Source of the DNA: Candidatus Omnitrophota bacterium
GTDB taxonomy: Bacteria > Omnitrophota > Gorgyraeia > JAHIPI01
Length of the DNA: 61,804 bases
Direction of reading: 5' to 3'
Assembly: GCA_018894435.1 (NCBI GenBank)
Contig: JAHIPI010000040.1
Location: forward strand, 1 to 61,804
Shown here: piece by piece, positions 1-61,804 of the stretch
How positions within the stretch are numbered: position 1 is the first letter of the stretch
Layout of the letters: each line of letters opens with the position of its first letter
Program-made: the position numbers and the translations under genes
Notes under the pieces: model-generated
What the model saw: only the letters and a program-made list of their open reading frames with translations
Told to the model about the DNA's origin: nothing
Databases searched by the model: none

Positions 1-5
1 CATTC

Positions 6-341
6 ATGAGGATTTTTGGTCCTCCTACGATTTTAATCAGTTGGCATAGAGGTGGAGATATTGGATACTTCGCACAAATACGAACTTTCACGTGGCCGTA
101 TAGTTGGAAAGGTTGGGCAGGGGGTATATTAATGGGGGCTGGAGGAGTCATGATAGCAGGCTCTTACTATTTCCCACCCATGCTTCCATATGGGGTGTGG
201 GCCTTTGTAACAGGTGCGGGATTTTCTATAACAGATTTAATACAAGGTATTAATGAAGCTTTTCAGACGGGTTCTGACATAGGCGGCATGATAAACGATG
301 TAAATAAAGAAGAGTGGGAGGAAATAGACGGATTGCGTTGA
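6..341 (+). CDS. hypothetical Gly/aromatic-rich membrane protein; frame is open to the window edge, so possibly 5'-truncated
   Basis: ORF track 6..341. No in-frame stop between position 1 and the ATG. Hydrophobic stretches GILMGAGGVMIAGSYYF and VWAFVTGAGFSI. No family recognised. Confidence 0.35.
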   Translation: MRIFGPPTILISWHRGGDIGYFAQIRTFTWPYSWKGWAGGILMGAGGVMIAGSYYFPPMLPYGVWAFVTGAGFSITDLIQGINEAFQTGSDIGGMINDVNKEEWEEIDGLR

Positions 342-367
342 TAGCTAATAATAAAAAGGAGAAATTT

Positions 368-682
368 ATGAACCTTAGTGAATCAGAAAAAGAGTTTTTA
401 AAGAAACGCCCAAGTGCTATAAAAATATATGGAACATTAACTTTTTTGATCATCCTCTTTGGCGTCGTTTATTTTTACTTAATTTTTAATAAATTTATTC
501 CAGCATATACAAAATTATTTGAGAAAGCTCCTCAGGTCAAGGAATTTATCGAGACAGGTATGATTAGCTTAGCACGTATGAACTTAATATGGATATCTAT
601 TTTATGCGGCGTTATAATTGGCAGTTTCTTCGCACAACTTAAAATGGATAAAATCCTTAGAAAAATCGTCAGCGATAAATAA
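368..682 (+). CDS. hypothetical small membrane protein (two predicted TM helices)
   Basis: ATG at 368 lies 6 nt after AAGGAG (356-361). TM-like segments LTFLIILFGVVYFYLIF and LIWISILCGVIIGSFF. No family recognised. Confidence 0.45.
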   Translation: MNLSESEKEFLKKRPSAIKIYGTLTFLIILFGVVYFYLIFNKFIPAYTKLFEKAPQVKEFIETGMISLARMNLIWISILCGVIIGSFFAQLKMDKILRKIVSDK

Positions 683-1166
683 CAAATAACTAGACACGCT
701 ACCTTGCGATATTTGATGCACAACCGCCATTGTACCCCTGAGCAGTTAGTTTCCTATTAATAGAAATAGGGGGCGGGTTTTCACGTCGCAGAGCCGATAC
801 CTCTTAACGTTTGTTAAGCGAACTCGTAATACTTATTTCCGACGAGTTTTAAGCACAAAAAGCACTGAAACACGCCGATATAATTCTGAAACTGGCTTTT
901 TAAGGACACTCTCCGACGAGACGTATTTAACATAATGACGGATTGTCGGACATAGATTTAAAAGTTGTGGCAAATAGTTAGCTGCGACTTGACGACGCTA
1001 TAACTATATAACTAGAAACGCTTTCCAATTCAATCGGGAACTGCTCCCGCGCCACACAGGAAGGTGTGCTTCATAGCCAACCATTTCAGGGTCCTCCTCA
1101 TCAAATAGCTTTAGTTTAGCAAATGATATTGCCATAAGGTATATACCATAAATATACCATAATTTC

Positions 1167-1195
1167 TTGACAACAGACCCCTCTTGTGCTATCCT
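1167..1195 (+). promoter_or_regulatory. sigma70-like promoter upstream of yggS (TTGACA-17 nt-TATCCT)
   Basis: TTGACA at 1167-1172, 17-nt spacer, TATCCT at 1190-1195. ATG is at 1210, so the leader is very short. Confidence 0.5.
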
Positions 1196-1209
1196 AACAA
1201 GCCATAAAA

Positions 1210-1911
1210 ATGATTAAGGATAATCTTAACAGCGTCTGTGAAAGAATCAAGCAAGCGGCTTTGCGTTCTGGCCGAAGAGCCGAGGATATCGTATTGGTTT
1301 GCGTTGTTAAAGAGGCGGATACGGAAGACGTGCGCGAAGCAGCCGCGAACGGCGTTACCGATATAGGCGAAAATACTGTCCAGGCCGCTTTATCAAAATA
1401 TGAATCGCTCGGCGATGCGGCAAATCTGCGCTGGCACTTCATAGGCCATCTTCAGACAAATAAAGCAAAATCCGCCGTAAAGGTATTCGACCTCATCCAT
1501 TCTGTAGACAGCGTTTATCTGGCAGAAGAGATACAGAAAGAAGCCCAGAAGATAGATAAGGTGCAGAGCATACTGTTACAGTTCAATGTATCCGGCGAAG
1601 AAACGAAATATGGCCTACGGCCGGAAGCCGCTAAAGATGTTTTGTTTGCAATCAGCGGCATGAAGAACATAGCGCTTGAGGGCTTGATGGCTATAGCGCC
1701 TTATTCCGAAGATGCGGAAAGTTCGAGGCGGTATTTTAAGCAGTTGAGGGGTCTCGGTGACGCGTTAGCCGGATTCAATTCCGAGAACATTTCTCTCAAG
1801 CACCTTTCAATGGGGATGTCCGGCGATTTTGAGGTCGCCATCGAAGAAGGCGCTGATATTGTACGAATCGGCTCAGCCATATTCTCCGCCAAAGGCGGAA
1901 AAGGAAAATGA
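1210..1911 (+). CDS. yggS: YggS-family pyridoxal-phosphate homeostasis protein
   Basis: LRWHFIGHLQTNKAKSAVKVFDLIHSVDS and a C-terminal SMGMSGDFEVAIEEGADIVRIGSAIF, typical of the YggS/PROSC fold. Followed by proC and yggT as in many bacteria. Confidence 0.9.
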   Translation: MIKDNLNSVCERIKQAALRSGRRAEDIVLVCVVKEADTEDVREAAANGVTDIGENTVQAALSKYESLGDAANLRWHFIGHLQTNKAKSAVKVFDLIHSVDSVYLAEEIQKEAQKIDKVQSILLQFNVSGEETKYGLRPEAAKDVLFAISGMKNIALEGLMAIAPYSEDAESSRRYFKQLRGLGDALAGFNSENISLKHLSMGMSGDFEVAIEEGADIVRIGSAIFSAKGGKGK

Positions 1912-1912
1912 C

Positions 1913-2728
1913 ATGGAAAGAGAAAGAAAGATAGGCATATTGGGTTGCGGCAATATGGGCGAGGCTATTGCCAAAGGCACTATATTTTCCGGCCTTGTAA
2001 ATGCGGGGAGCCTTTATTTATATGATATTGACAAAGATAAAGCGAGGCATGTCGGCGAATGTCTGGATGCCAATATCTCAAATTCTTCTGAAGAGCTGTG
2101 CAATGAATGCAGTGTCATTGTCCTTGCGGTAAAACCGCAGGATGTGGAAGAGGTATTGAAAGAGGTCAACCACGCTATAAACCCTTCGAAGCTATTGGTG
2201 TCTATAGCAGCCGGTTTTACCATTAATAAGATAAAGAAATTTATTAACGATAAGGTGGGGGTTATCCGCGTTATGCCCAATATGGCTCTTTCTGTCAATG
2301 CCAGCGCCTCCGCCATATGCCGCGATGATTGCGTTACAACGGAAGATATGAAATTCGTCAAAACGCTTTTTACGGCTACAGGCGAAGTTGTAGAGGTAGA
2401 GGAAAAGTTTATGGACGCGGTTACGGCCATTTCAGGCAGCGGCCCCGCCTACTTTTTCTATCTGACAGAGATACTTGAGCGCTGCGCAATAGAGATGGGC
2501 ATAGAGAAAGAGAAAGCGAAATTGCTCGCTGTTAAGACTGCGCTCGGGAGCGCACTTTTGCTTGCCGACAGCGATTCACAGGCGGAATCGCTTAGGAAGC
2601 GCGTTACCTCAAAAGGCGGGACTACCGAGGCGGCATTTAAATATTTCGCCGAAAAAGGCTTGGAAAATATACTTAAAGGCGGCATAGAAGCGGCGCGAAA
2701 ACGCGCCAAGGAATTGAGTGAGGGCTGA
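1913..2728 (+). CDS. proC: pyrroline-5-carboxylate reductase
   Basis: Start moved to ATG 1913 (MERERKIGILGCGNMGEAIAKG, Rossmann motif), right after the yggS stop at 1909-1911. C-terminal VTSKGGTTEAAF signature. Confidence 0.9.
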   Translation: MERERKIGILGCGNMGEAIAKGTIFSGLVNAGSLYLYDIDKDKARHVGECLDANISNSSEELCNECSVIVLAVKPQDVEEVLKEVNHAINPSKLLVSIAAGFTINKIKKFINDKVGVIRVMPNMALSVNASASAICRDDCVTTEDMKFVKTLFTATGEVVEVEEKFMDAVTAISGSGPAYFFYLTEILERCAIEMGIEKEKAKLLAVKTALGSALLLADSDSQAESLRKRVTSKGGTTEAAFKYFAEKGLENILKGGIEAARKRAKELSEG

Positions 2729-2730
2729 CA

Positions 2731-3036
2731 ATGTTTATACTGGGAAATTTTTTTATAGCGGTTGCAAAGGTTTTGGACATAATAATTCCACTTGCCTACT
2801 GGCTTATCGTAATAAGGGCTGTTTTGAGCTGGTTTAGCCCTGATCCCTATAATTTCCTTGTGCAGCTTTTATACAAGACTACAGAACCGATTTTGACGCC
2901 GTTTCGGCGCATAATGCCTGCTTACAGTGTCGGGCTGGATATATCGCCTATTTTAGCTATTTTGGCTTTGGTATTTTTGCGATATTTTCTTGTGACGACG
3001 CTATATCAGCTTGGCCGGCATTTTGGTGGTATGTGA
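2731..3036 (+). CDS. yggT: YggT-family membrane protein
   Basis: About 100 aa. IRAVLSWFSPDPYN ... TEPILTPFRRIMP ... GLDISPILA pattern typical of YggT/Ycf19. Confidence 0.85.
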   Translation: MFILGNFFIAVAKVLDIIIPLAYWLIVIRAVLSWFSPDPYNFLVQLLYKTTEPILTPFRRIMPAYSVGLDISPILAILALVFLRYFLVTTLYQLGRHFGGM

Positions 3037-3059
3037 GAATAGAAATATAGGAGGCGAGG

Positions 3060-3923
3060 ATGTCAAAAATAGGCATTATAGGCGGCAGCGGCTTATATGA
3101 CATAGAAGGCATCAAAAATAAGAAGATGAAGAAGCTTTCCACGCCCTTCGGAGAGCCGTCAGATGAGTATATGCTGGGAGAATTAGAGGGAAAGGAAGTC
3201 GTCTTTCTGCCGAGGCATAATAGGAGCCATAGCGTGCTTCCCACCGATCTCAATTACCGCGCGAATATATATGGGATGAAGAAACTGGGCGTAGAAAGGA
3301 TAATATCCATAAGCGCTGTCGGGAGCCTCAGGGAGAACCTGAAACCGCTTGATATGGTAGTGCCCGACCAGTTTGTGGACAGGACCAATCAGGCGAGGCG
3401 TTCTACCTTTTTTGGGGACGGAATAGTAGCCCATGTATCGTTCGCGGATCCCGTCTGCCGCAATTTATGCGATGTCGTGTATAACGCGGGAAAAAAATGC
3501 GGCGCCGCTGTACATAAGGGCGGCACTTATATCAATATGGAAGGCCCGCCGTTTTCTACCCGGGCAGAATCGATTCTCTATAGAAGTTGGGGTATGGATA
3601 TAATAGGTATGACGAATATGGCCGAGGCCAAACTTGCCAGAGAAGCGGAGATGTGTTTCGCGACGCTTGCCATGGTAACGGATTATGATTGCTGGTACGC
3701 CAAAGGCCACGAAGACGTGAACATGGACATGGTAATAAATAATATGAAGAAGAACGTTGAGATGGCAAAGGCTATCATAAAAAAGATAGTGAGCGATATG
3801 CCGGAGGCCCGGGAGTGCGAATGCGGATCAAGCCTTAAACACGCCATAGTAACGCCTAATGATATAATTCCGGCCGATACGAAGGCGAAACTGGATATAA
3901 TCATAGGGAAGTATATAAAATAA
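3060..3923 (+). CDS. mtnP: S-methyl-5'-thioadenosine phosphorylase
   Basis: IGIIGGSGLYD, VVFLPRHNRSH and MTNMAEAKLAREAEMCFATLAMVTDYD. AGGAGG RBS upstream. Confidence 0.85.
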   Translation: MSKIGIIGGSGLYDIEGIKNKKMKKLSTPFGEPSDEYMLGELEGKEVVFLPRHNRSHSVLPTDLNYRANIYGMKKLGVERIISISAVGSLRENLKPLDMVVPDQFVDRTNQARRSTFFGDGIVAHVSFADPVCRNLCDVVYNAGKKCGAAVHKGGTYINMEGPPFSTRAESILYRSWGMDIIGMTNMAEAKLAREAEMCFATLAMVTDYDCWYAKGHEDVNMDMVINNMKKNVEMAKAIIKKIVSDMPEARECECGSSLKHAIVTPNDIIPADTKAKLDIIIGKYIK

Positions 3924-3927
3924 AAAT

Positions 3928-6771
3928 ATGGATTACAAAGATACCATAAATCTGCCGAATACGAATTTTCCAATGAAAGCGAATCTTCCGGGCCGCGAGC
4001 CCGAGATGCTGAAGGCCTGGGAGGATATGCGTATATACGGCCGCATTATGGAAAGAAGAAAGTCCGCCGGCAAAAAATATATCCTTCACGACGGCCCGCC
4101 TTACTCTAACGGCGATATACATATGGGCCATGCTCTAAATAAGATCCTGAAGGATATAGTCGTAAAATTTAATACGATGGCGGGATGTGAGGTGCCGTTT
4201 ATCCCGGGCTGGGATTGTCACGGCCTTCCGGTAGAGCACCAGCTGATGAAGAACTTGAAGATAGAAAAGACTGACATGCCGCAGGTAGAGTTCCGCGAAA
4301 AGGCGCGCGATTTCGCGCTTAAATACGTTAATATTCAAAAAGAAGAGTTTAAACGGCTTGGCATATTTGGCGATTGGGAAAATCCTTATCTTACGCTGAA
4401 TCCTAAATACGAAGCGGCCATAGTGAGGTCATTCGCGAAATTGGTAGAGAAAGGATATGTATATAAGGCATTAAAGCCGGTCAACTGGTGTTTTAAGTGC
4501 GAGACTGCCCTTGCCGAGGCGGAAGTGGAATACGAGTCGCACACATCAGTGTCAGTTTTTGTGAAGTTTAAACTTAAAGACGTTGATAAGTTTAAAAAGA
4601 TGGCTGATAAAACTCCGGTCAACGAGATAAAGAAAGATATATACGTATTGATATGGACTACTACCCCGTGGACGCTCCTCGCCAATGTAGCGATCGCGCT
4701 TTCGTCGTCAATGAAGTATGTCCTTATACAAAGCGGAGATAGTTATCTTATACTCGCGGAAGAATTACTTGATGCGGTCAGCAAAAAAGCCGGCCTGCGC
4801 GATACTAAAGTGCTCGCTTCATTTTACGGAAAAGAGGCGGAGGGGCTCAGTTGCGCCCACCCGTTTATAGATAGAGATTCAAAAATAGTACTAGCAGATT
4901 ACGTTTCACACGAAGAAGGCTCGGGCTGCGTACACACCGCTCCCGGACACGGCGCGGATGACTACGCGACCGGGAAAAAATATAACCTGCCTACTATCAT
5001 GCCGGTAGATTCCAAGGGAAGGTTTGATGATACTGCCGGTGAGTTTGCGAAGATGCATGTCTTTTCAGCAAACGAAAAGATAATAGATAAATTAAAGAAG
5101 ATAGGCGCACTGCTTTATACCGAGCCGATAAATCACACTTATCCCCATTGCTGGAGATGTAAGAACCCCATCATATTCAGAGCGACTGCGCAATATTTTA
5201 TAAATGTGGATCACGAAGGGCTGCGAGAGAAATCAAGCGCGGATATTGAGAACAATGTAAAGTGGCTGCCGCCTGCCGGCAAAGAGAGGATATCGGCAAT
5301 GGTAAAAGCGAGGCCTGATTGGTGCCTTTCGAGGCAAAGATTATGGGGCGTGCCGATCACAGCCTTTTATTGCGCTTCCTGCGAAGAGTTGATTTTAAAT
5401 GAGTTGCTGATACGCCATGCAGCGGACATATTTGAGAAGGAAGGTTCCAATGCCTGGTTCGCCAAAGACGTCAAAGACCTTCTTCCTGAGGGCGTTTCGT
5501 GTAAAAAATGCGGGGGTACCACCTTTACAAAAGAGACGGATATATTGGACGTATGGTTCGAATCCGGCGTTAGCCATCAGGCTGTCCTGAAGCCGCGAAA
5601 CGAATTTCCCTGCGATCTTTATCTTGAGGGAAGCGACCAACATCGCGGATGGTTTCAATCATCTCTCCTTTCCGCAATAGCCATAGATGGTGTACCGCCG
5701 TATAAAATGGTACTTACTCACGGTTTTGTCGTTGACGGCGAGGGGAAGAAGATGTCAAAGTCCCTCGGCAACGTAATATCCCCCGAAGAGGTGATGAAAA
5801 AATACGGCGCTGACATACTGCGTATATGGGTTGCCTCGTGCGATTATAGCGATGATGTCCGCCTGTCCGGCGTAATATTGGAGCGCCTGGCGGAGGCATA
5901 TAGGAAGATAAGGAATACCTGCAGGTTTATATTGGGAAATCTAAGCGATTTTGATCCTGCAAAAGATGTCGTCTCGATAGAAAAATGGTCCGAGAACGAC
6001 AAATGGGCGCTCGGGAGGACATTGTGGCTCTTGGAATCGGCCGAATACAATTTTAGGCAATTTACGTTTCATAAAGCGTTCAGCGCTATTTACAATTTCT
6101 GCGTAGTGGACATGTCATCCATATATCTTGATGTTTTGAAAGATACTTTATATACTGCGGGGAAGAATTCAATTAGAAGGCGCAGCGCCCAGAGCTGCCT
6201 TTTTGAAATAATAAATATCCTTACGAGGGTCATGGCGCCTATCCTGGCATATACTTCTGATGAAGTCTGGAGATGTATCCCACGCCATAAAGGGGAGGAA
6301 AGTATTCATCTTGAAGATTGGCCGGATCTCTTATCTCTGAAGACGGCGCTGAGTCGCCAATTCAGCGAAAAAGATATGAAATTATGGAATGAAAAATTAC
6401 TGCCGTTAAGAGGAGGTGTTTTAAAAGAGCTTGAGGAAGCAAGGACTAAAGGCCTTATAGGCAGTTCCCTTGAGGCTAAGGTCATTTTGTATAGCAGTGA
6501 AAAAGACTGGCAAGAGCTTTTAGATGCGAAGAAACATATTCTTGCTCCGCTTTTTATAGTTTCTTCAGCTGAGATCTCAAAAGAATCCCCCGAATGCGGA
6601 AAGGCCGCCGAGGGTATTCCGGTAGATATTTCGGTTAAAGCGGCGGACGGCGAAAAATGCCAAAGATGCTGGAATTACTCCGCGACAGTCGGTTCGAGCA
6701 AGGAACATCTCACTCTTTGCGCCAAATGCATGGAGGCGGTGAATAGCCCGCTTCTAAATAAGAAAGGATAA
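3928..6771 (+). CDS. ileS: isoleucine--tRNA ligase (type 1, C-terminal zinc finger)
   Basis: HMGHALNKILKD (HIGH), KMSKSLGN (KMSKS), 947 aa, C-terminal CQRCWNY...CAKC. Confidence 0.97.
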   Translation: MDYKDTINLPNTNFPMKANLPGREPEMLKAWEDMRIYGRIMERRKSAGKKYILHDGPPYSNGDIHMGHALNKILKDIVVKFNTMAGCEVPFIPGWDCHGLPVEHQLMKNLKIEKTDMPQVEFREKARDFALKYVNIQKEEFKRLGIFGDWENPYLTLNPKYEAAIVRSFAKLVEKGYVYKALKPVNWCFKCETALAEAEVEYESHTSVSVFVKFKLKDVDKFKKMADKTPVNEIKKDIYVLIWTTTPWTLLANVAIALSSSMKYVLIQSGDSYLILAEELLDAVSKKAGLRDTKVLASFYGKEAEGLSCAHPFIDRDSKIVLADYVSHEEGSGCVHTAPGHGADDYATGKKYNLPTIMPVDSKGRFDDTAGEFAKMHVFSANEKIIDKLKKIGALLYTEPINHTYPHCWRCKNPIIFRATAQYFINVDHEGLREKSSADIENNVKWLPPAGKERISAMVKARPDWCLSRQRLWGVPITAFYCASCEELILNELLIRHAADIFEKEGSNAWFAKDVKDLLPEGVSCKKCGGTTFTKETDILDVWFESGVSHQAVLKPRNEFPCDLYLEGSDQHRGWFQSSLLSAIAIDGVPPYKMVLTHGFVVDGEGKKMSKSLGNVISPEEVMKKYGADILRIWVASCDYSDDVRLSGVILERLAEAYRKIRNTCRFILGNLSDFDPAKDVVSIEKWSENDKWALGRTLWLLESAEYNFRQFTFHKAFSAIYNFCVVDMSSIYLDVLKDTLYTAGKNSIRRRSAQSCLFEIINILTRVMAPILAYTSDEVWRCIPRHKGEESIHLEDWPDLLSLKTALSRQFSEKDMKLWNEKLLPLRGGVLKELEEARTKGLIGSSLEAKVILYSSEKDWQELLDAKKHILAPLFIVSSAEISKESPECGKAAEGIPVDISVKAADGEKCQRCWNYSATVGSSKEHLTLCAKCMEAVNSPLLNKKG

Positions 6772-6773
6772 GT

Positions 6774-7148
6774 TTGATGAAGAAGCCGGAAATGGAAAAA
6801 TTTAAAAAGTTACTGCTCAAAAAAAGAGATGAGTTGATGGTAGATGTCAACCACATTACCGAAGACACCCGCAAAAACTCGCAAAAAGAAGCCTCGGGGG
6901 ACCTCTCGGCTTACAGCCTGCATATGGCTGATATGGCATCCGATAATTATGACCGCGAGTTTTCTCTTAAGCTGGCCTCCGGCGAACGCAACACGCTCTT
7001 GGATATTGACGATGCCCTAAAGAGAATAAAGGATGAGAGTTACGGTACATGTATGTCGTGCGGCAAGAAGATTTCCAAAAAACGCCTTACGGCAGTTCCG
7101 CACGCAAAGCTTTGCATGGCATGCAAGCGGAAGGAAGAGGCGAAATAG
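6774..7148 (+). CDS. DksA/TraR-family C4 zinc-finger protein
   Basis: C-terminal CMSCGKKISKKRLTAVPHAKLCMACK after a coiled-coil region. TTG 6774 and ATG 6777 are both possible starts. Confidence 0.8.
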   Translation: MMKKPEMEKFKKLLLKKRDELMVDVNHITEDTRKNSQKEASGDLSAYSLHMADMASDNYDREFSLKLASGERNTLLDIDDALKRIKDESYGTCMSCGKKISKKRLTAVPHAKLCMACKRKEEAK

Positions 7149-7609
7149 TGAAGTTACGCGCCGCCTTAATAGCCGGCCTTTTGGTGGCAGTTGACCAACT
7201 GACTAAATTTTGGGCATCGATGCACTTGGAGTTGAATAATACCCGACCGCTTCTTAAAAACGTACTTCACCTTACTTTAGTGCGTAACAGCGGCGCCGCC
7301 TTCGGTTTTTTTAAAGAGAGGGCCGCTGTATTTATCTTCATCTCAGTTGTTGCTATACTTCTCATACTTTTTTATGCAAAAAGATTTGAGCGCAATTATC
7401 GTTTCGCGCGGACAGGGCTGCTTTTAATACTTGCAGGTACCATAGGGAATCTGATAGACAGAATCAGGTTCGGATATGTTGTCGATTTTATAGATTTGAG
7501 GATCTGGCCGGTCTTTAATTTTGCCGACATATTTATATCACTAGGCGGATTGCTCTTGATATGTCATATTCTGGTATTCGGCAGGGACAAGCAGCATATT
7601 AAACCCTAA
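7148..7609 (+). CDS. lspA: lipoprotein signal peptidase II
   Basis: Start moved to in-frame GTG 7148, which overlaps the preceding stop by 1 nt. LTLVRNSGAAFGF and VVDFIDLRIWPVFNFADIFIS. Classical ileS-lspA linkage. Confidence 0.88.
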   Translation: MKLRAALIAGLLVAVDQLTKFWASMHLELNNTRPLLKNVLHLTLVRNSGAAFGFFKERAAVFIFISVVAILLILFYAKRFERNYRFARTGLLLILAGTIGNLIDRIRFGYVVDFIDLRIWPVFNFADIFISLGGLLLICHILVFGRDKQHIKP

Positions 7610-7616
7610 AGGCTGT

Positions 7617-8363
7617 ATGCACCCGATATTATTCCAAATAGGTAATTTTAAAATCTATTCCTACGGCGTAATGGTCGCCTTGGGGTTTTTGGCAGCGGTC
7701 TATCTGACGGCCGAAGAAGCAAAAAGAAGAGGTATAAAGCGGGAAAACATTTTAGATATATACCTTTACGCCATTATCTTTGGCATCATAGGCGCAAGAG
7801 CGCTCCATGTCATTTTAGAAATGGATTATTATTTCAAGTACCCGCTTGAAGTGATAATGATAAATCACGGAGGCCTCGCGTTTCAGGGCGGCCTGATTGC
7901 GGGTATTTCGGCGGCGTGCTTTGTTATATCAAGAAGACGCCTTCCTTTATTAAAGACGGCGGACATGATGGTGCCTTATGTTGCCCTGGCGCAGTCCATA
8001 GGCAGAATAGGATGCTTCCTAAACGGCTGTTGCTATGGGGTGGCCTCCGATTCTTTTTTTGCCGTAGCTTTTTCCGGCCAGGGCGAGTGCGAGCATCCGG
8101 TGCAGGTTTACCTTTCTGTGTGCTTTCTCGCCATATTTGTAATACTGAAAAAAATCTATGAAAATAACAAAATAGACGGCGTAGTTTTTGCGCTTTATCT
8201 GGCAATGTTTTCGATCGTAAGTTTCTTTGTGGATTTTTTAAGGGGCGATCTCGCCGTAGTATTTCTTAACTTCAGGGTATCGCAGATTATTTCGCTGGCG
8301 ATATTAATCATTTCACTAATAATGCTGGTTTCTTTAAAATGGAAAACTATACGTTCGCGGTAG
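7617..8363 (+). CDS. lgt: prolipoprotein diacylglyceryl transferase
   Basis: GRIGCFLNGCCYG and the N-terminal HPILFQIGNFKIYSYGVMVALGFL pattern. Confidence 0.9.
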   Translation: MHPILFQIGNFKIYSYGVMVALGFLAAVYLTAEEAKRRGIKRENILDIYLYAIIFGIIGARALHVILEMDYYFKYPLEVIMINHGGLAFQGGLIAGISAACFVISRRRLPLLKTADMMVPYVALAQSIGRIGCFLNGCCYGVASDSFFAVAFSGQGECEHPVQVYLSVCFLAIFVILKKIYENNKIDGVVFALYLAMFSIVSFFVDFLRGDLAVVFLNFRVSQIISLAILIISLIMLVSLKWKTIRSR

Positions 8364-9253
8364 ATCTTGGCGGCGCCGGCGCGAGACTGGATAAGTATCT
8401 GGTTGAACGCTTTCCGAAATTTATGTCCAGGACGCACATACAGCGGCTCATAACCGATAAAAAAGTCCTTGTAAACGGGAGTCCCAGGAATAACCATTAC
8501 AAGTTGGAAAAAGGTGATTTTATAGAAGTGGAAGTGCCTAAAGCGCGGAAACTAGATATAAAAGCCGAAAATATCCCGCTCAAGATCATATATGAAGACG
8601 CGAGATTGATGGTCGTGGATAAGCCCGCGGGCATGGTGACCCATCCGGCGCCGGGAAATTATACGGGCACGCTGGTAAACGCGCTTTTGAATCATACTAA
8701 AAATCTTTCATTTTCATCGGAGATGAAGCCGGGCATCGTCCACAGGCTCGACAAGGATACGTCGGGGCTTATGATAGTGGCGAAAGACGAGTCGTCTCAT
8801 GCGTTTTTAGCCAGACAATTCAATAAGCGTACCACCGATAAGAGGTATACGGCAGTTGTGGAAGGCGTGGTGGAGCTTGATAACGGCATAATATCTGAGC
8901 CGATAGGCCGCCACCCGCGCGACAGAAAAAAAATGTCCGTGAGATTATCGGAGTCGAGGCAGGCAGTTACGCGATACAAAGTTTTGGAGCGTTTTATGAA
9001 TAGCAGCCTTTTAGAGGTGAGGCCAGAGACCGGCAGGACTCATCAGATACGCGTCCACATGGCATATATAGGCCATCCTATTATTGGCGATGCTACCTAC
9101 GGCTCAAAAAAATCCGGCGATCTAATGGGCCGCCAGGCGCTTCACGCATCCAGCATATCGGTTTTTCATCCGGATACAAAGGAAGTAATGAAATTTGAGT
9201 CGAAGCTGCCTGAAGATATGAAAAAGTTGATTGTAAAATTAAGAATGAAGTAG
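8339..9253 (+). CDS. rluD: RluA-family 23S rRNA pseudouridine synthase (RluD-like, S4 domain)
   Basis: HRLDKDTSGL catalytic motif, GRTHQIRVH, N-terminal S4-like RLDKYL. Confidence 0.85.
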   Translation: MENYTFAVDLGGAGARLDKYLVERFPKFMSRTHIQRLITDKKVLVNGSPRNNHYKLEKGDFIEVEVPKARKLDIKAENIPLKIIYEDARLMVVDKPAGMVTHPAPGNYTGTLVNALLNHTKNLSFSSEMKPGIVHRLDKDTSGLMIVAKDESSHAFLARQFNKRTTDKRYTAVVEGVVELDNGIISEPIGRHPRDRKKMSVRLSESRQAVTRYKVLERFMNSSLLEVRPETGRTHQIRVHMAYIGHPIIGDATYGSKKSGDLMGRQALHASSISVFHPDTKEVMKFESKLPEDMKKLIVKLRMK

Positions 9254-9281
9254 TTGCTTTTTTAAAAACATATGGTATAAT
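9254..9281 (+). promoter_or_regulatory. sigma70-like promoter with extended -10 (TTGCTT-16 nt-TGGTATAAT)
   Basis: TTGCTT at 9254-9259, TATAAT at 9276-9281 preceded by TGG. Confidence 0.5.
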
Positions 9282-9311
9282 TATACAAATAACATTTTAA
9301 GGATGGCTCTT

Positions 9312-10070
9312 ATGAATAAAGATATAAAGTCGTTAGGTGTCGTTGTGTTCGCGGCGGTATTTCTATTCAGCACTGTAGTCGCCTCGCTTTTGTTTATAGG
9401 CGAAAGAAATTCAAAGCTCTTTCTCCAGAATGAGTTGGCCGAGGTGATGAAGGCCAAGAAGAAATTATCGTTTGAACTTGATGAGGTAAAAGTCATAAAA
9501 AGCGATCTGGAGCTTAAGCTAAGCGCCCTTGAGGCGCAGGCCAAGATGCTCGGAGATAGTTACGAGAAGGAAAAAGCGCAAGGCGAAACCATCAAGCGCG
9601 AACTCAGTAAAAAGGACAGCGAAATTGCCGGCATAAAAAACCAGCTGGATAGCGCTAAGAATGAAAAAGAGAACCTTCAATCAACGCTCGATGAAGAAAA
9701 GCTTAAATATAGCCAATTGAGAGAACGAGTTGACAAGCTTGTAGCAGTCAAAGATGAACTTGAGAATAAAATAAAGGAGATTGTAGGCAAACAGGGTGTC
9801 GAACTTGAGCGCATTGTGGTGAAAGAAGAAGGCGAGCTTGAAGGGAAGGTCCTCGTAGTAAATAAGGAATACAATTTCATAGTTACGAACGCCGGGTCTG
9901 ACGACGATATAATCTTAGGTGATATTATCACGGTCTTTAGGGACGGCAAGTATGTGGGGGAAGCTCAGGTAGAGAAGATATACGATACTATGTCCGCCGC
10001 GACCATAGTGAAAGAGACGAAACCCGGGGCTATTCAGGTGAATGACAAGGTGGTGGTAAGGCCGAAATAA
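9312..10070 (+). CDS. membrane-anchored coiled-coil protein with a small C-terminal beta-rich domain (function unknown)
   Basis: ATG 9312 is preferred over 9303 because AAGGA at 9299-9303 is 8 nt upstream. N-terminal TM VVVFAAVFLFSTVVASLLFI, about 130 aa of heptad-rich K/E/L sequence, then C-terminal VLVVNKEYNFIVTNAGSDDDIILGDIITVF. Confidence 0.6.
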   Translation: MNKDIKSLGVVVFAAVFLFSTVVASLLFIGERNSKLFLQNELAEVMKAKKKLSFELDEVKVIKSDLELKLSALEAQAKMLGDSYEKEKAQGETIKRELSKKDSEIAGIKNQLDSAKNEKENLQSTLDEEKLKYSQLRERVDKLVAVKDELENKIKEIVGKQGVELERIVVKEEGELEGKVLVVNKEYNFIVTNAGSDDDIILGDIITVFRDGKYVGEAQVEKIYDTMSAATIVKETKPGAIQVNDKVVVRPK

Positions 10071-10097
10071 AATTTTCTCGAATAGTATTTTTATTGT

Positions 10098-10130
10098 GGG
10101 CCGGGTTAAATAGCCCGGCCCGTTTAGTTT
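10098..10130 (+). terminator. probable intrinsic terminator
   Basis: GGGCCGGG (10098-10105) / CCCGGCCC (10114-10121), 8-nt loop, followed by GTTTAGTTT. Confidence 0.5.
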
Positions 10131-10149
10131 GCATAAGGTGTAATGTGGC

Positions 10150-11439
10150 ATGAAAAAGAATTCGGAAAAAATAAGACCTGCAAAAAGAATAGAGGGCGAG
10201 ATACGCGTCCCCGGTGATAAGTCTATATCTCACAGGGCCGTAATGCTCAATGCTATAAGTAAAGGCGAGAGCGTGATAAAGAACTTTCTTATGGCAGGGG
10301 ATTGCATAGCCACCATAAACGCCTTTAAGGAAATGGGCGTCTCTATAGATACAGGCGATGTGGTCAGAGTAAAAGGTGTAGGGCTAAGGGGGCTAAGGCA
10401 ACCCAAGAAAGAACTTTACCTTGGTAATTCAGGGACATCAATGCGCCTTTTGCTTGGCATACTTGCGGGGCAAAATTTCGAGGCGGTGCTATCCGGAGAC
10501 GAATCGTTGAGTATGCGTCCCATGAAGAGAATTACAGAGCCGCTTCGCCGCATGGGGGCATGTATTGAGGGAAAAGGCGGAGCCAATTTGGCGCCCTTAA
10601 AAATACGGGGCGGCGCTCTTCGGGCGATAGCGTATGATTCGCCCCTCGCAAGCGCCCAAGTCAAATCCGCTATTTTACTTGCGGGCCTTTATGCCGATGG
10701 TATAACGACAGTGCGTGAGCCGATGAAATCGCGCGACCATACCGAGCGCATGCTTAAACTTTTGGGTGCAGATCTTGAGGTAAGCGGCCTTAAGGTTTCT
10801 ATAAAGAGAAGTGAGCTTACGGCAAAGGATATAAGTGTCCCCGGCGATATTTCCGGCGCCGCTTTCTTTATTGTGGCGGCATTACTTCTTGCCGGCTCTA
10901 AGATCACTATTAGAAGAGTAGGGATGAACGAAACGCGCATCGGCATCATTGATATCCTTAGGCGCATGGGCGCCGATATAGAAGTAAATTTATTGGAAGA
11001 TAGCGGTGAGCCCGTTTGTGATATAACCGTTTCGGCAAGCAGTCTAAAAGCAACGGTTGTGGAAAAGGAAGAGGTGCCGCGCGCCATAGATGAGTTACCG
11101 GTACTTATGGTAGCGGCCGCGTTCGCAAAAGGGACTACTGTAATAAATGGAGCGGGCGAGTTGAGGGTAAAGGAGACGGACAGAATAGGCTCTATGCAGA
11201 AAAATCTCGTCAAGATGGGCGGTGTCGTAAAGTCTGAAGGCGAGAATATCATTATAGAAGGAATGCACGCCCTAAGGGGCGCGGAGCTCATCAGTTTTGG
11301 CGATCATCGCACAGCCATGGCAATGGCCGTTGCGGCGCTTGGCTCCTCCGGCGAGAGCATAATAAACGATACGGCGTGCGTGGCCACCTCGTTCCCGGAA
11401 TTTTTTAATATCCTAAAAGCCGCGGCAGTCAGCAAATAG
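10150..11439 (+). CDS. aroA: 3-phosphoshikimate 1-carboxyvinyltransferase (EPSP synthase)
   Basis: PGDKSISHRA and LGNSGTSMRLL motifs, 429 aa. Confidence 0.95.
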   Translation: MKKNSEKIRPAKRIEGEIRVPGDKSISHRAVMLNAISKGESVIKNFLMAGDCIATINAFKEMGVSIDTGDVVRVKGVGLRGLRQPKKELYLGNSGTSMRLLLGILAGQNFEAVLSGDESLSMRPMKRITEPLRRMGACIEGKGGANLAPLKIRGGALRAIAYDSPLASAQVKSAILLAGLYADGITTVREPMKSRDHTERMLKLLGADLEVSGLKVSIKRSELTAKDISVPGDISGAAFFIVAALLLAGSKITIRRVGMNETRIGIIDILRRMGADIEVNLLEDSGEPVCDITVSASSLKATVVEKEEVPRAIDELPVLMVAAAFAKGTTVINGAGELRVKETDRIGSMQKNLVKMGGVVKSEGENIIIEGMHALRGAELISFGDHRTAMAMAVAALGSSGESIINDTACVATSFPEFFNILKAAAVSK

Positions 11440-11440
11440 A

Positions 11441-11469
11441 TTGACACAACTAACGTCTTTTGCTATAAT
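11441..11469 (+). promoter_or_regulatory. near-consensus sigma70 promoter upstream of mreB (TTGACA-17 nt-TATAAT)
   Basis: TTGACA at 11441-11446, TATAAT at 11464-11469. Confidence 0.65.
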
Positions 11470-11532
11470 CATTTAGCGTTCGTTCTCTCATATTCGGTAA
11501 TTTAACCCTGAAAACCTATTGCGAGGGTAGTC

Positions 11533-12624
11533 ATGAAGGAAAAGGTAAAAAAGATCGCGGATAAACTCATAAGAATATTTAATTATTTTTTCGCATTTTT
11601 CTCAAATGATATGGGGATAGATTTAGGCACAGCCACGACCCTCGTCTTTGTAAAAGGCCAGGGTATTGTTTTGTGCGAGCCTTCCGTAGTGGCGGTCGAA
11701 AAAGGCACATCCAGAGTGCTAGCCGTAGGCGAAGAGGCGAAGCGCATGCTTGGAAGGACCCCCGGCAACATAGTCGCAATAAGGCCGATGAGAGACGGCG
11801 TCATAGCGGATTTTGAGATAACCGAGAGCATGCTTCGCCATTTCATAAAGAAGGCGCACAGCTCAAAGAAGTTTTTTGTCAAGCCGCGAATGGTCATCGC
11901 AATACCTTCCGGCATTACCGAAGTTGAGAAGAGGGCGGTTAAAGATTCTGCGCTTCATGCAGGCGCAAGGGAAGTTTATATGGTAGAAGAGCCCATAGCC
12001 GCCGCCATCGGCGTAGGATTGCCTATACAGGAACCCGCGGGAAATATGATCATTGATATAGGAGGCGGGACGACAGAAATAGCCGTTATATCATTGGCCG
12101 GTATCGTGTTTTCGCGGAGCATACGCATAGGCGGCGATGAGATGGATCAGGCGATAATCGATTACCTGAAAAAGACGTATAATTTGATGATCGGCGAGCG
12201 GACATCCGAGGATATAAAGATCAAGATCGGCTCAGCATTTCCCCTGGAAGAAGAATTAACAATGGAAGTCCGCGGCCGCGACCTTGTAGCCGGACTTCCC
12301 AAGATGATAACCATATCTAGCGAAGAGATACGAGAAGCGCTTGCCGAACCCATTGCCCAGATCGTCGAATCGGTAAGGATAACCCTAGAGAGAACGCCGC
12401 CCGAACTTTCCGCGGATTTGATAGAGAGGGGAATAGTCATGGCAGGAGGCGGTTCTCTCCTTAAGGGGCTGCCGAAACTCTTGTCGGAAGAGACCGGGTT
12501 ACCCGTGCATCTTTCGGAAGACCCTCTGACAGCCGTTGCAATGGGCACAGGAAAAGTCTTAGGCGAAATCAAATACCTCAGGGCGGTAACTACCGGCCTG
12601 CGCCAGATAGAACAACAGCAATAA
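11533..12624 (+). CDS. mreB: rod-shape-determining actin homologue MreB
   Basis: [13 protein letters not shown] and [16 protein letters not shown]. Followed by mreC, mreD, mrdA and rodA. Confidence 0.95.
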
Positions 12625-12642
12625 TCGGAATAGTAATTTAAA

Positions 12643-13416
12643 GTGATTAAGCCCAGGATAATCATCGTAATAGCATTGCTTGCGATTTTTATCTGGACAA
12701 TGTTCGCGCCCCCGCCCATCCTCGTACGCCTTAAAATGAACCTGGCGAATATTGCCAGGTTGCCGTTAAAAATGGTAAGCGCCTCTGTAAATTCCATCAG
12801 TAAAATCTCAAAATTCTTCTATTTAGATAATGAAAAGACGGAACTTAAGCGTAAGGTTTTTTCACTTGAGCGTAAACTTATAGAATTGCGTGAAGTATCT
12901 ATTGAGAACAAGCGCCTCAAAGACCTCCTTTCCCTGAAATCCCAAGTAGCAAAGAATTCTGTCGCGGCAGCGGTAATAGGCAGAGATCCAAATAACTGGG
13001 CATCCGTGATTTTTATAGACAAAGGCAGGAATAACGGCATAGTAAAAGATATGGCTGTAGTTTCAAGCCAGGGCTTGGTCGGCCGCGTAAGGGAGGTAGG
13101 GAAAAACTTGAGTAAAGTCCTGCTTATCAATGATGTGGATTCCAAGGTAGCGGGCCTCTTGCAACGATCCAGAGAACAGGGGCTTCTAGTAGGCACTCCG
13201 GAGGGGAGATGTAAAATCATCTATCTTTCCCTGGAAGCCGATATTAATAAAAATGATGTGGTAATTACGTCGGGAAGCGGCAGCATATATCCTAAGGGCA
13301 TGCTTATAGGCGAAGTGGTATCTGTAGCAAAAGAAAAAGGCACACTATATAAATATGCCGTAGTGAAGCCGTATGCGGAACTTTCAAAGCTGGAAGAAGT
13401 GATATGTATAAAATAA
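12643..13416 (+). CDS. mreC: rod-shape-determining protein MreC
   Basis: GTG start. N-terminal TM, a coiled coil (LERKLIELREVSIENKRLKDLL), then a beta-barrel region GLVGRVREVG...SKVLLI. Confidence 0.85.
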   Translation: MIKPRIIIVIALLAIFIWTMFAPPPILVRLKMNLANIARLPLKMVSASVNSISKISKFFYLDNEKTELKRKVFSLERKLIELREVSIENKRLKDLLSLKSQVAKNSVAAAVIGRDPNNWASVIFIDKGRNNGIVKDMAVVSSQGLVGRVREVGKNLSKVLLINDVDSKVAGLLQRSREQGLLVGTPEGRCKIIYLSLEADINKNDVVITSGSGSIYPKGMLIGEVVSVAKEKGTLYKYAVVKPYAELSKLEEVICIK

Positions 13417-13919
13417 ATCGCCTGCGGGACTACAGCCTCATACTGCTGGCATTTTTTTTGCAGGTTTCACTCGCCAATTCCTTAAGCTTATTCGGAGCGA
13501 AACCCAGCTTCCCGATAATTTTGGCGGTATTTTTCGCGCTTTTTACCGATGAGCGGTACGGATTCGAGACCGCTTTTTTTGCCGGCATTCTTTTAGATAT
13601 ATTTTCCCTCCGCCTTTTCGGACTGAATACCATTCTCTTTTCCATCGTCGGTTACTTTATAGGTAGATTCAATACGAAGATCTACAGAGAAAGTATGGCC
13701 ACTCACGCTATACTGATTTTTCTTTCAACGATTTTTATCCTCTCCGCATATCGTTTTTTTCTTTGTCTTGAAAACCGTTTTTTGCTTTCAAACCTGTCTT
13801 TTAGTTTTGTATTCAGCCCATCGACATTTTTGTCGGCAATATATAATTCTTTTCTGGGGATCCTAATTTATACGTTTCTCTCTAGGGTATTTAATCTGGG
13901 CGAGACCAGCATACTATGA
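13404..13919 (+). CDS. mreD: rod-shape-determining protein MreD
   Basis: Polytopic hydrophobic 171-aa protein in the mreC-mrdA position. Overlaps mreC by 13 nt. Confidence 0.75.
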   Translation: MYKINRLRDYSLILLAFFLQVSLANSLSLFGAKPSFPIILAVFFALFTDERYGFETAFFAGILLDIFSLRLFGLNTILFSIVGYFIGRFNTKIYRESMATHAILIFLSTIFILSAYRFFLCLENRFLLSNLSFSFVFSPSTFLSAIYNSFLGILIYTFLSRVFNLGETSIL

Positions 13920-15634
13920 TTATAAGTTTTATCCGAAAAATTATAATAGCGTTATTTAGCGTCCTAATTGTGTATCTATTTTATATGCAGTGTGTCCGGG
14001 GCGAATATTATCAAGACTTGGCAAAGATGAACAGGATCCGCCTATTGCCGCTTTCCGGGCCGCGCGGGAATATATATGACCGTGATGGAAACCTGCTTGC
14101 AGGAAACCGGCTTGCGTTTGATTGCGTAGTCATGCCGCAGGAGTTTTATCCGGACCATAAGGCGCTTGAGGAATTGGGGAGATTGCTGAATAAGTCCGCG
14201 AGCGTACTCAAAGACGAGATAAGGGAAAATACCATTGCGCCTTTTGTACCGATGGTAATAAAAGATGATGTGGCGAAGGAGCTGGCGATAGCTATTTCGG
14301 AAAAAAGTCTGGATCTGCCGGGGTTATTGATTCAGACGCGTTCCGTCAGGTATTATCCGCATAAAAATATGGGTTCGCATGTCATAGGCTATCTGGGGAA
14401 AATCAACGAGGATGAATTGTACGCGCTGAGCGATTACGGCTACAAAGCGATGGATCATGTGGGAAGGGGCGGCCTGGAATCATTTTATGATAGCTACCTA
14501 AAAGGCGAAGAAGGCGGGATCCAGGCCGAGGTCGATTCGCGCGGAAGGGAATTGAGACAGCTTGGCATCAAAGAGCCGGAGAAGGGCAAGGACATAACTA
14601 CGACCATAGACCTGGAATTGGAGGCACACATAGATTCCCTTATGGAGGGCGAGCGAGGCGCTGCGATTGTCATGAGCTCCGAAACAGGAGAGATCCTGGC
14701 GCTTGTCAGTAAGCCGGATTTCGATCCCAATATATTTGTCTCTGCGCTGAAACCCGATTCTATAAAGATTTTGCTCGGAAGAAGCGATTACCCCATGATA
14801 GATAGGGCAATATCCGGCGCATATCCTCCGGGTTCAGTATTTAAATTGGTCACAAGTTCCGCGGCTCTTGATATGAAACGCATGAGCCTGCACGATCAAT
14901 TGAACTGCCCTGGGTTCTACATGCTCGGCAAATGGAGATTTAATTGCTGGAAAGATGACGGCCATGGCACCGAAACTATAATCGACGGCATAAAGAATTC
15001 TTGTAATGTCTTTTTTTATCAGGTTGGCCGCAAGGCCGGAGTAGACGGCTTGGCTGCTTATGCCGTAAAATACGGAATGGGAAGAAATTCCGGCATAGAT
15101 CTGCCTTACGAAAGTGCTGGTACGGTTCCGACGCGGGCGTGGAAACTATACAGGATGAGGCAGAGTTGGTTTGAGGGCGATACTGTAAATTATGCCATAG
15201 GCCAGGGGTACCTTCTTGTTACGCCTATACAGATACTCAGGATGACAAACGCCGTAGGGACCGAGGGTATTCTGGTAAAGCCGTTTTTAGTGAGAAAGAT
15301 AGGCGGCCTTGAGGTGAAAGGGGCGGAAAGAAGGCGGCTTGATATTTCAAAAGAGACTTTCAGGACAATCAAAGAAGGTATGAAAAGGGCCGTTGATGAT
15401 CCCAGCGGGACCGCTAAGGCGGCGAGGGCGAAAGGCTTGAGTGTCGCCGGTAAAACGGGGACAGCGGAAGCCGGCCCTAAGGGCACCCATGCTTGGTTTA
15501 CCGGATTTTCGCCCGCAGATAAACCGCAATTTTCATTAGTGGTGTTTTTGGAATACGGCGGCAAGGGCGGCGACAAACCGGCCAAGATGGCCTCCAGTAT
15601 CTTCGCAAAATTGAAAGAATTAGGTTATTTGTAA
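13916..15634 (+). CDS. mrdA: penicillin-binding protein 2 (elongasome transpeptidase)
   Basis: SxxK (GSVFKLV), SxN (KNSCNVFF), KTG (GKTGTAE). ATGA overlap with mreD. Confidence 0.92.
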   Translation: MIISFIRKIIIALFSVLIVYLFYMQCVRGEYYQDLAKMNRIRLLPLSGPRGNIYDRDGNLLAGNRLAFDCVVMPQEFYPDHKALEELGRLLNKSASVLKDEIRENTIAPFVPMVIKDDVAKELAIAISEKSLDLPGLLIQTRSVRYYPHKNMGSHVIGYLGKINEDELYALSDYGYKAMDHVGRGGLESFYDSYLKGEEGGIQAEVDSRGRELRQLGIKEPEKGKDITTTIDLELEAHIDSLMEGERGAAIVMSSETGEILALVSKPDFDPNIFVSALKPDSIKILLGRSDYPMIDRAISGAYPPGSVFKLVTSSAALDMKRMSLHDQLNCPGFYMLGKWRFNCWKDDGHGTETIIDGIKNSCNVFFYQVGRKAGVDGLAAYAVKYGMGRNSGIDLPYESAGTVPTRAWKLYRMRQSWFEGDTVNYAIGQGYLLVTPIQILRMTNAVGTEGILVKPFLVRKIGGLEVKGAERRRLDISKETFRTIKEGMKRAVDDPSGTAKAARAKGLSVAGKTGTAEAGPKGTHAWFTGFSPADKPQFSLVVFLEYGGKGGDKPAKMASSIFAKLKELGYL

Positions 15635-15637
15635 AAC

Positions 15638-16735
15638 ATGTACAGGATAAATTACAGGAAAAATTTTGACCTTTTTTTAATAATATTACCGCTTATTATA
15701 GTTTCGGCGGGGCTTCTTTTCCTTTATAGCGCTTCGCACGGAATATATGAGTCTAATGGCACGAATTTTGCTCATCGCCAGGCCATGTGGCTCTTAGCGG
15801 GCATTGTTATGCTCGTAATCATAGTCAATATGGATTTCCGCCGCATATTGGACTGGTCGTATCTCTGTTATGGTATTATGGCCCTGATGCTCTTAGTGCT
15901 CCTTTTTGCGGGCGGCGCGCGCATGGGTGCAAAAAGGTGGTTCAGCATAGGATGGCTTACTTTTCAGCCATCCGAATTCGCAAAGATAATACTCATAATG
16001 GTATTGGCGTTTTATATCGGAAATAACAGGCACGCTATCCGGACAATAAAAGGGCTTATCACGCCGTTTCTATTGGCCGGCGTCCTTTTTTTATTGATAA
16101 TTAAAGAGCCGGACCTTGGGAGCGCTCTCATATTGCTCGCGATATTATTTATCATGCTTCTCGTCTCTGAGATGCCGGTAAAATATATGGCTGGATTGGT
16201 CATAGCCGGCGTTGCCTCTTCGCCATTTTTGTGGAATTTTCTTAAGGAATACCAGAAAAGGCGGTTGCTCGTATTCATAAATCCCAATATGGATCCGCTC
16301 GGAGCGGGGTACACTATAATACAGTCGAAAATAGCGATAGGTTCCGGCGGATTGTTCGGCCGCGGCTTTTTAGGCGGGACGCAGAATCAGCTTAATTTTC
16401 TGCCGGAGAGCCATACCGACTTCATATTTGCCGTAATAGGCGAAGAATGGGGATTTGCCGGCGTGCTCCTGGTCGTATTTTTATTTGTGTTTCTCATAAG
16501 CCGCATCCTTTCGGTAGCCGAAAGGACGAACGATTTCTACGGTAAATTAGTCGTAATGGGCGTAGCCGGTATGCTGGCATTTCAGGTGATCGTCAATATA
16601 GCTATGACAGTGGGCCTTATGCCGGTGGTGGGCATACCGCTGCCATTTGTAAGCTATGGCGGCTCAAGCCTGATTATGAATTTCATCGCCATCGCGTTAG
16701 TCATAAATATCGATATGCACCGCACCCTTTTTTAA
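15638..16735 (+). CDS. rodA: SEDS-family peptidoglycan glycosyltransferase RodA
   Basis: FtsW/RodA/SpoVE pattern including LPFVSYGGSS. Position after mrdA. Confidence 0.92.
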   Translation: MYRINYRKNFDLFLIILPLIIVSAGLLFLYSASHGIYESNGTNFAHRQAMWLLAGIVMLVIIVNMDFRRILDWSYLCYGIMALMLLVLLFAGGARMGAKRWFSIGWLTFQPSEFAKIILIMVLAFYIGNNRHAIRTIKGLITPFLLAGVLFLLIIKEPDLGSALILLAILFIMLLVSEMPVKYMAGLVIAGVASSPFLWNFLKEYQKRRLLVFINPNMDPLGAGYTIIQSKIAIGSGGLFGRGFLGGTQNQLNFLPESHTDFIFAVIGEEWGFAGVLLVVFLFVFLISRILSVAERTNDFYGKLVVMGVAGMLAFQVIVNIAMTVGLMPVVGIPLPFVSYGGSSLIMNFIAIALVINIDMHRTLF

Positions 16736-16739
16736 TAAT

Positions 16740-18512
16740 ATGGATAAAAAATACGAAGAACTGCTGCAATATGTGGAACGGCCGGCGAGATATATCGGCG
16801 GCGAAATCAATTCCATAGTCAAAGACTGGGAAAGCGCCGATTTGAAAGTGGCGCTGGCCTTTCCGGATATTTATGACATAGGGATGAGCCATCTCGGCAT
16901 CAAGATCTTATATCACCTTCTCAACTCCAGAGATAATATTTTGTGCGAAAGAGCATTTGCGCCGTGGCACGATATGGAAAAGTTATTGAGAAGCGAAAAC
17001 CTACCTCTTGTCAGCCTGGAAAATAATAAGCCCTTATCTGAATTTGATATAGTCGGTTTTTCCCTCGCGCACGAACTCAATTATACAAATTTGTTAAACA
17101 TGCTTGATATGTCGGGTATTCCGCTTAAAACGCAGGATAGAAACGAGAGCCACCCTTTAATAATAGCCGGAGGCCCGTCAGCATTTAATCCCGAACCGAT
17201 GGCGGATTTCATAGACCTCTTTTTGATAGGCGACGGCGAAGAAGCGGTTTTGGAAATAGCAGAAAAGTATATTGCCGCAAAGAAAGCGGGAAAAGGCGCG
17301 AGGAAGGACCTGTTAAGGGAATTTGCCGGCATAGAAGGAGTATATATTCCGGGCTTTTACAAGGCGTCCTACAAAGAAGGAATATTTTCGGAGCTTATTT
17401 CGCTAGAAAAGGATGCCCCGCTTTTCATAAAAAAGAGGACGTCAAAAGACCTGGAGAAATGTTTCTATCCCGCCAGGCAGATAGTTTCATATATTCCATT
17501 AGTGCACGATCGCATAAGCCTTGAGATAATGCGCGGATGCCCGCACAGCTGCAGGTTTTGCCAGGCGACCACGATCTATTCGCCCCTCAGGCTGCGTTCT
17601 AAAGATTCGATATTAGAAATCTGCAGTAAGACATATTCTTTTACGGGCCATGATGAAATATCGCTCCTCTCGCTTTCTACGGGCGATTATCCCGGCATAG
17701 CAGACCTGGCGGCTAAATTGGTATCACGCTTTAAATCCCAAGGGGTAAGCATATCGTTTCCTTCACTGCGCGTCGAAGACAGTATAAAGAGCCTGCCTTC
17801 CATTATACAAAAGATAAAAAAGACAGGCCTTACATTTGCCCCGGAAGCCGCGAGCGCCCGACTGCGAAAGTTTATAAACAAGAATATTGATATCGAGAAA
17901 CTTTTGTCGGCCGCAAAAAGATCGCGCGAACTGGGATGGCGGAAGATAAAATTATATTTTATGATAGGCCTCCCCGGCGAAACAGACGCTGATATAGACG
18001 CGATAACGGAGTTAGCTTATGAGATATTGGGCCAGAGAGATAAGGGCGGGATGAGTTTTTTGGAGATAGTTTTGAGCGTATCCTCGTTTATACCTAAAGC
18101 GCATACAGCTTTTCAATGGGAAGCGATAGCGCCAAAGGAGGATTTGATGGGAAAAATTTCACGCCTGCGAAGGAATATAAGGACAAAAAAGATAAAATTG
18201 AACACCCACGGCGTAGATATGAGTGTTTTAGAAGCGCTTTTTTCCCGCGGCGACAGGAGGCTTGCTTTTCTTGTCGAATCGGCATTTAAGAAAGGCGCGC
18301 GTTTTGATAATTGGAAGGATATCTTTGACAATAATACTTGGCAGTCAGCCATAAGGGAATGCGGCGTGGATGTAGAGGCATATTTAAAGGAGCGAAGCTA
18401 TTCTGAACCTCTTGCCTGGGACCATATAAGTTCGGGGATAAGCAAGGAAGCCCTTATAAAAGATAGTATCTTGGCGCACAAAGATACTGGTTCCCTCGCC
18501 TGTGCCCCATAG
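16740..18512 (+). CDS. B12-binding-domain radical SAM protein (TIGR03960-like)
   Basis: N-terminal ERPARYIGGEINS...ALAFPDIYDIGMSHLGIKILY, and CX3CX2C in RGCPHSCRFCQA. Confidence 0.85.
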   Translation: MDKKYEELLQYVERPARYIGGEINSIVKDWESADLKVALAFPDIYDIGMSHLGIKILYHLLNSRDNILCERAFAPWHDMEKLLRSENLPLVSLENNKPLSEFDIVGFSLAHELNYTNLLNMLDMSGIPLKTQDRNESHPLIIAGGPSAFNPEPMADFIDLFLIGDGEEAVLEIAEKYIAAKKAGKGARKDLLREFAGIEGVYIPGFYKASYKEGIFSELISLEKDAPLFIKKRTSKDLEKCFYPARQIVSYIPLVHDRISLEIMRGCPHSCRFCQATTIYSPLRLRSKDSILEICSKTYSFTGHDEISLLSLSTGDYPGIADLAAKLVSRFKSQGVSISFPSLRVEDSIKSLPSIIQKIKKTGLTFAPEAASARLRKFINKNIDIEKLLSAAKRSRELGWRKIKLYFMIGLPGETDADIDAITELAYEILGQRDKGGMSFLEIVLSVSSFIPKAHTAFQWEAIAPKEDLMGKISRLRRNIRTKKIKLNTHGVDMSVLEALFSRGDRRLAFLVESAFKKGARFDNWKDIFDNNTWQSAIRECGVDVEAYLKERSYSEPLAWDHISSGISKEALIKDSILAHKDTGSLACAP

Positions 18513-18538
18513 CCCATATCGCCGTATACATCAATATA

Positions 18539-18567
18539 TTGACAATTATATTAGGATAATGTATACT
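18539..18567 (+). promoter_or_regulatory. sigma70-like promoter at the left edge of T4P module 1 (TTGACA-17 nt-TATACT)
   Basis: TTGACA at 18539-18544, TATACT at 18562-18567. About 130-nt structured leader before ATG 18701. Confidence 0.55.
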
Positions 18568-18700
18568 TGGGAGAACTGCCGAAGCTAACTTAGATCCTTC
18601 TCCGCCTTTGGCGGATCAGGATCAATTCGCACTTATAACTTATGTCGCACCCATGAATATCATTGCTCCGTAAGTTATGTGCTCATTGAGGAGCCCTAAA

Positions 18701-20110
18701 ATGGATTTTTTTAAAAAATTATCTCTTATTCCGCGCGGCCTCCGTTATAAACTTCTGATAGCTTTTTGCCTAATGTCCATAATCCCCCTTTTGGTTTCAC
18801 TGTATATGGTGCGGGATTACATCTTTCCTCCAAAAGGAGATATTCTAAGCCTCTCGTGGGTGCTCTTCTTCTGCGTGGTCATCACTTTTTTGGGATTGGT
18901 CTTGGCTAAACAGATGGTGGAACCCGTTATAGAGATGGCTATAGAGACGCGGCGTATTGCCGACGGCGATGTAAGTCACAAGCTAGAGATACGCACCGAA
19001 GACGAAATAGGGGACCTCGGCCGTTCCATTAACGAGATTACGCTTAACATAAGGGGAAAGATAGAGGAGTTAAAACTTTACGGCGAAGAAACAAAACTAA
19101 TGAATACCGAGATCCGCAAAAAAGTCCTTGTGCTCTCCAGCCTTCTTCAAATAGGTGAACATATCTCCAGTTTTGCGGAACTTGCGGATATCATGGACCT
19201 CATCACTGATAAAATATCCCATATAATCAATGCGGGATACGCAGTCCTTTTTCTTCAGAAACCGAACGATCCCACGACCCTTGAGGTCAATGCTTCCGCT
19301 AGTATTTCAAACGACAATCTCCGTCATCTTGAGATAAAAGTCGGTAAGGACCTTTTGGGAAGCGCCCTCATTAGCGGCATGCCGGTTTATTCCGACAGTA
19401 AAATAAAACCCTCAAAAGAGGTGCAGGATTTCCGGGAGGAAAATAATATAAAGAATTTCGCGGCGCTCCCCATAATATCGCGTAAAAAGGCGGTGGGGTT
19501 AATTTTGATAGGAAATGACGCCGAAGGTTTTGAATTTAAGGAAGATGACGCGGACGTCCTTAAGATATTTGCCAAGCAGGCCGCAATCGCCTATGAAAGC
19601 AGCATCTTGACAAAAAGGGCAAAGGAGCTGGAAATAAAAGACGACCTTACGGATCTCTATAACGAAAAATATATTGCCGAGCGCCTTGAGGAAGAGATAA
19701 GAAGGGCCGTTATTTGCCAACGGCCGTGTTCTTATATAGTCTTTAGTATAGACGACTTTGACAAATTCAGAACAGAAAACGGAGAATTGGCCACGGAAAA
19801 GGCGCTCAAAAAATTGGCATCAGCGTTTAATAGGCATGCTACAGAAATAGGAAGGGCTGCCCGCCTTTCCGGAGATTCCTTTGCGCTTTTGCTGCCCGAA
19901 AAGAATAAGCGCGAGGCATATAAGATCGCCGAAGATGTCAGAAGAGACGTGGAGAATATGGAACTGGAAAGCGAAAAGATAAGGCGCCTGACTATAAGCG
20001 GCGGGGTGAGCGAAAACCCCATAGACGGAATGAGCGCTGCCGAGTTGATGAGAAAAGCCGCCACAGGAGTGTCAGTAGCCAGAACGCAAGGTAAGAACAG
20101 AATAATCTAA
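18701..20110 (+). CDS. membrane HAMP-GAF-GGDEF protein with a degenerate GGDEF site (SGDSF)
   Basis: ATG 18701 is preferred (GAGGAG 8 nt upstream). Two N-terminal TM helices, HAMP (EDEIGDLGRSINEI), GAF-like middle. The GGDEF-domain motif reads RLSGDSFALLL, and upstream DLTDLYNEKY replaces the usual LTGL-NRR. Confidence 0.85.
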   Translation: MDFFKKLSLIPRGLRYKLLIAFCLMSIIPLLVSLYMVRDYIFPPKGDILSLSWVLFFCVVITFLGLVLAKQMVEPVIEMAIETRRIADGDVSHKLEIRTEDEIGDLGRSINEITLNIRGKIEELKLYGEETKLMNTEIRKKVLVLSSLLQIGEHISSFAELADIMDLITDKISHIINAGYAVLFLQKPNDPTTLEVNASASISNDNLRHLEIKVGKDLLGSALISGMPVYSDSKIKPSKEVQDFREENNIKNFAALPIISRKKAVGLILIGNDAEGFEFKEDDADVLKIFAKQAAIAYESSILTKRAKELEIKDDLTDLYNEKYIAERLEEEIRRAVICQRPCSYIVFSIDDFDKFRTENGELATEKALKKLASAFNRHATEIGRAARLSGDSFALLLPEKNKREAYKIAEDVRRDVENMELESEKIRRLTISGGVSENPIDGMSAAELMRKAATGVSVARTQGKNRII

Positions 20111-20128
20111 AGCGTTTGCGATGACCCA

Positions 20129-20150
20129 ATCCCTCGACGTTGCTCGGGAT
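20129..20150 (+). repeat. copy A of a dispersed hairpin motif (NNCCC-TCGNNNTYGCTC-GGGNN)
   Basis: ATCCC TCGACGTTGCTC GGGAT. See copies at 46685-46707 and 57556-57577. Confidence 0.7.
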
Positions 20151-20212
20151 GGTTCGAGGGAATGGTGAGCGAAGTCGAACCAAAGACTAAAGACGGCGGC
20201 ATGAGACGAGAG

Positions 20213-20262
20213 GGGGTCAGACCCTCAGCAATGTGTAGTTAACATAACGAGGGTCTGACCCC
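20213..20262. repeat. perfect 14-bp inverted repeat with a 22-nt spacer, just upstream of the pilT RBS
   Basis: GGGGTCAGACCCTC (20213-20226) / GAGGGTCTGACCCC (20249-20262). Each arm contains the near-palindrome GGGTCNGACCC. No T-tract follows. Confidence 0.8.
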
Positions 20263-20283
20263 GATAACACGCAAGGAGTAAGA

Positions 20284-21348
20284 ATGAAAACCGATATGAA
20301 CGCGCTTCTTGAAATATTGATCGCAAAAGGGGCATCCGACCTGCACCTCTCCGTAAATTCGCCGCCCAAAATAAGAATAGACGAGAGACTGGTAAATGCA
20401 ACGAACGATATTCTATATCCTGAAGACACGAAAAATCTTGCCTATAGCATTCTGTCAAAGGAGCAGATAGCTATTTTTGAGAAGAACAAGGAGCTGGACC
20501 TCTCCTTTGAGCTTCCGAAAAAAGGAAGGTTCAGGGTAAATATCTTTCTCCAGAGGGGAAGTGTAGGAGTAGCCATAAGGATGATACCTTATGATATAAT
20601 GAGTTTTGAGGAATGCGGCCTTCCGGTAGATGTCGTTACTTCTTTCTGCAGAAAACCTAAAGGGCTCGTACTTGTTACCGGTGCTACAGGCCATGGAAAA
20701 TCCACCTCTTTGGCATCCATGATAGATTTTATAAACAAAGAGCGCGATTGCCACATAGTGACGATAGAGGATCCGATAGAATTTGTGCATAGCAATAAAA
20801 AGGCGATAATAGACCAAAGAGAGGTCCATTACGATACCTATTCATTCGGCTCTGCCCTTAAACACGTCCTTCGCCAGGATCCGGATGTCATACTAATAGG
20901 CGAAATGAGGGACCTTGAGACGATAGAAGCTGCGCTCATAATAGCTGAAACGGGCCATCTTGTATTCGCGACATTGCATACATCCGACAGCATCCAGACG
21001 ATCAATAGGATTATAGACGTTTTTCCGTCTCATCAGCAGCAGCAGATACGCACGCAGCTCTCTTTTGTGCTTTTGGGTGTACTTTCGCAGCAATTGGTGC
21101 CAAAAAAGACGCTGTCCGGACGAGTGCTCGCTACGGAGGTTCTGATAATAACGCCTGCCGTTCGTTCTCTAATAAGAGAATCGAAAGTCCATCAGATGTA
21201 TTCCAGCATACAGACCGGACTGAAAGAAGGCATGCGCACAATGAACCAGTCATTGTACGAATTACATAAGAACGGCCTTGTAAGTTACGAGGAATGCTTT
21301 GCAAGGACGCTTGACACTGAAGATCTTGGAAGGCTGTTCAAAAAATAA
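20284..21348 (+). CDS. pilT: type IV pilus retraction ATPase PilT
   Basis: AAGGAG RBS. Walker A TGATGHGKSTSL, VILIGEMRD, and the PilT signature AVRSLIRESK. 354 aa. Confidence 0.92.
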   Translation: MKTDMNALLEILIAKGASDLHLSVNSPPKIRIDERLVNATNDILYPEDTKNLAYSILSKEQIAIFEKNKELDLSFELPKKGRFRVNIFLQRGSVGVAIRMIPYDIMSFEECGLPVDVVTSFCRKPKGLVLVTGATGHGKSTSLASMIDFINKERDCHIVTIEDPIEFVHSNKKAIIDQREVHYDTYSFGSALKHVLRQDPDVILIGEMRDLETIEAALIIAETGHLVFATLHTSDSIQTINRIIDVFPSHQQQQIRTQLSFVLLGVLSQQLVPKKTLSGRVLATEVLIITPAVRSLIRESKVHQMYSSIQTGLKEGMRTMNQSLYELHKNGLVSYEECFARTLDTEDLGRLFKK

Positions 21349-21369
21349 GAGGAAGGCGCTAAGGAGATT

Positions 21370-21825
21370 ATGCTGCCCGGAAAAAGAGTGATATCAAAAC
21401 AATTGGGAGACCTTCTCATGGAGAGGGGCTTAATAACTAAGGAAGGCTTGGAGAAGGCCCTTAAGATACAGAAGGAAAAAGGCGGGCTCTTAGGCGATAT
21501 ACTTGTGAGTATGGGGTGCACCACGGAAGAACAGATAGCCCAAGCCATTACGGTTCAGTATGGTTTCCCTTATTTACCTTTAGTCAGTTATGAAATAGAG
21601 ACTAGGATTGTAGACATGATATCGGAAAACGTTGCAAGGCAATATTGCCTCATAGGTGTGGATAAAATAGGTGATACGCTTACTATAGCAATGGCAAACC
21701 CTCTTAATACGCAGGCAATAGAGGACATAGAGATGATATCGGGCTCACGGGTGCAGATATTTGTCAGCACGACGACTGATATCAAAAATGCAATCGATAA
21801 GTACTATAAGAAAAAAGTAAAATAG
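21370..21825 (+). CDS. stand-alone MshEN/T2SSE_N domain protein (PilB N-terminus without an ATPase)
   Basis: QLGDLLMERGLITKEGLEKALKIQ-KEKGG-LLGDILVSMGCTTEEQIAQAITVQ (tandem MshEN-like 24-mers), then a T2SSE_N-like LIGVDKIGDTLTIAMANPLN. 151 aa with no Walker motifs. Confidence 0.8.
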   Translation: MLPGKRVISKQLGDLLMERGLITKEGLEKALKIQKEKGGLLGDILVSMGCTTEEQIAQAITVQYGFPYLPLVSYEIETRIVDMISENVARQYCLIGVDKIGDTLTIAMANPLNTQAIEDIEMISGSRVQIFVSTTTDIKNAIDKYYKKKVK

Positions 21826-21865
21826 CTATCAGCTGAAAGCTGACAGCTGATAGCTGAAAGCTATA
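21824..21865 (+). repeat. heptanucleotide tandem array H1 (6 x AGCTNNN) filling the spacer from stop codon to pilB1 ATG
   Basis: AGCTATC AGCTGAA AGCTGAC AGCTGAT AGCTGAA AGCTATA, then A-ATG. The first unit overlaps stop TAG 21823-21825. Contains an 11-bp inverted repeat AGCTATCAGCT/AGCTGATAGCT. Confidence 0.9.
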
Positions 21866-21866
21866 A

Positions 21867-23600
21867 ATGGCCTTATCATTAAAAGAACGCCTTAATAAGA
21901 TATTGCTTGAGAAGGGGCTTATTACCGCCGAGAAGCTCAAAGAAGCGATTGGAATGCAGAGGGAAAAAGGCGGTAAGCTCAGCGATATTTTAATCAATAA
22001 CGGCCTTATCGACAGAAAAGACCTCATGGTTGTGCTCAGCGAGGAGCTGGGCATCCCTCCGATAAACCTCTCCCGCTACAAAATAGACCCGTCGTTAATA
22101 CAATTAGTCCCGCGTAAATTCGCATACCGCTACAAGATGCTCCCGATTTCCAGGATGGGCAACCTTCTTACGGTGGCAATGGCCGATCCGTTGAATATAT
22201 TCGCAGTAGATGAAATAAAAACGCTTACCGGTTTTCAGATAGGCATACTTATTACTACTGATAAGGATATGGACGAAGCCATCGACCAATATTACGGCGA
22301 AAGCGCGCACGAAGCGATAGAAGAGATCATGGAGGGCATGGATAAAGTCGGCAGGATAGAAATGGTGGAAGAAGGCGCCGAAACGAAGAAAGCGGATTCT
22401 ACCGACCTCGTCCGAATGACCCAAGAGACGCCCGTCGTCGCAATAACAAATCTGCTTCTTTCCGAGGCGGTGAAGATGAGGGCGAGCGATATATTAATAG
22501 AGCCCATGGAGCGGGTTTTGCGGGTGAGGTATCGCGTAGACGGCATGCTTAAAGAGGCAAAGAATCCGCCGCGGTCCATGCACGAAGCCATTGTATCAAG
22601 GTTAAAGGTCATGTCAAATCTTAATATTTCGGAGCGCCGTCTGCCGCAGGACGGAAGATTTAAAATAAGGATACAGAATAGAGAAGTGGATTTCAGGATA
22701 TCCGTTCTTCCGTCGAGCGAAGGCGAAAAGGCGGCCATGAGGATCCTTGATAAAAGCCAGGCGATGCTTGATGTAAATAAGCTTGGCTTTGAAGATGCGC
22801 CCCTCAATGATTTAAAAAGAGAAGCCGAGAGGCCTCACGGCATGATATTAGTTTGCGGGCCTACGGGTTGCGGCAAGACGACCACACTTTATTCCATATT
22901 AAAAAATATCGATTCACCGGAAAAAAATATAGTGACGGTAGAAGATCCGGTGGAATACGATCTGTACGGGATAAACCAGGTATCAATACGGCCGGAAATA
23001 GGCCTGACATTCGCGAAATCCTTAAGAAGCATCTTAAGGCAGGATCCCGACGTAATAATGGTCGGGGAGATAAGGGATTTTGATACCGCGGATATTGCCA
23101 TCAAATCGGCGCTTACGGGCCATTTGGTCTTAAGCACCCTCCATACGACGACTGCGCCGGGGGCGGTTATCAGGCTTGTGAATATGGGAGTAGAACCTTT
23201 TTTGATAACGTCTTCGGTGGTACTTGTCGGGGCTCAGCGCCTTGCAAGAAAAATATGCCCAAACTGTAAAGAGGAATACAAAATAGATAAGGCTGCGATA
23301 GAGAGATGCAATATTCAGGTAAGCGGGGAGCCTCTATTTTACCGCGGAAAAGGATGCAAGAATTGTATTAATACCGGATATAAAGGAAGAGTGGGCCTTA
23401 TGGAGACACTCGTCCTGACCCCAAAAATAAAGACATTGATAGCAAATAGGGCCCAGGAATATCAGATAAAAGAGGCGGCACGGCAAGAGGGCATGGTTAC
23501 TTTAAGAGAGAACGGTCTCAAGAAAGTACTGGCCGGTATTACGACATGGGAAGAAGTCATCAGGTTGACGACCGGCGACCAGGACATGGATACGGTGTAA
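21867..23600 (+). CDS. pilB: type IV pilus assembly ATPase PilB (paralog 1)
   Basis: N-terminal RLNKILLEKGLITAEKLKEAIGMQ (MshEN-like), T2SSE_N, Walker A GPTGCGKTTTLYS, Zn motif CPNCKEEY...CKNC. Confidence 0.92.
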   Translation: MALSLKERLNKILLEKGLITAEKLKEAIGMQREKGGKLSDILINNGLIDRKDLMVVLSEELGIPPINLSRYKIDPSLIQLVPRKFAYRYKMLPISRMGNLLTVAMADPLNIFAVDEIKTLTGFQIGILITTDKDMDEAIDQYYGESAHEAIEEIMEGMDKVGRIEMVEEGAETKKADSTDLVRMTQETPVVAITNLLLSEAVKMRASDILIEPMERVLRVRYRVDGMLKEAKNPPRSMHEAIVSRLKVMSNLNISERRLPQDGRFKIRIQNREVDFRISVLPSSEGEKAAMRILDKSQAMLDVNKLGFEDAPLNDLKREAERPHGMILVCGPTGCGKTTTLYSILKNIDSPEKNIVTVEDPVEYDLYGINQVSIRPEIGLTFAKSLRSILRQDPDVIMVGEIRDFDTADIAIKSALTGHLVLSTLHTTTAPGAVIRLVNMGVEPFLITSSVVLVGAQRLARKICPNCKEEYKIDKAAIERCNIQVSGEPLFYRGKGCKNCINTGYKGRVGLMETLVLTPKIKTLIANRAQEYQIKEAARQEGMVTLRENGLKKVLAGITTWEEVIRLTTGDQDMDTV

Positions 23601-23603
23601 CAA

Positions 23604-25322
23604 ATGGCAAAATCGCTTAAAGACAGACTAGTGGAAGTACTCCTGGACAGCAAGCTCATCACCAAAGAGCAGCTTGACAAGGCGCTTAAGATGCAGAAGA
23701 AGGAGAAGTCCAATATAGGCGAGGTCCTGGTAAAAGAGGGCTTTATTACCCAAAAGGACCTGATGATAATACTGAGCCGCGAGCTCAATATCCCGCCGAT
23801 GAATCTCGCGAGATACAAGATCAGTCCCGATGTCATAAAACTCATACCCGAACGGATCGCAAAGCAGTATCATCTTCTTCCGGTGGCAATATTAGGCAAT
23901 ACCCTTACTTTGGCAATGAGCGACCCGCTCAATATATTCGCTATAGACGACATAAGAATGCTTACCAAGTTTGACATTGATCCGGTACTTGCCACAGAGA
24001 GTGATATAAAGGAAGCGATAAATATTTATTACGGTACCGCAAGCACGGAAATGTCGCAGATATTGGAGGATGCGAAAGAAAAGGAAGGAGAGTTAGAAGT
24101 AGTAGAGCACGAAGATATAGATATATCCCGCCTTACCGAAGAAAGCAAAAAAGCGCCCATAGTCAAAATGGTGGACCTTATGCTGGCGGAGGCGTTGAAA
24201 AAACGCGCGAGCGATATCCATATAGAACCGTGTGAGCGCGAATTGCGGATACGATACAGGATCGACGGCGCGCTTCATGAAGCCCTGACGCTTCCCAAGA
24301 AGAATCAAAATGCCGTATTGGCCAGATTGAAAATAATGTCAAAACTGGATATAACCGAGTCCCGGCTTCCTCAGGACGGAAGATTTAAGATACGCCTTGA
24401 AGGAAGAGAAGTGGATTTCAGGGTCTCTGTCCTACCCGTCTCCTACGGAAGCAAGGTGGTGCTGAGGGCACTTGATAAAAGCAGCTTGGGCGTCGGACTT
24501 GATAAATTGGGTTTTCTTAAAGAAGAACTCGAGAGGTTTGAAGAGGGCCTCAAGAGGCCTTATGGCATGTTGCTTCTCACGGGACCGACGGGATGCGGCA
24601 AATCTACGACTCTTTATTCTATACTTAACAAACTTAATACACCGGAGAAGAATATCATAACAGTCGAAGACCCCGTGGAGTATCAGGTCGAAGGAATTAC
24701 GCAAATTCCCGTCAACGCCGATATCGGGCTTACTTTTTCAGCAGGCTTAAGAGGGCTTCTAAGGCAGAGTCCGGATATTATAATGGTGGGAGAAATAAGG
24801 GATTTCGAAACGGCGGACATAGCCATTAAGGCATCTTTAACGGGCGAACTTGTGCTGAGTACTTTGCATACTAATGACGCGCCCGGCGCTATTACGCGAT
24901 TGATCGATATGGGGGTAGAGCCGTTTCTCGTTGCTTCAAGTATCGTCCTTACAGCCGCGCAGAGGTTATGCAGGCGTATATGTCCGCACTGTAAAGAAGA
25001 AGCGGATATACCTATGGCCGTACTGGAGAGAGTATGGATTAATAAGGCAGAAATGGATAAGCTGAAAGGAAAGAAGTTCTTCAAGGGCCGCGGCTGTCCC
25101 AAATGTAATAATACGGGTTACTACGGCCGGATGGGGACATTGGAAGTCCTTATAATAGACGATGCTATAAGAGACATGATTATAAAATGCGTCCCGGCTG
25201 ATCAATTAAAGGACTATGCCGTTAAACACGGTATGTCCACATTGAGGGATAACGCGCTTAAAAAGTTTATTAACGGCGATACGACGCTGGAGGAAGTGCT
25301 GAGGATTACGACGGTAGAATAG
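23604..25322 (+). CDS. pilB: type IV pilus assembly ATPase PilB (paralog 2, tandem)
   Basis: Begins 3 nt after paralog 1. RLVEVLLDSKLITKEQLDKALKMQ, GPTGCGKSTTLYS, CPHCKEE...CPKC. Confidence 0.92.
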   Translation: MAKSLKDRLVEVLLDSKLITKEQLDKALKMQKKEKSNIGEVLVKEGFITQKDLMIILSRELNIPPMNLARYKISPDVIKLIPERIAKQYHLLPVAILGNTLTLAMSDPLNIFAIDDIRMLTKFDIDPVLATESDIKEAINIYYGTASTEMSQILEDAKEKEGELEVVEHEDIDISRLTEESKKAPIVKMVDLMLAEALKKRASDIHIEPCERELRIRYRIDGALHEALTLPKKNQNAVLARLKIMSKLDITESRLPQDGRFKIRLEGREVDFRVSVLPVSYGSKVVLRALDKSSLGVGLDKLGFLKEELERFEEGLKRPYGMLLLTGPTGCGKSTTLYSILNKLNTPEKNIITVEDPVEYQVEGITQIPVNADIGLTFSAGLRGLLRQSPDIIMVGEIRDFETADIAIKASLTGELVLSTLHTNDAPGAITRLIDMGVEPFLVASSIVLTAAQRLCRRICPHCKEEADIPMAVLERVWINKAEMDKLKGKKFFKGRGCPKCNNTGYYGRMGTLEVLIIDDAIRDMIIKCVPADQLKDYAVKHGMSTLRDNALKKFINGDTTLEEVLRITTVE

Positions 25323-25340
25323 GGCAGTTAGGAGGGTAAC

Positions 25341-26555
25341 ATGGCATTATACAAGTATGTCGCGAAGAATACAAGCGGTCAGACCGTAACAGGGGTCTTA
25401 GATGCTCCGGACAGGGCCCTTTTAATCGGCAAGCTGAGAGAAAAAGATCTTGTCATAGTCTCTATTGCGGAAGCAAAGACGAGCATAACGCAACAGGGCG
25501 GGTTTTTTCAGCGTAGATCTGTAAATATAGATGATATGGTCATATTTTCGAGGCAGCTTGCCACTATGGTAGATGCGGGTATTCCCCTTGTCGGCGCGCT
25601 TGACATATTGGGCGAACAGATGGAGAACAAGACTTTTTCGGAGGTCATTTTGAATGTGAGGGATAATGTGGAGACGGGCTCAAGCCTCTCCGAGGCACTT
25701 TCAAAATATCCGAAGACATTCTCCACCCTATTCGTGAATATGGTGAAGGCCGGCGAATCAAGCGGTATGTTAGACGAGATACTGGACAGGGTGGCGACTT
25801 ATCTGGAAAAGACGAGCATACTGCAGAGAAAGATAAAATCGGCATTGATATACCCCGCGGTTATAACTTTCATGGCCATAGTCATTACAATTATTCTCCT
25901 TGTTAAAGTCATACCGGTCTTTAAAGATATATTCGCCGGTTTCGGCGCGGCATTGCCCCGCCCGACTCAGGTCTTGATTGATTTAAGCGATTTTTTGCGT
26001 AAGTATTTCTTTTTCGGCGTTGGCTTTCTAGTAATTATGATTTTTCTCCTTATTCGGTATATAAATACCGAAAAAGGGCGCCTCAGATTCGATACCATAA
26101 CGCTTACCATGCCCATATTCGGGATACTTCTTCGCAAAGTCGCGGTCAGCAAATTTACGCGCACCCTCTCCACCCTCGTAAAAAGCGGTGTGCCCATTTT
26201 GAGCTCGCTTGAGATAGTCGGCAAAACATCGGGCAATAAGCTTATAGAAAAGGCAGTGGTAAGTATAAGGTCCAGCATAAGGGAGGGGGAAAATATAGCA
26301 GAGCCGCTTGCTAAAAGTAAGGTATTCCCACCCATGGTCGTCAGGATGATTTCGGTAGGGGAGCAAACGGGCGAGCTTGAAAAGATGCTCTCAAAGATAG
26401 CTGACTTCTACGACGCGCAGGTAGATGCCGCTGTCACCGGCCTGACAAGCATGATAGAGCCCCTGATCATTGCCTTTTTGGGCATAGTAATCGGCACAAT
26501 CGTTATCTGTATGTTCCTGCCAATATTCAAGATATCGACGATTATAAATATGTAA
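25341..26555 (+). CDS. pilC: type IV pilus platform protein PilC (T2SSF family)
   Basis: GGAGGG RBS. Duplicated T2SSF repeats FSRQLATMVDAGIPL and FTRTLSTLVKSGVPIL. Three TM segments. Confidence 0.93.
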   Translation: MALYKYVAKNTSGQTVTGVLDAPDRALLIGKLREKDLVIVSIAEAKTSITQQGGFFQRRSVNIDDMVIFSRQLATMVDAGIPLVGALDILGEQMENKTFSEVILNVRDNVETGSSLSEALSKYPKTFSTLFVNMVKAGESSGMLDEILDRVATYLEKTSILQRKIKSALIYPAVITFMAIVITIILLVKVIPVFKDIFAGFGAALPRPTQVLIDLSDFLRKYFFFGVGFLVIMIFLLIRYINTEKGRLRFDTITLTMPIFGILLRKVAVSKFTRTLSTLVKSGVPILSSLEIVGKTSGNKLIEKAVVSIRSSIREGENIAEPLAKSKVFPPMVVRMISVGEQTGELEKMLSKIADFYDAQVDAAVTGLTSMIEPLIIAFLGIVIGTIVICMFLPIFKISTIINM

Positions 26556-26604
26556 CACAATAGTTTGGGTATCAGGGTATTCGGTTGTCCGGATATTCGG
26601 GGTA

Positions 26605-26633
26605 TTGATTTTTTTAGCTTTGTATGGTATACT
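26605..26633 (+). promoter_or_regulatory. sigma70-like promoter with extended -10 for pilin 1 (TTGATT-17 nt-TGGTATACT)
   Basis: TTGATT at 26605-26610, TATACT at 26628-26633 preceded by TGTATGG. Leader of about 135 nt to ATG 26775. Confidence 0.55.
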
Positions 26634-26774
26634 ATTATGGTACATGATACAAGTTAGGCGATGAAACAGGTGCCAATTCTGAAGTGGGTTATCATAAATA
26701 CCTCCCATAGAGGCGGCGGCCAAATCACCGGACTGTATCGAGCCATCCAGGCAATGAAGGGAGGATGATGTAAA

Positions 26775-27116
26775 ATGTTATGGCTAAATAGGAAAGGTTT
26801 TACGCTCGTTGAAATTATGATAGTTGTCGCAATTATAGGTTTATTGGCGGCTATAGCTATTCCTAACTTCGTGAAAGCCAGAGAGACGGCGCAGGCCAAT
26901 GCCTGTATCAATAACATGAGGCAGATAGAGTCCGCGAAGGAGCAATGGGCGCTTGAGAAAGGCAAGACCACAGGCGATGTTGTTGTTGATGCCGAGGCTG
27001 CGCTTTATATCAAGGGCGGTATGCCTACTTGCCCAGCAGCTGGTACGTATACTGTTGGTGTCGTTGGCACTGATGTTATTTGCTCACTTGCAGCAAAGGG
27101 CCACGTATTGCCGTAA
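26775..27116 (+). CDS. pilA: type IV pilin (probable major pilin)
   Basis: Class III signal peptide MLWLNRKG|FTLVEIMIVVAIIGLLAAIAIPNF with Glu at +5. C-terminal Cys pair CPAAGTYTVGVVGTDVIC. Strong terminator follows. Confidence 0.9.
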   Translation: MLWLNRKGFTLVEIMIVVAIIGLLAAIAIPNFVKARETAQANACINNMRQIESAKEQWALEKGKTTGDVVVDAEAALYIKGGMPTCPAAGTYTVGVVGTDVICSLAAKGHVLP

Positions 27117-27161
27117 TCGTTAGTTAGTAATAGTCGGCTAATTGCGAGTATTGTAAGTGAA

Positions 27162-27199
27162 AGAGCGATAGGTTGGTATTTACCTGTCGCTCTTTTTTT
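27162..27199 (+). terminator. intrinsic terminator after pilin 1
   Basis: AGAGCGATAGG (27162-27172) / CCTGTCGCTCT (27183-27193): 11-bp stem with one G-U, 10-nt loop, T-run to 27199. Confidence 0.8.
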
Positions 27200-27217
27200 A
27201 AGAAAAGTCAATATCCC

Positions 27218-27246
27218 TTGACAAAAGTAGTTATGTATGGTATTTA
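27218..27246 (+). promoter_or_regulatory. sigma70-like promoter for pilin 2 (TTGACA-17 nt-TGGTATTTA)
   Basis: TTGACA at 27218-27223, TATTTA at 27241-27246. Shares TGTATGGTAT with the pilin 1 promoter. Confidence 0.5.
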
Positions 27247-27304
27247 TTAAGTGATAATAATTTACTGTAATTATACTTCTATAAAGGCGTTGAAAGCCGA
27301 AAGA

Positions 27305-27661
27305 ATGTTGACTGTAAAAAATAAAGCAGGTTACACGTTAGTCGAGCTGATGATCGCGGTCATAATCATCGGCGTTTTAGCAAGCATAGCTTTACCCAAT
27401 TATTATAAAACGCGAATCGGTACCAGAAAAGGCATCTGCATGAATAACCTGCGCCAGATAGAAGCGGCGGTCGATAGATGGGTATTTGAGAACGATATCG
27501 ACGAGGGTTATTCGGTCACTCAGGGCGACGAAGACGAGATCTATGTCTACCTAAAGAACGGTAAACCCGAGTGCCCCGCCCGCGGGATTTACACAATAAG
27601 CGCGATAGGTACCTATCCGCAGATTAGTTGCAGTGTAGAAGGTCACGTACTAGCGCAATAA
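27305..27661 (+). CDS. type IV pilin paralog
   Basis: Start moved to ATG 27305: MLTVKNKAG|YTLVELMIAVIIIGVLASIALPNY. NNLRQIEAAVDRW is parallel to NNMRQIESAKEQW of pilin 1. C-terminal CPARGIYT...ISC. Confidence 0.85.
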   Translation: MLTVKNKAGYTLVELMIAVIIIGVLASIALPNYYKTRIGTRKGICMNNLRQIEAAVDRWVFENDIDEGYSVTQGDEDEIYVYLKNGKPECPARGIYTISAIGTYPQISCSVEGHVLAQ

Positions 27662-27789
27662 TTTTTATAACGTTCTTAAAACGGCATAAGCGTGGAAATA
27701 AATAGAAACGCGTTTGTAAAAGGTGCACTCATTTTACCGCAAAATTCATGTCCGGGTTCCGAGTAAATCAAAATCATTTAAGGTGAGGG

Positions 27790-28815
27790 ATGGGTCTATT
27801 CAGCGCATTTATTAAAACAGGCAAAGATCATATAGGCATAGATATTGGCTCTCATTCTGTCAAGACGGTGGAGCTTGTTAAGGAAAAGGACATCTTTCGG
27901 ATAAAGAATATGGGCTACGCAAGGGTAAAGAAGGCAAATTCTGCGGAAAGTCTCTTGGAAGCGATAAGCGAATCGGTCTCTATGGCCAAGATAGCGCCCA
28001 ATAAGGATGTTAATGTTGCGATATCCGGCTCGTCTGTAGTGGTGCGTTTCATAGAGCTGCCGCGCATGAATGAGGACGAGCTTAAGAACGCGATAATTTT
28101 TGAAGCTGAAAAATATATACCCTTTAGCGTGAATGACGTAATAATAGACCATCAACTTATTATTCCGCATTTAGCGGATAATAAGATGCTGGTGCTCCTC
28201 ATAGCGGCAAAGAAAGATGTTATTAATGAAAGGCTGGAAATTATAAATAAGGCCGGTTTATCAGTCAACATTATAGACGTGGTATCCCTTGCCGGCGTGA
28301 ATGCATTTTTGACTACGGCTGGGCGCAAAAAGGATGAAGTGGCTGCTATCATTAACGTGGGCGCAAAGGGGACCGATATAAGCATAGTTTCGGACGACAC
28401 TTTGTATTTTACCCGAAGTGTGCAGATAGGCGGGAACGATCTTACAAAAGCGCTTTCGGATTCTTTATCATTGGGCCAGAAGGAAGCGGAAGAGCTCAAG
28501 GTAAACCCCGGCGAGAGAGCCCGAGAGGTAAGCGAATGCGTAAAGACGGTGCTCTATACTATTGCCGATGAGATACGCCTTTCATTCAGCTATTATGAAA
28601 ACCAGTCCGGGCGAAATATAGGAAGGATTTATCTGAGCGGTGGTACGGCGAAGGGCATGAATATCGGCGATATACTGCATGAACGCCTGGATGTGGACGT
28701 AGAACTATGGGAACCTAGTGTATCTATGGCGATGGAGAGCCCCATTAAAAAAGAGTTGGCGGATTCGCTAAAATATCAGATGAGCACGGCAATAGGCCTT
28801 GCTCTAAGGCGATAA
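27790..28815 (+). CDS. pilM: type IV pilus assembly protein PilM (actin-like ATPase fold)
   Basis: IGIDIGSHSVKTVEL, 341 aa, followed by pilN and pilO. Confidence 0.9.
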   Translation: MGLFSAFIKTGKDHIGIDIGSHSVKTVELVKEKDIFRIKNMGYARVKKANSAESLLEAISESVSMAKIAPNKDVNVAISGSSVVVRFIELPRMNEDELKNAIIFEAEKYIPFSVNDVIIDHQLIIPHLADNKMLVLLIAAKKDVINERLEIINKAGLSVNIIDVVSLAGVNAFLTTAGRKKDEVAAIINVGAKGTDISIVSDDTLYFTRSVQIGGNDLTKALSDSLSLGQKEAEELKVNPGERAREVSECVKTVLYTIADEIRLSFSYYENQSGRNIGRIYLSGGTAKGMNIGDILHERLDVDVELWEPSVSMAMESPIKKELADSLKYQMSTAIGLALRR

Positions 28816-28819
28816 TCAT

Positions 28820-29473
28820 ATGATAGAGATCAATTTACTGCCTCATGAAATCAAAAGGAAGAGAAGAAAGATAGAGCTTCCTGATATATCTTTCCTGCCT
28901 GTGCTCGCCGGCTTTCTGGGGGTTATAATCATAATCCATCTCTTTGTCGGGCTTATGGTGGCAATGAAAGCCAAGACCTTCAAAGGGCTTGAGCGAAAAT
29001 GGCAGTCTGTTTTACCAAACAAGGAGGAAGCGGATAATATAAAGGCGGAACTTACCAGCACGAGGACTAAAATAGACACCATAGACAAGCTTATAGAAAC
29101 GAGACGCAGTTGGGCGGTCAGGCTTAATGATATCAGTGATTCTATGATACCCGGCGTATGGCTTAATAAGCTCTGGCTGGAGAAGCGGGTTATTATACAG
29201 GAAGCGTCGTCGGCAAAAATCAATTCCGGAGAAGGCGCCGCTAAAGCAGCGAAAGAACCCAAAAAGACGATAATAAGGACTTTGCATTTAAACGGCAGCG
29301 TTATTGCCGGAGGCGGGGAAGAGACTGCCGTTATCGGTAAATTTATAAGAAGCCTTAAAGATAACAAGAATTTTATGCCGGATTTCAGCGATATAGAATC
29401 GGCCTCAATACAGCGGACTAAATTGAAGGACGCGGAAGTAATGGACTTCGAGCTTATTTGCTATTTTAAATAG
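28820..29473 (+). CDS. pilN: type IV pilus assembly protein PilN
   Basis: MIEINLLP start, single TM LPVLAGFLGVIIIIHLFVGLMV, gene order. Confidence 0.85.
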   Translation: MIEINLLPHEIKRKRRKIELPDISFLPVLAGFLGVIIIIHLFVGLMVAMKAKTFKGLERKWQSVLPNKEEADNIKAELTSTRTKIDTIDKLIETRRSWAVRLNDISDSMIPGVWLNKLWLEKRVIIQEASSAKINSGEGAAKAAKEPKKTIIRTLHLNGSVIAGGGEETAVIGKFIRSLKDNKNFMPDFSDIESASIQRTKLKDAEVMDFELICYFK

Positions 29474-29477
29474 AAAT

Positions 29478-29540
29478 AGCTCTCAGCCATCAGCTCTCAG
29501 CTATCAGCTGAAAGCTGACGACTGAAAGCTGAAAGCTGAA
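29478..29540 (+). repeat. heptanucleotide tandem array H2 (9 units) filling the pilN-pilO spacer
   Basis: AGCTCTC AGCCATC AGCTCTC AGCTATC AGCTGAA AGCTGAC GACTGAA AGCTGAA AGCTGAA, then A-ATG. The 21-nt AGCTATCAGCTGAAAGCTGAC is identical to H1. Confidence 0.9.
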
Positions 29541-29541
29541 A

Positions 29542-30132
29542 ATGGACATGGATTTTTTGAAAAAAGCAAAGAAGAACGAAATATTAGCCCTTACCGGATT
29601 AATATGCGCCGGCATACTCGTGGGCTATTTTCTGCTTTTCTTGAATCCGATGCTGTCAAAGTTATTTGACGTTTCGCGCAAAGTCGCCAAGCTGCAAAGC
29701 GATCTTTCCATCGCGGAACTATCTATAGACAGCATGCCTAAGATGAAAAAAGAGATAGCCGACCTAAAAAATAAGGCGTTAAGCTATATTAATAAACTTC
29801 CAAAAGAAGAGGAGCTGCCGGCGCTTCTGGAAAGCCTTTCTATGATGGCTCAGGGTGCGGATGTCAAGATAACGAAAATAGTGCCCATAAAAGATACAGA
29901 AGTTGTAAAAGACGCCAAAACTCCCAAGGCCAGTATATATGAGGAAAAGGGCATACTGGTACATGCGCAGTGCGGATACCACCAGTTAGGTACGTTTATC
30001 GCGCAGCTTGAAAATGCCGAGCGGTTTATGGATATATCCGACATCACTATAGAGAGTATTAGGACCACGCCTAAACGGCATAATGTCCAGCTTATAGTCA
30101 AGACGTTTGTCTTAAAGGATAAAACCAAATGA
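29542..30132 (+). CDS. pilO: type IV pilus assembly protein PilO
   Basis: N-terminal TM, a coiled coil, and a C-terminal ferredoxin-like segment (GYHQLGTFIAQLEN). Gene order. Confidence 0.8.
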   Translation: MDMDFLKKAKKNEILALTGLICAGILVGYFLLFLNPMLSKLFDVSRKVAKLQSDLSIAELSIDSMPKMKKEIADLKNKALSYINKLPKEEELPALLESLSMMAQGADVKITKIVPIKDTEVVKDAKTPKASIYEEKGILVHAQCGYHQLGTFIAQLENAERFMDISDITIESIRTTPKRHNVQLIVKTFVLKDKTK

Positions 30133-30497
30133 GAAAACAGGCAGCTTTAACGAGCGCAATTTTTTTTATTTTTCTCTTTCTCGTCCCTGCCGAAGGCCAG
30201 GTATATAAGTATTACAGTAAGGGCAAAAGAGACCCCTTTATACCCCTAGTAACCGGCGAAGTAAGGACAAGTTTGGGGCTACAGGCGGTGGAGGATATAG
30301 ACGACGTAAGGTTAGAGGGCGTAATATTTGACCCTAACGGCAAATCCATAGTAGTGCTGAACGACGAGATCCTAAAGGAAGGGGATAAGATGTATAATGT
30401 GGAAGTGCTGAAGATTACTAAGGATTCAGTTACTATAAAGGTCCATGACAGGATGCATACGATCAGCCTGGTCGAGGAAGGAGGCAAGGAGAGTTGA
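30129..30497 (+). CDS. pilP: PilP-like periplasmic pilus assembly protein
   Basis: Signal peptide, RDPFIPL motif, small beta-domain. ATGA overlap with pilO. Confidence 0.65.
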   Translation: MRKQAALTSAIFFIFLFLVPAEGQVYKYYSKGKRDPFIPLVTGEVRTSLGLQAVEDIDDVRLEGVIFDPNGKSIVVLNDEILKEGDKMYNVEVLKITKDSVTIKVHDRMHTISLVEEGGKES

Positions 30498-32122
30498 AGA
30501 AAAAAATAATATTTTTAGGCGTCTTACTCACATTTTTTATAGCAATAAACGGAAATTTGCATTCCCGGGCCGAGGATGTAACCGGGGGTTCGTTTCTCAC
30601 AGAGGCTCCCGCAATTGACGCAGAGAATGGCGCGGATGCGGCTCAGACAGGGCCGCCGGCCGACACACAAGCGGAACCGGAGATAGAGGCCTCAAAAGAA
30701 AAGTCCGAATATGATATGATGAGCGAAAGGATAGCCCCGGGAAACATAACGGTAGATTTCAAAGAAGCGGACATACGGACGGTGCTTCGCATTCTCTCCG
30801 AAAAAAGCGGGGTGAATATAGTGGCTAGTAAAGATGTTGCGGGAACGATAACCATTCGCTTAAATAACGTATATTGGGAAAAGGCGCTTGATATTATCTG
30901 CAAGAATTACGGCTATGCCTTTGAGCGGGACGGAAATATTATCAGGGTGACGACCGTAGAAAATTTGAAGCAGGAAGAATTGACCACGGAAGTCTTTTCC
31001 CTGAATTATGCAAATGCGGAAGATGTCGCAGTGGCCGTAGCGGAGATGCTTAGCTCGCGCGGCAAGGATAAAGTAAAGTTTGACGAGAGAACGAACGTAT
31101 TGATAGTGACCGACATACCTACAAACCTCTATAAAATAAGGCAGGTTGTGGATAAGCTGGATAAGAGGACGCCGCAGGTCCTGATAGAAGCCAAGATTAT
31201 AGAGACGACGCTTGTTGATACTGAAAATCTCGGGATAGACTGGACCGTGAAATTGTCGGCCTACGGTGCAAAGAGGCCGATAACGTTTCCGTTTACCGTA
31301 TCAGGCACATTGTCTTATTTGGGCATACCAAAAGACATGTGGAATACTTTTATGCCGAGGGTCGAAGGTACTACCGACACGACAACCACCGGTTCAGGCG
31401 GGGTCACTGTTACCGATACAGATAGTTTTTTTCCTATTGAGTTGGGACAATTTAGGCAATGGAGCGATTCGCCGTTTCCCCTTACGGAGGCGGATCAATT
31501 TACGTTCGGCACGCTTGACTTTTCGCAATTTTCGCTTGTCCTTGAATATCTGAAATCGCGCCGGGATACTAATGTTCTTTCAAATCCGCGGATTGCCACA
31601 TTGAATAACCAGGAAGCAAATATACTTGTCGGCACCATATTGGCTATACCGAAGTTTGAGAGAAACCCCGACACCGGCACGATGGAAGTGACGGGTTATA
31701 CCGAAAAGGATCTCGGTATCAAGCTGAACGTAATACCGCATATAAACGCTTCGGGCGATATAGTGGTGGATCTCAGGCCTGAGATCTCTGATTTGCTCGG
31801 GTTTGATACGCTTGACGCGTCAAGGGGGCTGGTAGCGCCTAGATATTCAACGAGGGAGGCAACGACCCAGATAATGGTCAGGGACGGCGAGACTATTATG
31901 ATAGGCGGTCTTATAAGAGAAAACACGGTCAATTACAAGAAGAAGGTTCCCTGGTTGGGAGACATACCCGTCCTGGGAAGGGCGCTGTTTACAAAGACGG
32001 AAGAAACCATTCAGAAGACGGAGCTGATCATATTTATGACTGTTCATCTAATAAATAGCGATACGTCCGATTTTGGCCTGGTTCCTTCTTCGGCTCTTGT
32101 TCCGATGCCCGCTAAGAAGTGA
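30494..32122 (+). CDS. pilQ: type IV pilus secretin PilQ
   Basis: TTG start overlapping the pilP stop. Signal peptide, N0-like ITVDFKEADIRTVLRILSEKSGVNIV, secretin signature KVPWLGDIPVLGRALF. Confidence 0.9.
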   Translation: MKKKIIFLGVLLTFFIAINGNLHSRAEDVTGGSFLTEAPAIDAENGADAAQTGPPADTQAEPEIEASKEKSEYDMMSERIAPGNITVDFKEADIRTVLRILSEKSGVNIVASKDVAGTITIRLNNVYWEKALDIICKNYGYAFERDGNIIRVTTVENLKQEELTTEVFSLNYANAEDVAVAVAEMLSSRGKDKVKFDERTNVLIVTDIPTNLYKIRQVVDKLDKRTPQVLIEAKIIETTLVDTENLGIDWTVKLSAYGAKRPITFPFTVSGTLSYLGIPKDMWNTFMPRVEGTTDTTTTGSGGVTVTDTDSFFPIELGQFRQWSDSPFPLTEADQFTFGTLDFSQFSLVLEYLKSRRDTNVLSNPRIATLNNQEANILVGTILAIPKFERNPDTGTMEVTGYTEKDLGIKLNVIPHINASGDIVVDLRPEISDLLGFDTLDASRGLVAPRYSTREATTQIMVRDGETIMIGGLIRENTVNYKKKVPWLGDIPVLGRALFTKTEETIQKTELIIFMTVHLINSDTSDFGLVPSSALVPMPAKK

Positions 32123-32129
32123 TAAGAAC

Positions 32130-32462
32130 GTGAAGTATTCGGCGGTAATCAGGTTTAAAAAGACGGGCATGATGAGGTACATATCCCACCTTGACCTTCT
32201 GAGATTATTCCAGAGGGCCTCCAGGAGAGCGGGCCTGCCGCTTTTTCTTACGGAAGGCTTCAATCCGCATCCGAAAATAAAGATCGAGCCTGCGCTTAAG
32301 CTGGGGCTGGAAGCCGACGACCTGCGCGCGGAAATCACCCTCACGCAATATATTTTGCCTAAGGATGTATCCGAAAAGCTCGGGAAAGAGCTGCCGCGCG
32401 GTATAGAAATTACAGAAGTAGAAGGAGATAAATCCAGATATGAAAAAAGAGATAATAGTTAA
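32130..32462 (+). CDS. short DUF2344/TIGR03936-like protein (radical-SAM-associated), possibly C-terminally truncated
   Basis: In-frame GTG 32130, 8 nt after the pilQ stop. VIRFKKTGMMRYISHLDLLRLFQRASRRAGLPL...GFNPHPKI. Only 110 aa. Overlaps rng by 23 nt. Confidence 0.65.
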   Translation: MKYSAVIRFKKTGMMRYISHLDLLRLFQRASRRAGLPLFLTEGFNPHPKIKIEPALKLGLEADDLRAEITLTQYILPKDVSEKLGKELPRGIEITEVEGDKSRYEKRDNS

Positions 32463-33942
32463 CGCTACCCCGGAAGAGAGCAGGGTAGCAATTTTAAATA
32501 ACGGAAGAATAGAGGAATATTATGTTGAAAGGACCTCGGCGCAGCGCCTGGTAAGCAGCGTCTACAAAGGCAAAGTTGAATCTATAATGGCGGGTATCGG
32601 CGCAGCTTTCGTAAATATAGGGCTTGAGAAAAACGGCTTTCTTTACGTGGATGATATTATCGAAGAAGGCGCCGCAAATATAGACATCTTGGAAGACGAG
32701 CTGGACGCGGATCATAAGAAAAGGGACGCTAACCTGCCGCGCCCGAAGATAACAGATATCTTAAAAAAGGGGCAGGAAGTGCTTGTGCAGGTAGTGAAAG
32801 AGCCCTTGGGCACGAAAGGCGCCAGACTTACGGCGCATGTTACTTTACCCGGAAGGTACATCGTCCTCATGGCTCACGATACGCATAAAGGCATCTCCAA
32901 AAAGATAAGCGACGCAAAGGAAAGAAAAAGGCTCAAGGCAATAATAGATGAGATCAATCTACCGAAGAATATAGGCGTCATCGTAAGGACTGCCGCGATA
33001 GGCCACACGAGGGAAGAATTGCGCCGGGAAGCGAGCTATCTTTACAATCTATATAGGCGCATAGAGAAAATCGCCTCGAGAAAATCGGCGCCGGCCCTGG
33101 TCAACGAGGAATACGGGCTTGTGCAGCGCGTGGCGCGGGACAACCTTGCCGAAGACGTAAGTTTCATGATCATAGATTCAAAAGTGGAATACCAAAAGAC
33201 TTTAGCGCTTTTAAGGATGATGTCGCCAAAACTAAGGACAAAGCTGAAACTGCATACAGCTCCGCAGTCGATATTTGAAAAATTCAATATAGCCGGCGAA
33301 ATAGAAAAAATATTCGATGCGAGAGTCAATCTTCCGTCAAAGGGATACATAATAATACAGCCGACCGAAGGGCTTGTCGCCATAGATGTGAATAGCGGCG
33401 GATTCTCAAGCCGCAACCCCGAAGAGACCTCCTACATAACAAACAAAGAGGCGGCTATCGAGATCGCAAGGCAGTTGAAGTTGAGGGATATGGGCGGCAT
33501 AATAGTTATAGACTTCATAGACATGGAAGTGAGAGATCACCGGCAGTCAGCTATGCAGATTTTTCTTAACGCGCTTAAAAATGACAAGGCAAAGACAAAG
33601 GTACTCAATTTCTCAAGTATCGGGCTCGTGGAAATGACAAGGCAGAGAGTCAGGAAAAGCCTTGAAGGGGCGTCGCATAACACATGTCCGTACTGCGGAG
33701 GCAGAGGAACAGTAAAGTCGCTCGCGACCATGTCGATAGAATTATTAGGGCTTCTAGAGAAGAAGTTGAAGACAGAGCGTTACAAGAAGGTTCAGGTGGC
33801 TATAAACGCTGACCTCAAAGAATACCTGCTGCAAAATTATAAAAAAGCTATTAATAATGTTGGAAGAAATGCAAGATGCAATATTATTCTAAACGCCGAT
33901 AGCCATCTGCATGTTGAAGATGTAAGGGTGAGTATTGGTTAG
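32440..33942 (+). CDS. rng: ribonuclease G/E family endoribonuclease
   Basis: S1 domain VYKGKVESIMAGIGAAFVNIG, catalytic core AIDVNSG, Zn-link CPYCGGRG. Confidence 0.9.
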   Translation: MKKEIIVNATPEESRVAILNNGRIEEYYVERTSAQRLVSSVYKGKVESIMAGIGAAFVNIGLEKNGFLYVDDIIEEGAANIDILEDELDADHKKRDANLPRPKITDILKKGQEVLVQVVKEPLGTKGARLTAHVTLPGRYIVLMAHDTHKGISKKISDAKERKRLKAIIDEINLPKNIGVIVRTAAIGHTREELRREASYLYNLYRRIEKIASRKSAPALVNEEYGLVQRVARDNLAEDVSFMIIDSKVEYQKTLALLRMMSPKLRTKLKLHTAPQSIFEKFNIAGEIEKIFDARVNLPSKGYIIIQPTEGLVAIDVNSGGFSSRNPEETSYITNKEAAIEIARQLKLRDMGGIIVIDFIDMEVRDHRQSAMQIFLNALKNDKAKTKVLNFSSIGLVEMTRQRVRKSLEGASHNTCPYCGGRGTVKSLATMSIELLGLLEKKLKTERYKKVQVAINADLKEYLLQNYKKAINNVGRNARCNIILNADSHLHVEDVRVSIG

Positions 33943-33971
33943 ACTAACAGAAAGATTGCGCTAATATTGCC

Positions 33972-34000
33972 TTGACATAGTTATATGAATATGATATATT
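33972..34000 (+). promoter_or_regulatory. sigma70-like promoter for rplU-rpmA (TTGACA-17 nt-TATATT)
   Basis: TTGACA at 33972-33977, TATATT at 33995-34000. Confidence 0.6.
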
Positions 34001-34092
34001 ACAACTTCTTTGCGAGAAATAGTGGTCCCTCGAATGCTATTTTCATCGTGTTCTAGGGGCAAATTTTTGCACACAAAAATTTGGAGATCAAA

Positions 34093-34416
34093 ATGGAGTA
34101 TGCTATAGTAGAAGTAGGCGGCAATCAGTTTAAAGTCAAAAAAGGCGATGTCATAAAAGCCGGCAAATTTACCACGGATTCCAAAAAATCGGCCAAGATC
34201 AATAAGGTATTGTTATACTCGGACGGAAAGAGTGTGGAGATCGGCAGCCCCTATATAAAAGGCGCACATATCGCTTGCGATATCATAGGCGAGGAGAAGG
34301 CAAAAAAAGTAATCGCCTATAAATACAGGAGGCGCAAAAGTTCGAAATTTAAGAAGGGGCACCGCAGGAAACTCTTGGTTCTTAAAGTAAAAGATATCAG
34401 CATAAAGGGAGATTAG
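34093..34416 (+). CDS. rplU: 50S ribosomal protein L21
   Basis: Start moved to ATG 34093 ([15 protein letters not shown]), with GGAG at 34083-34086. Confidence 0.95.
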
Positions 34417-34417
34417 T

Positions 34418-34660
34418 ATGGCACATAAAAAAGGATTAGGAAGTTCGCGCAACGGCCGCGACAGCAATGCCCAGCGTCTGGGCGTAAAGCTTTTTCATGG
34501 TCAATTGGTGACGGCCGGCAGCATAATTATCAGGCAGCGCGGTACAAAATTTAAGCCCGGCATGAATGTCGGCATAGGTTCTGACGATACCATTTTTGCC
34601 CTTAAGTCAGGTATGGTGGACTTTAGGAAGAACCGCGTCATTAATATAATCGTAAAATAA
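34418..34660 (+). CDS. rpmA: 50S ribosomal protein L27
   Basis: [24 protein letters not shown]. Confidence 0.97.
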
Positions 34661-35649
34661 TGTTTATTGACGAGGCCTGGATATACGTAAAGGCGGGCGC
34701 GGGCGGAGACGGCTGCCGGAGCTTTGAAAATATGCGCGGCAAGCGCTACGGCCGGCCGACCGGCGGTAACGGCGGAGAAGGCGGTAATATAGTCCTGGTA
34801 GCCGATAATAATAGAAATACCCTTGTCGAGTTTAAGTATAACAAACATTTCAAGGCCTCCTCCGGTAAGCACGGCGGTTCAAACAATAAGACGGGCGAGG
34901 ACGGCGGAGATCAGATTCTGCGTGTCCCTCCCGGTACTGTAATAAGAGACAAAGGAACAACTTTAGTTTTACGCGATCTTAAAGAGGCTGGCGAAAAAGT
35001 AATAATAGCAAAAGGTGGTGCCGGCGGCAAAGGTAACAGCGTAAGACGAGATGCCACCCCCGGCGAAACAGGCGAAGAGAAGGAGCTCTATTTGGAGCTT
35101 AAGCTCGTCGCCGATATCGGAATCATAGGTTATCCCAATGCCGGAAAATCGACCCTTTTATCCAAAATAACCCACGCCAGGCCCAGAATAGCAAATTTTC
35201 CGTTTACTACAAAAAGTCCGATATTGGGCGTTGCCCGTGTGGGCGAATTTAGTTTTGTCATCGCAGATCTTCCGGGACTCATAGAAGGCGCTCATGCGGG
35301 CAGGGGCCTCGGTGACAGATTTCTCCGCCATATAGAGCGGACAAGAATACTTTTGCACCTTATCGACATGGCATCGATTGACGGCAGAGATCCCAATGAC
35401 GATTTCGTCAAACTGAATAACGAGCTCACCCAGCATAGTGAGTACCTGAAGAAAAAGAATCAGATAGTAGTTGCCAATAAGATGGATATGGATGAGGCAA
35501 AAAAAAATCTCAAGCACTTTAAAGCTGCCCGCGGCAAAAAGATATATCAGATATCGGCGCTTACAGGGGAAGGCCTCGAGGATCTACTGAAGACAGCTGC
35601 AAAGGAACTGCGAAAATTACCAAGGATGGCGGAAATAAGTGGGTACTAA
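34660..35649 (+). CDS. obg: GTPase Obg
   Basis: [23 protein letters not shown]1 [21 protein letters not shown]. Confidence 0.95.
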
Positions 35650-35650
35650 A

Positions 35651-36781
35651 ATGGAAAACAACAAAAAGAAAGATCATATTTGTGTCGTAAAGATAGGGAG
35701 CTCTGTTTTGGCAAAAGATTCGGGCGGTATTGATGAAGACCGCATCAAGGATATAGCCGAACAGGTAGGAGCCGTACGCAAAAAAGGCCTTGCCGTAATA
35801 TTAGTATCTTCGGGGGCTATAGCCGCTGGTATAAAGATCCTTAAGCTCGGCGCGCGCCCCGAGTCATTGCCGGATGTGCAGGCGTGCGCCGCAATAGGCC
35901 AGGCGGAAATGATGAAAAAATATGACGAGGCTTTTAGGCGAGTCGACCTTCTCGTTGCGCAGGTACTGCTTACGCAGGACGACATAAACGATAGAGAGCG
36001 CTATCTCAACGCCAGAAATACGCTGTTCGCATTATTGGCGCAGGATATTGTTATCCCTATAATAAACGAAAATGACACTGTATCGACGGAAGAGATAAAA
36101 TTCGGCGATAATGACCGCCTTTCAAGCCTTGTAGCGAGCCTTATCGGAGCCGATAAACTTATAATAATGTCCGACGTAGACGGCCTTTACAAAATAGACC
36201 GGAAGGATAAGACGAAAAAGAGCGTCATGCGCAGAGTCGATGCCATAACCGATGAGATAGAGAGCCTTGTAATCGATGAGGCAAGCAAGTTTGGAGTCGG
36301 AGGTATGGCCAGCAAATTACAGGCGGCAAAAATAGTCACAAATGCCGGCATAGAATGCGTTATCTTAAACGGAAAAAAGAAAAACATACTTCTGGATTAT
36401 TTTTCCGGAGAGGAAGTAGGGACAGTCTTCGTATCTAAACAGCCGAGGATAGGGGCGAGGAAGCGCTGGATAGCCTATTCACTGAAACCCGCCGGCACGG
36501 TAAAAGTGGATAATGGCGCAAAAGAAGTGCTTATAAAGAAAAATAGAAGCCTTCTTGCCTCGGGAATTATCGGGACGAGCGGAAAATTCGGCGCCGGTGA
36601 CGCGGTAGGCATAACGGATGAGCATAATACGGAATTTGCCCGCGGCATCGCCAACTACTCTTCGTCGGATATTAATAAGATAATGGGGACGAACACCAAG
36701 GACATAGAGAAGATCCTGGGTTATAAATATAAGGACGAGGTTATCCATAGAGATGACCTGGTTATCTTGGAGAAAGTCTAA
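35651..36781 (+). CDS. proB: glutamate 5-kinase (with PUA domain)
   Basis: Start moved to ATG 35651. VVKIGSSVL, NENDTV, and a C-terminal PUA-like region. Confidence 0.92.
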   Translation: MENNKKKDHICVVKIGSSVLAKDSGGIDEDRIKDIAEQVGAVRKKGLAVILVSSGAIAAGIKILKLGARPESLPDVQACAAIGQAEMMKKYDEAFRRVDLLVAQVLLTQDDINDRERYLNARNTLFALLAQDIVIPIINENDTVSTEEIKFGDNDRLSSLVASLIGADKLIIMSDVDGLYKIDRKDKTKKSVMRRVDAITDEIESLVIDEASKFGVGGMASKLQAAKIVTNAGIECVILNGKKKNILLDYFSGEEVGTVFVSKQPRIGARKRWIAYSLKPAGTVKVDNGAKEVLIKKNRSLLASGIIGTSGKFGAGDAVGITDEHNTEFARGIANYSSSDINKIMGTNTKDIEKILGYKYKDEVIHRDDLVILEKV

Positions 36782-36785
36782 ATTC

Positions 36786-38042
36786 ATGGAACTGAAAAAA
36801 GAGATCTTAAAGATGGCGAGGACCGCGAAAGAAGCCGCGCTTATACTGGGCGACGCTTCTTCCGAGGAGAAAAATCGCGCGATACGGCTTATGGCGAAGA
36901 AGATAAAACTCAGCGCCTCTTATATATTGCGCGAGAATAAAAAAGACGTAAAGGCCGCCGAAAAGAAAAAGATGAAACCGGCCCTCATAGACCGGCTTGC
37001 GCTTAACGCCAAACGGATACAGGCCATGGTCTCATCTTTAGAAGAGGTAGCCAGGCTGGATGATGTAGTCGGCCAGATAATACAGGCGAGAAGAAGGCCC
37101 AACGGCCTCTTGATCGCCAAAGTACGTGTTCCCATAGGAGTAATAGGCATAATATATGAAGCGCGGCCCAATGTTACGGCGGACTGCGTCGGCTTATGCA
37201 TAAAATCCGGCAATAGCGTCATATTAAAGGGCGGAAGCGAGGCGCTTAATTCTAATGCCGCCATATTTAAATGCCTTAGGGATGCGCTCTCGGGTACATC
37301 CATACCGAAAGAGGCGGTTCAGCTTATCATTTCAAAAGATAGAAATGCCGTGAAAGAACTTTTGAAGCTAAATAATTACATAGACCTTATTATGCCAAGA
37401 GGCGGAGAAGGCCTTATAAAAGAAGTTACGGAAAATTCCAGGATTCCCGTTATAAAGCACTATAAAGGCGTATGCCATGTATATGTAGATGAAGACGCGG
37501 ACCTCAATATGGCGCACAAGATAGCGATGAACGCCAAGGTCCAGAGGCCCGGAGTCTGCAATGCGATGGAAACGCTTTTGGTCCACGCGGATGTTGTCGC
37601 GCGTTTTCTGCCGGGCATAAACCGCGATTTAAGGATTGCCGGGGTGGAGATCAGAGGTTGCAAAAAGACACAGGCCATATTAAAGGGTGTAAAGGCCGCC
37701 ACAGAAGACGATTGGTATGAAGAGTACCTCGATCTTATATTGGCCGTGAAAGTTGTGGAGGGCCTTGATGAAGCGATAAGGCACATCAATAAATACGGCT
37801 CAGGCCATTCGGAGGCGATCGTTACCGATGACTACCGAAATGCCACAGAGTTTTTGGCGCGCGTAAACTCGGCCTGCGTTTATGTCAATGCCTCTACCAG
37901 ATTTACCGACGGTTATGAGTTTGGCATGGGCGCGGAAATAGGAATAAGCACGGACAAGCTGCATGCGCGCGGCCCGATGGGGCTGGAAGAGCTTACCACC
38001 TACAAATATATAATATTAGGAAACGGCCAAGTCAGAGCATAG
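36786..38042 (+). CDS. proA: glutamate-5-semialdehyde dehydrogenase
   Basis: Start moved to ATG 36786 (MELKKEIL). CNAMETLLVH and GSGHSEAIVT. Confidence 0.93.
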   Translation: MELKKEILKMARTAKEAALILGDASSEEKNRAIRLMAKKIKLSASYILRENKKDVKAAEKKKMKPALIDRLALNAKRIQAMVSSLEEVARLDDVVGQIIQARRRPNGLLIAKVRVPIGVIGIIYEARPNVTADCVGLCIKSGNSVILKGGSEALNSNAAIFKCLRDALSGTSIPKEAVQLIISKDRNAVKELLKLNNYIDLIMPRGGEGLIKEVTENSRIPVIKHYKGVCHVYVDEDADLNMAHKIAMNAKVQRPGVCNAMETLLVHADVVARFLPGINRDLRIAGVEIRGCKKTQAILKGVKAATEDDWYEEYLDLILAVKVVEGLDEAIRHINKYGSGHSEAIVTDDYRNATEFLARVNSACVYVNASTRFTDGYEFGMGAEIGISTDKLHARGPMGLEELTTYKYIILGNGQVRA

Positions 38043-38060
38043 CGCGCTTTCCTCCAATAT

Positions 38061-38639
38061 ATGAAGAAAAAAATACGCATAGGCATTCTGGGAGGGACGT
38101 TTGACCCGCCTCATCTGGGGCATATTGCATTGGCGAGGGAAGCAGCCCGCCAGCTTGAGCTGGACAAGGTCATATTTATACCCGCGCTTTTACCTCCCCA
38201 TAAAACGGTAAAAGATAACAATCCCAGCCTTCGATATAAAATGGCCGCATTAGCGTGCCGGAACAATCCTTTATTTGAGGTCTCGACCATAGAATTAGAC
38301 AGAAACGGCATCTCATATTCCGTCGATACATTGCGCGAGCTTAAAAAGATATACGGCGCGTCCACCCGGTTTTTCTTTCTAACGGGCTCTGATTCACTAA
38401 AAGAGCTAAAAACCTGGAAAGAGAGCAAAAAGTTACTGAAGCTTACACATTTTGTGGTGGCAAAGAGGCCGGGTTTTCCTATGCGCGGAACAAAGTGCGG
38501 TATGATAGTGCTAAATGCGCCGCTTTTAGATATATCTTCTTCCGCAATAAGAAAGCGCGTGAAGAACTCTCTTCCCATAAAGCAATTAGTTCCGGAAGCG
38601 GTCAGAAAATTTATTAAAGATAAAGGATTGTACAAATAG
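38061..38639 (+). CDS. nadD: nicotinate-nucleotide adenylyltransferase
   Basis: GGTFDPPHLGH and ISSSAIRKR. Confidence 0.92.
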   Translation: MKKKIRIGILGGTFDPPHLGHIALAREAARQLELDKVIFIPALLPPHKTVKDNNPSLRYKMAALACRNNPLFEVSTIELDRNGISYSVDTLRELKKIYGASTRFFFLTGSDSLKELKTWKESKKLLKLTHFVVAKRPGFPMRGTKCGMIVLNAPLLDISSSAIRKRVKNSLPIKQLVPEAVRKFIKDKGLYK

Positions 38640-38641
38640 GC

Positions 38642-38670
38642 TTGACGATTATATTTTTTTGTGATAACCT
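38642..38670 (+). promoter_or_regulatory. possible sigma70-like promoter (TTGACG-17 nt-TAACCT)
   Basis: TTGACG at 38642-38647, TAACCT at 38665-38670. A GC hairpin CCCCGC-CATA-GCGGGG (38688-38703) sits in the leader. Confidence 0.35.
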
Positions 38671-38721
38671 GATTTAAATTTAATCTGCCCCGCCATAGCG
38701 GGGTCATTTAAGGAGGAAAGA

Positions 38722-38871
38722 ATGGCTGATAAGGGATATTGCGTAAAGTGCAAGTCAAAAAAAGAGATGAAGGAAACAAAGAAGATCAAAATGAAGAACG
38801 GAAGACCGGCCATGAAGGGCCGCTGCACAGATTGCGGTACGGGCATGTACGTAATAATGAAGGTCGAATAA
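38722..38871 (+). CDS. small zinc-ribbon protein (DUF5679-like), 49 aa; below the ORF-track cutoff
   Basis: My own translation: MADKGYCVKCKSKKEMKETKKIKMKNGRPAMKGRCTDCGTGMYVIMKVE. AGGAGG lies 6 nt upstream. CxxC...CxxC. Confidence 0.75.
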   Translation: MADKGYCVKCKSKKEMKETKKIKMKNGRPAMKGRCTDCGTGMYVIMKVE

Positions 38872-38879
38872 TTTAGGCA

Positions 38880-39236
38880 TTGAAGAATATTTCAACCAAT
38901 AAGAAGATCACAGTTACGCGAAACGCGGCTTTGGCTAAGAAGGCCAAAGATGTCGTGTTGCTGGATCTCAGGAAGTTGCCTGCTATCTCAGATTATTTTA
39001 TATTGGCCAGCGGTGAGTCCACTACGCAGATAGAGGCTATAGCTGATAATATAGAGAAAGAGCTCTTCCTTAATCATTGCAGGATATGGCACAGAGAAGG
39101 CTCGGGCGATGCGCGCTGGATCTTGCTTGATTACGGCGATGTAGTGGTTCATGTCTTTCACAGCCAGACAAGAGACTTTTACAAGTTGGATAAACTCTGG
39201 CACGATTCGCCGCGCAGGAACCTTCACCCGCAATGA
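38880..39236 (+). CDS. rsfS: ribosome silencing factor RsfS
   Basis: TTG start. DYFILASGESTTQIEAIADNI and WILLDYGDVVVHVF. nadD-rsfS linkage. Confidence 0.9.
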   Translation: MKNISTNKKITVTRNAALAKKAKDVVLLDLRKLPAISDYFILASGESTTQIEAIADNIEKELFLNHCRIWHREGSGDARWILLDYGDVVVHVFHSQTRDFYKLDKLWHDSPRRNLHPQ

Positions 39237-40930
39237 TCTCAGCCAAGTTCGAAAAGAATCTTAAAGACTTAATTACCGCATGCATAAGGGATATGGAGCG
39301 CGAAGGGCTGGTTAAGCTCAGCCTTCCGAACAGCGCGCATATTCCAGATATCGAACTTGAAGGCCCGCGCGACAAGAGCCATGGAGACCTGTCCACAAAC
39401 GTCGCATTGCAGCTGGCAAAGTACGCAAAGAAAAACCCCGCTGATTACGCCGCGCTTCTTTCCGAAAGAATAAACACATCCCTTAAAAAATCCGATTTGA
39501 AAGACACCATAGAGAAGGTGGAGTCAAAACCGCCTGGTTTTATAAATTTTTGGTTTTCCGAAAGTCATCTTTTAGAGACATTAGAATACATATCCCTAAA
39601 AAAGACGAGATACGGCAGTATCGACCTTGGCCGCGGGATGAGGGTAGATATCGAGTTCGTAAGCGCCAACCCGACAGGGCCCCTCACTATTGCGCACGGA
39701 CGGCAGGCGGCATTCGGCGATAGCTTGGCCAATATACTGGCATTCGCCGGCTACAGGATGACCCGCGAATATTACGTAAATGACGAAGGCAACCAGATGA
39801 ATATGTTGGCCCAATCCATCCGCGCCCGCTATCTGGAATCATACGCCATTACGGCAGAATTCCCCGCCGAAGGATATCAGGGCTCTTACATAAAGGATAT
39901 AGCCGCGGCGATTAAAGAAAAATACGGCACTCGCTTCATCAAAAAAGAATCTTTGGAATTTTTTAAGGATTTTGGTTGTAAATGGCTTTTGGCTGACATA
40001 AAAGATGACCTTGGAAAATTTAACGTAAAGTTTGACGTGTGGTATAGCCAAAAGAAACTGGGCCAGTCCAACAGGATAAAGAACGCGATAAATTTTTTGT
40101 CCAAAAAATGCCTTATCTACGAAAAAGGCGGCGCGCTCTGGTTCAAATCGACAGACTTGGGTGACGATAAGGACAGAGTGATCATAAAAAGTACCGGAGA
40201 GTACACCTACCTTGCGCCTGATATAGCCTACCATGTGCATAAATTTAAGAGGGGCTTCGAGCGCCTTATTGATATTTGGGGGCCCGACCACCATGGATAT
40301 ATCCCCAGGATGAAGGCGGCTGTCAGGGCTATGGGTCGGAAAGACGAGTGCTTCTATCCGCTTATTATCCAGTTAAGTACTTTATATAGAAACGGAAAAG
40401 CTGTACAGATGTCCACAAGATCCGGCGAATTTATGACATTGCGCGAATTGAGGGAAGAGGCAGGATTTGACGCGACGCGCTTCTTTTTCCTTAGAAGAAA
40501 AAGGGATTCACATCTTGACTTCGACATGGAATTGGCAAAAAAACATTCCATGGATAACCCCGTATACTATATACAATATGCCCACGCGAGGATCTCGAGC
40601 CTTCTTGAGTATAAAAAGACTCTGAGATCCGCGGCCAAAGGACCTATCGACAAAGAATACCTTAAGGGCAAGGATGAGCTGGATGTCATAAAGACGCTCG
40701 GATATTTTCCGCTGATTATAGAAACATGTTCCAAGACGCTTGAGGTATTTCCACTTCTGGCGTATCTTGAAGAAGTCGCCTCTTCATTCCACAGCTATTA
40801 TAATAAGCATCGGATAGTTACTGACGATCGGCGCGAAACAAGGGCGAAACTCTTTTTGTGCCTTGCTATCCAGACTGTCATTGCCAACGGGCTCAAGCTT
40901 TTAGGCGTGACCAGCCCGAAAAGCATGTAA
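39233..40930 (+). CDS. argS: arginine--tRNA ligase
   Basis: SANPTGPLTIAHGR (HIGH-type) and a C-terminal DALR anticodon-binding region. 565 aa. Confidence 0.95.
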   Translation: MISAKFEKNLKDLITACIRDMEREGLVKLSLPNSAHIPDIELEGPRDKSHGDLSTNVALQLAKYAKKNPADYAALLSERINTSLKKSDLKDTIEKVESKPPGFINFWFSESHLLETLEYISLKKTRYGSIDLGRGMRVDIEFVSANPTGPLTIAHGRQAAFGDSLANILAFAGYRMTREYYVNDEGNQMNMLAQSIRARYLESYAITAEFPAEGYQGSYIKDIAAAIKEKYGTRFIKKESLEFFKDFGCKWLLADIKDDLGKFNVKFDVWYSQKKLGQSNRIKNAINFLSKKCLIYEKGGALWFKSTDLGDDKDRVIIKSTGEYTYLAPDIAYHVHKFKRGFERLIDIWGPDHHGYIPRMKAAVRAMGRKDECFYPLIIQLSTLYRNGKAVQMSTRSGEFMTLRELREEAGFDATRFFFLRRKRDSHLDFDMELAKKHSMDNPVYYIQYAHARISSLLEYKKTLRSAAKGPIDKEYLKGKDELDVIKTLGYFPLIIETCSKTLEVFPLLAYLEEVASSFHSYYNKHRIVTDDRRETRAKLFLCLAIQTVIANGLKLLGVTSPKSM

Positions 40931-40993
40931 TCTATTTAGATAAATCCTTCATTTTAATCCGTTCAAAAGACATTTTCCAAAAGAGTAACTCAA

Positions 40994-42898
40994 ATGTTCG
41001 AATCCATAAAAATATACAAGAATGAAAAATTGGACTTGGAAGGACTGCTCGCCGAGCTTTATCACTATGGCTATGAGCATGTCCAGAGGGTGGCCGAGTG
41101 TGGCGATTTCAGCCGGCACGGCGAAGTGGTGTCTATATTTCCGGTTACGTTTTCAGATCCTATACGCCTTGAACTAAAAAATGACACCATAGAAAAGATA
41201 AGAAGTTATGATATTGAAACCGGCCGCGCGATAGAGGAGCATAACGCCGTAATAATACTCCCCTTGAAGGGAATTCACAAAAAGACGATAAGATCAAAGG
41301 CTGTAGAGCTTTCGGAACGCTCGCCCATAGATAGTTTTGTTGATATAGAGCCCGGCAATAGGGTCGTGCACGTAGAGCACGGCATAGGTATATATAGGGG
41401 CGTAGAAAGGCATAAGCAAGGCGCGAAGATTATGGACAATATAGTCATTGAATATGCCGAAGGCGATAAACTTTATGTGCCGTTCTCGGACATAAATTTA
41501 GTCCAGAAATATATAGGTTTCGAAAAGAAGTCTACTATCCACAAATTGGGAGGCAAGCTTTGGAAGAGGGCTAAACTCGCTGCCCAAAAAGGAATAAATA
41601 ATCTTGCCCTTGAACTGCTTGAGCTTGCCGTAAAAAGAGAGGCGATGGAAGGGTTTCAGTTTTCAAAGGATGCGGACTGGCAGAAGGAATTAGAAGGCAA
41701 TTTTCCGTTTAAAGAGACGCCGGACCAGGCGAAGGCGGCGGAGGAGGTAAAAGGAGATATGGAAAAGCCGAAGCCGATGGACCGCCTGATATGCGGCGAC
41801 GTAGGCTACGGCAAGACGGAAGTGGCTCTTCGCGCGGCATTTAAAGCGGTTATGGATAATAAGCAGGTGGCCATGTTGGTACCGACCACAATATTGGCAG
41901 AGCAGCATTATAATACGTTTACAGGCAGGATGAAGAAATATCCCGTATCCATCGCCATGCTAAGCAGATTTAATACCGGATCCGAACAGAAGCGGATTCT
42001 CCAGTTGCTTAAGGACGGCAAAATAGATATAGTCATAGGTACGCACCGTCTTTTATCTTTGGACGTGGGTTTTAAGGATCTGGGGCTTGTAATAATAGAT
42101 GAGGAACAGAGATTTGGCGTTAAGCATAAGGAGACATTGAAAAAGATGAGACTGATGGTGGATGTGCTTACGATGACGGCAACACCCATACCAAGGACTT
42201 TATACATGTCCCTGATGAGCGCAAAAGATATGTCGCAGTTGGAAACGCCCCCTCAGGATAGACTACCCATCAAGACAACTATTCTGCGTTATGACGAGGG
42301 AGCGATAAAAGAGGCCATAGAGCGTGAAGTGAGCCGGAAGGGGCAGGTATATTTTGTTACCAATAGGATAAGAGGGATAGAGAAGATAGCGTATCATTTG
42401 GAAAAATTGTGCCGCGACGCCAAGATTGATGTAGCGCACGGTCAAATGCCGCCCAGAGCCCTTGAGTCTGCGATGTTAAAATTTATAAAAGGGGATACAG
42501 ATGTCCTTCTATCTACGGCAATAATAGAATCCGGCATAGATATACCCAACGCAAATACGATAATCATAAATAATGCGGACCGGTTCGGCCTGGCGGATTT
42601 ATACCAACTGCGCGGCCGCGTGGGACGGTTCAAAAGGCAGGCATACGCGTATCTGGTCATGTCCAAAGAAGGCTCGTCAGCGACACTCGCCCAAAGCCGA
42701 CTCGATACCATACATAAGTTTACGGCGCTCGGTTCCGGATTCAGGATAGCCATGAAGGACTTGGAAATGAGGGGCGCCGGGAATATTTTAGGGTCGGAGC
42801 AGCACGGCTATATAAATTCTATAGGTTTCGACCTTTATTGCAGGCTGCTAAAAGGCGCGGTCAGCGCATATAAAAAGACCTTGAGAATCGGCGCTTAG
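40994..42898 (+). CDS. mfd: short Mfd-like transcription-repair coupling factor (RNAP-interaction domain plus translocase only)
   Basis: GNRVVHVEHGIGIYRGVE (CarD/RID), GDVGYGKTEVALRAAF, IIDEEQRFGV, QLRGRVGR. Only 634 aa. Confidence 0.85.
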   Translation: MFESIKIYKNEKLDLEGLLAELYHYGYEHVQRVAECGDFSRHGEVVSIFPVTFSDPIRLELKNDTIEKIRSYDIETGRAIEEHNAVIILPLKGIHKKTIRSKAVELSERSPIDSFVDIEPGNRVVHVEHGIGIYRGVERHKQGAKIMDNIVIEYAEGDKLYVPFSDINLVQKYIGFEKKSTIHKLGGKLWKRAKLAAQKGINNLALELLELAVKREAMEGFQFSKDADWQKELEGNFPFKETPDQAKAAEEVKGDMEKPKPMDRLICGDVGYGKTEVALRAAFKAVMDNKQVAMLVPTTILAEQHYNTFTGRMKKYPVSIAMLSRFNTGSEQKRILQLLKDGKIDIVIGTHRLLSLDVGFKDLGLVIIDEEQRFGVKHKETLKKMRLMVDVLTMTATPIPRTLYMSLMSAKDMSQLETPPQDRLPIKTTILRYDEGAIKEAIEREVSRKGQVYFVTNRIRGIEKIAYHLEKLCRDAKIDVAHGQMPPRALESAMLKFIKGDTDVLLSTAIIESGIDIPNANTIIINNADRFGLADLYQLRGRVGRFKRQAYAYLVMSKEGSSATLAQSRLDTIHKFTALGSGFRIAMKDLEMRGAGNILGSEQHGYINSIGFDLYCRLLKGAVSAYKKTLRIGA

Positions 42899-42909
42899 CG
42901 TGGTATACT
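42881..42909 (+). promoter_or_regulatory. sigma70-like promoter with extended -10 (TTGAGA-17 nt-TGGTATACT)
   Basis: TTGAGA at 42881-42886 (inside the mfd 3' end), TATACT at 42904-42909. Confidence 0.45.
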
Positions 42910-42952
42910 AAATTTTCAACCGTTAGTACACAATTTACAGAAAGGAAATACG

Positions 42953-43852
42953 ATGAAAAGGATCATGTTTGGTATACTGGCAGCCGCTCTTCTTTTGTCA
43001 TTTGCCGGCTGTGCCAATGAAAGTAAGCGCATACTTGCCAAAGTGGACGGTGAAAGTATAACGCTTAAAAACTTTAATGACCGCATAACAAAACTGCCGA
43101 AACAATATCAGGATATAGTCAAAGCGCAGAAACGCAATTATCTAGACGACCTTATTATGGAAAAACTGCTGTATAAGAAGGCGGTAAAGACGGGCATAGA
43201 TAAAGACAAAGAGACTCAGGAGATCATTGTCGAGGCAACAAAAAAGATCGTTATCGCAAGGCTTGTAGAGAGGGAAGTGGAGAAGAAGGTAAAGGTCTCG
43301 GATGATGAGGCCAGGAAATATTACGATGAACACAGCGAAGAGTTTATGCTGCCGGAGAGATGGCGCGCCTCTCACATACTTGTCGATACGCCCGAAGAGG
43401 CCAATGCGATAAAACAGAAATTGGACCAGGGCGCGTCGTTTGATGAACTGGCGCGGGAAAAGTCGAAAGACGCGACGGCGAAGATAGGCGGGGATATAGG
43501 ATATTTCTCAAGGGGGCAGCTTGTGCCGGAATTTGAGGAGGAATGCTATAAGCTTAAAGTCGGCGAAGTGGGAGATGTGGTAAAGACACAGTTCGGTTAT
43601 CATGTTATCATTCTTACAGACAAGAAGAATCCGGAAGTGCAGGAATTTGCGGCGGTAGGGGACATGATAAGGAAAGAACTGGAGCGCGAGAAAAAGAAGG
43701 CGCTCTTAGATAAGATGATGACGGATGTGCGCAGTAACGCCAAGATAGTCATAAATGAAAAACTTTTGGATGAAGAGATTAAGAAAGATGCTAAAGATAC
43801 CAAGAATCCTCCGGAAGCGCCGACCGGAGCAGATTCGGGAAAGAGCGAATAA
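42953..43852 (+). CDS. PpiC/parvulin-type peptidyl-prolyl isomerase lipoprotein (PrsA-like)
   Basis: Lipobox LSFAGC. Parvulin domain ASHILV...FGYHVIIL. Confidence 0.85.
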   Translation: MKRIMFGILAAALLLSFAGCANESKRILAKVDGESITLKNFNDRITKLPKQYQDIVKAQKRNYLDDLIMEKLLYKKAVKTGIDKDKETQEIIVEATKKIVIARLVEREVEKKVKVSDDEARKYYDEHSEEFMLPERWRASHILVDTPEEANAIKQKLDQGASFDELAREKSKDATAKIGGDIGYFSRGQLVPEFEEECYKLKVGEVGDVVKTQFGYHVIILTDKKNPEVQEFAAVGDMIRKELEREKKKALLDKMMTDVRSNAKIVINEKLLDEEIKKDAKDTKNPPEAPTGADSGKSE

Positions 43853-43860
43853 CCAATAAT

Positions 43861-44823
43861 ATGAAAAAAAGATTTTATATAAAAACCATATGCGTTATGA
43901 CTTTATTTCTGTTCGCAGCCGCGCAGTACGCCCATTCGGTAGTGGTAGATAAAATAGTCGGCGTCGTAAACGGCGAAGTGATAACCCAGCGCGAAGTGGC
44001 GCAATACCTCTATCCCGTATACGAGGAATATCAGAAAGAGTATACCGGAAGAAACCTCGAAGAAAAGATGATGGAAGCTGAAGACATGGTATTAAATCAG
44101 CTTATAGAGGATAAGCTGATCCTCTCGGAGGCCAAAAAGGAGGGCATAAAGGCCGATAATGATGAAGTAGATGCCCGGATCAGAGAGATTGCCATCGAGA
44201 GGTTTGGCTCGGAGGAGAAATTCAGAGAAGTGCTCGCTATACAGAATATATCCTTCAGCGAAATGAAAGAGTCGCTGAGAAACGATATCATAAAATCAAA
44301 AATAGTCCGCGAGAAAGTCGGCAGCAGAGTCATCATTACTCCCAGCGAGGTAAGGCGGTATTACGATGAGCATATTGATGAATTTGTAGAGCCGGAGAGC
44401 GCGGAAGTATTCAATATGTTAGTTAGAAAAAAAGAAGCGCAGGATGACAAGTCCAAAGAATTAATTAAGAAGATAAAAACACTCATTGATAACGGGAAGG
44501 ATTTTGAAGCGCTTGCCATGGAATATTCGGAGGGGCCGAACGCCAAGGGCGGCGGAGGGTTAGGATTTATATCGAAAGGCGAGATGATAAAAGAGATAGA
44601 CGAAACAATCTTCGCGCTGGAACCAACTCAGGTATCCGAGATCGTGGAAACTCCCATCGGTTATCATATATTTAAGGTAACTGAGAAACTGCCAGCAACA
44701 TCAAAGGATTTTGATTCCGCAAAAGAGGAGATAACGGAAGCTATTTACAAAAAGAAGATACAGAGGAATCTTGCAAAATGGCTTAAGGAGCTGAAAGAAA
44801 ATGCCTATATCTCCATCAAGTAA
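43861..44823 (+). CDS. surA: SurA-like periplasmic chaperone/parvulin PPIase
   Basis: Signal peptide, SurA_N-like region, parvulin GYHIFKV. surA-pdxA-rsmA order as in E. coli. Confidence 0.8.
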   Translation: MKKRFYIKTICVMTLFLFAAAQYAHSVVVDKIVGVVNGEVITQREVAQYLYPVYEEYQKEYTGRNLEEKMMEAEDMVLNQLIEDKLILSEAKKEGIKADNDEVDARIREIAIERFGSEEKFREVLAIQNISFSEMKESLRNDIIKSKIVREKVGSRVIITPSEVRRYYDEHIDEFVEPESAEVFNMLVRKKEAQDDKSKELIKKIKTLIDNGKDFEALAMEYSEGPNAKGGGGLGFISKGEMIKEIDETIFALEPTQVSEIVETPIGYHIFKVTEKLPATSKDFDSAKEEITEAIYKKKIQRNLAKWLKELKENAYISIK

Positions 44824-45808
44824 GCCGCTCGTCGCGCTTACCATGGGCGATCCCTCCGGAATAGGCGCCGAAATAATATTGCAGGCCCTCGCTAAACCCG
44901 CCATAAAAAAACTTGCGGACTATATAGTAATCGGCGACCTTCGGGTCCTTGAAAAAGCAAATCATATTTTACAAAGACGCGGCATGCCATCTATTTCTAA
45001 ACCGGCGTCGATAAACGTACTTGACCTGCAAAATGTCCGGATGGGCGGATTTTCGTTCGGAAAAGAGCGCGCGGATTACGGAAGGGCTTCCATAGAGTAC
45101 ATACGCGAGGCCTTTCGGCTTGTAAGATCCGGGGCAGCAGATAGCATAGTCACCGCCCCCATAAATAAATCCTCTGCCAAAAAATCCGGTTTTAAATTTC
45201 CGGGGCACACTGAATACCTTGCCGCTCAGAGCGGCGCAAAAGATTATGTGATGATGCTTGCCGGCGGGCCTCTCAGGGTAAGCCTGGTCACGCGGCATGT
45301 CAGGCTAAAAAAAGTCTCTCGTATACTTACTTCGGCCAAGATAGAGCGAACTATAAATATCACGCTAAAAGCGCTGAAGGATGACTTCGGGATCTCCCGT
45401 CCCCGAGTGGGGGTATGCGCGCTTAATCCACACGCCTCGGACGGCGGTATTTTCGGAAACGAAGAAAAAAAGATAATCTCTCCGGCGGTGAATAAATTCC
45501 GAAGACAGGGAGTGAGCGGGCCGTATCCGGCCGATGCGCTTTTTTATGATGCCTACCATGGCAGGTTTGACTGCGTAATATGCCTTTATCATGACCAGGG
45601 CCTTATTCCATTAAAGATGATAGCGAGGGACAGCGGGGTAAATATCACTTTGGGGCTGGGTTTTGTAAGGACTTCGCCCGACCATGGTACGGCGTTTGAT
45701 ATCGCAGGAAAAGGCAAAGCGGATCCGCGTTCCATGGAAATGGCTATCAAAATGGCAGTAGATATGGCCGTTAATAGAAAAAGATATGCTTTCAAAAAGC
45801 GAAATTAA
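44801..45808 (+). CDS. pdxA: 4-hydroxythreonine-4-phosphate dehydrogenase
   Basis: ALTMGDPSGIG, GHTEYLA, SPDHGTAFDIAG. Confidence 0.92.
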   Translation: MPISPSSKPLVALTMGDPSGIGAEIILQALAKPAIKKLADYIVIGDLRVLEKANHILQRRGMPSISKPASINVLDLQNVRMGGFSFGKERADYGRASIEYIREAFRLVRSGAADSIVTAPINKSSAKKSGFKFPGHTEYLAAQSGAKDYVMMLAGGPLRVSLVTRHVRLKKVSRILTSAKIERTINITLKALKDDFGISRPRVGVCALNPHASDGGIFGNEEKKIISPAVNKFRRQGVSGPYPADALFYDAYHGRFDCVICLYHDQGLIPLKMIARDSGVNITLGLGFVRTSPDHGTAFDIAGKGKADPRSMEMAIKMAVDMAVNRKRYAFKKRN

Positions 45809-46622
45809 GTCCTTAGAGAAAAAATTCGGATTCAGGCCCCAGAAGAGACTGGGGCAGAATTTTTTAATAGATACGAACATACAGAAAAAGATCCTTGAGG
45901 CAGCTAATCTAAAAAAAAATGACACGGTATTAGAGGTAGGCCCGGGCCTCGGCGAGCTGACGTTTGATATGTCGAGATCGGTAAAAGAAGTTGTCGCTGT
46001 TGAGTTTGATAAGAAATTATTTTCTATTCTTGACGCGCTCGCGGGAGATTTTAAAAACATATCTATAGTGCATGAAGACTTTCTGAAGTATGATATCGCC
46101 GGGCTCTCGCCGCCGGGCGGGAAAATAAAAATCATATCGAATCTTCCATATTGTGTCAGTACGCCCATTATATTGAAACTGCTCCGGAATAAAGCCTGCA
46201 TAGAATCGGCGCTCTTGACTCTTCAGCGGGAAGTAGCCGAGAGACTTACAGCAGAACCTAAAACCAAAGCATACGGCTCGCTGACTCTCTTTACGGCGTT
46301 TCAGGCAGAAGTAAAAAGGCTCTTCAATATAAAAAAGAATTCTTTTTATCCCGTGCCGCAGGTAGACTCTGCAGTCATACTGCTGAAACCGCGCAGGGAA
46401 GCGCCGGTCCAGGTCGATGACGAGGATCTCTTATTAGCTTTAATAAAGACAGCATTTTCGTCGCGCCGGAAGACGCTTGCGAATTCGCTCTTCGCGGCCG
46501 GTTTCAAAGATCTCCCCAAAACTACCATCCAGAATATCCTCCACAAAGCGGGCATATCTGAAAATGCGCGAGCGGAAGAGCTATCGCTCTCCGATTTCGC
46601 CCGCATCGCAAATCTTTTCTGA
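45786..46622 (+). CDS. rsmA: 16S rRNA (adenine1518/1519-N6) dimethyltransferase
   Basis: RLGQNFLID, VLEVGPGLGELT, ISNLPY. Confidence 0.93.
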   Translation: MLSKSEIKSLEKKFGFRPQKRLGQNFLIDTNIQKKILEAANLKKNDTVLEVGPGLGELTFDMSRSVKEVVAVEFDKKLFSILDALAGDFKNISIVHEDFLKYDIAGLSPPGGKIKIISNLPYCVSTPIILKLLRNKACIESALLTLQREVAERLTAEPKTKAYGSLTLFTAFQAEVKRLFNIKKNSFYPVPQVDSAVILLKPRREAPVQVDDEDLLLALIKTAFSSRRKTLANSLFAAGFKDLPKTTIQNILHKAGISENARAEELSLSDFARIANLF

Positions 46623-46888
46623 AATAATATTGGTACTCTCCTCGCTCCAGGCGAAATTCTTAACGCTTCTCACTTCGTCAAAAAGTGCCCTCGCTTTGCT
46701 CGGGCACCCCGGAAAGCTATTAACGGGGGCGGGGGCGAAATAACTCGGGGGCATTACCATGCCCCCTCATCCGGCACCTATGGTGCCGGACCGCTCCGCG
46801 GAACATATTTCGCCCTTTTAAAAACCGCTTTTTGACTCGTTCGAAGCTAAATTTCGCAGTCGCTCGGAGAGGTGCCAATATTATTTCA
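46620..46888. repeat. 269-bp nested palindromic element (MITE-like or structured RNA) between rsmA and gatC
   Basis: 14-bp perfect terminal inverted repeat TGAAATAATATTGG (46620-46633 / 46875-46888), extended imperfectly to about 28 nt. Inverted internal blocks GCGAAATT, GTCAAAAAG and GGGCGAAATA. Central perfect hairpins GGGGGCAT-TACC-ATGCCCCC and CCGGCACC-TAT-GGTGCCGG. Confidence 0.8.
46685..46707 (+). repeat. copy C of the dispersed hairpin motif
   Basis: GTGCCC TCGCTTTGCTC GGGCAC, embedded in the left half of the palindromic element. Confidence 0.7.
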
Positions 46889-46898
46889 AGAGATTAAG

Positions 46899-46927
46899 TT
46901 GACATTTGGGAAATCGTGTGGTATTTT
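46899..46927 (+). promoter_or_regulatory. sigma70-like promoter for gatCAB (TTGACA-17 nt-TGGTATTTT)
   Basis: TTGACA at 46899-46904, TATTTT at 46922-46927 preceded by TGG. Confidence 0.55.
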
Positions 46928-46979
46928 ATACTATAATATTGCTCTATATACTTTTATTACCGTAAGTGTGGAGACGTAA

Positions 46980-47273
46980 GTGTCCATAACGAAAGATGAT
47001 GTAAAATATATTGCCGCTCTCGCCAGGCTTAAATTGACCGAAAAAGAGACAGAGTATTTCACGGGCCAATTAAGCAGTATAATCGACTACATAGACCAAT
47101 TGAAGGAATTGGATACCCGGAACATAGAGCCTACCACTCACCCAATGCCCATGCAGAATGTTTTCCGCCCCGATATTGTCAAGCCATCGCTCAACGCGGA
47201 TGACGTTTTAAAGAATGCGCCGGCGAAGGAAAATAACCTTTTCAAAGTTCCCAGGATTATTGAGGAAAGTTAG
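46980..47273 (+). CDS. gatC: Asp/Glu-tRNA amidotransferase subunit C
   Basis: GTG start with GGAG upstream. ITKDDVKYIAALARLKL. Confidence 0.9.
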   Translation: MSITKDDVKYIAALARLKLTEKETEYFTGQLSSIIDYIDQLKELDTRNIEPTTHPMPMQNVFRPDIVKPSLNADDVLKNAPAKENNLFKVPRIIEES

Positions 47274-48713
47274 ATGGACCTAAACAGACATACGGCACTC
47301 GCCCTTTTGGAGATGATAAAAGCAGGGAAAGCCAATGCCCGGGAAGTGCTGGATGATGTCCTTAAAAGAATAGAGTCTGTCGACAAAAAGGTAAAAGCCT
47401 TTATCAATATCGCAAGCCCCGAAACATTGAAGCGCAGGCTCTCATCGCAGCCCAAAGGCAGGCTGAGCGGTATCCCCATTGTCTTAAAAGATAATCTTTG
47501 CCAAGAAGGGCAGCCGGCAACCTGTTCCTCAAAGATTCTTAAAGGATTCAATCCGCCTTACAACGCTACGGTAGTGGAAAAATTGGAAAAAGACGGTGCC
47601 GTTATAATCGGAAAGGCCAATATGGATGAGTTTGCTTTTGGCTCTTCCTGCGAAACATCTTCTTACGGCGCCACAAAAAATCCATGGGACCTTACGCGGA
47701 TACCGGGCGGTTCGAGCGGCGGTTCCGCCGCGGCAGTAGCGGCAGACGAGACGATTTTAGCCCTCGGTTCGGATACGGGCGGTTCCATACGCCAGCCCGC
47801 CGCTTTATGCGGCGTTGTCGGATTAAAGCCGACTTACGGGCGCGTTTCGCGCTACGGGCTCATTGCATTTGCGTCAAGCCTGGATCAGATAGGTCCCATA
47901 GCTAAGGATGTTGCCGATTGCGCGCTGCTTCTTAATGTAATAGCGGGCTACGATGAAAAAGATTCCACATCTGTAAATGCGCCGGTTCCCGATTATCTTG
48001 ACTCACTTGGCCGCGATATAAGCGGGCTTAAAGCGGGAGTGCCGAAGGAATATTTTGTAGAGGGGTTGGACAAGGAAGTGAGGAATAGCGTAAGAGAGGC
48101 TATAAATGTTTTTAAAAAACTTGGCGTAAAGATAATGGACATAAGCCTTCCGCACACCAAATATGCGGTAAGCACTTATTATATAATTGCCCCCGCGGAA
48201 GCAAGTTCAAATCTCGCGCGTTTCGACGGTGTCCAATACGGCCACAGGCGAAAAGGCGCCAAAAATATCATAGATATGTACAAAGATACTAGGTCAGAGG
48301 GGTTCGGAGACGAAGCGAAACGGCGTATCATGCTGGGTACTTACGTTCTTAGCAGCGGTTATTACGATGCTTATTATCTTAAGGCGCTTAAAGTCAGGAC
48401 GAAGATAAGAGAAGATTTTGAGAAGGCTTTCAAAGAGTGCGATTTCATAATTACTCCTACATCCCCTACGGCAGCATTCAAGATAGGAGAAAAGACAGGC
48501 GACCCTATCAGCATGTATCTTTCGGACGTTTATACTATCCCGGCCAATTTGGCGGGAATACCGGGCATATCGATACCTTGCGGCTTTACCGAAAACGGGC
48601 TGCCGATAGGCCTTCAGATACTTGCAAGGGCGTTTGGGGAAGAGACGATCTTCAAAGCGGCGCACGCCTTTGAGCGGAGCACGGATTTTCATAAAAGGAA
48701 ACCGGCATTATGA
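47274..48713 (+). CDS. gatA: Asp/Glu-tRNA amidotransferase subunit A
   Basis: Amidase signature [12 protein letters not shown], 479 aa. Confidence 0.95.
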
Positions 48714-50134
48714 AATACGATGTTTACATAGGGCTTGAGGTTCATCTTCAGCTGTCAACAAAGACAAAAGCGTTCTGTTCCTGCGGCACCGTCTTCGGCG
48801 AAGCGCCGAACAGTCAAACGTGCCCCGTATGCCTTGGCCTTCCGGGCGCGCTGCCTGTCCTGAATAAAGAGGTGCTTACAAGCGCCATAAAAGTTGCGCT
48901 CGCTCTTGACTGTTCGATAGCCGAAAGGATGAAATTTGACCGCAAAAATTATTATTACCCTGATCTACCGAAGAATTTTCAGATCTCACAATATGACAAG
49001 CCGCTTTCATATGACGGGCACCTGGACATAACTATCGGCGGAAAAGAAAAGAGGATAGGCGTAAAAAGGGTGCACATAGAAGAAGACGCGGGTAAATTAT
49101 TTCATAAAGCGGATTACAGCCTTGTGGACTATAACAGGACAGGTACTCCGCTTCTGGAAATAGTATCCGAGCCGGATATGTCATCACCGGAAGAGGCATA
49201 TGCGTATTTAGCGACTCTAAAGTCCGTATTGAAATATCTGGACGTCTCGGATTGTAACATGGAGGAAGGCAGCCTGCGGTGCGACGCGAATATATCTTTG
49301 AATCGAAAAGGTTCGGGGAAGCTGGGCACAAAGACGGAGCTTAAGAACATGAATTCATTTAAGTGGGTCAGGAGCGCCCTGGAGTACGAAATCAACAGGC
49401 AGTCCGAAATACTCGATGATGGCGGAAAGATTACCCAGGAAACGCGGTTATGGAACGCTGATAAGGCCGTCACTATTTCCATGCGCACGAAAGAGGAGGC
49501 CCACGATTACCGCTATTTTCCCGAGCCGGACCTTGTGCCTTTTAGCGTAAGCAGGGAATTGGTCGACGAGGTAAAGCGCGCGATTCCGGAGCTTCCGAAA
49601 GAGCGGATGGCGCGTTTTGTTTCGCAGTATGCTATACCGGCTTACGACGCCTCGGTGCTTACACAGGAAAAGAAGGCCGCCGATTTTTTTGAAGAGGCCG
49701 TAAGGATACATAGTAATCCCAAGGGTATATCAAATTGGATAATGGGAACTTTAAATGCCATACTTAATGAGAAACGCCTGGATATAGACAGGACAAAGCT
49801 TTTACCCGCTAACCTTGCGCTTATGGTAAAGATGATAGACGACGGCGCGATAAGCGCCAAAATAGGAAAAGAGATGCTTTTGGAAATGGTTGATACGGGA
49901 GAGTCGCCGGATGTATTGGTAGAAAAGAAAGGGCTCAGGCAGATTTCAGATGCCGGGGCGCTTGAAGGTATTATAGATAAAATCATTAAAGAAAACGAAA
50001 GATCGGTAAGCGATTATAAATCGGGCAAGAAAAACGCATTGGCGCATCTTGTGGGGCAGATAATGAAGGATACCAAAGGACGCGCAAACCCCAAAACCGT
50101 CAATGAAATCTTGCTCAAAAAATTGGAGGGGTAA
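48710..50134 (+). CDS. gatB: Asp/Glu-tRNA amidotransferase subunit B
   Basis: [13 protein letters not shown] and a C-terminal GatB/YqeY domain. Confidence 0.95.
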
Positions 50135-50142
50135 TATACATC

Positions 50143-51414
50143 ATGAAGGCAAAAAAGATTCTCTTATGGATAGTTGTGCTGGCGTTGTTGTTTACATTAA
50201 GGACGGCTAATTGCGCCCAGAAGGCCGAAAAGCGCCAAGACATGTCGGCGATGTACGAACAGATACAGCTATTCTCAGATGCCATTACCATCATACAGAA
50301 GAATTATGTGGATACCATAGAGCCCAAAAAATTGATATACGGCGCGCTCGGAGGCATGCTGAGGGCGCTTGACCCATACAGCCAGTTTATGGATCCCGAT
50401 ATGTACAACGAGATAAAAGTGGAGACCACCGGCAAATTCGGCGGGCTGGGCATAGAGATATCAATACGCGATAACCTCTTGACCGTAATAGCGCCCATAG
50501 ATGGTACGCCAGCGTATAAGGCAGGCATAAAGGCGCTCGACAGGATAGTGAAGATCAACAATGAGTCCACAAGAGATATAACCCTGCTCGAGGCCGTAAA
50601 GAAATTAAGGGGAGAACCGGGCACGACAGTCGATGTTACGGTTTTGCGCGAAGGCGAGAAGAAGCTTTTGGATTTTACTATAAAAAGGGACATAATAAAA
50701 GTAGACAGCTTAAAGAAAGCGGAAGTACTGGAAGGCGACATAGGATATATCAGGCTTATCGAATTTCAGCAGGACACCTCCAAGGAACTTGATAAAGCGC
50801 TTGCCTCTCTTGAAGTCAAAAATATCAAGGGACTTATACTGGACCTGAGGGATAACCCAGGCGGGTTGTTGGACAGCGCCGTTGATGTGTCGGATAAGTT
50901 CCTGCATAACAATGAAATTATAGTGACGACAAAAGGCAGGCAGGAAGATCAGGTTTTGGAGTTCAGGGCGCGTAAGAAAGGCGCCCTGCATGATTATCCG
51001 ATAGCCATCCTTGTAAACGGCGGATCAGCAAGCGCTTCTGAGATAGTTGCCGGCGCGATACAGGATAATAAGAGAGGGCTTGTGATCGGCATAAAGACTT
51101 TCGGCAAAGGATCTGTCCAGACTGTTGTACCATTACCGGACGGCTCGGCACTCCGGATCACGACGGCGAAGTATCTTACGCCGAGCGGCCGCTCAATAAT
51201 GAACGACGGCATAGAGCCGGATGTAGTAGTTGAACAAAAAGAATATAAAGAGTCGGCAAAAGAAAATGCCGAAGATATATTTGAGAGCCTCGAAGAGAAA
51301 GACCTGGAGAAAGCGCTCGAGGAGAATAAAAAAGCGTATGACCACCAGCTTTCGACGGGCATCAATATATTACGCGGGATAATAGCTTATAACGGTAAAG
51401 GCATTCGTGATTGA
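50143..51414 (+). CDS. ctpA: carboxy-terminal processing (S41) protease with PDZ domain
   Basis: GGSASASEI (catalytic Ser), TFGKGSVQ (Lys), PDZ GTPAYKAGIKALDRIVKIN. Confidence 0.9.
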   Translation: MKAKKILLWIVVLALLFTLRTANCAQKAEKRQDMSAMYEQIQLFSDAITIIQKNYVDTIEPKKLIYGALGGMLRALDPYSQFMDPDMYNEIKVETTGKFGGLGIEISIRDNLLTVIAPIDGTPAYKAGIKALDRIVKINNESTRDITLLEAVKKLRGEPGTTVDVTVLREGEKKLLDFTIKRDIIKVDSLKKAEVLEGDIGYIRLIEFQQDTSKELDKALASLEVKNIKGLILDLRDNPGGLLDSAVDVSDKFLHNNEIIVTTKGRQEDQVLEFRARKKGALHDYPIAILVNGGSASASEIVAGAIQDNKRGLVIGIKTFGKGSVQTVVPLPDGSALRITTAKYLTPSGRSIMNDGIEPDVVVEQKEYKESAKENAEDIFESLEEKDLEKALEENKKAYDHQLSTGINILRGIIAYNGKGIRD

Positions 51415-52510
51415 TTTTTTATCCGGTCGCGCAAAGCTTATCATAGCTCTTCTTGCGGCCCTTGTGGTGGTTTTCGTGCTTTTTGCGCGAAGAGACTATA
51501 CAGGGAATACCGAGCGCCTTGACTCTATGATCTTGGAAACGGTACGGGATTCTGGTGTTCCCGACAGCGATTTTGTTTTCGGCAAACAAGAGAAAGGTAA
51601 AAGCGGCGGCCGCACCTTCTTAAAGATCACGCGCCGCTACGAAGTAAGCCGGAGCTTTGACCTTAACAGATTTCAGTCCGAGATAGACAAAAAGCTGCGT
51701 AAGACAGGTTTTAAAACCGTAAAATCCGTTTTCGAAAAGCGCGGGGAGCGCGAGGAACATACAGTCTATTTTTCCTTTAAAAACAGGATAATATATGAGA
51801 TATCGTTTTTGAAGAAAGCATATGGGCGTATTTCGCGCCGAGGCGCAAAGAATGCTAAGATCGCTATAGTCCTGGATGACTTTGGTTATAACATGAATAA
51901 TCTCGAAACTCTTTACGGCATAAACGCGCCTATTACGATATCGATTCTGCCGAATATCACTTATTCAAAAAGGATTGCGGAAGAGGCGAGCGCAAAGAAT
52001 ATAGAGATCCTTTTACATCTGCCGCTTGAACCGCGCGGAGAAGAAGATAATCTGGAGCCCGGGACCATAAAGGTCGGTATGCCGCCCAGAGAAGTCAAGG
52101 CGTTGTTGAAAAAGGCGATAGAAAGCGTGCCGCGAATAAAAGGCGTCTCTAATCATATGGGCTCAAAGGCCACAGAAGACAAAGAGCTGATGAAGGTAAT
52201 ATTTGACGAGCTCAAAAAGCGGCGCTTATATTTTATGGACAGCCTTGTTACCGACAGCTCTATGTGCGAAGTCGCGGCCCTTAAGTCCGGATTGCGCATT
52301 GCGACAAGAGATGTATTTCTGGATAACGAATCGGACGAAAGATATATAGAAAATCAACTAAGGCGCACTGCCGAAATAGCCGCAAAAAGCGGCTCAGCCG
52401 TAGGGCTGGGCCACGACCGGCCGAACACAATACGCGTATTGGCAAAGATCATCCCAGAACTTAAAAGCGAAGGATTTCAATTTGTCTATCTTTCGGAACT
52501 CGTGAAGTGA
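51407..52510 (+). CDS. divergent polysaccharide deacetylase family protein (YibQ-like)
   Basis: N-terminal TM, IAIVLDDFGYN, NHMGSKATED. Confidence 0.8.
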   Translation: MIDFLSGRAKLIIALLAALVVVFVLFARRDYTGNTERLDSMILETVRDSGVPDSDFVFGKQEKGKSGGRTFLKITRRYEVSRSFDLNRFQSEIDKKLRKTGFKTVKSVFEKRGEREEHTVYFSFKNRIIYEISFLKKAYGRISRRGAKNAKIAIVLDDFGYNMNNLETLYGINAPITISILPNITYSKRIAEEASAKNIEILLHLPLEPRGEEDNLEPGTIKVGMPPREVKALLKKAIESVPRIKGVSNHMGSKATEDKELMKVIFDELKKRRLYFMDSLVTDSSMCEVAALKSGLRIATRDVFLDNESDERYIENQLRRTAEIAAKSGSAVGLGHDRPNTIRVLAKIIPELKSEGFQFVYLSELVK

Positions 52511-52511
52511 T

Positions 52512-53519
52512 ATGATAGTCTTAGGCATAGAGACCTCATGCGATGAAACTGCCGTGGCAGTTCTTAAAGATAATACGATACTTTCTAATTCGGTTTCATC
52601 TAGCATTGACCTGCATAAGGACTTCGGAGGCGTGATACCCGAGATAGCATGCAGGTATCATGTGGAGTATATAAACTATGTCCTTCGCGATGCCCTTAAA
52701 GCGGCAGGCAAGACTTTAAAAGATGTAGACCTTATTGCTGTTACGGTCAAGCCGGGGCTTGTGGGCGCGCTTTTAGTAGGCGTGTCACTTGCCAAGGCGC
52801 TGGCCTTATCGCTGGATGTGCCGATAATAGGGGTGGATCACCTGATAGCGCACTTGTATGCGCCATGCGTAAGCGGTGAGAATGTTAAATTCCCGTTTGT
52901 CGGGATGGTGGTATCGGGCGGGCACACAAATCTATTTTTAGTACGCAGCGTAACAAAATATAAACTATTGGGACAGACGCTGGATGATGCCGCAGGCGAG
53001 GCATTCGATAAAGTTGCAAAACTCCTGGGGTTGGGGTATCCGGGCGGCCCGGTCATACAGAAAATGGCAGCGAAAGGCAGGGTGGATAAGAAACTTTTTT
53101 CTCTCGAAAGCTTTGACGGCAGCCTCAATTTCAGTTTTAGCGGCATTAAGACGGCGGTTCTTTACCACTTGCGGGATAGGCTAAAGAAAGGGAAACTAGC
53201 CGCCAAAGAGATCAATGATATTGCCGCAAGTTTTCAGGATGCGGTAACCGATATTTTGACAAAAAAAGCTATCCTTGCGTGCGAAAGAGAGAGGGTGTAT
53301 ACTTTGGTATTGGGCGGCGGAGTAACGGCTAATGAGGAGCTGAGGCGGAAGATAGCCGGCGCTACGCAATATAGCGGTATAAAGCTGTATCTTCCCCTCA
53401 AAAAATTGTGTCTGGATAACGCTGCGATGGTTGCGGGATTGGGAGGGGCGCTGTACAAAAGGAGAGTAATATCCGATCTTGGTATCAGCGCTGAATCAAG
53501 CAGTATTTATGCCGCATAA
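52512..53519 (+). CDS. tsaD: tRNA N6-adenosine threonylcarbamoyltransferase
   Basis: LGIETSCDETAVAV and GVDHLIAHL. Confidence 0.95.
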   Translation: MIVLGIETSCDETAVAVLKDNTILSNSVSSSIDLHKDFGGVIPEIACRYHVEYINYVLRDALKAAGKTLKDVDLIAVTVKPGLVGALLVGVSLAKALALSLDVPIIGVDHLIAHLYAPCVSGENVKFPFVGMVVSGGHTNLFLVRSVTKYKLLGQTLDDAAGEAFDKVAKLLGLGYPGGPVIQKMAAKGRVDKKLFSLESFDGSLNFSFSGIKTAVLYHLRDRLKKGKLAAKEINDIAASFQDAVTDILTKKAILACERERVYTLVLGGGVTANEELRRKIAGATQYSGIKLYLPLKKLCLDNAAMVAGLGGALYKRRVISDLGISAESSSIYAA

Positions 53520-53541
53520 AAAATTTTAAAAAGGAGAGTCC

Positions 53542-53982
53542 ATGATACAAGTTAGCGATTGGCAAATGATAATGCGCCTTGTAATGAGCGTGCTCCTTTG
53601 CGGAGCAATCGGCCTGGAACGGGAGGTGCGCGGGAGATCCGCGGGCCTGAGGACGCATATATTGGTGGGCTTAAGCTCGTGCCTTTTGATGATAATATCT
53701 ATTTTTGTGGCGCAGAGTTTCGGTGAAGCGCATATGTTTGACCCGGGGCGTATAGCAGCGGGAGTAGTGACGGGCATGGGGTTTCTCGGCGCCGGCACAA
53801 TAATACGCTACGGCGAGTCTATAAAAGGATTGACTACGGCAGCGAGTTTATGGGCGGTAACGGCAGTAGGATTGGCCGTAGGAGCCGGATTTTATCTGGC
53901 GGCATATGTTTCAACAGCTTTAATTCTAATAACGCTTTTTGCATTATCACGAGTTGAAAAAAGTATCAGTAAAGGGAAATAA
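53542..53982 (+). CDS. mgtC: MgtC/SapB-family membrane protein (short form)
   Basis: GLEREVRGRSAGLRTHILV, four TM segments. Confidence 0.85.
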   Translation: MIQVSDWQMIMRLVMSVLLCGAIGLEREVRGRSAGLRTHILVGLSSCLLMIISIFVAQSFGEAHMFDPGRIAAGVVTGMGFLGAGTIIRYGESIKGLTTAASLWAVTAVGLAVGAGFYLAAYVSTALILITLFALSRVEKSISKGK

Positions 53983-53996
53983 ATAGGAGGTGCGGC

Positions 53997-54527
53997 ATGA
54001 TGAAGAGGAGAGAAGCCGTAGAAAAAGTGCTTGATGTTGATGCCACTATGCAGGGTTCGTTGACGTTTAAGGATCCGGTGAATCTGCGCATAAACGGCAG
54101 TTTTGACGGGACACTTGATACGAAAGGCACTCTGACAATCAGCGAAAGCGCTATTGTCAGAGCAGAAATAAGGGGCGAGAGCATAATCGTTGCCGGCCGC
54201 GTATACGGCAATATAATCGCCGAACGCGAGCTTAAAATAATTCCGCCGGCACATGTTACGGGCAATGTTACCACGCCGCGCCTCAATATACTTGACGGGG
54301 CCGTGTTGGACGGCGAATGTCACATGACTACGCCCGGGAGCCATTCAAGCAGCGCGACAAAGAATGTTATGACAGCAGAGGAGCTCGCCAAGTATCTTGA
54401 AGTGGAGACCCCCATGATTTTTGAATGGGCCTCCTCCGGCAAGCTTCCGGCTTTCAAAGACAAAGACAACTGGAAATTTGAGAGAAATAGAATAGACGAG
54501 TGGATAGCAAACGGCAAAGTGATCTAG
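53997..54527 (+). CDS. bactofilin domain fused to a C-terminal excisionase-type HTH
   Basis: Bactofilin beta-helix repeats (LRINGSFDGTLDTKGTLTISESAIVRAEIRGESIIVAGRVYGNIIA...LDGAVLDGECHM). An S-rich linker, then MTAEELAKYLEVETPMIFEWASSGKLPAFKDKDNWKFERNRIDEWI. Confidence 0.8.
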   Translation: MMKRREAVEKVLDVDATMQGSLTFKDPVNLRINGSFDGTLDTKGTLTISESAIVRAEIRGESIIVAGRVYGNIIAERELKIIPPAHVTGNVTTPRLNILDGAVLDGECHMTTPGSHSSSATKNVMTAEELAKYLEVETPMIFEWASSGKLPAFKDKDNWKFERNRIDEWIANGKVI

Positions 54528-54652
54528 GTAATAAATGCAAGAAAATAGCCCGCTAATGGCGTTAAGCTATTTCCTTGGTGGAACTCGGGAGATTTATAAT
54601 GCTAATGAGTAAGACAAATTGCGCGAATAAGCGCTGGGAAGAAAAATAGCGT

Positions 54653-55027
54653 ATGCACCAAGAAAAACTTTTAAACATAAAAGAGGTGGCGGAATATTTA
54701 GGCCTTTCCGAAGAAAAGGTAAAGCGCCTTGTCTCCGCAGGGGATATCCCTGCATATAAGATTGCCGGGCTTCTGCTCAGATTTAAAAAAGACCAGATAG
54801 ATCAATACAAAAGAAAGATAATTTCGGGTGATACAACGCAGGCAATTCCGGCTTCTTTCCGGATAGAACGAAAAGCAGGCGCAGCCAGACGTGCTTTTGC
54901 AAAAGAGGAAGCGGCGGTACCTTATTCGGTTATGGAAAAGCTCGAAGACTTCCTTTACTATAACGATTTTTACATTCTGTCGCTCATTCTGCTTCTGCTT
55001 GTGCTATTCGCAATTTTTGATATGTAG
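54653..55027 (+). CDS. excisionase-type HTH protein with a C-terminal transmembrane anchor
   Basis: LLNIKEVAEYLGLSEEKVKRLVSAGDIPAYKIAGLLLRFKKDQIDQY, then the C-terminal YILSLILLLLVLFAIF. Confidence 0.7.
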   Translation: MHQEKLLNIKEVAEYLGLSEEKVKRLVSAGDIPAYKIAGLLLRFKKDQIDQYKRKIISGDTTQAIPASFRIERKAGAARRAFAKEEAAVPYSVMEKLEDFLYYNDFYILSLILLLLVLFAIFDM

Positions 55028-55032
55028 GGCTT

Positions 55033-55803
55033 ATGCGGAGTGAAAAGATTTTACTGGATGTCCTCGCGAAAGTGAGGGCCGGGAAGATTTCTAAAAATAA
55101 GGCGGCCAGAGCGCTAAGCGGATTTCCTTCTCGCGAACTTGAATTCGCCAATATAGATTGCGCGAGGCACGCACGATGCGGCTTTCCTGAAGCAGTTTAT
55201 TGCGAAGGCAAGACAGTAGAACAGATCAGGCGGATATCACGCGAGATATTGAAGTGCGACGGGTTTCTTCTTTTGACGCGATTGGCCGAAAGTTCCTATA
55301 AAAAGATAAAGCGGTCTTTCCCGCATTTAAAATACAATAAGCTTGGCAGGGTAGCCTATTGCCGGAAGGCTTTGGCGCCGGCATGGAAGAACAAGAATAG
55401 AAAAGTTATTCTTATAATAACTGCGGGGACTTCCGATATCCCGGTTGCCGAGGAAGCGAAGGCGACACTTTTAGCTGTAGGCGCAAACGTCAGGACTCTC
55501 TACGATGTCGGTGTAGCGGGCATCCACCGCGTTTTAAATAAAGTGGATGAGCTTAGAGAGGCCAATGTCATCATAGTGGCGGCCGGCATGGATGGCGCCC
55601 TCGCGAGCGTTGTGGGTGGAATTGTCTCAAAGCCCGTGATCGCCGTTCCTACAAGCTGCGGTTACGGGGCGAGCTTTAAAGGGCTGGCGGCGCTTCTTAC
55701 CATGCTTAACAGCTGCGCGCCGGGTGTATCCGTTGTAAATATTGATAATGGTTTCGGCGCCGCATACATAGCGAACATGATTAATAATATGAATCTTAAG
55801 TAG
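55033..55803 (+). CDS. larB: LarB-like (PurE-fold) nickel-pincer cofactor biosynthesis carboxylase/hydrolase
   Basis: VILIITAGTSDIPVAEEA, AGMDGALASVVGG, PTSCGYG. Confidence 0.8.
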   Translation: MRSEKILLDVLAKVRAGKISKNKAARALSGFPSRELEFANIDCARHARCGFPEAVYCEGKTVEQIRRISREILKCDGFLLLTRLAESSYKKIKRSFPHLKYNKLGRVAYCRKALAPAWKNKNRKVILIITAGTSDIPVAEEAKATLLAVGANVRTLYDVGVAGIHRVLNKVDELREANVIIVAAGMDGALASVVGGIVSKPVIAVPTSCGYGASFKGLAALLTMLNSCAPGVSVVNIDNGFGAAYIANMINNMNLK

Positions 55804-55831
55804 CAATTAGCAACATCAGCTGAAAGCTAAA
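55802..55831 (+). repeat. degenerate heptad array H3 filling the larB-gspE spacer
   Basis: AGCAATT AGCAACA TC AGCTGAA AGCTAAA. Shares ATCAGCTGAAAGCT (55815-55828) with H1 and H2. The first unit overlaps stop TAG 55801-55803. Confidence 0.7.
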
Positions 55832-55835
55832 AAAC

Positions 55836-57545
55836 ATGCCGATAAAACCCGAAATAATCGAAGAGATGCTTAAAGGGACCGGGCTCCTTCGCGCCGACGA
55901 GATAAAGGATGCCCTTCGCCTCCAGCGCGATACAAGAGAACGGCTCGGACTTATTTTTTTAAGGAAGGGTAGTATATCGGACGAAAATATAAGAAGCGTC
56001 GTTACCGCTCAGATAGGCATCGAAACCGAAAAGACAGAAAACCTGAAGATAGAGTCTGATACTTTAAGAAAAGTTCCGGTGACCTTTGCCCACCACCACC
56101 GCGTAATCCCCGTAAAATTCGAGAACGATACCCTTACCGTCGCAACGGATAACCCGTTTAATTTTCTTGCGTTCGGCAACTTTAAAATTTTCCTCGGTTA
56201 TAAAATAGAAGGTATTCTTACCACCGGGCAGGATCTGGATGATTTGCTGGAAAAGTATTACGGATTAAAAGAAGGCGCGCCCATTGACGCGCTGGTAGCG
56301 GGTATGGATACCCGTAAGAAGATAACGCTGAGAGAGATTGAAGAAGAAAAGGCTCGGCCGATATCAAAAGAAGAGGAGACGCCCGTAGTCAAGCTGGTAG
56401 GCCTTCTTATAGCCGAAGCCTTTAAGAAAAGAGCAAGCGATGTCCATATAGAACCCCTCGAAAACAAATTTCGTATAAGGTATAGGATCGACGGCGTGCT
56501 TCATGAAGTGCCCGGCCCTCCTAAAAGATTACAGGCCTCGGTCATAAGCAGAGTTAAGATAATGGCCGGAATGGACATAGCGGAAAAGAGGCTCCCGCAG
56601 GACGGAAGGATCAGGATAGAGATAGGCGGTAAAGAATTGGACCTCAGGGTCTCAACCCTTCCCGCCATATACGGCGAAAGCGTAGTCTTGCGAATATTGG
56701 ATAAATCCAGCTTCCTGCTTGGGTTGAAAGAGCTGGGATTTATGCCTGAGGATGAGAAGAGATTCGAACGCCTTATAAAAGCGCCTAACGGCATACTTCT
56801 TGTTACGGGGCCTACAGGCAGTGGTAAGACGACGACTCTTTACGCCTCGCTTAGCCACATAAATAAACCTGACAGAAAACTGATCACGGTTGAAGATCCG
56901 GTTGAATATCAGATAAGCGGCATAAACCAGGTGCAGGTCAAGCCGCAGATAAACCTTACATTTGCCATGGGACTGAGGAGCATATTGCGCCAGGCCCCCG
57001 ACGTAATAATGGTGGGCGAAATAAGAGATTTTGAGACAGCGCAGATAGCGATACAGGCAGCGCTCACCGGCCATCTTGTTTTTTCGACCTTGCACACAAA
57101 TGATGCGCCCGGGGCGGTGACCAGGTTGATAGATATGGGCATTAAGCCCTATCTTGTCGCCTCGGCCCTTCAGGCAGTACTAGCCCAGCGGCTTGTCAGG
57201 GTGATATGCCCCAACTGCAAAGAAGAATACGATCCCAGTAAGGAAGAGATAGCGGCGCTGAATCTCAAGCCGGAACAATTGAAAAAAGCTAAATTTTTTA
57301 GAGGAAAAGGGTGCGACGAATGCGGTAATAGCGGTTATCGGGGCAGGATAGGTATTTTTGAATTACTAATAATGACTGATGAGGTGCGGGAGATGATATT
57401 TGAAAAGGCCTCGAGCAGCACGCTAAAGGAAAAGGCAAAGAATTTCGGGATGGCGACTCTTAGAGAAGACGGAGTGAGGAAGGTGCTAAAAGGCATGACC
57501 ACTGTATCGGAAGTAATGAGAGTAACGCAGCAGGATGTGGTTTGA
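55836..57545 (+). CDS. GspE/PilB-class secretion ATPase (paralog 3)
   Basis: GPTGSGKTTTLYA, CPNCKEEY...CDEC. The N-terminal second half-motif RLGLIFLRKGSISDENIRSVVTAQ is MshEN-like. Confidence 0.9.
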   Translation: MPIKPEIIEEMLKGTGLLRADEIKDALRLQRDTRERLGLIFLRKGSISDENIRSVVTAQIGIETEKTENLKIESDTLRKVPVTFAHHHRVIPVKFENDTLTVATDNPFNFLAFGNFKIFLGYKIEGILTTGQDLDDLLEKYYGLKEGAPIDALVAGMDTRKKITLREIEEEKARPISKEEETPVVKLVGLLIAEAFKKRASDVHIEPLENKFRIRYRIDGVLHEVPGPPKRLQASVISRVKIMAGMDIAEKRLPQDGRIRIEIGGKELDLRVSTLPAIYGESVVLRILDKSSFLLGLKELGFMPEDEKRFERLIKAPNGILLVTGPTGSGKTTTLYASLSHINKPDRKLITVEDPVEYQISGINQVQVKPQINLTFAMGLRSILRQAPDVIMVGEIRDFETAQIAIQAALTGHLVFSTLHTNDAPGAVTRLIDMGIKPYLVASALQAVLAQRLVRVICPNCKEEYDPSKEEIAALNLKPEQLKKAKFFRGKGCDECGNSGYRGRIGIFELLIMTDEVREMIFEKASSSTLKEKAKNFGMATLREDGVRKVLKGMTTVSEVMRVTQQDVV

Positions 57546-57555
57546 AAATAATGTA

Positions 57556-57577
57556 GTCCCTCGGCTTCGCTCGGGAC
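57556..57577 (+). repeat. copy B of the dispersed hairpin motif, upstream of pilT2
   Basis: GTCCC TCGGCTTCGCTC GGGAC. Confidence 0.7.
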
Positions 57578-57616
57578 GATTTGCAGCCGAGCAATAGAGG
57601 GCAAATCGGAGGGCAT

Positions 57617-58681
57617 ATGGAAATAGATCAACTTTTACAAATATGTATCGAACGTAACGCGTCAGATATCCATCTTACCGTAGGAAAGCCACCTACCCTG
57701 AGGGTGGACGGTATGTTGGATCCGCTGGATTATAATCCTCTTTCGGCAAACGATACGGAAGCGCTCATCAAATCGATAACAAGCGAAAGTCATCTTCAGA
57801 AAGTCCAGAAGTTCGGAGGAGCAGATTTTGGCTTGAGTTTCGGCGATGTCGCGAGATTCCGCGTCTCTGTCTATAAGCAGAAAGGATACTGGGGGACATC
57901 GCTCCGGCTTATTCCCTCCAAGCTGCTTACATTTGAGGAGATAGGCCTGCCGCTTAGCGTAAAAGAACTTTTGCATAGGCCGAGGGGTCTTATACTTGTA
58001 ACGGGCCCCACAGGCGGCGGAAAGACGTCGACCTTGGCATCTATGACCGACTATGTAAATACTAACCGCGATGCTCATATCATAACCATAGAAGACCCGA
58101 TAGAATATTACCACGAGCATAAAAGAGGCATCATCACACAGCGCGAACTGGGGGTTGACGTATATTCTTTCAGCGAGGCGATAGTAAGGGGCCTAAGGAT
58201 GAACCCCGACGTTATACTTGTGGGAGAGATGCGCGATTTGGCTACCATAGAAGCCGCTATTCTGGCGGCGGAAACCGGCCATCTCGTTCTTGCGACGCTC
58301 CATACTACAAGCGCAGCCCAGACAGTGGATAGAATCATAAATGTGTTTCCTCCGCAGCAGCAGGAGCAGGTAAGAATGCAGCTATCTACTTCTATCCTTG
58401 CCATATTCTGCCAGCAGCTTCTTATAAAAGCGACTAAAAAAGGAAGGGTCGCGGCGTTTGAAATAATGATCACGACCTCGTCTATACAGAACCTTATACG
58501 CGAGAAGAAGACATTCCGCATAACATCCGATATTCAGACGGGGGCAAAATACGGGATGAAGACATTTGACTCATCCCTCGTAGAGCTATACCAGCGCAAC
58601 CTTATAGATTATGAGACGATGCTCCTAAAAGCATTTGAACCCGATCAGATTGAATTGCGGTTTCAAAAGGGGAGGAAATGA
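57617..58681 (+). CDS. pilT: type IV pilus retraction ATPase PilT (paralog 2)
   Basis: Start moved to ATG 57617 (GGAGG upstream). GPTGGGKTSTLAS, VILVGEMRD, SIQNLIREKK. Confidence 0.92.
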   Translation: MEIDQLLQICIERNASDIHLTVGKPPTLRVDGMLDPLDYNPLSANDTEALIKSITSESHLQKVQKFGGADFGLSFGDVARFRVSVYKQKGYWGTSLRLIPSKLLTFEEIGLPLSVKELLHRPRGLILVTGPTGGGKTSTLASMTDYVNTNRDAHIITIEDPIEYYHEHKRGIITQRELGVDVYSFSEAIVRGLRMNPDVILVGEMRDLATIEAAILAAETGHLVLATLHTTSAAQTVDRIINVFPPQQQEQVRMQLSTSILAIFCQQLLIKATKKGRVAAFEIMITTSSIQNLIREKKTFRITSDIQTGAKYGMKTFDSSLVELYQRNLIDYETMLLKAFEPDQIELRFQKGRK

Positions 58682-60396
58682 GCGAGAAGAAATATAAATC
58701 CCTGGGAAAGTTATTGCTTGATAGGGGCCTTATTACCGAAAGCCAGCTGCAGCAGTCCCTTGACGAGCAAAGGTATACCGGTAAATTGCTGGGAAGGACC
58801 CTGGTCGAGCTCGGCTTTGTCAAAGAAGACGAAATACTCAAAACGCTGGGCGTCCAGGCCGGTATAGAGTTTATCGATTTATCCAAAATAGACATACCCA
58901 AGGAAGTGCTGCAGAAGGTCTCGCCTACTATTACAAAGATATACAAGATTATGCCGGTCAAATTTGAGGGAAGTCTTCTTACCATAGCTATGAGCGACCC
59001 GCTCAATGTGAATATATCCGACGATCTCAGGTTTATGCTCGGCTGCAATATAAAGGGCGTGATAGCCAGAGAAAATGATATACTCTCGGCAATACAAAAG
59101 TATTACGGCGAAAGAGGCGAATCCATAAATGAGCTGCTCGGCGAGATAGATAAGAATATCCCGGCCGGCCAGCGCGAAGAGATAGAAGAAGAGGTGACGG
59201 ACGTTGTAGTCCTGCAGGAACTCGCCTCGCAGCCTCCCGTCGTAAAACTGCTTAACCTTATACTTTTGCAGGCGGTGAAAGACAGGGCCTCGGATATACA
59301 TTTTGAACCTTTCGAAGATAAGTATGCGATACGCTACAGGGTGGACGGTATATTATACGACATAACCACCCCGCCCAGAAATCTGGCGCTCGCGATAAGT
59401 TCAAGGATAAAGGTAATGTCAAGCCTCGATATAGCGGAACGCCGCCTGCCGCAGGACGGCCGCATAATGATATCGGTGGAAGGCAAAAACATCGATTTGA
59501 GGGTCTCTACGCTTCCGACTGTCTTTGGAGAGAGTGTCGTTATGAGGGTTTTAGACAGGGATGTTGTGAGCCTGTCGCTTGACCAAGTAGGGATGTCGGA
59601 AGACGTAAAGAAGGAGACGCGGCGCATTATTAACAAGCCAAACGGCATAGTGCTGTCCACAGGCCCGACGGGCTGCGGCAAGACGACCACGCTTTATTCG
59701 TGCCTGCGCGAAATAAATAGAATAGATTATAAAATAATAACCACCGAGGATCCGGTGGAATACGATATATCCGGGATCATACAGGTCTCCATAAAGCCGA
59801 AGATAAACCTCAATTTTGCGACCTGCCTCAGGCACATCCTGCGCCAGGACCCCGACATAATAATGGTGGGTGAAATCAGGGATGCCGAAACCGCGCAGAT
59901 AGCCATTCAGGCTTCACTTACCGGCCATCTTGTCCTGAGTACGTTACATACAAATGATGCACCGGGCACCATAACACGGCTTATAAATATGGGAGTGGAA
60001 CCGTTTCTTATAACTTCCACCCTTGAGGCGATAATAGCCCAAAGGCTCATAAGAGTAATATGTAAAAATTGCCGCGAAAGATATCATCCGGACCAGAATA
60101 CGCTTGAGGAGACAGGCCTTAGAAAGGAAGAGCTTAAGGATATGGTTTTTTATAAAGGCAAAGGTTGCGGCCAATGCAATAAAAACGGCTATAAGGGCAG
60201 GATCGGGATATTTGAGCTTCTGATTATTACAGAAGGCCTGAAACCGCTTATAATGGATAAGGTCCGGACAAGCGTGCTCAGACAGGCGGCGCGCAAAGAA
60301 GGCATGGTGACATTGAGGGAAGATGGCCTCAAAAAAGTGCGCGAGGGTATAACGACCATAGAGGAAATAATGCGCGAGACGCAGCAGTACTTATAG
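58678..60396 (+). CDS. pilB: type IV pilus assembly ATPase PilB (paralog 4)
   Basis: SLGKLLLDRGLITESQLQQSLDEQ (MshEN-like), GPTGCGKTTTLYS, CKNCRERY...CGQC. ATGA overlap with pilT2. Confidence 0.92.
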   Translation: MSEKKYKSLGKLLLDRGLITESQLQQSLDEQRYTGKLLGRTLVELGFVKEDEILKTLGVQAGIEFIDLSKIDIPKEVLQKVSPTITKIYKIMPVKFEGSLLTIAMSDPLNVNISDDLRFMLGCNIKGVIARENDILSAIQKYYGERGESINELLGEIDKNIPAGQREEIEEEVTDVVVLQELASQPPVVKLLNLILLQAVKDRASDIHFEPFEDKYAIRYRVDGILYDITTPPRNLALAISSRIKVMSSLDIAERRLPQDGRIMISVEGKNIDLRVSTLPTVFGESVVMRVLDRDVVSLSLDQVGMSEDVKKETRRIINKPNGIVLSTGPTGCGKTTTLYSCLREINRIDYKIITTEDPVEYDISGIIQVSIKPKINLNFATCLRHILRQDPDIIMVGEIRDAETAQIAIQASLTGHLVLSTLHTNDAPGTITRLINMGVEPFLITSTLEAIIAQRLIRVICKNCRERYHPDQNTLEETGLRKEELKDMVFYKGKGCGQCNKNGYKGRIGIFELLIITEGLKPLIMDKVRTSVLRQAARKEGMVTLREDGLKKVREGITTIEEIMRETQQYL

Positions 60397-60404
60397 GATA
60401 ACGC

Positions 60405-61676
60405 ATGCCGATATATTCTTATAAAGCAATAGATAAATTCGGAAAAGAGATAGCGGACGAAGTAGATGTCGCAAGTTATGACGAAGCGATAAAAAAGCTG
60501 CGCGGCCTGGGTTACTTTCCTACGCAGATTACCGCAAAGCGCAGCAAGGCATCTACTCGCGCCGCACATGCCGCGGGAGGAGCCGTTGGAGGGGTAGGCC
60601 TTTCCATGGAAATAAGCATACCGTTTCTTGGGATCGGTTCCGTCAATCAGAAACAGGTGACGCTTTTTACCCGGCAGTTAGCCACGCTTATAGGTGCGGG
60701 CCTGCCGCTTGTAAGGAGCCTTAATATTTTGCGGGACCAGATGAAGGCGGGGTCCTTTCGTAACATGGTACAGAGCGTCGCGAATCAGGTGGAAACAGGA
60801 AGTACTTTCTCAGACGCGCTGCTCAAGCATCCAAAGGCATTTTCGAGATTATTTGTTAATACCGTAAAAGCTGGCGAAACAGGGGGCGTTTTGGAAGTTG
60901 TGCTTACGCGTCTGGCGGAATTCAGCGAAAAGAGCGAGCGATTGAAGAACCGCATAAGATCGGCTCTTGCGTATCCCATCCTTGTCATCATGATAGCCCT
61001 CGGCGTCCTATCATTTCTCATAATCTTCGTCATCCCCAAGTTTATGGAACTTTTTAAGGAGCTAGGCACGGAACTTCCGCTTCCGACATTGATACTCTTA
61101 CAAATAAGCGATTTTATGCAGCATAAGTGGCTATTAGGCATCATTTTTATCGTCGGTTTTATAATTCTTTATAACTTCGCGCTGCGCTTGGAACCGTTTA
61201 GGCTTTTAATAGATAATATAAAATTGCACCTGCCGGTATTCGGCGTTTTGGCCCAGAAGGTGGCAATCGCGAGATTCTCGCGCACGCTGGGGACGCTTAT
61301 ATCGAGCGGTGTGCCCATTCTACAAGCTCTTATGATCACAAAAGATACCGCGGGCAATGAAGTCATAGCCCGTTCACTTGGCAGGGTCCATGATAGTATC
61401 CGCGAAGGTGAGTCCATAGCAGGGCCGCTGGCAAAGACGAAGATATTTCCCCTCATGGTAGTCAATATGATAAGCGTGGGGGAAGAGACCGGCTCGCTCG
61501 ACCAGATGCTTAACAAAGTAGCCGACACGTATGATGATGAGGTGGATGTTACCGTTACCGCGCTTACCTCGCTACTTGAGCCCCTGTTAATAGTGGGAAT
61601 GGGCTTAATAGTCGGCGCTATCGTAATATCGATGTTTTTACCCCTGGTCAAGCTATTGACTACGTTGAGCGCGTAA
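60405..61676 (+). CDS. pilC: type IV pilus platform protein PilC (paralog 2)
   Basis: FTRQLATLIGAGLPL and FSRTLGTLISSGVPIL repeats, with an Ala/Gly-rich insert near the N-terminus. Confidence 0.92.
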   Translation: MPIYSYKAIDKFGKEIADEVDVASYDEAIKKLRGLGYFPTQITAKRSKASTRAAHAAGGAVGGVGLSMEISIPFLGIGSVNQKQVTLFTRQLATLIGAGLPLVRSLNILRDQMKAGSFRNMVQSVANQVETGSTFSDALLKHPKAFSRLFVNTVKAGETGGVLEVVLTRLAEFSEKSERLKNRIRSALAYPILVIMIALGVLSFLIIFVIPKFMELFKELGTELPLPTLILLQISDFMQHKWLLGIIFIVGFIILYNFALRLEPFRLLIDNIKLHLPVFGVLAQKVAIARFSRTLGTLISSGVPILQALMITKDTAGNEVIARSLGRVHDSIREGESIAGPLAKTKIFPLMVVNMISVGEETGSLDQMLNKVADTYDDEVDVTVTALTSLLEPLLIVGMGLIVGAIVISMFLPLVKLLTTLSA

Positions 61677-61804
61677 TGTATACTTATAGGCTGTCACGAA
61701 ACTCGTTCTTTTAAACAGTGAAGAAGGACTTGATAAAGCGCAACTTATGACTACCACCGGATTTTACAGCAGCCAGGGCTACAGCCAATACCGATATATG
61801 CGCC

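Follow-up and report, generated by a model that had tools for sequence, protein, structure and literature searches.

A stand-alone MshEN protein encoded beside the paired extension ATPases of an Omnitrophota type IVa pilus

[quoted passage not shown] The MshE protein of V. cholerae (5HTL) and the GSPII-B domain of T. thermophilus PilF (8PDK) share a two-subdomain fold and a 24+5+24-residue motif that contacts the ligand through Gly, Leu and Gln residues, and both are fused in cis to a T2SSE ATPase. In V. cholerae MshE, the affinity of the isolated MshEN_N bundle for c-di-GMP is no lower than that of the whole MshEN domain, MshEN_C/N1 being dispensable for binding (PMC5013675). The MshEN_C/N1 subdomain binds GspL in type II secretion homologs and is thought to contact the PilM stator in PilB (PMC11656802). 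In E. coli, the MshEN domain of NfrB, which is fused to a glycosyltransferase, and the dedicated cyclase DgcJ form a case of local c-di-GMP signalling (PMC8669469).

ATPase-less MshEN-type proteins and trans-acting c-di-GMP control of PilB were already known. P. aeruginosa PA3740, which combines MshEN_N with a highly diverged T2SSE_N1, is reported to bind c-di-GMP and has been linked to swarming, and cce_1044 of Cyanothece consists of (MshEN_N)2 and has no N1; neither was reported there in a pilB operon, and the same table contains no plain MshEN-only architecture (Wang et al. 2016, Supplementary Table 4). PilB is a direct binding partner of FimX in P. aeruginosa, and in X. citri PilZ connects the two (PMC8389850, PMC5595344); the PilB of P. 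aeruginosa is listed among the proteins that do not bind c-di-GMP. Stand-alone MshEN proteins are not mentioned in a 2024 review of PilB cofactors (PMC11656802), and our literature search found no description of one acting as a PilB cofactor.

Here we report a computational analysis of a stand-alone MshEN protein encoded between a retraction ATPase and two extension ATPases in a 61,804-nucleotide contig of a Candidatus Omnitrophota bacterium, the whole of which is referred to as the window. The Omnitrophota are an uncultured phylum with small genomes. What this case would add is a stand-alone MshEN protein of apparently single origin that occurs phylum-wide beside two motors without the key residues, and which would constitute a natural 'split' sensor–motor pair. 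Such a protein would offer a clean system for studying the role of N1/MshEN at the pilus base, a question flagged in a recent review (PMC11656802), and would be a starting point for understanding how c-di-GMP controls Omnitrophota pili.

The protein resembles MshE and PilF GSPII-B in its two-subdomain fold, its 24+5+24 motif and its Gly, Leu and Gln contact residues, but it is a separate protein of 151 residues, whereas their domains are parts of ATPases. Its motif II starts with Leu, like that of the high-affinity PilF GSPII-B, whereas its motif I starts with Gln and not with Arg, Lys or Leu as in MshE and PilF GSPII-B. The likeness to PA3740 and cce_1044 is one of architecture, all three being ATPase-less and built from MshEN-type modules only. 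NfrB and DgcJ similarly pair an MshEN receptor with a specific GGDEF protein, and the NfrB profile (NF008411) gives a partial match to the stand-alone protein; however, DgcJ has cyclase activity, and the GGDEF domain encoded here is degenerate in 24 of 24 orthologs. The closest functional analogy would be FimX–PilZ–PilB, a trans-acting c-di-GMP sensor tied to PilB in which a degenerate GGDEF protein is also involved. This likeness is functional only: profile searches found neither a PilZ nor an EAL domain in the stand-alone protein, the putative sensor and the N-domain of the motor are paralogs, the protein with the degenerate GGDEF domain is of the HAMP-GAF membrane type, and the interaction with the motors is here a predicted one.

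The stand-alone gene (positions 21370–21825, + strand) has an ATG start codon with a Shine–Dalgarno sequence, AAGGAG, 5 nt upstream. The first-pass annotation, which was made from the DNA letters without database searches, had described its product as the N-terminus of a PilB without the motor, comprising two 24-residue segments separated by KEKGG and followed by a T2SSE_N-like region, and had proposed profile searches, which bear out this description with both Pfam and NCBIfam matches above their cut-offs. The segments QLGDLLMERGLITKEGLEKALKIQ (residues 11–34) and LLGDILVSMGCTTEEQIAQAITVQ (residues 40–63), identical to the strings quoted in that annotation, flank KEKGG (residues 35–39). Together, residues 11–63 cover the full profile (positions 1–53) of NF053729, the curated NCBIfam 'c-di-GMP_motif' model of 53 positions, at 66–68 bits (66.2; cut-off 38), and the protein is the top scorer among the seven MshEN proteins of the genome. 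This MshEN_N four-helix bundle (21400–21558, + strand) is followed by the MshEN_C/T2SSE_N1 alpha/beta subdomain (21559–21813, + strand), the presumed docking part, where the Pfam MshEN profile (PF05157) matches residues 64–148 with an E value of 2.6e-16 and 59.8 bits (cut-off 23.1). The Pfam search found no match to the T2SSE ATPase domain (PF00437) in the stand-alone protein, and the PilB profile TIGR02538 scores 78 bits, far under its cut-off of 676, and aligns over its positions 2–139 only. The protein is thus not a PilB, and the open reading frame encodes a complete MshEN domain without an ATPase.

An AlphaFold2 model of the single chain, built on 66 family members and with a mean pLDDT of 88.8 and a pTM of 0.80, consists of four helices followed by an alpha/beta unit. 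A Foldseek search of the PDB returned MshE with bound c-di-GMP (5HTL) as the best match (E 2.9e-12, TM 0.71/0.76), and the next in rank were PilF GSPII-A (TM 0.82), c-di-GMP-bound PilF GSPII-B and the complex of PilB-N with PilZ from X. citri (7LKM); 9G1W has a TM score of 0.82 to the model, and 2BH1 and 4PHT are weak matches. The structure prediction, also proposed in the first-pass annotation, thus supports a four-helix bundle plus the alpha/beta fold of the MshEN domain. A sequence search of the PDB aligned residues 8–146 with MshE residues 6–145, ungapped and in a register of +2, and in MshE numbering Leu10, Gly11, Asp12, Leu25, Leu29, Gln32, Leu39, Gly40, Asp41 and Gln61 are identical in the stand-alone protein. 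MshE Leu54 and Leu58 are replaced by Ile, MshE Arg9 corresponds to Gln11, and MshE Arg38 corresponds to Leu40.

We scored the motifs across 25 orthologous loci, using eleven key positions per 24-mer. The two 24-mers of the stand-alone protein match the consensus at 10/11 and 9/11 key positions, and both motifs have Gly3 and Gln24 in every stand-alone copy (27/27); a divergent lineage (f12) has Arg or Lys in place of the final Gln of motif I. Position 1 is Leu in motif II of nearly all copies, and in motif I it is Gln in the stand-alone protein and Q, T, H, L, P or N across its orthologs, where the published consensus has R/K/L. A nearly invariant lysine (Lys10) directly precedes motif I in the family. 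In PilF GSPII-B, the Leu at the start of motif II raises the affinity for c-di-GMP, and the consensus was accordingly extended to (R/K/L)LG... (PMC11731258); the Leu of motif II in the stand-alone protein fits this extended consensus, and the Gln of motif I does not. PilF GSPII-A with a restored motif still fails to bind c-di-GMP (PMC12002112), so a perfect GSPII consensus may still not bind, and sequence alone is no proof of binding. A longer variant of the protein (212–221 aa) carries two complete MshEN_N bundles before MshEN_C, which appear as two NF053729 stretches totalling 105 bits.

The two motors encoded directly downstream, PilB1 (21867–23600, + strand) and PilB2 (23604–25322, + strand), have complete MshEN N-termini with eroded motifs. 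Among PilB1 orthologs, the Gly of motif I is replaced in 24/26 and the final Gln of motif II in 26/26, by Glu, Gly and others; among PilB2 orthologs, the Gly of motif I is replaced in 26/26. In the window, PilB1 has Asn for the Gly of motif I, Ser for the Gly of motif II and Glu for the final Gln, and PilB2 has Val for the Gly of motif I and Glu for the final Gln of motif II. Substitutions at these positions are consequential in characterized proteins: V. cholerae MshE shows no detectable binding with G11L and binds 72-fold more weakly with G40I (supplement of PMC5013675), G11V is among the changes of the non-binder XpsE (PMC5013675), and in PilF, Q190E lowers the affinity for c-di-GMP and the Q190E/Q218E double mutant abolishes binding (PMC11731258). 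On this basis, PilB1 and PilB2 are predicted to have lost residues needed for c-di-GMP binding. The curated profile did not separate them as c-di-GMP-blind, both scoring above the NF053729 cut-off of 38 bits (PilB2 54.9, PilB1 52.4), and the predicted loss of binding thus rests on the individual substitutions. The other two of the four PilB-class proteins, PilB4 and PilB3, score 65.6 and 33 bits, respectively. The first-pass annotation had ascribed related tandem motifs to all four PilB-class proteins; this is borne out only in part: PilB3 is below the cut-off, and PilB1 and PilB2 lack key Gly and Gln residues.

Differences in constraint are also apparent from the mean pairwise identity, which we computed across the same 23 genomes for all regions. 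The stand-alone protein as a whole averages 61%, its MshEN_N bundle 59% and its MshEN_C 62%, values that stand beside 62–65% for the PilB ATPase cores and 58% for PilC; the MshEN_N bundles average 47% in PilB1 and 37% in PilB2. MshEN_C of the stand-alone protein is therefore conserved like its ligand-binding bundle, although this subdomain is dispensable for binding in MshE, which suggests that it has a docking function in the free protein. The first-pass annotation had suggested three roles, those of a c-di-GMP sponge, a decoy and an adaptor; as judged from these sequences, the conservation of MshEN_C argues for a docking role, as an adaptor or a competitor, over that of a plain sponge.

We examined how widely and in what form the gene occurs. 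A length-restricted homology search returned 2053 relatives, the best 120 of which are mostly 148–153 aa long, with a second group of 212–221 aa, and the named relatives come from Candidatus Omnitrophota metagenome-assembled genomes. Of 301 sampled Omnitrophota genomes, at least 194 have an ortholog (E ≤ 1e-30), among them 178 of the 248 of high quality, with an open frame of approximately 145–250 aa in every match listed. Each of the 23 genomes sampled from further Omnitrophota classes likewise has a short frame (156–209 aa) as its best match, which in several directly adjoins PilB-size genes, and some genomes scored as 'negative' contain a divergent 151-aa version (about 33% identity) overlapping the start of PilB1. 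In a maximum-likelihood tree of 92 N-domains, all stand-alone proteins, including the divergent copies and the double-bundle variant, form one clade (support 100/96), apart from the N-domains of PilB1 and PilB2, whose clades are sisters. The tree indicates a single ancient origin of the stand-alone MshEN protein.

These data leave a frameshifted or truncated pilB remnant, or an assembly artefact, with a practically negligible probability, and we rejected it. The first-pass annotation had argued against such a remnant from the lack of ATPase-coding sequence downstream, and the wider comparison upholds its conclusion: no ATPase remnant follows, since the next gene, pilB1, has its own complete MshEN N-terminus; the stand-alone protein shares no more than 34% of its residues with the PilB1 N-terminus and 37% with that of PilB2; its length is constant, at 148–153 aa, in hundreds of genomes; and its copies form the single supported clade described above. 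Short MshEN-only frames of the remnant kind do exist. As a control, we used a Geobacter PilB N-domain, from the one lineage surveyed outside the phylum, as the query with lengths restricted in the same way. The matches were mostly fragments of variable length, many labelled 'partial', and three contexts showed an MshEN piece with ATPase pieces directly after it in fragmented assemblies, a picture unlike that of the window.

The stand-alone gene lies in a compact pilus locus, between pilT and two pilB genes as originally annotated. The module begins with the gene for a membrane HAMP-GAF protein with a degenerate GGDEF domain (18677–20110, + strand), upstream of which lie the best match to a sigma-70-like promoter (18539–18567, + strand; 11/12 by consensus match only) and genes for PBP2, RodA and a radical-SAM protein. 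A gap of 21 nt separates the gene of the retraction ATPase PilT (20284–21348, + strand) from the stand-alone gene downstream of it, and PilB1 and PilB2 are followed by the platform protein PilC (25341–26555, + strand) and, at 26775–32122, by two pilins, PilM, a likely PilN, PilO and the secretin PilQ. The order degenerate GGDEF–(PilT)–stand-alone MshEN–PilB1–PilB2–PilC is found at 25/25 orthologous loci; the GGDEF-like gene is upstream of the stand-alone gene at 23/25, being missing at two (L009 and L023), and PilT is optional at the position before the stand-alone gene, occurring there at 10/25. The survey of ATPase-less MshEN genes beside pilB that the first-pass annotation had recommended thus places PilB1–PilB2 next to the gene at every locus, and they directly follow it also in the divergent lineage and in the other classes. 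On both sides of the stand-alone gene, most genomes have very short gaps or overlaps, the overlaps often of 1–20 nt, and the GGDEF-like gene often joins its neighbour by overlapping stop and start codons. These short gaps and overlaps fit a single operon.

We aligned the GGDEF domain of 24 orthologs of the HAMP-GAF protein with the canonical cyclases of the genome. Its active site reads SGDSF in the window and is degenerate in all 24 orthologs examined, the residues ND..GH..GD are kept in none of these proteins, and the RxxD site is missing. The protein is therefore predicted not to be an active diguanylate cyclase. Canonical GGEEF cyclases with ND, GH and GD kept are encoded on two other contigs (C67 and C90), and for this reason the organism probably makes c-di-GMP. 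We rejected the upstream GGDEF protein as a local source of c-di-GMP in the manner of DgcJ and NfrB, given the degenerate active site in 24/24 orthologs; judged by this alignment, the operon protein is not the source of the messenger.

Seven genomes without the stand-alone gene were examined for their motors. Six of the seven also have no PilB1/PilB2-type tandem, and five of these six (G031, G069, G109, G155 and G205) encode a PilB with intact motifs. The exception, G197, has kept the PilB1–PilB2 tandem with eroded motifs and also encodes a separate PilB whose motifs are intact; the GGDEF-like and stand-alone genes have both been lost from it. The loss appears recent, because the G197 motors sit in the tree next to those of a congener that retains both genes. 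Strict co-dependence of the stand-alone gene and the PilB1–PilB2 tandem is broken by this genome, which implies that, in that lineage at least, the motors can do without the protein; on this distribution, it is an accessory and not a core part.

Taken together, we consider it probable, on sequence grounds, that the stand-alone MshEN protein serves the PilB1/PilB2 machine of the Omnitrophota type IVa pilus as a c-di-GMP receptor acting in trans. [quoted passage not shown] The co-encoded HAMP-GAF protein with its dead GGDEF domain would probably be a co-worker in this, as signal input or anchor. A more specific and speculative version, to which we give a minor chance, is that c-di-GMP sensing has moved off the extension motor: a detachable, high-affinity MshEN subunit common to the non-equivalent PilB1 and PilB2, whose own N-domains would be docking modules blind to the ligand, might be held or released by the dead GGDEF sensor and select the motor (PilB1, PilB2 or PilT) that gains access to the one PilC/PilM platform. 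If so, the stand-alone MshEN protein would be a second-messenger-gated motor selector.

The alternatives to a trans-acting receptor differ in whether they dispense with the ligand, with the PilB partners or with any partner. The protein might act as a ligand-independent N1 decoy or assembly factor that occupies the PilM/PilN (GspL-like) socket, or pairs with the PilB N-domains, at any level of c-di-GMP, and so sets the motor stoichiometry or blocks extension. The 62% conservation of MshEN_C is in keeping with such a role, as is the docking of T2SS ATPase N1 domains on GspL (PMC11656802), to which the weak Foldseek matches 2BH1 and 4PHT relate; the off-consensus position 1 of motif I and the finding that a restored consensus does not ensure binding (PMC12002112) point the same way. 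However, Gly3 and Gln24 remain invariant at phylum-level divergence while they drift in PilB1 and PilB2, which is hard to explain without ligand binding, and a variant with a double MshEN_N bundle has evolved (105 bits). We therefore regard a decoy as unlikely.

A rather unlikely reading is that the main partner is the HAMP-GAF-GGDEF sensor or PilT and not the PilBs, with the stand-alone protein serving, for example, as a c-di-GMP-controlled output subunit of the sensor or as an N-domain provided in trans to PilT, which lacks N1. The GGDEF-like gene lies upstream at 23 of the 25 loci, often with overlapping stop and start codons, the two genes are jointly missing in G197, and PilT is immediately upstream in the window and at 10/25 loci; yet 15/25 loci have no PilT at this position, L009 and L023 keep the stand-alone gene without the GGDEF-like gene, and it is PilB1–PilB2 that always lies directly downstream, even in the divergent lineage and in other classes. 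A c-di-GMP buffer or sponge without a specific protein partner would also make use of an intact, high-affinity-type motif, and the small size of the protein and its early position in the operon could allow high expression. Against a sponge, MshEN_N alone suffices for binding (PMC5013675), so an equally conserved MshEN_C would not be needed, and the strict position beside the motors argues for a specific target; we consider this reading very improbable.

The 41-nt spacer between the stop codon of the stand-alone gene and pilB1 has a feature of its own. No heptamer array was found in the 25 orthologous spacers, and the hairpin of the spacer has no T-run on the + strand; a part for the array in the function of the gene was discarded, as it is not conserved with the gene and is a local feature. 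In the window, array and hairpin together occupy 21823–21862: the AGCTGAA array, which the first-pass annotation had seen directly after the stop, has a period of 7 and 4.6 copies by TRF (21831–21862), and the hairpin has 13 bp and a predicted folding energy of −22.9 kcal/mol (z −3.4).

The stand-alone MshEN gene takes more than one form among the orthologous loci retrieved for comparison. In a double-bundle variant of 212–221 aa, represented by P0060 and about 16 other proteins, two complete MshEN_N four-helix bundles are arranged in tandem and followed by the α/β subdomain MshEN_C. The gene encoding this variant (8001–8639 in locus L002 and 1479–2117 in locus L003) has a 4-nt overlap with the stop codon of the GGDEF-like gene, and no PilT gene lies between the two in either locus. 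Another genome encodes, in addition to the usual copy upstream of PilB1, a second, divergent stand-alone MshEN protein of 152 aa (locus L017, 5306–5764, minus strand), which is located between PilB2 and PilC and forms a basal branch of the stand-alone clade in the tree.

Short MshEN-only entries can also have a different origin. The Desulfuromonadota-like pilB–pilT–pilC loci L050, L051 and L052, located on long contigs, are split into many small open reading frames comprising an MshEN piece, ATPase pieces and PilC pieces, and this splitting most likely reflects indel errors of the assemblies. When stand-alone genes are tallied, short database entries that contain MshEN alone and come from sources of this type should be left out.

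The catalytic residues of the operon HAMP–GAF–GGDEF protein (18677–20110 in the window) are degenerate in all 24 orthologues examined. The protein nevertheless retains a family-specific motif, SGGVSENP(I/L)DG, near its C terminus, suggesting a conserved non-enzymatic role. In the Omnitrophota genome G197 (contig C39; loci L041, L043 and L046), the radical-SAM gene is followed directly by PilB1–PilB2, and the genome lacks the stand-alone MshEN gene as well as the GGDEF-like one. A congener, G195 (locus L010), carries both, so the two genes were apparently lost together, and recently.

Profile searches revealed a second ATPase-less MshEN protein in the source genome, outside the window: an MshEN–PilZ fusion of approximately 278 aa (contig C75, 15354–16253, plus strand). 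It matches PF05157 (42.7 bits), PF07238 (45.2 bits) and the c-di-GMP motif model NF053729 (64.7 bits), and thus carries two different c-di-GMP receptor modules on one chain. The second pilus cluster of the window encodes two PilB proteins (55836–57545 and 58678–60396). Motif I has failed in PilB3, which scores 33 bits with NF053729, under the cut-off, whereas the motifs of PilB4 are fully intact (65.6 bits). Cis and trans modes of c-di-GMP sensing may therefore operate side by side in a single cell.

An AGCTGAA heptamer array (window 21823–21862) fills the exact interval from the stand-alone gene stop to the pilB1 start, where no Shine–Dalgarno sequence precedes pilB1, and folds as a 13-bp hairpin. 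The array is not conserved across the orthologous spacers; a second array occurs in the window at 29478–29541.

Follow-up and report, generated by a model that had tools for sequence, protein, structure and literature searches.

Three arrays of a 7-nt unit that directly precede pilus genes in an Omnitrophota genome are probably local copies of a widespread, fast-turnover family of dispersed heptamer repeats, which we infer to act through hairpin formation and translation initiation independent of a Shine-Dalgarno (SD) motif. The family, (AGCTGAN)n often preceded by its own inverted copy, occupies intergenic and intercistronic spacers in many bacteria. It extends beyond pilus genes, tends to point toward start codons, lies ahead of genes of many kinds, essential ones included, and is gained, lost, or replaced between close relatives. 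The association with pilus genes in the window, by which we mean the whole 61.8-kb stretch of DNA analyzed here, is most likely incidental. The original prediction of a pilus-specific switch thus gives way to a pilus operon invaded by a generic repeat, which appears to have displaced an SD-bearing spacer. The part worth following is that one heptamer, aimed at start codons, recurs across phyla.

Heptamer arrays in the pilus operon

The window contains two long arrays, H1 and H2, and a third short copy (Table 1). Both long arrays have exactly the sequence first described for them, six units in H1 and nine in H2, each followed by a single A and the ATG. They also fill their stop-to-start spacers, as had been proposed. 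The spacers between the MshEN-only ORF and pilB (21826-21866) and between the pilN-like gene and pilO (29474-29541) consist almost entirely of 7-nt units, and the first two bases of H1, AG, are part of the TAG stop codon of the upstream ORF. The distance from the array end to the ATG is 1 nt for H1 and H2 and 5 nt for the third copy, which has ATCAGCTGAAAGCT in common with both. The repeat unit is best described as AGCT plus a 3-nt spacer that reads GAN forward and NTC in reverse, and N is mostly A or C in the window. A Pfam search of the pilN-like gene (28820..29473) returned no match.

The layout of H2 is an inverted pair of arrays, with four reverse units, a central ATC, and five forward units. 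It is not one direct array, and the left arm reads AGCTGAT, AGCTGAG, AGCTGAT, GGCTGAG on the minus strand.

The arrays are real and nonrandom. Tandem Repeats Finder identified period-7 arrays in the 61.8-kb window at 21831-21862 and 29478-29541 only. The pattern AGCTNNNAGCTNNNAGCT, in which AGCT appears three times in succession at a 7-nt spacing, has 6 occurrences in the window compared to 0.02 expected from dinucleotide shuffles, and AGCT pairs at distance 7 are limited to H1, H2, and the third copy. The H2 sequence is identical in four independent assemblies from different samples, which are at least 99.9% identical overall, and is therefore not an assembly artifact. A single giant RHS-repeat gene takes up the remainder of the source contig, which adds no further spacers.

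Table 1. Arrays and adjoining genes in the window, with the occupants of the same spacers in Omnitrophota relatives
Feature	Position or locus	Strand	Description
MshEN-domain-only ORF, upstream of H1	21370..21825	+	
H1, array in the MshEN-only ORF/pilB spacer	21824-21866	+	AGCTATC, four AGCTGAN, AGCTATA (six units to 21865), then A; ATG at 21867
pilB paralog 1, downstream of H1	21867..23600	+	MshEN and T2SSE domains; without SD
PilN-like gene, upstream of H2	28820..29473	+	Named from its position between PilM and PilO
H2, array in the pilN-like/pilO spacer	29478-29540	+	Nine 7-nt units, then A, then ATG at 29542
H2 left arm	29478..29505	+	Four reverse-sense units: AGCT-CTC, AGCC-ATC, AGCT-CTC, AGCT-ATC
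H2 right arm	29506..29541	+	Five forward units, AGCTGAA, AGCTGAC, GACTGAA, AGCTGAA, AGCTGAA, plus A; ends 1 nt before the pilO ATG
pilO, downstream of H2	29542..30132	+	PF04350 (Pfam); without SD
Third short copy	55816-55830, with AAAAC to 55835	+	TCAGCTGAAAGCTAA then AAAAC, directly before ATG 55836
pilB paralog 3, downstream of the third copy	55836-57545	+	PilB-like ATPase, MshEN and T2SSE domains; without SD
pilN-pilO spacer	L155		4 nt
pilN-pilO spacer	L153, L148, L149		8 nt
pilN-pilO spacer	L152		13 nt, CAAGGGAATAAAA
pilN-pilO spacer	L151		16 nt, with AAGGAG
pilN-pilO spacer	L146		Unrelated 54-nt sequence, ends GGAGAGAG; about 93% DNA identity, PilO 95%
pilN-pilO spacer	L147, L150		Other inverted-repeat elements, 132-134 nt
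MshEN-pilB spacer	L153		9 nt
MshEN-pilB spacer	L149		AGCTGAN array, shorter
MshEN-pilB spacer	L146		Inverted array of a different heptamer, TAGCGTN/CTAAACG, then AAAAA-ATG
MshEN-pilB spacer	L152		153-nt inverted array, AATAACCAA-like units

Taxonomic distribution and association with pilus genes

We scanned bacterial genomes for arrays with at least three perfect AGCTGAN units, using one genome per species, which yielded at least 120 loci in a sample that is neither complete nor unbiased. (AGCTGAN)n arrays are present in at least 10 phyla. Most of the matches listed belong to Acidobacteriota, and the other phyla include Omnitrophota, Planctomycetota, Cyanobacteria, Gemmatimonadota, Bacteroidota, Verrucomicrobia, Chloroflexi, Actinomycetota, and more. 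Several genomes each gave two or three array loci among the matches listed. The seventh base of the unit is free (T > C > A = G), and AACTGA is a minority variant that accounts for 13 of about 330 nonseed units. Because the same array recurs in many phyla, we discounted restriction-modification, for which AGCT and CAGCTG could serve as sites, and DNA-uptake sequences as explanations.

Within the 62-kb window, each of the three copies stands ahead of a pilus gene, at a nominal p of about 0.016 that applies to the window itself and may reflect a local preference. The original prediction was that the arrays could form a pilus-specific, length-variable switch of type IV pilus (T4P) translation or processing, driven by slipped-strand change. 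We searched the window's 16 pilus proteins against all array loci and found T4P genes nearby at 1 of the 120 genome loci among the matches listed and at 0 of the 22 metagenome loci, or 1 of 142 overall. The sole T4P-associated locus among the matches listed is the pilB-pilC spacer of Vibrio profundi, which carries (AGCTATC)x4. Arrays in other MAGs labeled Omnitrophota precede leuA and waaA (Kdo transferase) and have nearly the architecture of H2, with a reverse arm containing AGCC/AGTC variants, a forward arm, and AAAA-ATG. Several relatives with the same pilus operon have no array.

A 7-nt unit is prone to slippage in principle, but no copy-number change of H2 was found among the four assemblies. 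This identity says little about long-term slippage because the three other pilO-bearing assemblies are at least 99.9% identical to the window. Contingency repeats usually sit in the reading frame or between promoter elements, whereas the arrays occupy stop-to-start spacers within operons. The pilus-specific switch is the least supported reading of these loci, and we regard it as extremely improbable.

The 21-mer AGCTATCAGCTGAAAGCTGAC is found in both H1 and H2, as originally pointed out, but it is not special to them. It is present in 22 metagenome contigs with a GC content of 41 to 74%, typically where a reverse arm meets a forward arm, and is the usual center of inverted arrays. Since these 22 contigs are unrelated, the 21-mer was rejected as the mark of a recent duplication between H1 and H2. 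Five low-GC contigs (L124, L133, L138, L143, and L144) match H2 exactly over 32 to 38 nt, a stretch that takes in the irregular AGCTGAC-GACTGAA step, and the ATG lies exactly 22 nt past the 21-mer in L127 (carB) and L144, as it does in both window arrays. Such long identical segments in separate contigs suggest that the element has been copied and did not arise only by slippage in place.

Orientation toward start codons

We evaluated the position of the arrays relative to start codons among the genome matches listed. An ORF of 100 aa or more begins within -10 to +12 nt of the array 3' end in 24 of 136 cases in the forward orientation versus 6 of 136 in the reverse orientation (binomial p = 0.0014), and in 40 forward versus 13 reverse cases when the interval is widened to +25 nt; these start calls are ORF-based and are noisy in GC-rich loci. 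The usual array end is a last AGCT, then 2 to 4 nt, and then the start codon, as in the window (e.g., GAGCTAC-ATG, AAGCTTCC-ATG, and GAGCTAAAA-ATG). Outside the window, about 80% of the sampled arrays have no start codon beside them, and T-runs follow some arrays. The AGCTGAN family clearly occupies more than one genomic context.

The genes downstream of arrays elsewhere are varied. Pfam identifies thymidine kinase, CinA, LeuA, S9 (rpsI), S11 (rpsK), L17 (rplQ), RNase Y, ATP synthase epsilon (atpC), MalQ (4-alpha-glucanotransferase), FolD, WaaA, HslU, CarB, and a CbiA/ParA-like NTPase, with both rpsK and rplQ preceded by arrays in L101.

Turnover at the same junctions in Omnitrophota relatives

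The pilus operon is syntenic in the Omnitrophota relatives, and its junctions hold very different occupants (Table 1). The short orthologous pilN-pilO spacers measure 4 to 16 nt, and several carry AAGGAG- or AAGGG-type motifs (SD-like motifs are found in L151, L152, and L153), which bears out the claim that the arrays take the place of the SD. Further spacers in the relatives are filled by inverted arrays of other heptamers, with the units AGCTTAN, CACAGAT, and GGTAGTG. The heptamer inverted arrays of the relatives are all predicted to fold as similar rods, with 5- to 7-bp helices and small periodic internal loops.

Given the varied occupants of the same junctions in relatives, the window arrays are recent, lineage-specific, fast-turnover insertions. 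Judging from the spacer sequences, the pilus-operon junctions appear to have been short and SD-bearing ancestrally and to have taken in periodic repeats that form hairpins on repeated occasions. The arrays would have inserted into, or expanded within, two or three T4P stop-to-start junctions in this Omnitrophota lineage, and at pilN-pilO the array would have displaced a short ancestral spacer with an SD. Differences between species at these junctions consist of wholesale replacement rather than the gain or loss of units, contrary to the length variation first envisaged. As marks of recent insertion, the arrays can also mislead start-codon calling and operon models in MAGs.

Predicted folding and a proposed mode of translation initiation

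No SD 4-mer of AGGAGGT is present 4 to 13 nt upstream of the start codons at 21867, 29542, and 55836. The reported lack of an SD before the genes behind H1 and H2 therefore stands. However, only 28 of the 60 window genes have an SD by the same criterion, so its absence before the array genes is not exceptional there.

Both long arrays have the hairpin potential that had been noted for H1. H1 folds into a 12- to 13-bp stem on either strand, at about -23 kcal/mol and a z of about -4 (13 bp, -22.6 kcal/mol, z -4.1 for the sense strand). The plus strand of H2 folds at -29.4 kcal/mol (z -3.1) with an A·C mismatch at every variable position, and these mismatches become G·U on the minus strand, which forms a perfect 25-bp stem at -43.4 kcal/mol (z -8.7). 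Direct and inverted arrays both fold because AGCT is its own complement. The predicted folds in the window and in L021, L115, L146, and L148 are regular segmented stems that leave the A-rich tail and the AUG unpaired.

These folds suggest how the arrays could serve as initiation regions. In the mRNA, the palindromic AGCT cores would pair into a segmented stem of 4- to 6-bp helices with small internal loops at the variable positions, and the last A-rich nucleotides and the AUG would remain unpaired. The downstream gene would be translated by SD-independent initiation at this exposed, unstructured start codon, while the stem would uncouple it from the upstream cistron and may also influence local mRNA stability. 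SD-less bacterial genes depend on low structure around the start codon, and the model of an exposed AUG is consistent with this requirement. Pairing of the UGAU of units with N=T to the AUCA of 16S rRNA beside the anti-SD was considered as well and set aside, and most units in the window have N=A or C. The arrays provide concrete, testable loci for how SD-less genes initiate.

Another possibility is that H1 and H2 are antisense intrinsic terminators or insulators whose minus-strand stems, each with a U-rich tract after it, would stop antisense transcription through the operon. A sense-strand intrinsic terminator, defined as a GC-rich stem with a U-tract, was not found at H1 or H2, where the only matches are on the minus strand. 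These two are the top minus-strand terminator-like matches in 20000-32500, and in four Omnitrophota examples folding is more stable on the antisense strand. However, 15 start-adjacent inverted arrays split 9 versus 6 with no consistent strand asymmetry, so an antisense-strand RNA was rejected as a general rule and kept as a minor rival. The U-rich tails simply reflect the A-rich 3' ends of the genes that lie upstream, terminator-like sites are overall no more numerous than expected from shuffles, and antisense promoters are not in evidence. We judge antisense termination to be highly improbable. No known RNA family was recognized either: no Rfam family reaches its gathering threshold in the window or at the arrays in 18 other loci, and a permissive search of H2 (E-value up to 10) returned only generic hairpin (miRNA-precursor) matches that score far below threshold.

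We also assessed the variable positions of the paired arms. In three Omnitrophota examples, 1 of 12 N positions is complementary between the arms compared to 3 expected, a nonsignificant difference, and selection for complementary arms at these positions was rejected. With N positions that do not match between the arms, the hairpin itself is at most a candidate target of selection. This absence of complementarity is what would be anticipated from neutral or selfish simple-sequence DNA that spreads by slippage, recombination, or other copying and is tolerated without an effect on expression. Such a neutral origin also agrees with the quick turnover of these junctions among close relatives, where arrays are gained, lost, and replaced, with the many arrays that have no start codon beside them, and with the dispersed copies that contain identical segments. 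Nevertheless, the 4:1 start-ward orientation bias needs at least a selective filter, and the recurrence of the same heptamer in at least 10 phyla over a GC range of 41 to 74% is hard to explain by drift alone. An array that replaced the SD-bearing pilN-pilO spacer must also be compatible with initiation. A purely neutral repeat is thus rather unlikely, and we favor a dispersed family whose members may support SD-independent initiation.

Relation to described repeats

A literature search for the array sequence found no description of AGCTGAN arrays in the papers searched. The original prediction knew of no described element of this kind in pilus operons, but TAACTGA repeats have the same geometry. 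[quoted passage not shown] They run forward toward the start codon, most commonly 1 nt upstream of it, and an SD is rare in the spacers that contain them, where the repeats overlap its expected position (PMC4679880). They precede functionally unrelated genes, ribosomal-protein operons among them, and are found in some Cyanobacteria and Bacteroidetes too (PMC4679880). TAACTGA repeat RNA is predicted to be unstructured and TAGCTGA to form a stem-loop (table in PMC4679880), and TAGCTGA is never a repeat in the Beggiatoaceae genome (PMC4679880).

The two repeat types are alike in their tandem, intergenic 7-nt units directed toward a start codon without an SD, in the diversity of their downstream genes, ribosomal-protein operons included, and in having stop codons in all three frames. 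Placed in the same register, TAACTGA becomes AACTGAT, one base from AGCTGAT, and mixed AGCTGAN/AACTGAN arrays exist (L004, L056, and L071). They differ in that the window type has the core AGCTGA rather than AACTGA and a free seventh base. The self-complementary AGCT allows AGCTGAN arrays to fold, often with an inverted arm, in contrast to the predicted lack of structure in TAACTGA. The hosts of AGCTGAN arrays are mainly Acidobacteriota, plus Omnitrophota, Planctomycetota, and others. Our analysis widens the 2015 observation from a few lineages to a much broader set of bacteria.

MacGregor's hypothesis for TAACTGA can be carried over to the window, with the arrays as a platform for a putative conserved RNA- or DNA-binding protein (S1, Csp-like, or CsrA-like) that would govern a posttranscriptional regulon. 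A unit in which six bases are conserved and one is free, repeated in strict 7-nt register across phyla, would suit such a protein, as would the orientation bias, the fixed proximity to the AUG, and the arrays in ribosomal-protein operons, as in Beggiatoaceae (PMC4679880). On the other hand, the quite different heptamers at the same junction in relatives argue against a sequence-specific factor in this lineage, and the downstream genes have no functional theme. A binding platform is accordingly very unlikely in our estimation. A broader proposal is that ARCTGAN arrays and TAACTGA repeats form one cross-phylum class of SD-substituting cis elements read by a conserved translation component, such as S1 or another factor that binds single strands or stems, which we consider quite unlikely. 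If it were true, Acidobacteriota, Omnitrophota, Planctomycetota, and other phyla would have in common a widespread way of selecting start sites that has so far gone unrecognized.

Other dispersed repeats resemble the family in part. REP, BIME, and REPIN elements are dispersed imperfect palindromes in intercistronic and 3' spacers that form stem-loops in mRNA, and REPs are lineage specific in sequence and tied to RAYT transposases. AGCTGAN arrays likewise appear to be dispersed and imperfectly palindromic, with rapid turnover and identical segments shared between separate contigs, but the 7-nt periodicity and the abutment to start codons are features of the arrays; to our knowledge, REPs have no internal 7-nt tandem periodicity and do not abut start codons.

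The cyanobacterial STRR heptamers, reportedly described by Mazel et al. in 1990, were originally named as the closest analogy, and aptly so. The STRR families were defined in heterocystous and filamentous cyanobacteria and have other unit sequences. They share with AGCTGAN arrays the dispersal of heptameric tandem arrays through intergenic DNA, including within operons, and differ in that AGCTGAN arrays occur in Omnitrophota and many noncyanobacterial phyla, show an orientation bias toward start codons, and are built with an inverted arm. The arrays described here offer material for asking what STRR-like heptamer repeats do. In Nostoc PCC 7120, heptamers lie near or overlap start codons whose genes have a poor or distant SD, and repeat deletion altered the behavior of a reporter; the authors suspect a translational role, and the effects are mainly on transcription-factor access (bioRxiv 10.1101/2022.06.06.494920). 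The Nostoc repeats resemble AGCTGAN arrays as contiguous heptamers close to start codons and differ in their units, TTTTGAA and GACYAAT. AGCTGAT arrays themselves are present in the filamentous cyanobacteria Okeania, Moorena, and Microcoleus.

Heptamer arrays and pilus genes in the window

The two pilus gene sets of the window together comprise three full-length PilB paralogs, two PilT-like ATPases, two PilC genes and one stand-alone MshEN-domain ORF, an arrangement kept across the Omnitrophota relatives. The original prediction had listed two AGCTGAN arrays, H1 (between the MshEN-only ORF and pilB) and H2 (between the pilN-like gene and pilO); both stand, and a short copy missing from that list makes a third (table below). 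On the minus strand, H1 and H2 each form a long stem followed by a U-rich tract, and these antisense stems are the best terminator-like matches within 20000-32500.

Other spacers, in the window as well as in one relative, share a distinct GC-rich hairpin motif (CCCTCGA...TCGAGGG / GTCCCTCGG...CGGGAC), which may be another dispersed palindromic element. Elsewhere in the window, one ORF joins a bactofilin domain to an HTH_17 DNA-binding domain at its C-terminus; after this ORF comes a stand-alone HTH_17 protein. Directly upstream of the window on the same contig lies a 2595-aa RHS/YD-repeat protein, which also has dockerin-like and carboxypeptidase-regulatory-like domains.

Coordinates of arrays, hairpins and genes
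Feature	Locus	Position
Pilus gene sets	window	20284-32122; 55836-61676
Antisense stem of H1 (minus)	window	21824-21855
Antisense stem of H2 (minus)	window	29482-29527
Third AGCTGAN copy, TCAGCTGAAAGCTAA + AAAAC, abutting ATG of second PilB-like ATPase	window	55816-55835
GC-rich hairpin motif	window	20111-20283; 57546-57580
GC-rich hairpin motif	L148	12265-12561
Bactofilin-HTH_17 ORF	window	53997-54527
HTH_17 protein	window	54653-55027
RHS/YD-repeat protein	L156	23-7810
AGCTGAN with AACTGAN (also AACAGAC) units	L004	~4815-4880
Same	L056 (minus)	~5755-5837
Same	L071	7508-7611
AGCTGAN array shortly upstream of rpsK (S11)	L101	4256-4289
AGCTGAN array shortly upstream of rplQ (L17)	L101	6766-6792
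pilB-pilC spacer, Vibrio profundi (minus)	L116	1466-1511
Inverted tandem arrays, other 7-8-nt units, operon spacers	L146	2147-2222; 14570-14816
Same	L148	10150-10257
Same	L149	2438-2596
Same	L152	2313-2465
SECIS_3 match	L103	1742-1800

Related arrays in other genomes

Five low-GC metagenome contigs (L143, L144, L124, L133 and L138) carry 32-38 nt identical to H2. This shared stretch, in which the irregular GACTGAA unit is included, suggests block copying of the element. Three further arrays (L004, L056 and L071) mix AGCTGAN with AACTGAN units and thereby tie the AGCTGAN arrays to the published TAACTGA repeat (MacGregor 2015, PMC4679880), which is likewise present in ribosomal-protein operons, those of Beggiatoaceae, as AGCTGAN arrays are in an Acidobacteriota one (L101).

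Among the matches listed, pilus genes adjoin the array at 1 of 142 array loci, that of Vibrio profundi, where the reverse-sense unit in four copies, (AGCTATC)x4, makes up most of the 46-nt spacer; this neighborhood is probably a coincidence. Operon spacers of Omnitrophota relatives hold arrays of other units (TAGCGTN/CTAAACG, AGCTTAN, CACAGAT/ATCTGTG, AATAACCAA and GGTAGTG), all of which fold into rods with small internal loops at regular intervals. Unit sequence varies among them, while period and architecture seem to be kept.

In another Acidobacteriota locus (L103), an AGCTGAN array lies upstream of a formate dehydrogenase iron-sulfur subunit-like gene, identified by eye, and the locus also contains an Rfam SECIS_3 match of 69.7 bits.

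Follow-up and report, generated by a model that had tools for sequence, protein, structure and literature searches.

We describe here a two-gene module in which a bactofilin carrying a C-terminal winged helix-turn-helix (HTH) domain is encoded together with a tail-anchored winged HTH protein, a real pairing that is conserved across Omnitrophota. Bactofilins are widespread polymer-forming scaffolds; what clients they serve and how they attach to the membrane is known for a few model species only. The module adds a new bactofilin architecture, in which the polymer itself carries a client-type domain and a tail-anchored protein dedicated to it shares the fold of that domain. In the reading that we favor, at a probability of roughly one half, the pair forms a membrane-attached bactofilin scaffold whose winged helices act as coupling modules, independently of the adjoining pilus genes. 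Being a simple system of two proteins amenable to heterologous expression, it could uncover a new mode of bactofilin anchoring and provide an example of a DNA-binding fold turned into a protein-coupling module.

The pair, its domains and its neighbors occupy the following positions of the window, that is, the whole stretch of 61,804 nucleotides that was analyzed:

53542..53982, + strand: MgtC-family membrane protein (Pfam MgtC, 134 bits), ending 14 nt 5′ of gene 1
53997..54527, + strand: gene 1, bactofilin-winged HTH fusion protein of 176 aa (ORF, Pfam Bactofilin, HTH_17, AF2)
54027..54320, + strand: bactofilin beta-helix domain of gene 1, residues 11-108 (Pfam, pLDDT, Foldseek)
54327..54365, + strand: flexible Ser/Lys/Ala/Gly-rich linker of gene 1, residues 111-123 (pLDDT, family alignment)
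54366..54515, + strand: acidic C-terminal winged HTH of gene 1, residues 124-173 (HTH_17, Foldseek)
54653..55027, + strand: gene 2, tail-anchored winged HTH membrane protein of 124 aa (ORF, HTH_17, AF2)
54668..54823, + strand: N-terminal winged HTH of gene 2, residues 6-57 (AF2, Foldseek)
54824..54928, + strand: disordered linker of gene 2, residues 58-92 (AF2 pLDDT about 51-53)
54929..55021, + strand: juxtamembrane helix (residues 93-104), then the transmembrane (TM) helix (105-123) that closes gene 2 (AF2)
55033..55803, + strand: larB (NCBIfam LarB, 289 bits)
55836..61676, + strand: gspE-pilT-pilB-pilC cluster, with a GspE/PilB-type ATPase first (Pfam T2SSE, T2SSF)

Distribution and integrity of the module

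The fusion is encoded in at least 526 species-level genomes, and the best 80 fusion loci all belong to Omnitrophota, either by name or by tree position. Neighborhood counts given below rest on these 80 species loci, with denominators that vary by count. A gene for an HTH-TM protein directly follows gene 1 in 74 of 74 loci, at a median spacer of 15 nt. The spacer in this genome is 125 nt long with an unremarkable predicted fold (z = -1.16), and the two genes lie in different frames. Pairing is furthermore kept in five of six deep lineages (35-45% identity) despite a change of flanking genes; one deep lineage, L084, has no HTH partner directly downstream of gene 1. Members of the phylum Omnitrophota are uncultured and very small.

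An assembly or frameshift error that joined two separate genes has a negligible probability as the origin of the fusion. The same single fusion ORF recurs in 107 independent database relatives and in the 80 species loci, with more than 100 independent assemblies showing it, and the breadth of species-level loci encoding a relative argues the same way. Some 25 clusters at 50% identity are full-length, and the three most divergent of them that were scanned keep both domains. Moreover, a unitig from run X1 covers 53691-55803, including both genes, with zero differences. At the RNA level, gene 1 is covered in part by a 270-nt contig that stems from a relative with 94% identity and crosses the junction between beta-helix and linker, with nine of its ten listed differences at third codon positions. 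A metatranscriptome contig of 155 nt lies on mgtC; neither RNA contig shows co-transcription of gene 1 and gene 2. An Rfam scan of 53400-56000 returned only one sub-threshold chance match.

The module architecture is new to the literature searched, as the original prediction had suggested: among the papers listed on bactofilins and helix-turn-helix proteins, no title or abstract describes a bactofilin-HTH fusion of this kind, and a literature search found nothing joining Omnitrophota and bactofilin.

The bactofilin domain and its linker

Gene 1 starts 7 nt downstream of an AGGAGG and encodes both domains of the predicted fusion in a single ORF. Residues 11-108 match Bactofilin (PF04519) at 82.2 bits (E-value 3.4e-23; Pfam cut-off 27.9 bits), and residues 124-173 match HTH_17 (PF12728) at 36.8 bits (cut-off 27 bits); both families are found in all of the best 120 of 797 homologs. 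Profile searches against the PDB match BacA (2n3d, 1.2e-9) and TtBac (6ria, 4.9e-7). The AF2 model, with a mean pLDDT of 84, predicts a right-handed beta-helix (pLDDT >90 over residues 20-110), for which Foldseek gives a TMt of 0.83 and an rmsd of 2.1 Å against BacA 2n3d and a TMt of 0.77 against 6rib.

The canonical bactofilins Caulobacter crescentus BacA and Thermus thermophilus TtBac share with gene 1 this beta-helix, a hydrophobic polymerization residue and a short basic N-terminal tail. L104 of gene 1 aligns with the polymerization-interface residues BacA F130 and TtBac F105, and the variants BacA F130R and TtBac F105R are polymerization-deficient in the literature. Among 107 relatives, the position is Leu in 68, Phe in 36, Met in two and Ile in one (Leu or Phe in 104/107), which is consistent with a gene 1 product that polymerizes through its beta-helix into a filament. 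The domain does end in the G-x-C-x-M motif that had been held to be typical of bactofilins. It is, however, a signature of this family (G106 107/107, C108 100/107, M110 107/107) rather than a general bactofilin motif, and the corresponding residues of BacA and TtBac are G-R-S-L and G-Q-S-V.

At its C-terminus, gene 1 has a folded winged HTH in place of the unstructured tail of canonical bactofilins. The linker leading to it falls below pLDDT 50 at residues 114-121 (AF2) and measures 7-17 residues in the family, with a median of 13 and a composition of 15% Ser, 13% Lys, 11% Ala and 10% Gly. The N-terminus also departs from the canonical membrane-targeting sequence, which has the consensus MFSKKKK, with F2, K4 and K7 critical in BacA (PMC12448750). 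Gene 1 begins here with MMKRR; members of the family most often begin with MMGKK and then mostly continue with D-K-K. Position 2 is Met, Ile or Leu in 61 of the 107 relatives and Arg in 35; position 4 is Lys or Arg in 102/107, and positions 4, 5, 7 and 8 are mostly Lys or Arg, with Glu frequent at 7-8. Phe2 is found in 0/107, making a separate membrane anchor plausible. The N-terminus is nevertheless still hydrophobic and basic, so membrane binding of its own may make an anchor in gene 2 needless. Unlike the canonical bactofilins, gene 1 also has an obligate tail-anchored partner gene.

The winged helix of gene 1

Both HTH domains adopt the a1-a2-b1-b2-a3 winged-helix topology in the AF2 models (DSSP), and both exceed the TIGR01764 ‘excise’ cut-off of 28.8 bits, gene 1 with 30.7 and gene 2 with 50.8 bits. 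The original prediction had called them very similar, but they are only 26% identical (62% positives), albeit of the same family. No further HTH_17 copies were found in the window, and no Pfam families besides Bactofilin and HTH_17 in either gene at E <= 0.01. Assignment to the MADS1 anti-phage HTH (NF047737) was rejected because its scores, 52.8 and 45 bits, are far below the equivalog cut-off of 80 and reflect domain-level similarity only.

The predicted gene 1 HTH superimposes on BldC (6amk/6ama) at an rmsd of 1.2-1.4 Å (Foldseek). Its net charge lies between -1 and -6 in 80/80 species, with a mean pI of 4.8. The position of BldC R30 is E143 here and Glu or Asp in 104/107 relatives, and in BldC the R30A substitution abolishes binding (PMC5859096), as does H46E; RacA reads DNA through the equivalent Arg. 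Other DNA-contact positions of BldC are likewise replaced: K26 by Ser, Gly or Ala, T27 by Met, Val or Leu, T29 by Phe, Ser or Leu, and K33 by Asn or Ser in 81/107. The recognition helix alpha-2 lacks Lys and Arg altogether in 87/107 relatives, whereas the DNA-binding BldC, Xis and RdfS have two to three, as does one standalone Omnitrophota HTH_17. Judged by these alignments, the gene 1 HTH has lost the basic DNA-reading residues, and DNA binding by gene 1 appears doubtful. The basic wing residue (BldC R48) is kept as K160, with Lys or Arg in 100/107. Additionally, two to three Lys/Arg occur in alpha-2 of six of the nine deep gene 1 representatives, suggesting that DNA binding may be ancestral.

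Gene 2, a tail-anchored winged helix

Gene 2 has an in-frame TAG two codons 5′ of its ATG. Its predicted composition, an N-terminal HTH and a C-terminal TM helix, is borne out by an HTH_17 match over residues 6-55 (50.3 bits, Pfam) and by the AF2 model, which places the TM helix at 105-123. The HTH consists of a1 (9-16), a2 (20-28), two beta-strands (35-37 and 41-45) and a3 (46-57) in that model, and Foldseek matches it to BldC (rmsd 2.0-2.3 Å), Pukovnik Xis and RacA. R43 aligns with BldC R48 and is Arg in 70/70 relatives. R25 aligns with BldC R30; here the family varies, with Arg or Lys in 36/70 and Glu or Asp in 24/70. Gene 2 of this genome thus holds both key arginines. The mean content of gene 2 alpha-2 is 3.6 Asp/Glu vs 1.7 Lys/Arg.

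The disordered linker that follows is 20 to 61 residues long in the family. It had been described as basic, which is correct for this sequence (net charge +2) and not as a family trait, given values from -7 to +7 in relatives. Beyond it, AF2 predicts helices at 93-103 and 105-123 with pLDDT 87-98. The juxtamembrane motif DF(L/F)Y(Y/F)NDFY is present in 67/70 relatives, and in these 67 motif-bearing sequences a median of two and a maximum of four residues follow the TM helix, whose 17-mer Kyte-Doolittle mean is 2.79. A reading of gene 2 as a ToxR-like sensor was rejected because at most four residues lie beyond the membrane.

Genomic neighborhood and pilus genes

The gene upstream of the pair, mgtC, is present 5′ of gene 1 in 67/69 loci (missing in L038 and L078) and was not found among the genes called upstream in deep lineages; it is a conserved neighbor and not an obligate one. 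Downstream, larB follows the pair in 60/67 loci. The LarB, T2SSE and T2SSF profile matches confirm the predicted order larB-gspE-pilT-pilB-pilC in this window, which holds two type IV pilus (T4P) clusters, the first at 20284-26555. The genome is rich in T4P genes.

In Myxococcus, the bactofilin BacP reportedly positions PilB and PilT together with SofG, while BacNOP and PadC are said to tether ParB-DNA complexes. By analogy, the Omnitrophota pair might position PilB/PilT of the adjacent T4P cluster or couple DNA uptake, and the location of T4P ATPases after larB, here and within 3 kb of the pair in 23/60 loci (within 8 kb in 16/44), exceeds what a random gene pair would show; the abundance of T4P genes in the genome fits as well. 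The adjacency is nevertheless limited to three clades. About 62% of species lack it, including a whole clade of 24 species, where larC comes after larB, and elsewhere larB is followed by larC (seen in L006 and L014), CdhD/RACo or TPR genes. Between pair and T4P ATPases, larB always intervenes. In deep lineages, the neighbors of the pair are SPOR/TPR-PDZ or SIS genes, and no pilus genes adjoin it in those contigs that reach past the pair. The Myxococcus systems, whose bactofilin scaffolds serve to position pilus motors or DNA-partition complexes, combine plain bactofilins with separate adaptors (PadC, SofG). With two T4P clusters in this window, chance proximity is likely.

The pilus cluster is therefore a lineage-specific neighbor outside the module. 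The original prediction had linked the pair to pilus motors and named a wide occurrence without such linkage as evidence against this; the pair does occur widely without nearby pilus genes, so that the neighborhood does not support the pilus-positioning idea, and we regard it as very improbable. The adjoining pilus genes of this genome should accordingly not be taken as functional partners, which corrects the neighborhood inference.

Functional interpretation

Computation establishes the architecture and the predicted folds, and shows that the polymerization residue is conserved, that the two genes are obligately paired, that gene 2 has a tail anchor, that gene 1 has lost its DNA-reading residues and that the linkage to pilus genes is weak; polymerization itself, the contact between gene 1 and gene 2 and the cellular role are inferred. 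In the coupling reading, flexible linkers of about 13 residues would carry one winged HTH on each subunit of a gene 1 filament. Gene 2 would be a tail-anchored inner-membrane protein with its own winged HTH on the cytoplasmic side, held by a disordered tether 20-60 residues long. The main task of the winged helices would be coupling. In gene 1 the recognition helix, acidic and free of Lys and Arg, most likely touches protein rather than DNA bases. Gene 2 is the best candidate partner, and we infer that contact could be made with its winged helix, in a BldC-like head-to-tail manner, or with its aromatic juxtamembrane helix. Any DNA contact would more likely be made by gene 2, which keeps both key arginines here.

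In fold and in sequence, both HTHs are best matched by BldC, Pukovnik Xis and RdfS (rmsd 1.2-2.3 Å). These proteins oligomerize head-to-tail, and the gene 1 residues aligned with F21, V23 and W31 of the BldC interface (L134, V136 and W144) are conserved. Several observations count against coupling: BldC needs DNA for its head-to-tail contacts, gene 1 retains its wing Lys/Arg, alpha-2 is basic in most of the deep gene 1 representatives, L084 has no partner directly downstream, and the gene 1 N-terminus may itself bind the membrane.

A DNA tether or a role in DNA uptake had been proposed originally; the loss of DNA-reading residues weakens this for gene 1, while it is possible for gene 2. A chromosome-membrane tether, resembling RacA/DivIVA or BacNOP/PadC, would have at least one of the two winged helices making multivalent DNA contacts along the filament while gene 2 pins the complex to the membrane, serving nucleoid anchoring or segregation. 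Both domains share the fold of DNA-bound BldC, Xis, RdfS and RacA, and the cooperative head-to-tail arrays in which BldC and RdfS bind DNA would suit domains arrayed on a filament. The invariant wing Arg of gene 2, its base-reading Arg/Lys in about half of relatives and in this window, the conserved wing Lys/Arg of gene 1, the basic alpha-2 helices of deep gene 1 lineages and the phylum-wide presence of the module within a housekeeping block all point in this direction. Yet gene 1 has an acidic or hydrophobic recognition helix and carries Glu or Asp at the very position where substitution in BldC abolishes binding; alpha-2 of gene 2 is richer in acidic than in basic residues, about a third of its relatives having Glu or Asp at the R30 position; and no candidate binding sites were identified. 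B. subtilis RacA/DivIVA (PDB 5i44) similarly joins a MerR-like winged HTH, an oligomerizing module and a membrane-associated anchor, and the RacA DNA-binding domain is among the Foldseek fold matches. RacA, however, has the base-reading Arg where gene 1 has Glu and gene 2 has a residue that varies in the family (R25 here), it oligomerizes by a coiled coil and not a bactofilin, and DivIVA, which anchors it, is a peripheral protein without an HTH. On balance, we consider such a tether possible, at tentative strength.

In a broader and more speculative form, which we think unlikely, the pair would be a core cell-organizing device of Omnitrophota that is nucleotide-independent and made of two proteins: a filament with one winged helix per subunit would be riveted to the membrane by gene 2, and the gene 2 HTH, or the two HTHs joined head-to-tail in the manner of BldC, would hold chromosomal DNA at the membrane for nucleoid anchoring, segregation or division-site marking. 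If true, a chromosome-holding device of this kind would represent both a new bactofilin-membrane attachment and a coupling of cytoskeleton, membrane and chromosome.

The closest precedent for the module is B. subtilis BacR (YhbD, DUF4004) with BacE and BacF. BacR is a DNA-binding HTH protein encoded beside bacE and bacF; association with the bactofilins brings it to the membrane and weakens its binding to DNA (PMC13649987). As in the Omnitrophota pair, an HTH protein is genetically linked to a bactofilin, with physical coupling at the membrane shown in Bacillus (PMC13649987), which gives the coupling reading an experimental precedent. The Omnitrophota HTHs could by analogy be transcription regulators that are held inactive at filament or membrane and are freed or modulated under envelope stress, and two genes further upstream, ctpA and yibQ, have envelope-related functions. 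BacR, however, is a soluble, dimeric protein of its own that regulates by binding DNA and belongs to another family, whereas here one HTH is fused to the polymer, covalently fixed and devoid of DNA-reading residues, and the second is permanently tail-anchored, with no sensor domain and scarcely any extracytoplasmic residues. The short spacers around the pair (14 nt upstream; median 15 nt between the genes) leave little room for operators, and a promoter and terminator scan of 50000-56000 gave counts at shuffle level (9 vs 8.5; 9 vs 6.3), placing promoters at background. A switch of this type seems improbable to us.

Returning to the coupling reading, the fold matches also include CbpM (PDB 3ucs), whose MerR-like fold binds a protein, the CbpA J-domain, and not DNA. 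CbpM belongs to an unrelated system and serves as a precedent only for a protein-binding MerR-type fold.

Architecture of the gene pair

The original prediction described a bactofilin-HTH fusion (gene 1) followed by a membrane-anchored HTH protein (gene 2). ORF calling returned both frames in place, and a Pfam search bore out the Bactofilin/HTH_17 architecture, both gene 1 domains scoring above cut-off. NCBIfam labels the HTH of each protein an 'excisionase family' domain; the two had been called very similar, but are only 26% identical.

Features of the pair
53997-54527, +, gene 1, ORF of 176 aa, AGGAGG ahead of the start
gene 1 residues 11-108, Bactofilin domain (82.2 bits, cut-off 27.9)
gene 1 residues 124-173, HTH_17 domain (36.8 bits, cut-off 27)
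54653-55027, +, gene 2, ORF of 124 aa
gene 2 residues 6-55, HTH_17 domain (50.3 bits)
54947-54973, DF(L/F)Y(Y/F)NDFY motif, gene 2 residues 99-107, AF2 kink at the Asn

The AF2 model of gene 1 (107-sequence alignment, mean pLDDT 84) comprises a beta-helix (residues 11-110, pLDDT above 90), a disordered stretch (114-121) and a C-terminal winged helix (124-171, a1-a2-b1-b2-a3). Foldseek matches the first domain to the canonical bactofilins BacA (TMt 0.83) and TtBac, and the second to BldC (rmsd 1.2-1.4 A), Pukovnik Xis, RdfS, RacA, MerR-family regulators and CbpM. L104 aligns with the polymerisation residue, F130 in BacA and F105 in TtBac, and is Leu or Phe in 104/107 relatives. The G-x-C-x-M motif, originally taken for a typical bactofilin ending, proved to be a signature of gene 1's own family; the alignment places G-R-S-L of BacA and G-Q-S-V of TtBac there. 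The N-terminus (MMKRR in the window; most commonly MMGKK, then mostly D-K-K, in the family) resembles the bactofilin membrane-targeting consensus MFSKKKK, in which Phe2 is critical in BacA (PMC12448750), but never has Phe at position 2, leaving its membrane affinity uncertain.

In gene 2 (AF2, mean pLDDT 79), a winged helix (residues 6-57) is followed by a disordered linker (58-92), a short helix (93-103), a kink at N104 and a TM helix (105-123) that ends the protein. No more than four residues follow this helix among relatives, which makes it a tail anchor with a cytoplasmic HTH. The linker is between 20 and 61 residues long, and its description as basic holds for only part of the family, its net charge spanning -7 to +7. 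The juxtamembrane motif DF(L/F)Y(Y/F)NDFY, present in 67/70 relatives, is more conserved than any other part of gene 2, including the HTH, and may serve as a belt at the lipid interface or as a binding site. The deepest lineage, L081, has LWQWVKNSS in its place.

Reality and spread of the fusion

A word-indexed search found 797 gene 1 homologs, the best 120 of which carry both Pfam domains in 171-183 aa, and scanning a single genome for each species gave more than 600 pattern matches, 526 of them confirmed. HMMER, run exhaustively over 1.84 billion cluster representatives, returned 21 clusters at E <= 1e-30, with about 25 clusters at 50% identity aligning full-length (168-199 aa); Pfam detected both domains in the three most divergent full-length clusters scanned (P0220, P0225, P0232). 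Moreover, a single groundwater metagenome unitig covers 53691-55803 with zero differences, and identical pieces of the region occur in data from two further studies. These homologs, species loci, divergent clusters and unitig, together with an RNA contig over the domain/linker junction, leave a negligible chance that the fusion is an artefact, a concern raised with the original prediction; it is a conserved family.

That RNA contig (run X18, 270 nt) belongs to a relative with 94% identity and maps to 54100-54369, where the beta-helix gives way to the linker; of its ten listed differences, nine are at the third position of a codon. Another metatranscriptome contig (run X13, 155 nt) is identical to mgtC at 53614-53768. 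Together they give thin evidence of environmental transcription of the region.

Records named Omnitrophota or Omnitrophica account for 62 of the best 80 loci. The other 18 come from MAGs titled 'uncultured Planctomycetia' (L001, L002, L009, L017, L019, L021 and 12 more); they interleave with Omnitrophota-named records on the gene 1 tree, where L001 is sister of the window, and their titles look like placeholder taxonomy.

Gene neighbourhood across species

The pair lies downstream of gatA, gatB, ctpA, a divergent polysaccharide deacetylase (yibQ-like), tsaD and an MgtC-family membrane protein, and upstream of larB, a GspE/PilB-type ATPase, pilT, pilB and pilC; a first pilus cluster occupies 20284-26555. 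We searched 80 loci by tblastn with the window's own proteins, counting only loci long enough to tell.

Neighbours of gene 1 across loci
HTH-TM gene (gene 2), downstream: 74/74; spacer median 15 nt, range -32 to 196
ctpA, upstream: 53/53
tsaD, upstream: 59/60
mgtC, upstream: 67/69
yibQ-like, upstream: 28/53
larB, downstream: 60/67
T4P ATPase within 3 kb: 23/60
T4P ATPase within 8 kb: 16/44

Only the link between genes 1 and 2 is close to obligate. The predicted link to pilus motors is lineage-specific: on the gene 1 tree, adjacency is confined to three clades, among them the five-member clade of the window, a clade of 24 species lacks it altogether, and 6 state changes are needed against 19.8 with shuffled labels. 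At loci without pilus genes, the pair is followed by larB then larC (L006, L014), CdhD/RACo or TPR proteins. In the clade without pilus adjacency, larC (PF01969, E-value 1e-133) directly follows larB (L006:9681-10856; L014:9772-10938), so the window has its pilus cluster where larC is found elsewhere. The window's larB (55033-55803) looks orphaned.

In deep lineages (35-45% identity) the pair stays together even where the block is broken. For example, SIS/cytidylyltransferase genes follow it in L086 and larB in L085, while the partner begins just before the contig end in L087 and L088. An exception is L084, where the next gene encodes an N-terminal TM segment without an HTH; coming from a single short contig, it is anecdotal. 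The fusion there (P0210; L084:473-1289) has a BldC-like basic recognition helix, ISMVRKWARE. In L081 (3289-4946; 35% identity, the most divergent lineage), SPOR-domain and TPR/PDZ proteins precede the pair. The binding of SPOR domains to septal peptidoglycan hints, weakly, at a division context. A similar TPR/PDZ protein follows larC in L006 (10813-11841).

DNA-contact residues of the winged helices

In BldC-DNA structures, Arg30 and Lys26 read bases, Thr27, Thr29, Lys33 and Trp31 hold phosphates, and His46, Arg47 and Arg48 occupy the minor groove; binding is lost in the R30A and H46E variants, and RacA uses the Arg equivalent to Arg30 (PMC5859096). HMM alignments set the register of both genes against BldC.

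Gene 1 residues at BldC positions (107 relatives)
R22: E in 104/107
K26: S/G/A
T27: M/V/L
T29: F/S/L
R30: E/D in 104/107
W31: W in 107/107
K33: N/S in 81/107
R48 (wing): K/R in 100/107

Alpha-2 of gene 1 has zero Lys/Arg in 87/107 relatives, whereas BldC, Xis, RdfS and a standalone Omnitrophota HTH_17 protein have two or three there, and the HTH net charge is -1 to -6 in 80/80 species. An in-genome contrast comes from the clade that lacks adjacent pilus genes, where a standalone HTH_17 protein of about 65 aa is encoded 3-8 kb downstream of the pair (L006:12714-12944, L007:12774-12968, L014:11079-11276 and nine more); it has net charge +4 to +8, pI about 10 and a typical DNA-binding recognition helix (KPVTIYKHAKAGK). 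In the deep lineages, alpha-2 of gene 1 carries two or three K/R in six of nine representatives, indicating that loss of the basic helix marks the main clade, including the window, and not the whole family. Judged by these residues, gene 1 of the window is unlikely to read the major groove in the classical way.

Gene 2 is intermediate. All 70 relatives keep the wing Arg; at the R30 position, which is R25 in the window, 36 have R/K and 24 have E/D. Acidic residues outnumber basic ones in alpha-2 on average; DNA contact by gene 2, or via the wings, may still occur.

Proposed mechanism and alternatives

We propose, with a probability of about 0.5, that the two proteins together form a bactofilin scaffold attached to the membrane. 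Gene 1 would polymerise, as its fold and conserved interface residue suggest, and each subunit would present its winged helix at the end of a linker of about 13 residues. Gene 2, fixed in the membrane, would present a second such domain on its long, flexible tether. The conserved hydrophobic/acidic alpha-2 face of gene 1 (M140, F142, E143, W144) looks like a protein interface; F21, V23 and W31 of BldC, the counterparts of gene 1 L134, V136 and W144, form its head-to-tail protomer contact (PMC5859096). The gene 1 face could contact either the winged helix of gene 2, with 'tail' positions Y35 and I37 that hardly vary among relatives, or that protein's aromatic juxtamembrane helix. CbpM, among the fold matches, is a precedent for a MerR-type fold binding a protein. 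The closest experimental precedent for bactofilin-HTH coupling at the membrane is BacR of B. subtilis, an HTH protein encoded beside bactofilin genes, which bactofilins bind and draw to the membrane, lowering its DNA binding (PMC13649987).

A RacA/DivIVA-like DNA tether is possible but less likely: the fold shared with DNA-binding proteins, the gene 2 arginines and the basic alpha-2 of deep lineages speak for it, and the acidic recognition helix of gene 1 against it. The BacR precedent also invites a regulatory switch, which is unlikely given that both HTH domains are permanently tethered. Positioning of pilus motors by the pair, as originally envisaged, is improbable, the neighbourhood data giving it no support.

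In the library searched, no paper mentions Omnitrophota together with bactofilin, nor do the titles and abstracts found describe a bactofilin-HTH or winged-helix fusion; a large bactofilin survey discusses only N-terminal motifs and TM-anchored variants (PMC12448750). The building blocks of the pair are known, and their phylum-wide arrangement is undescribed. New here are the rejection of the pilus link by a quantified, tree-tested census, a residue-by-residue argument against gene 1 reading DNA, the finding that deep lineages keep the pair among different neighbours, and the naming of BacR as the closest experimental precedent.

Unusual family members

In the representative library, P0262 (231 aa) has three HTH_17 domains in tandem. 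In P0241 (311 aa), a glycosyltransferase fragment runs into the end of a bactofilin domain plus an HTH_17, an arrangement that is probably a chimera of gene calling or assembly. The JAPLMG01 MAG carries a gene 1 copy on each of two contigs (L026 and L050), which could reflect strain heterogeneity, duplication or bin contamination.
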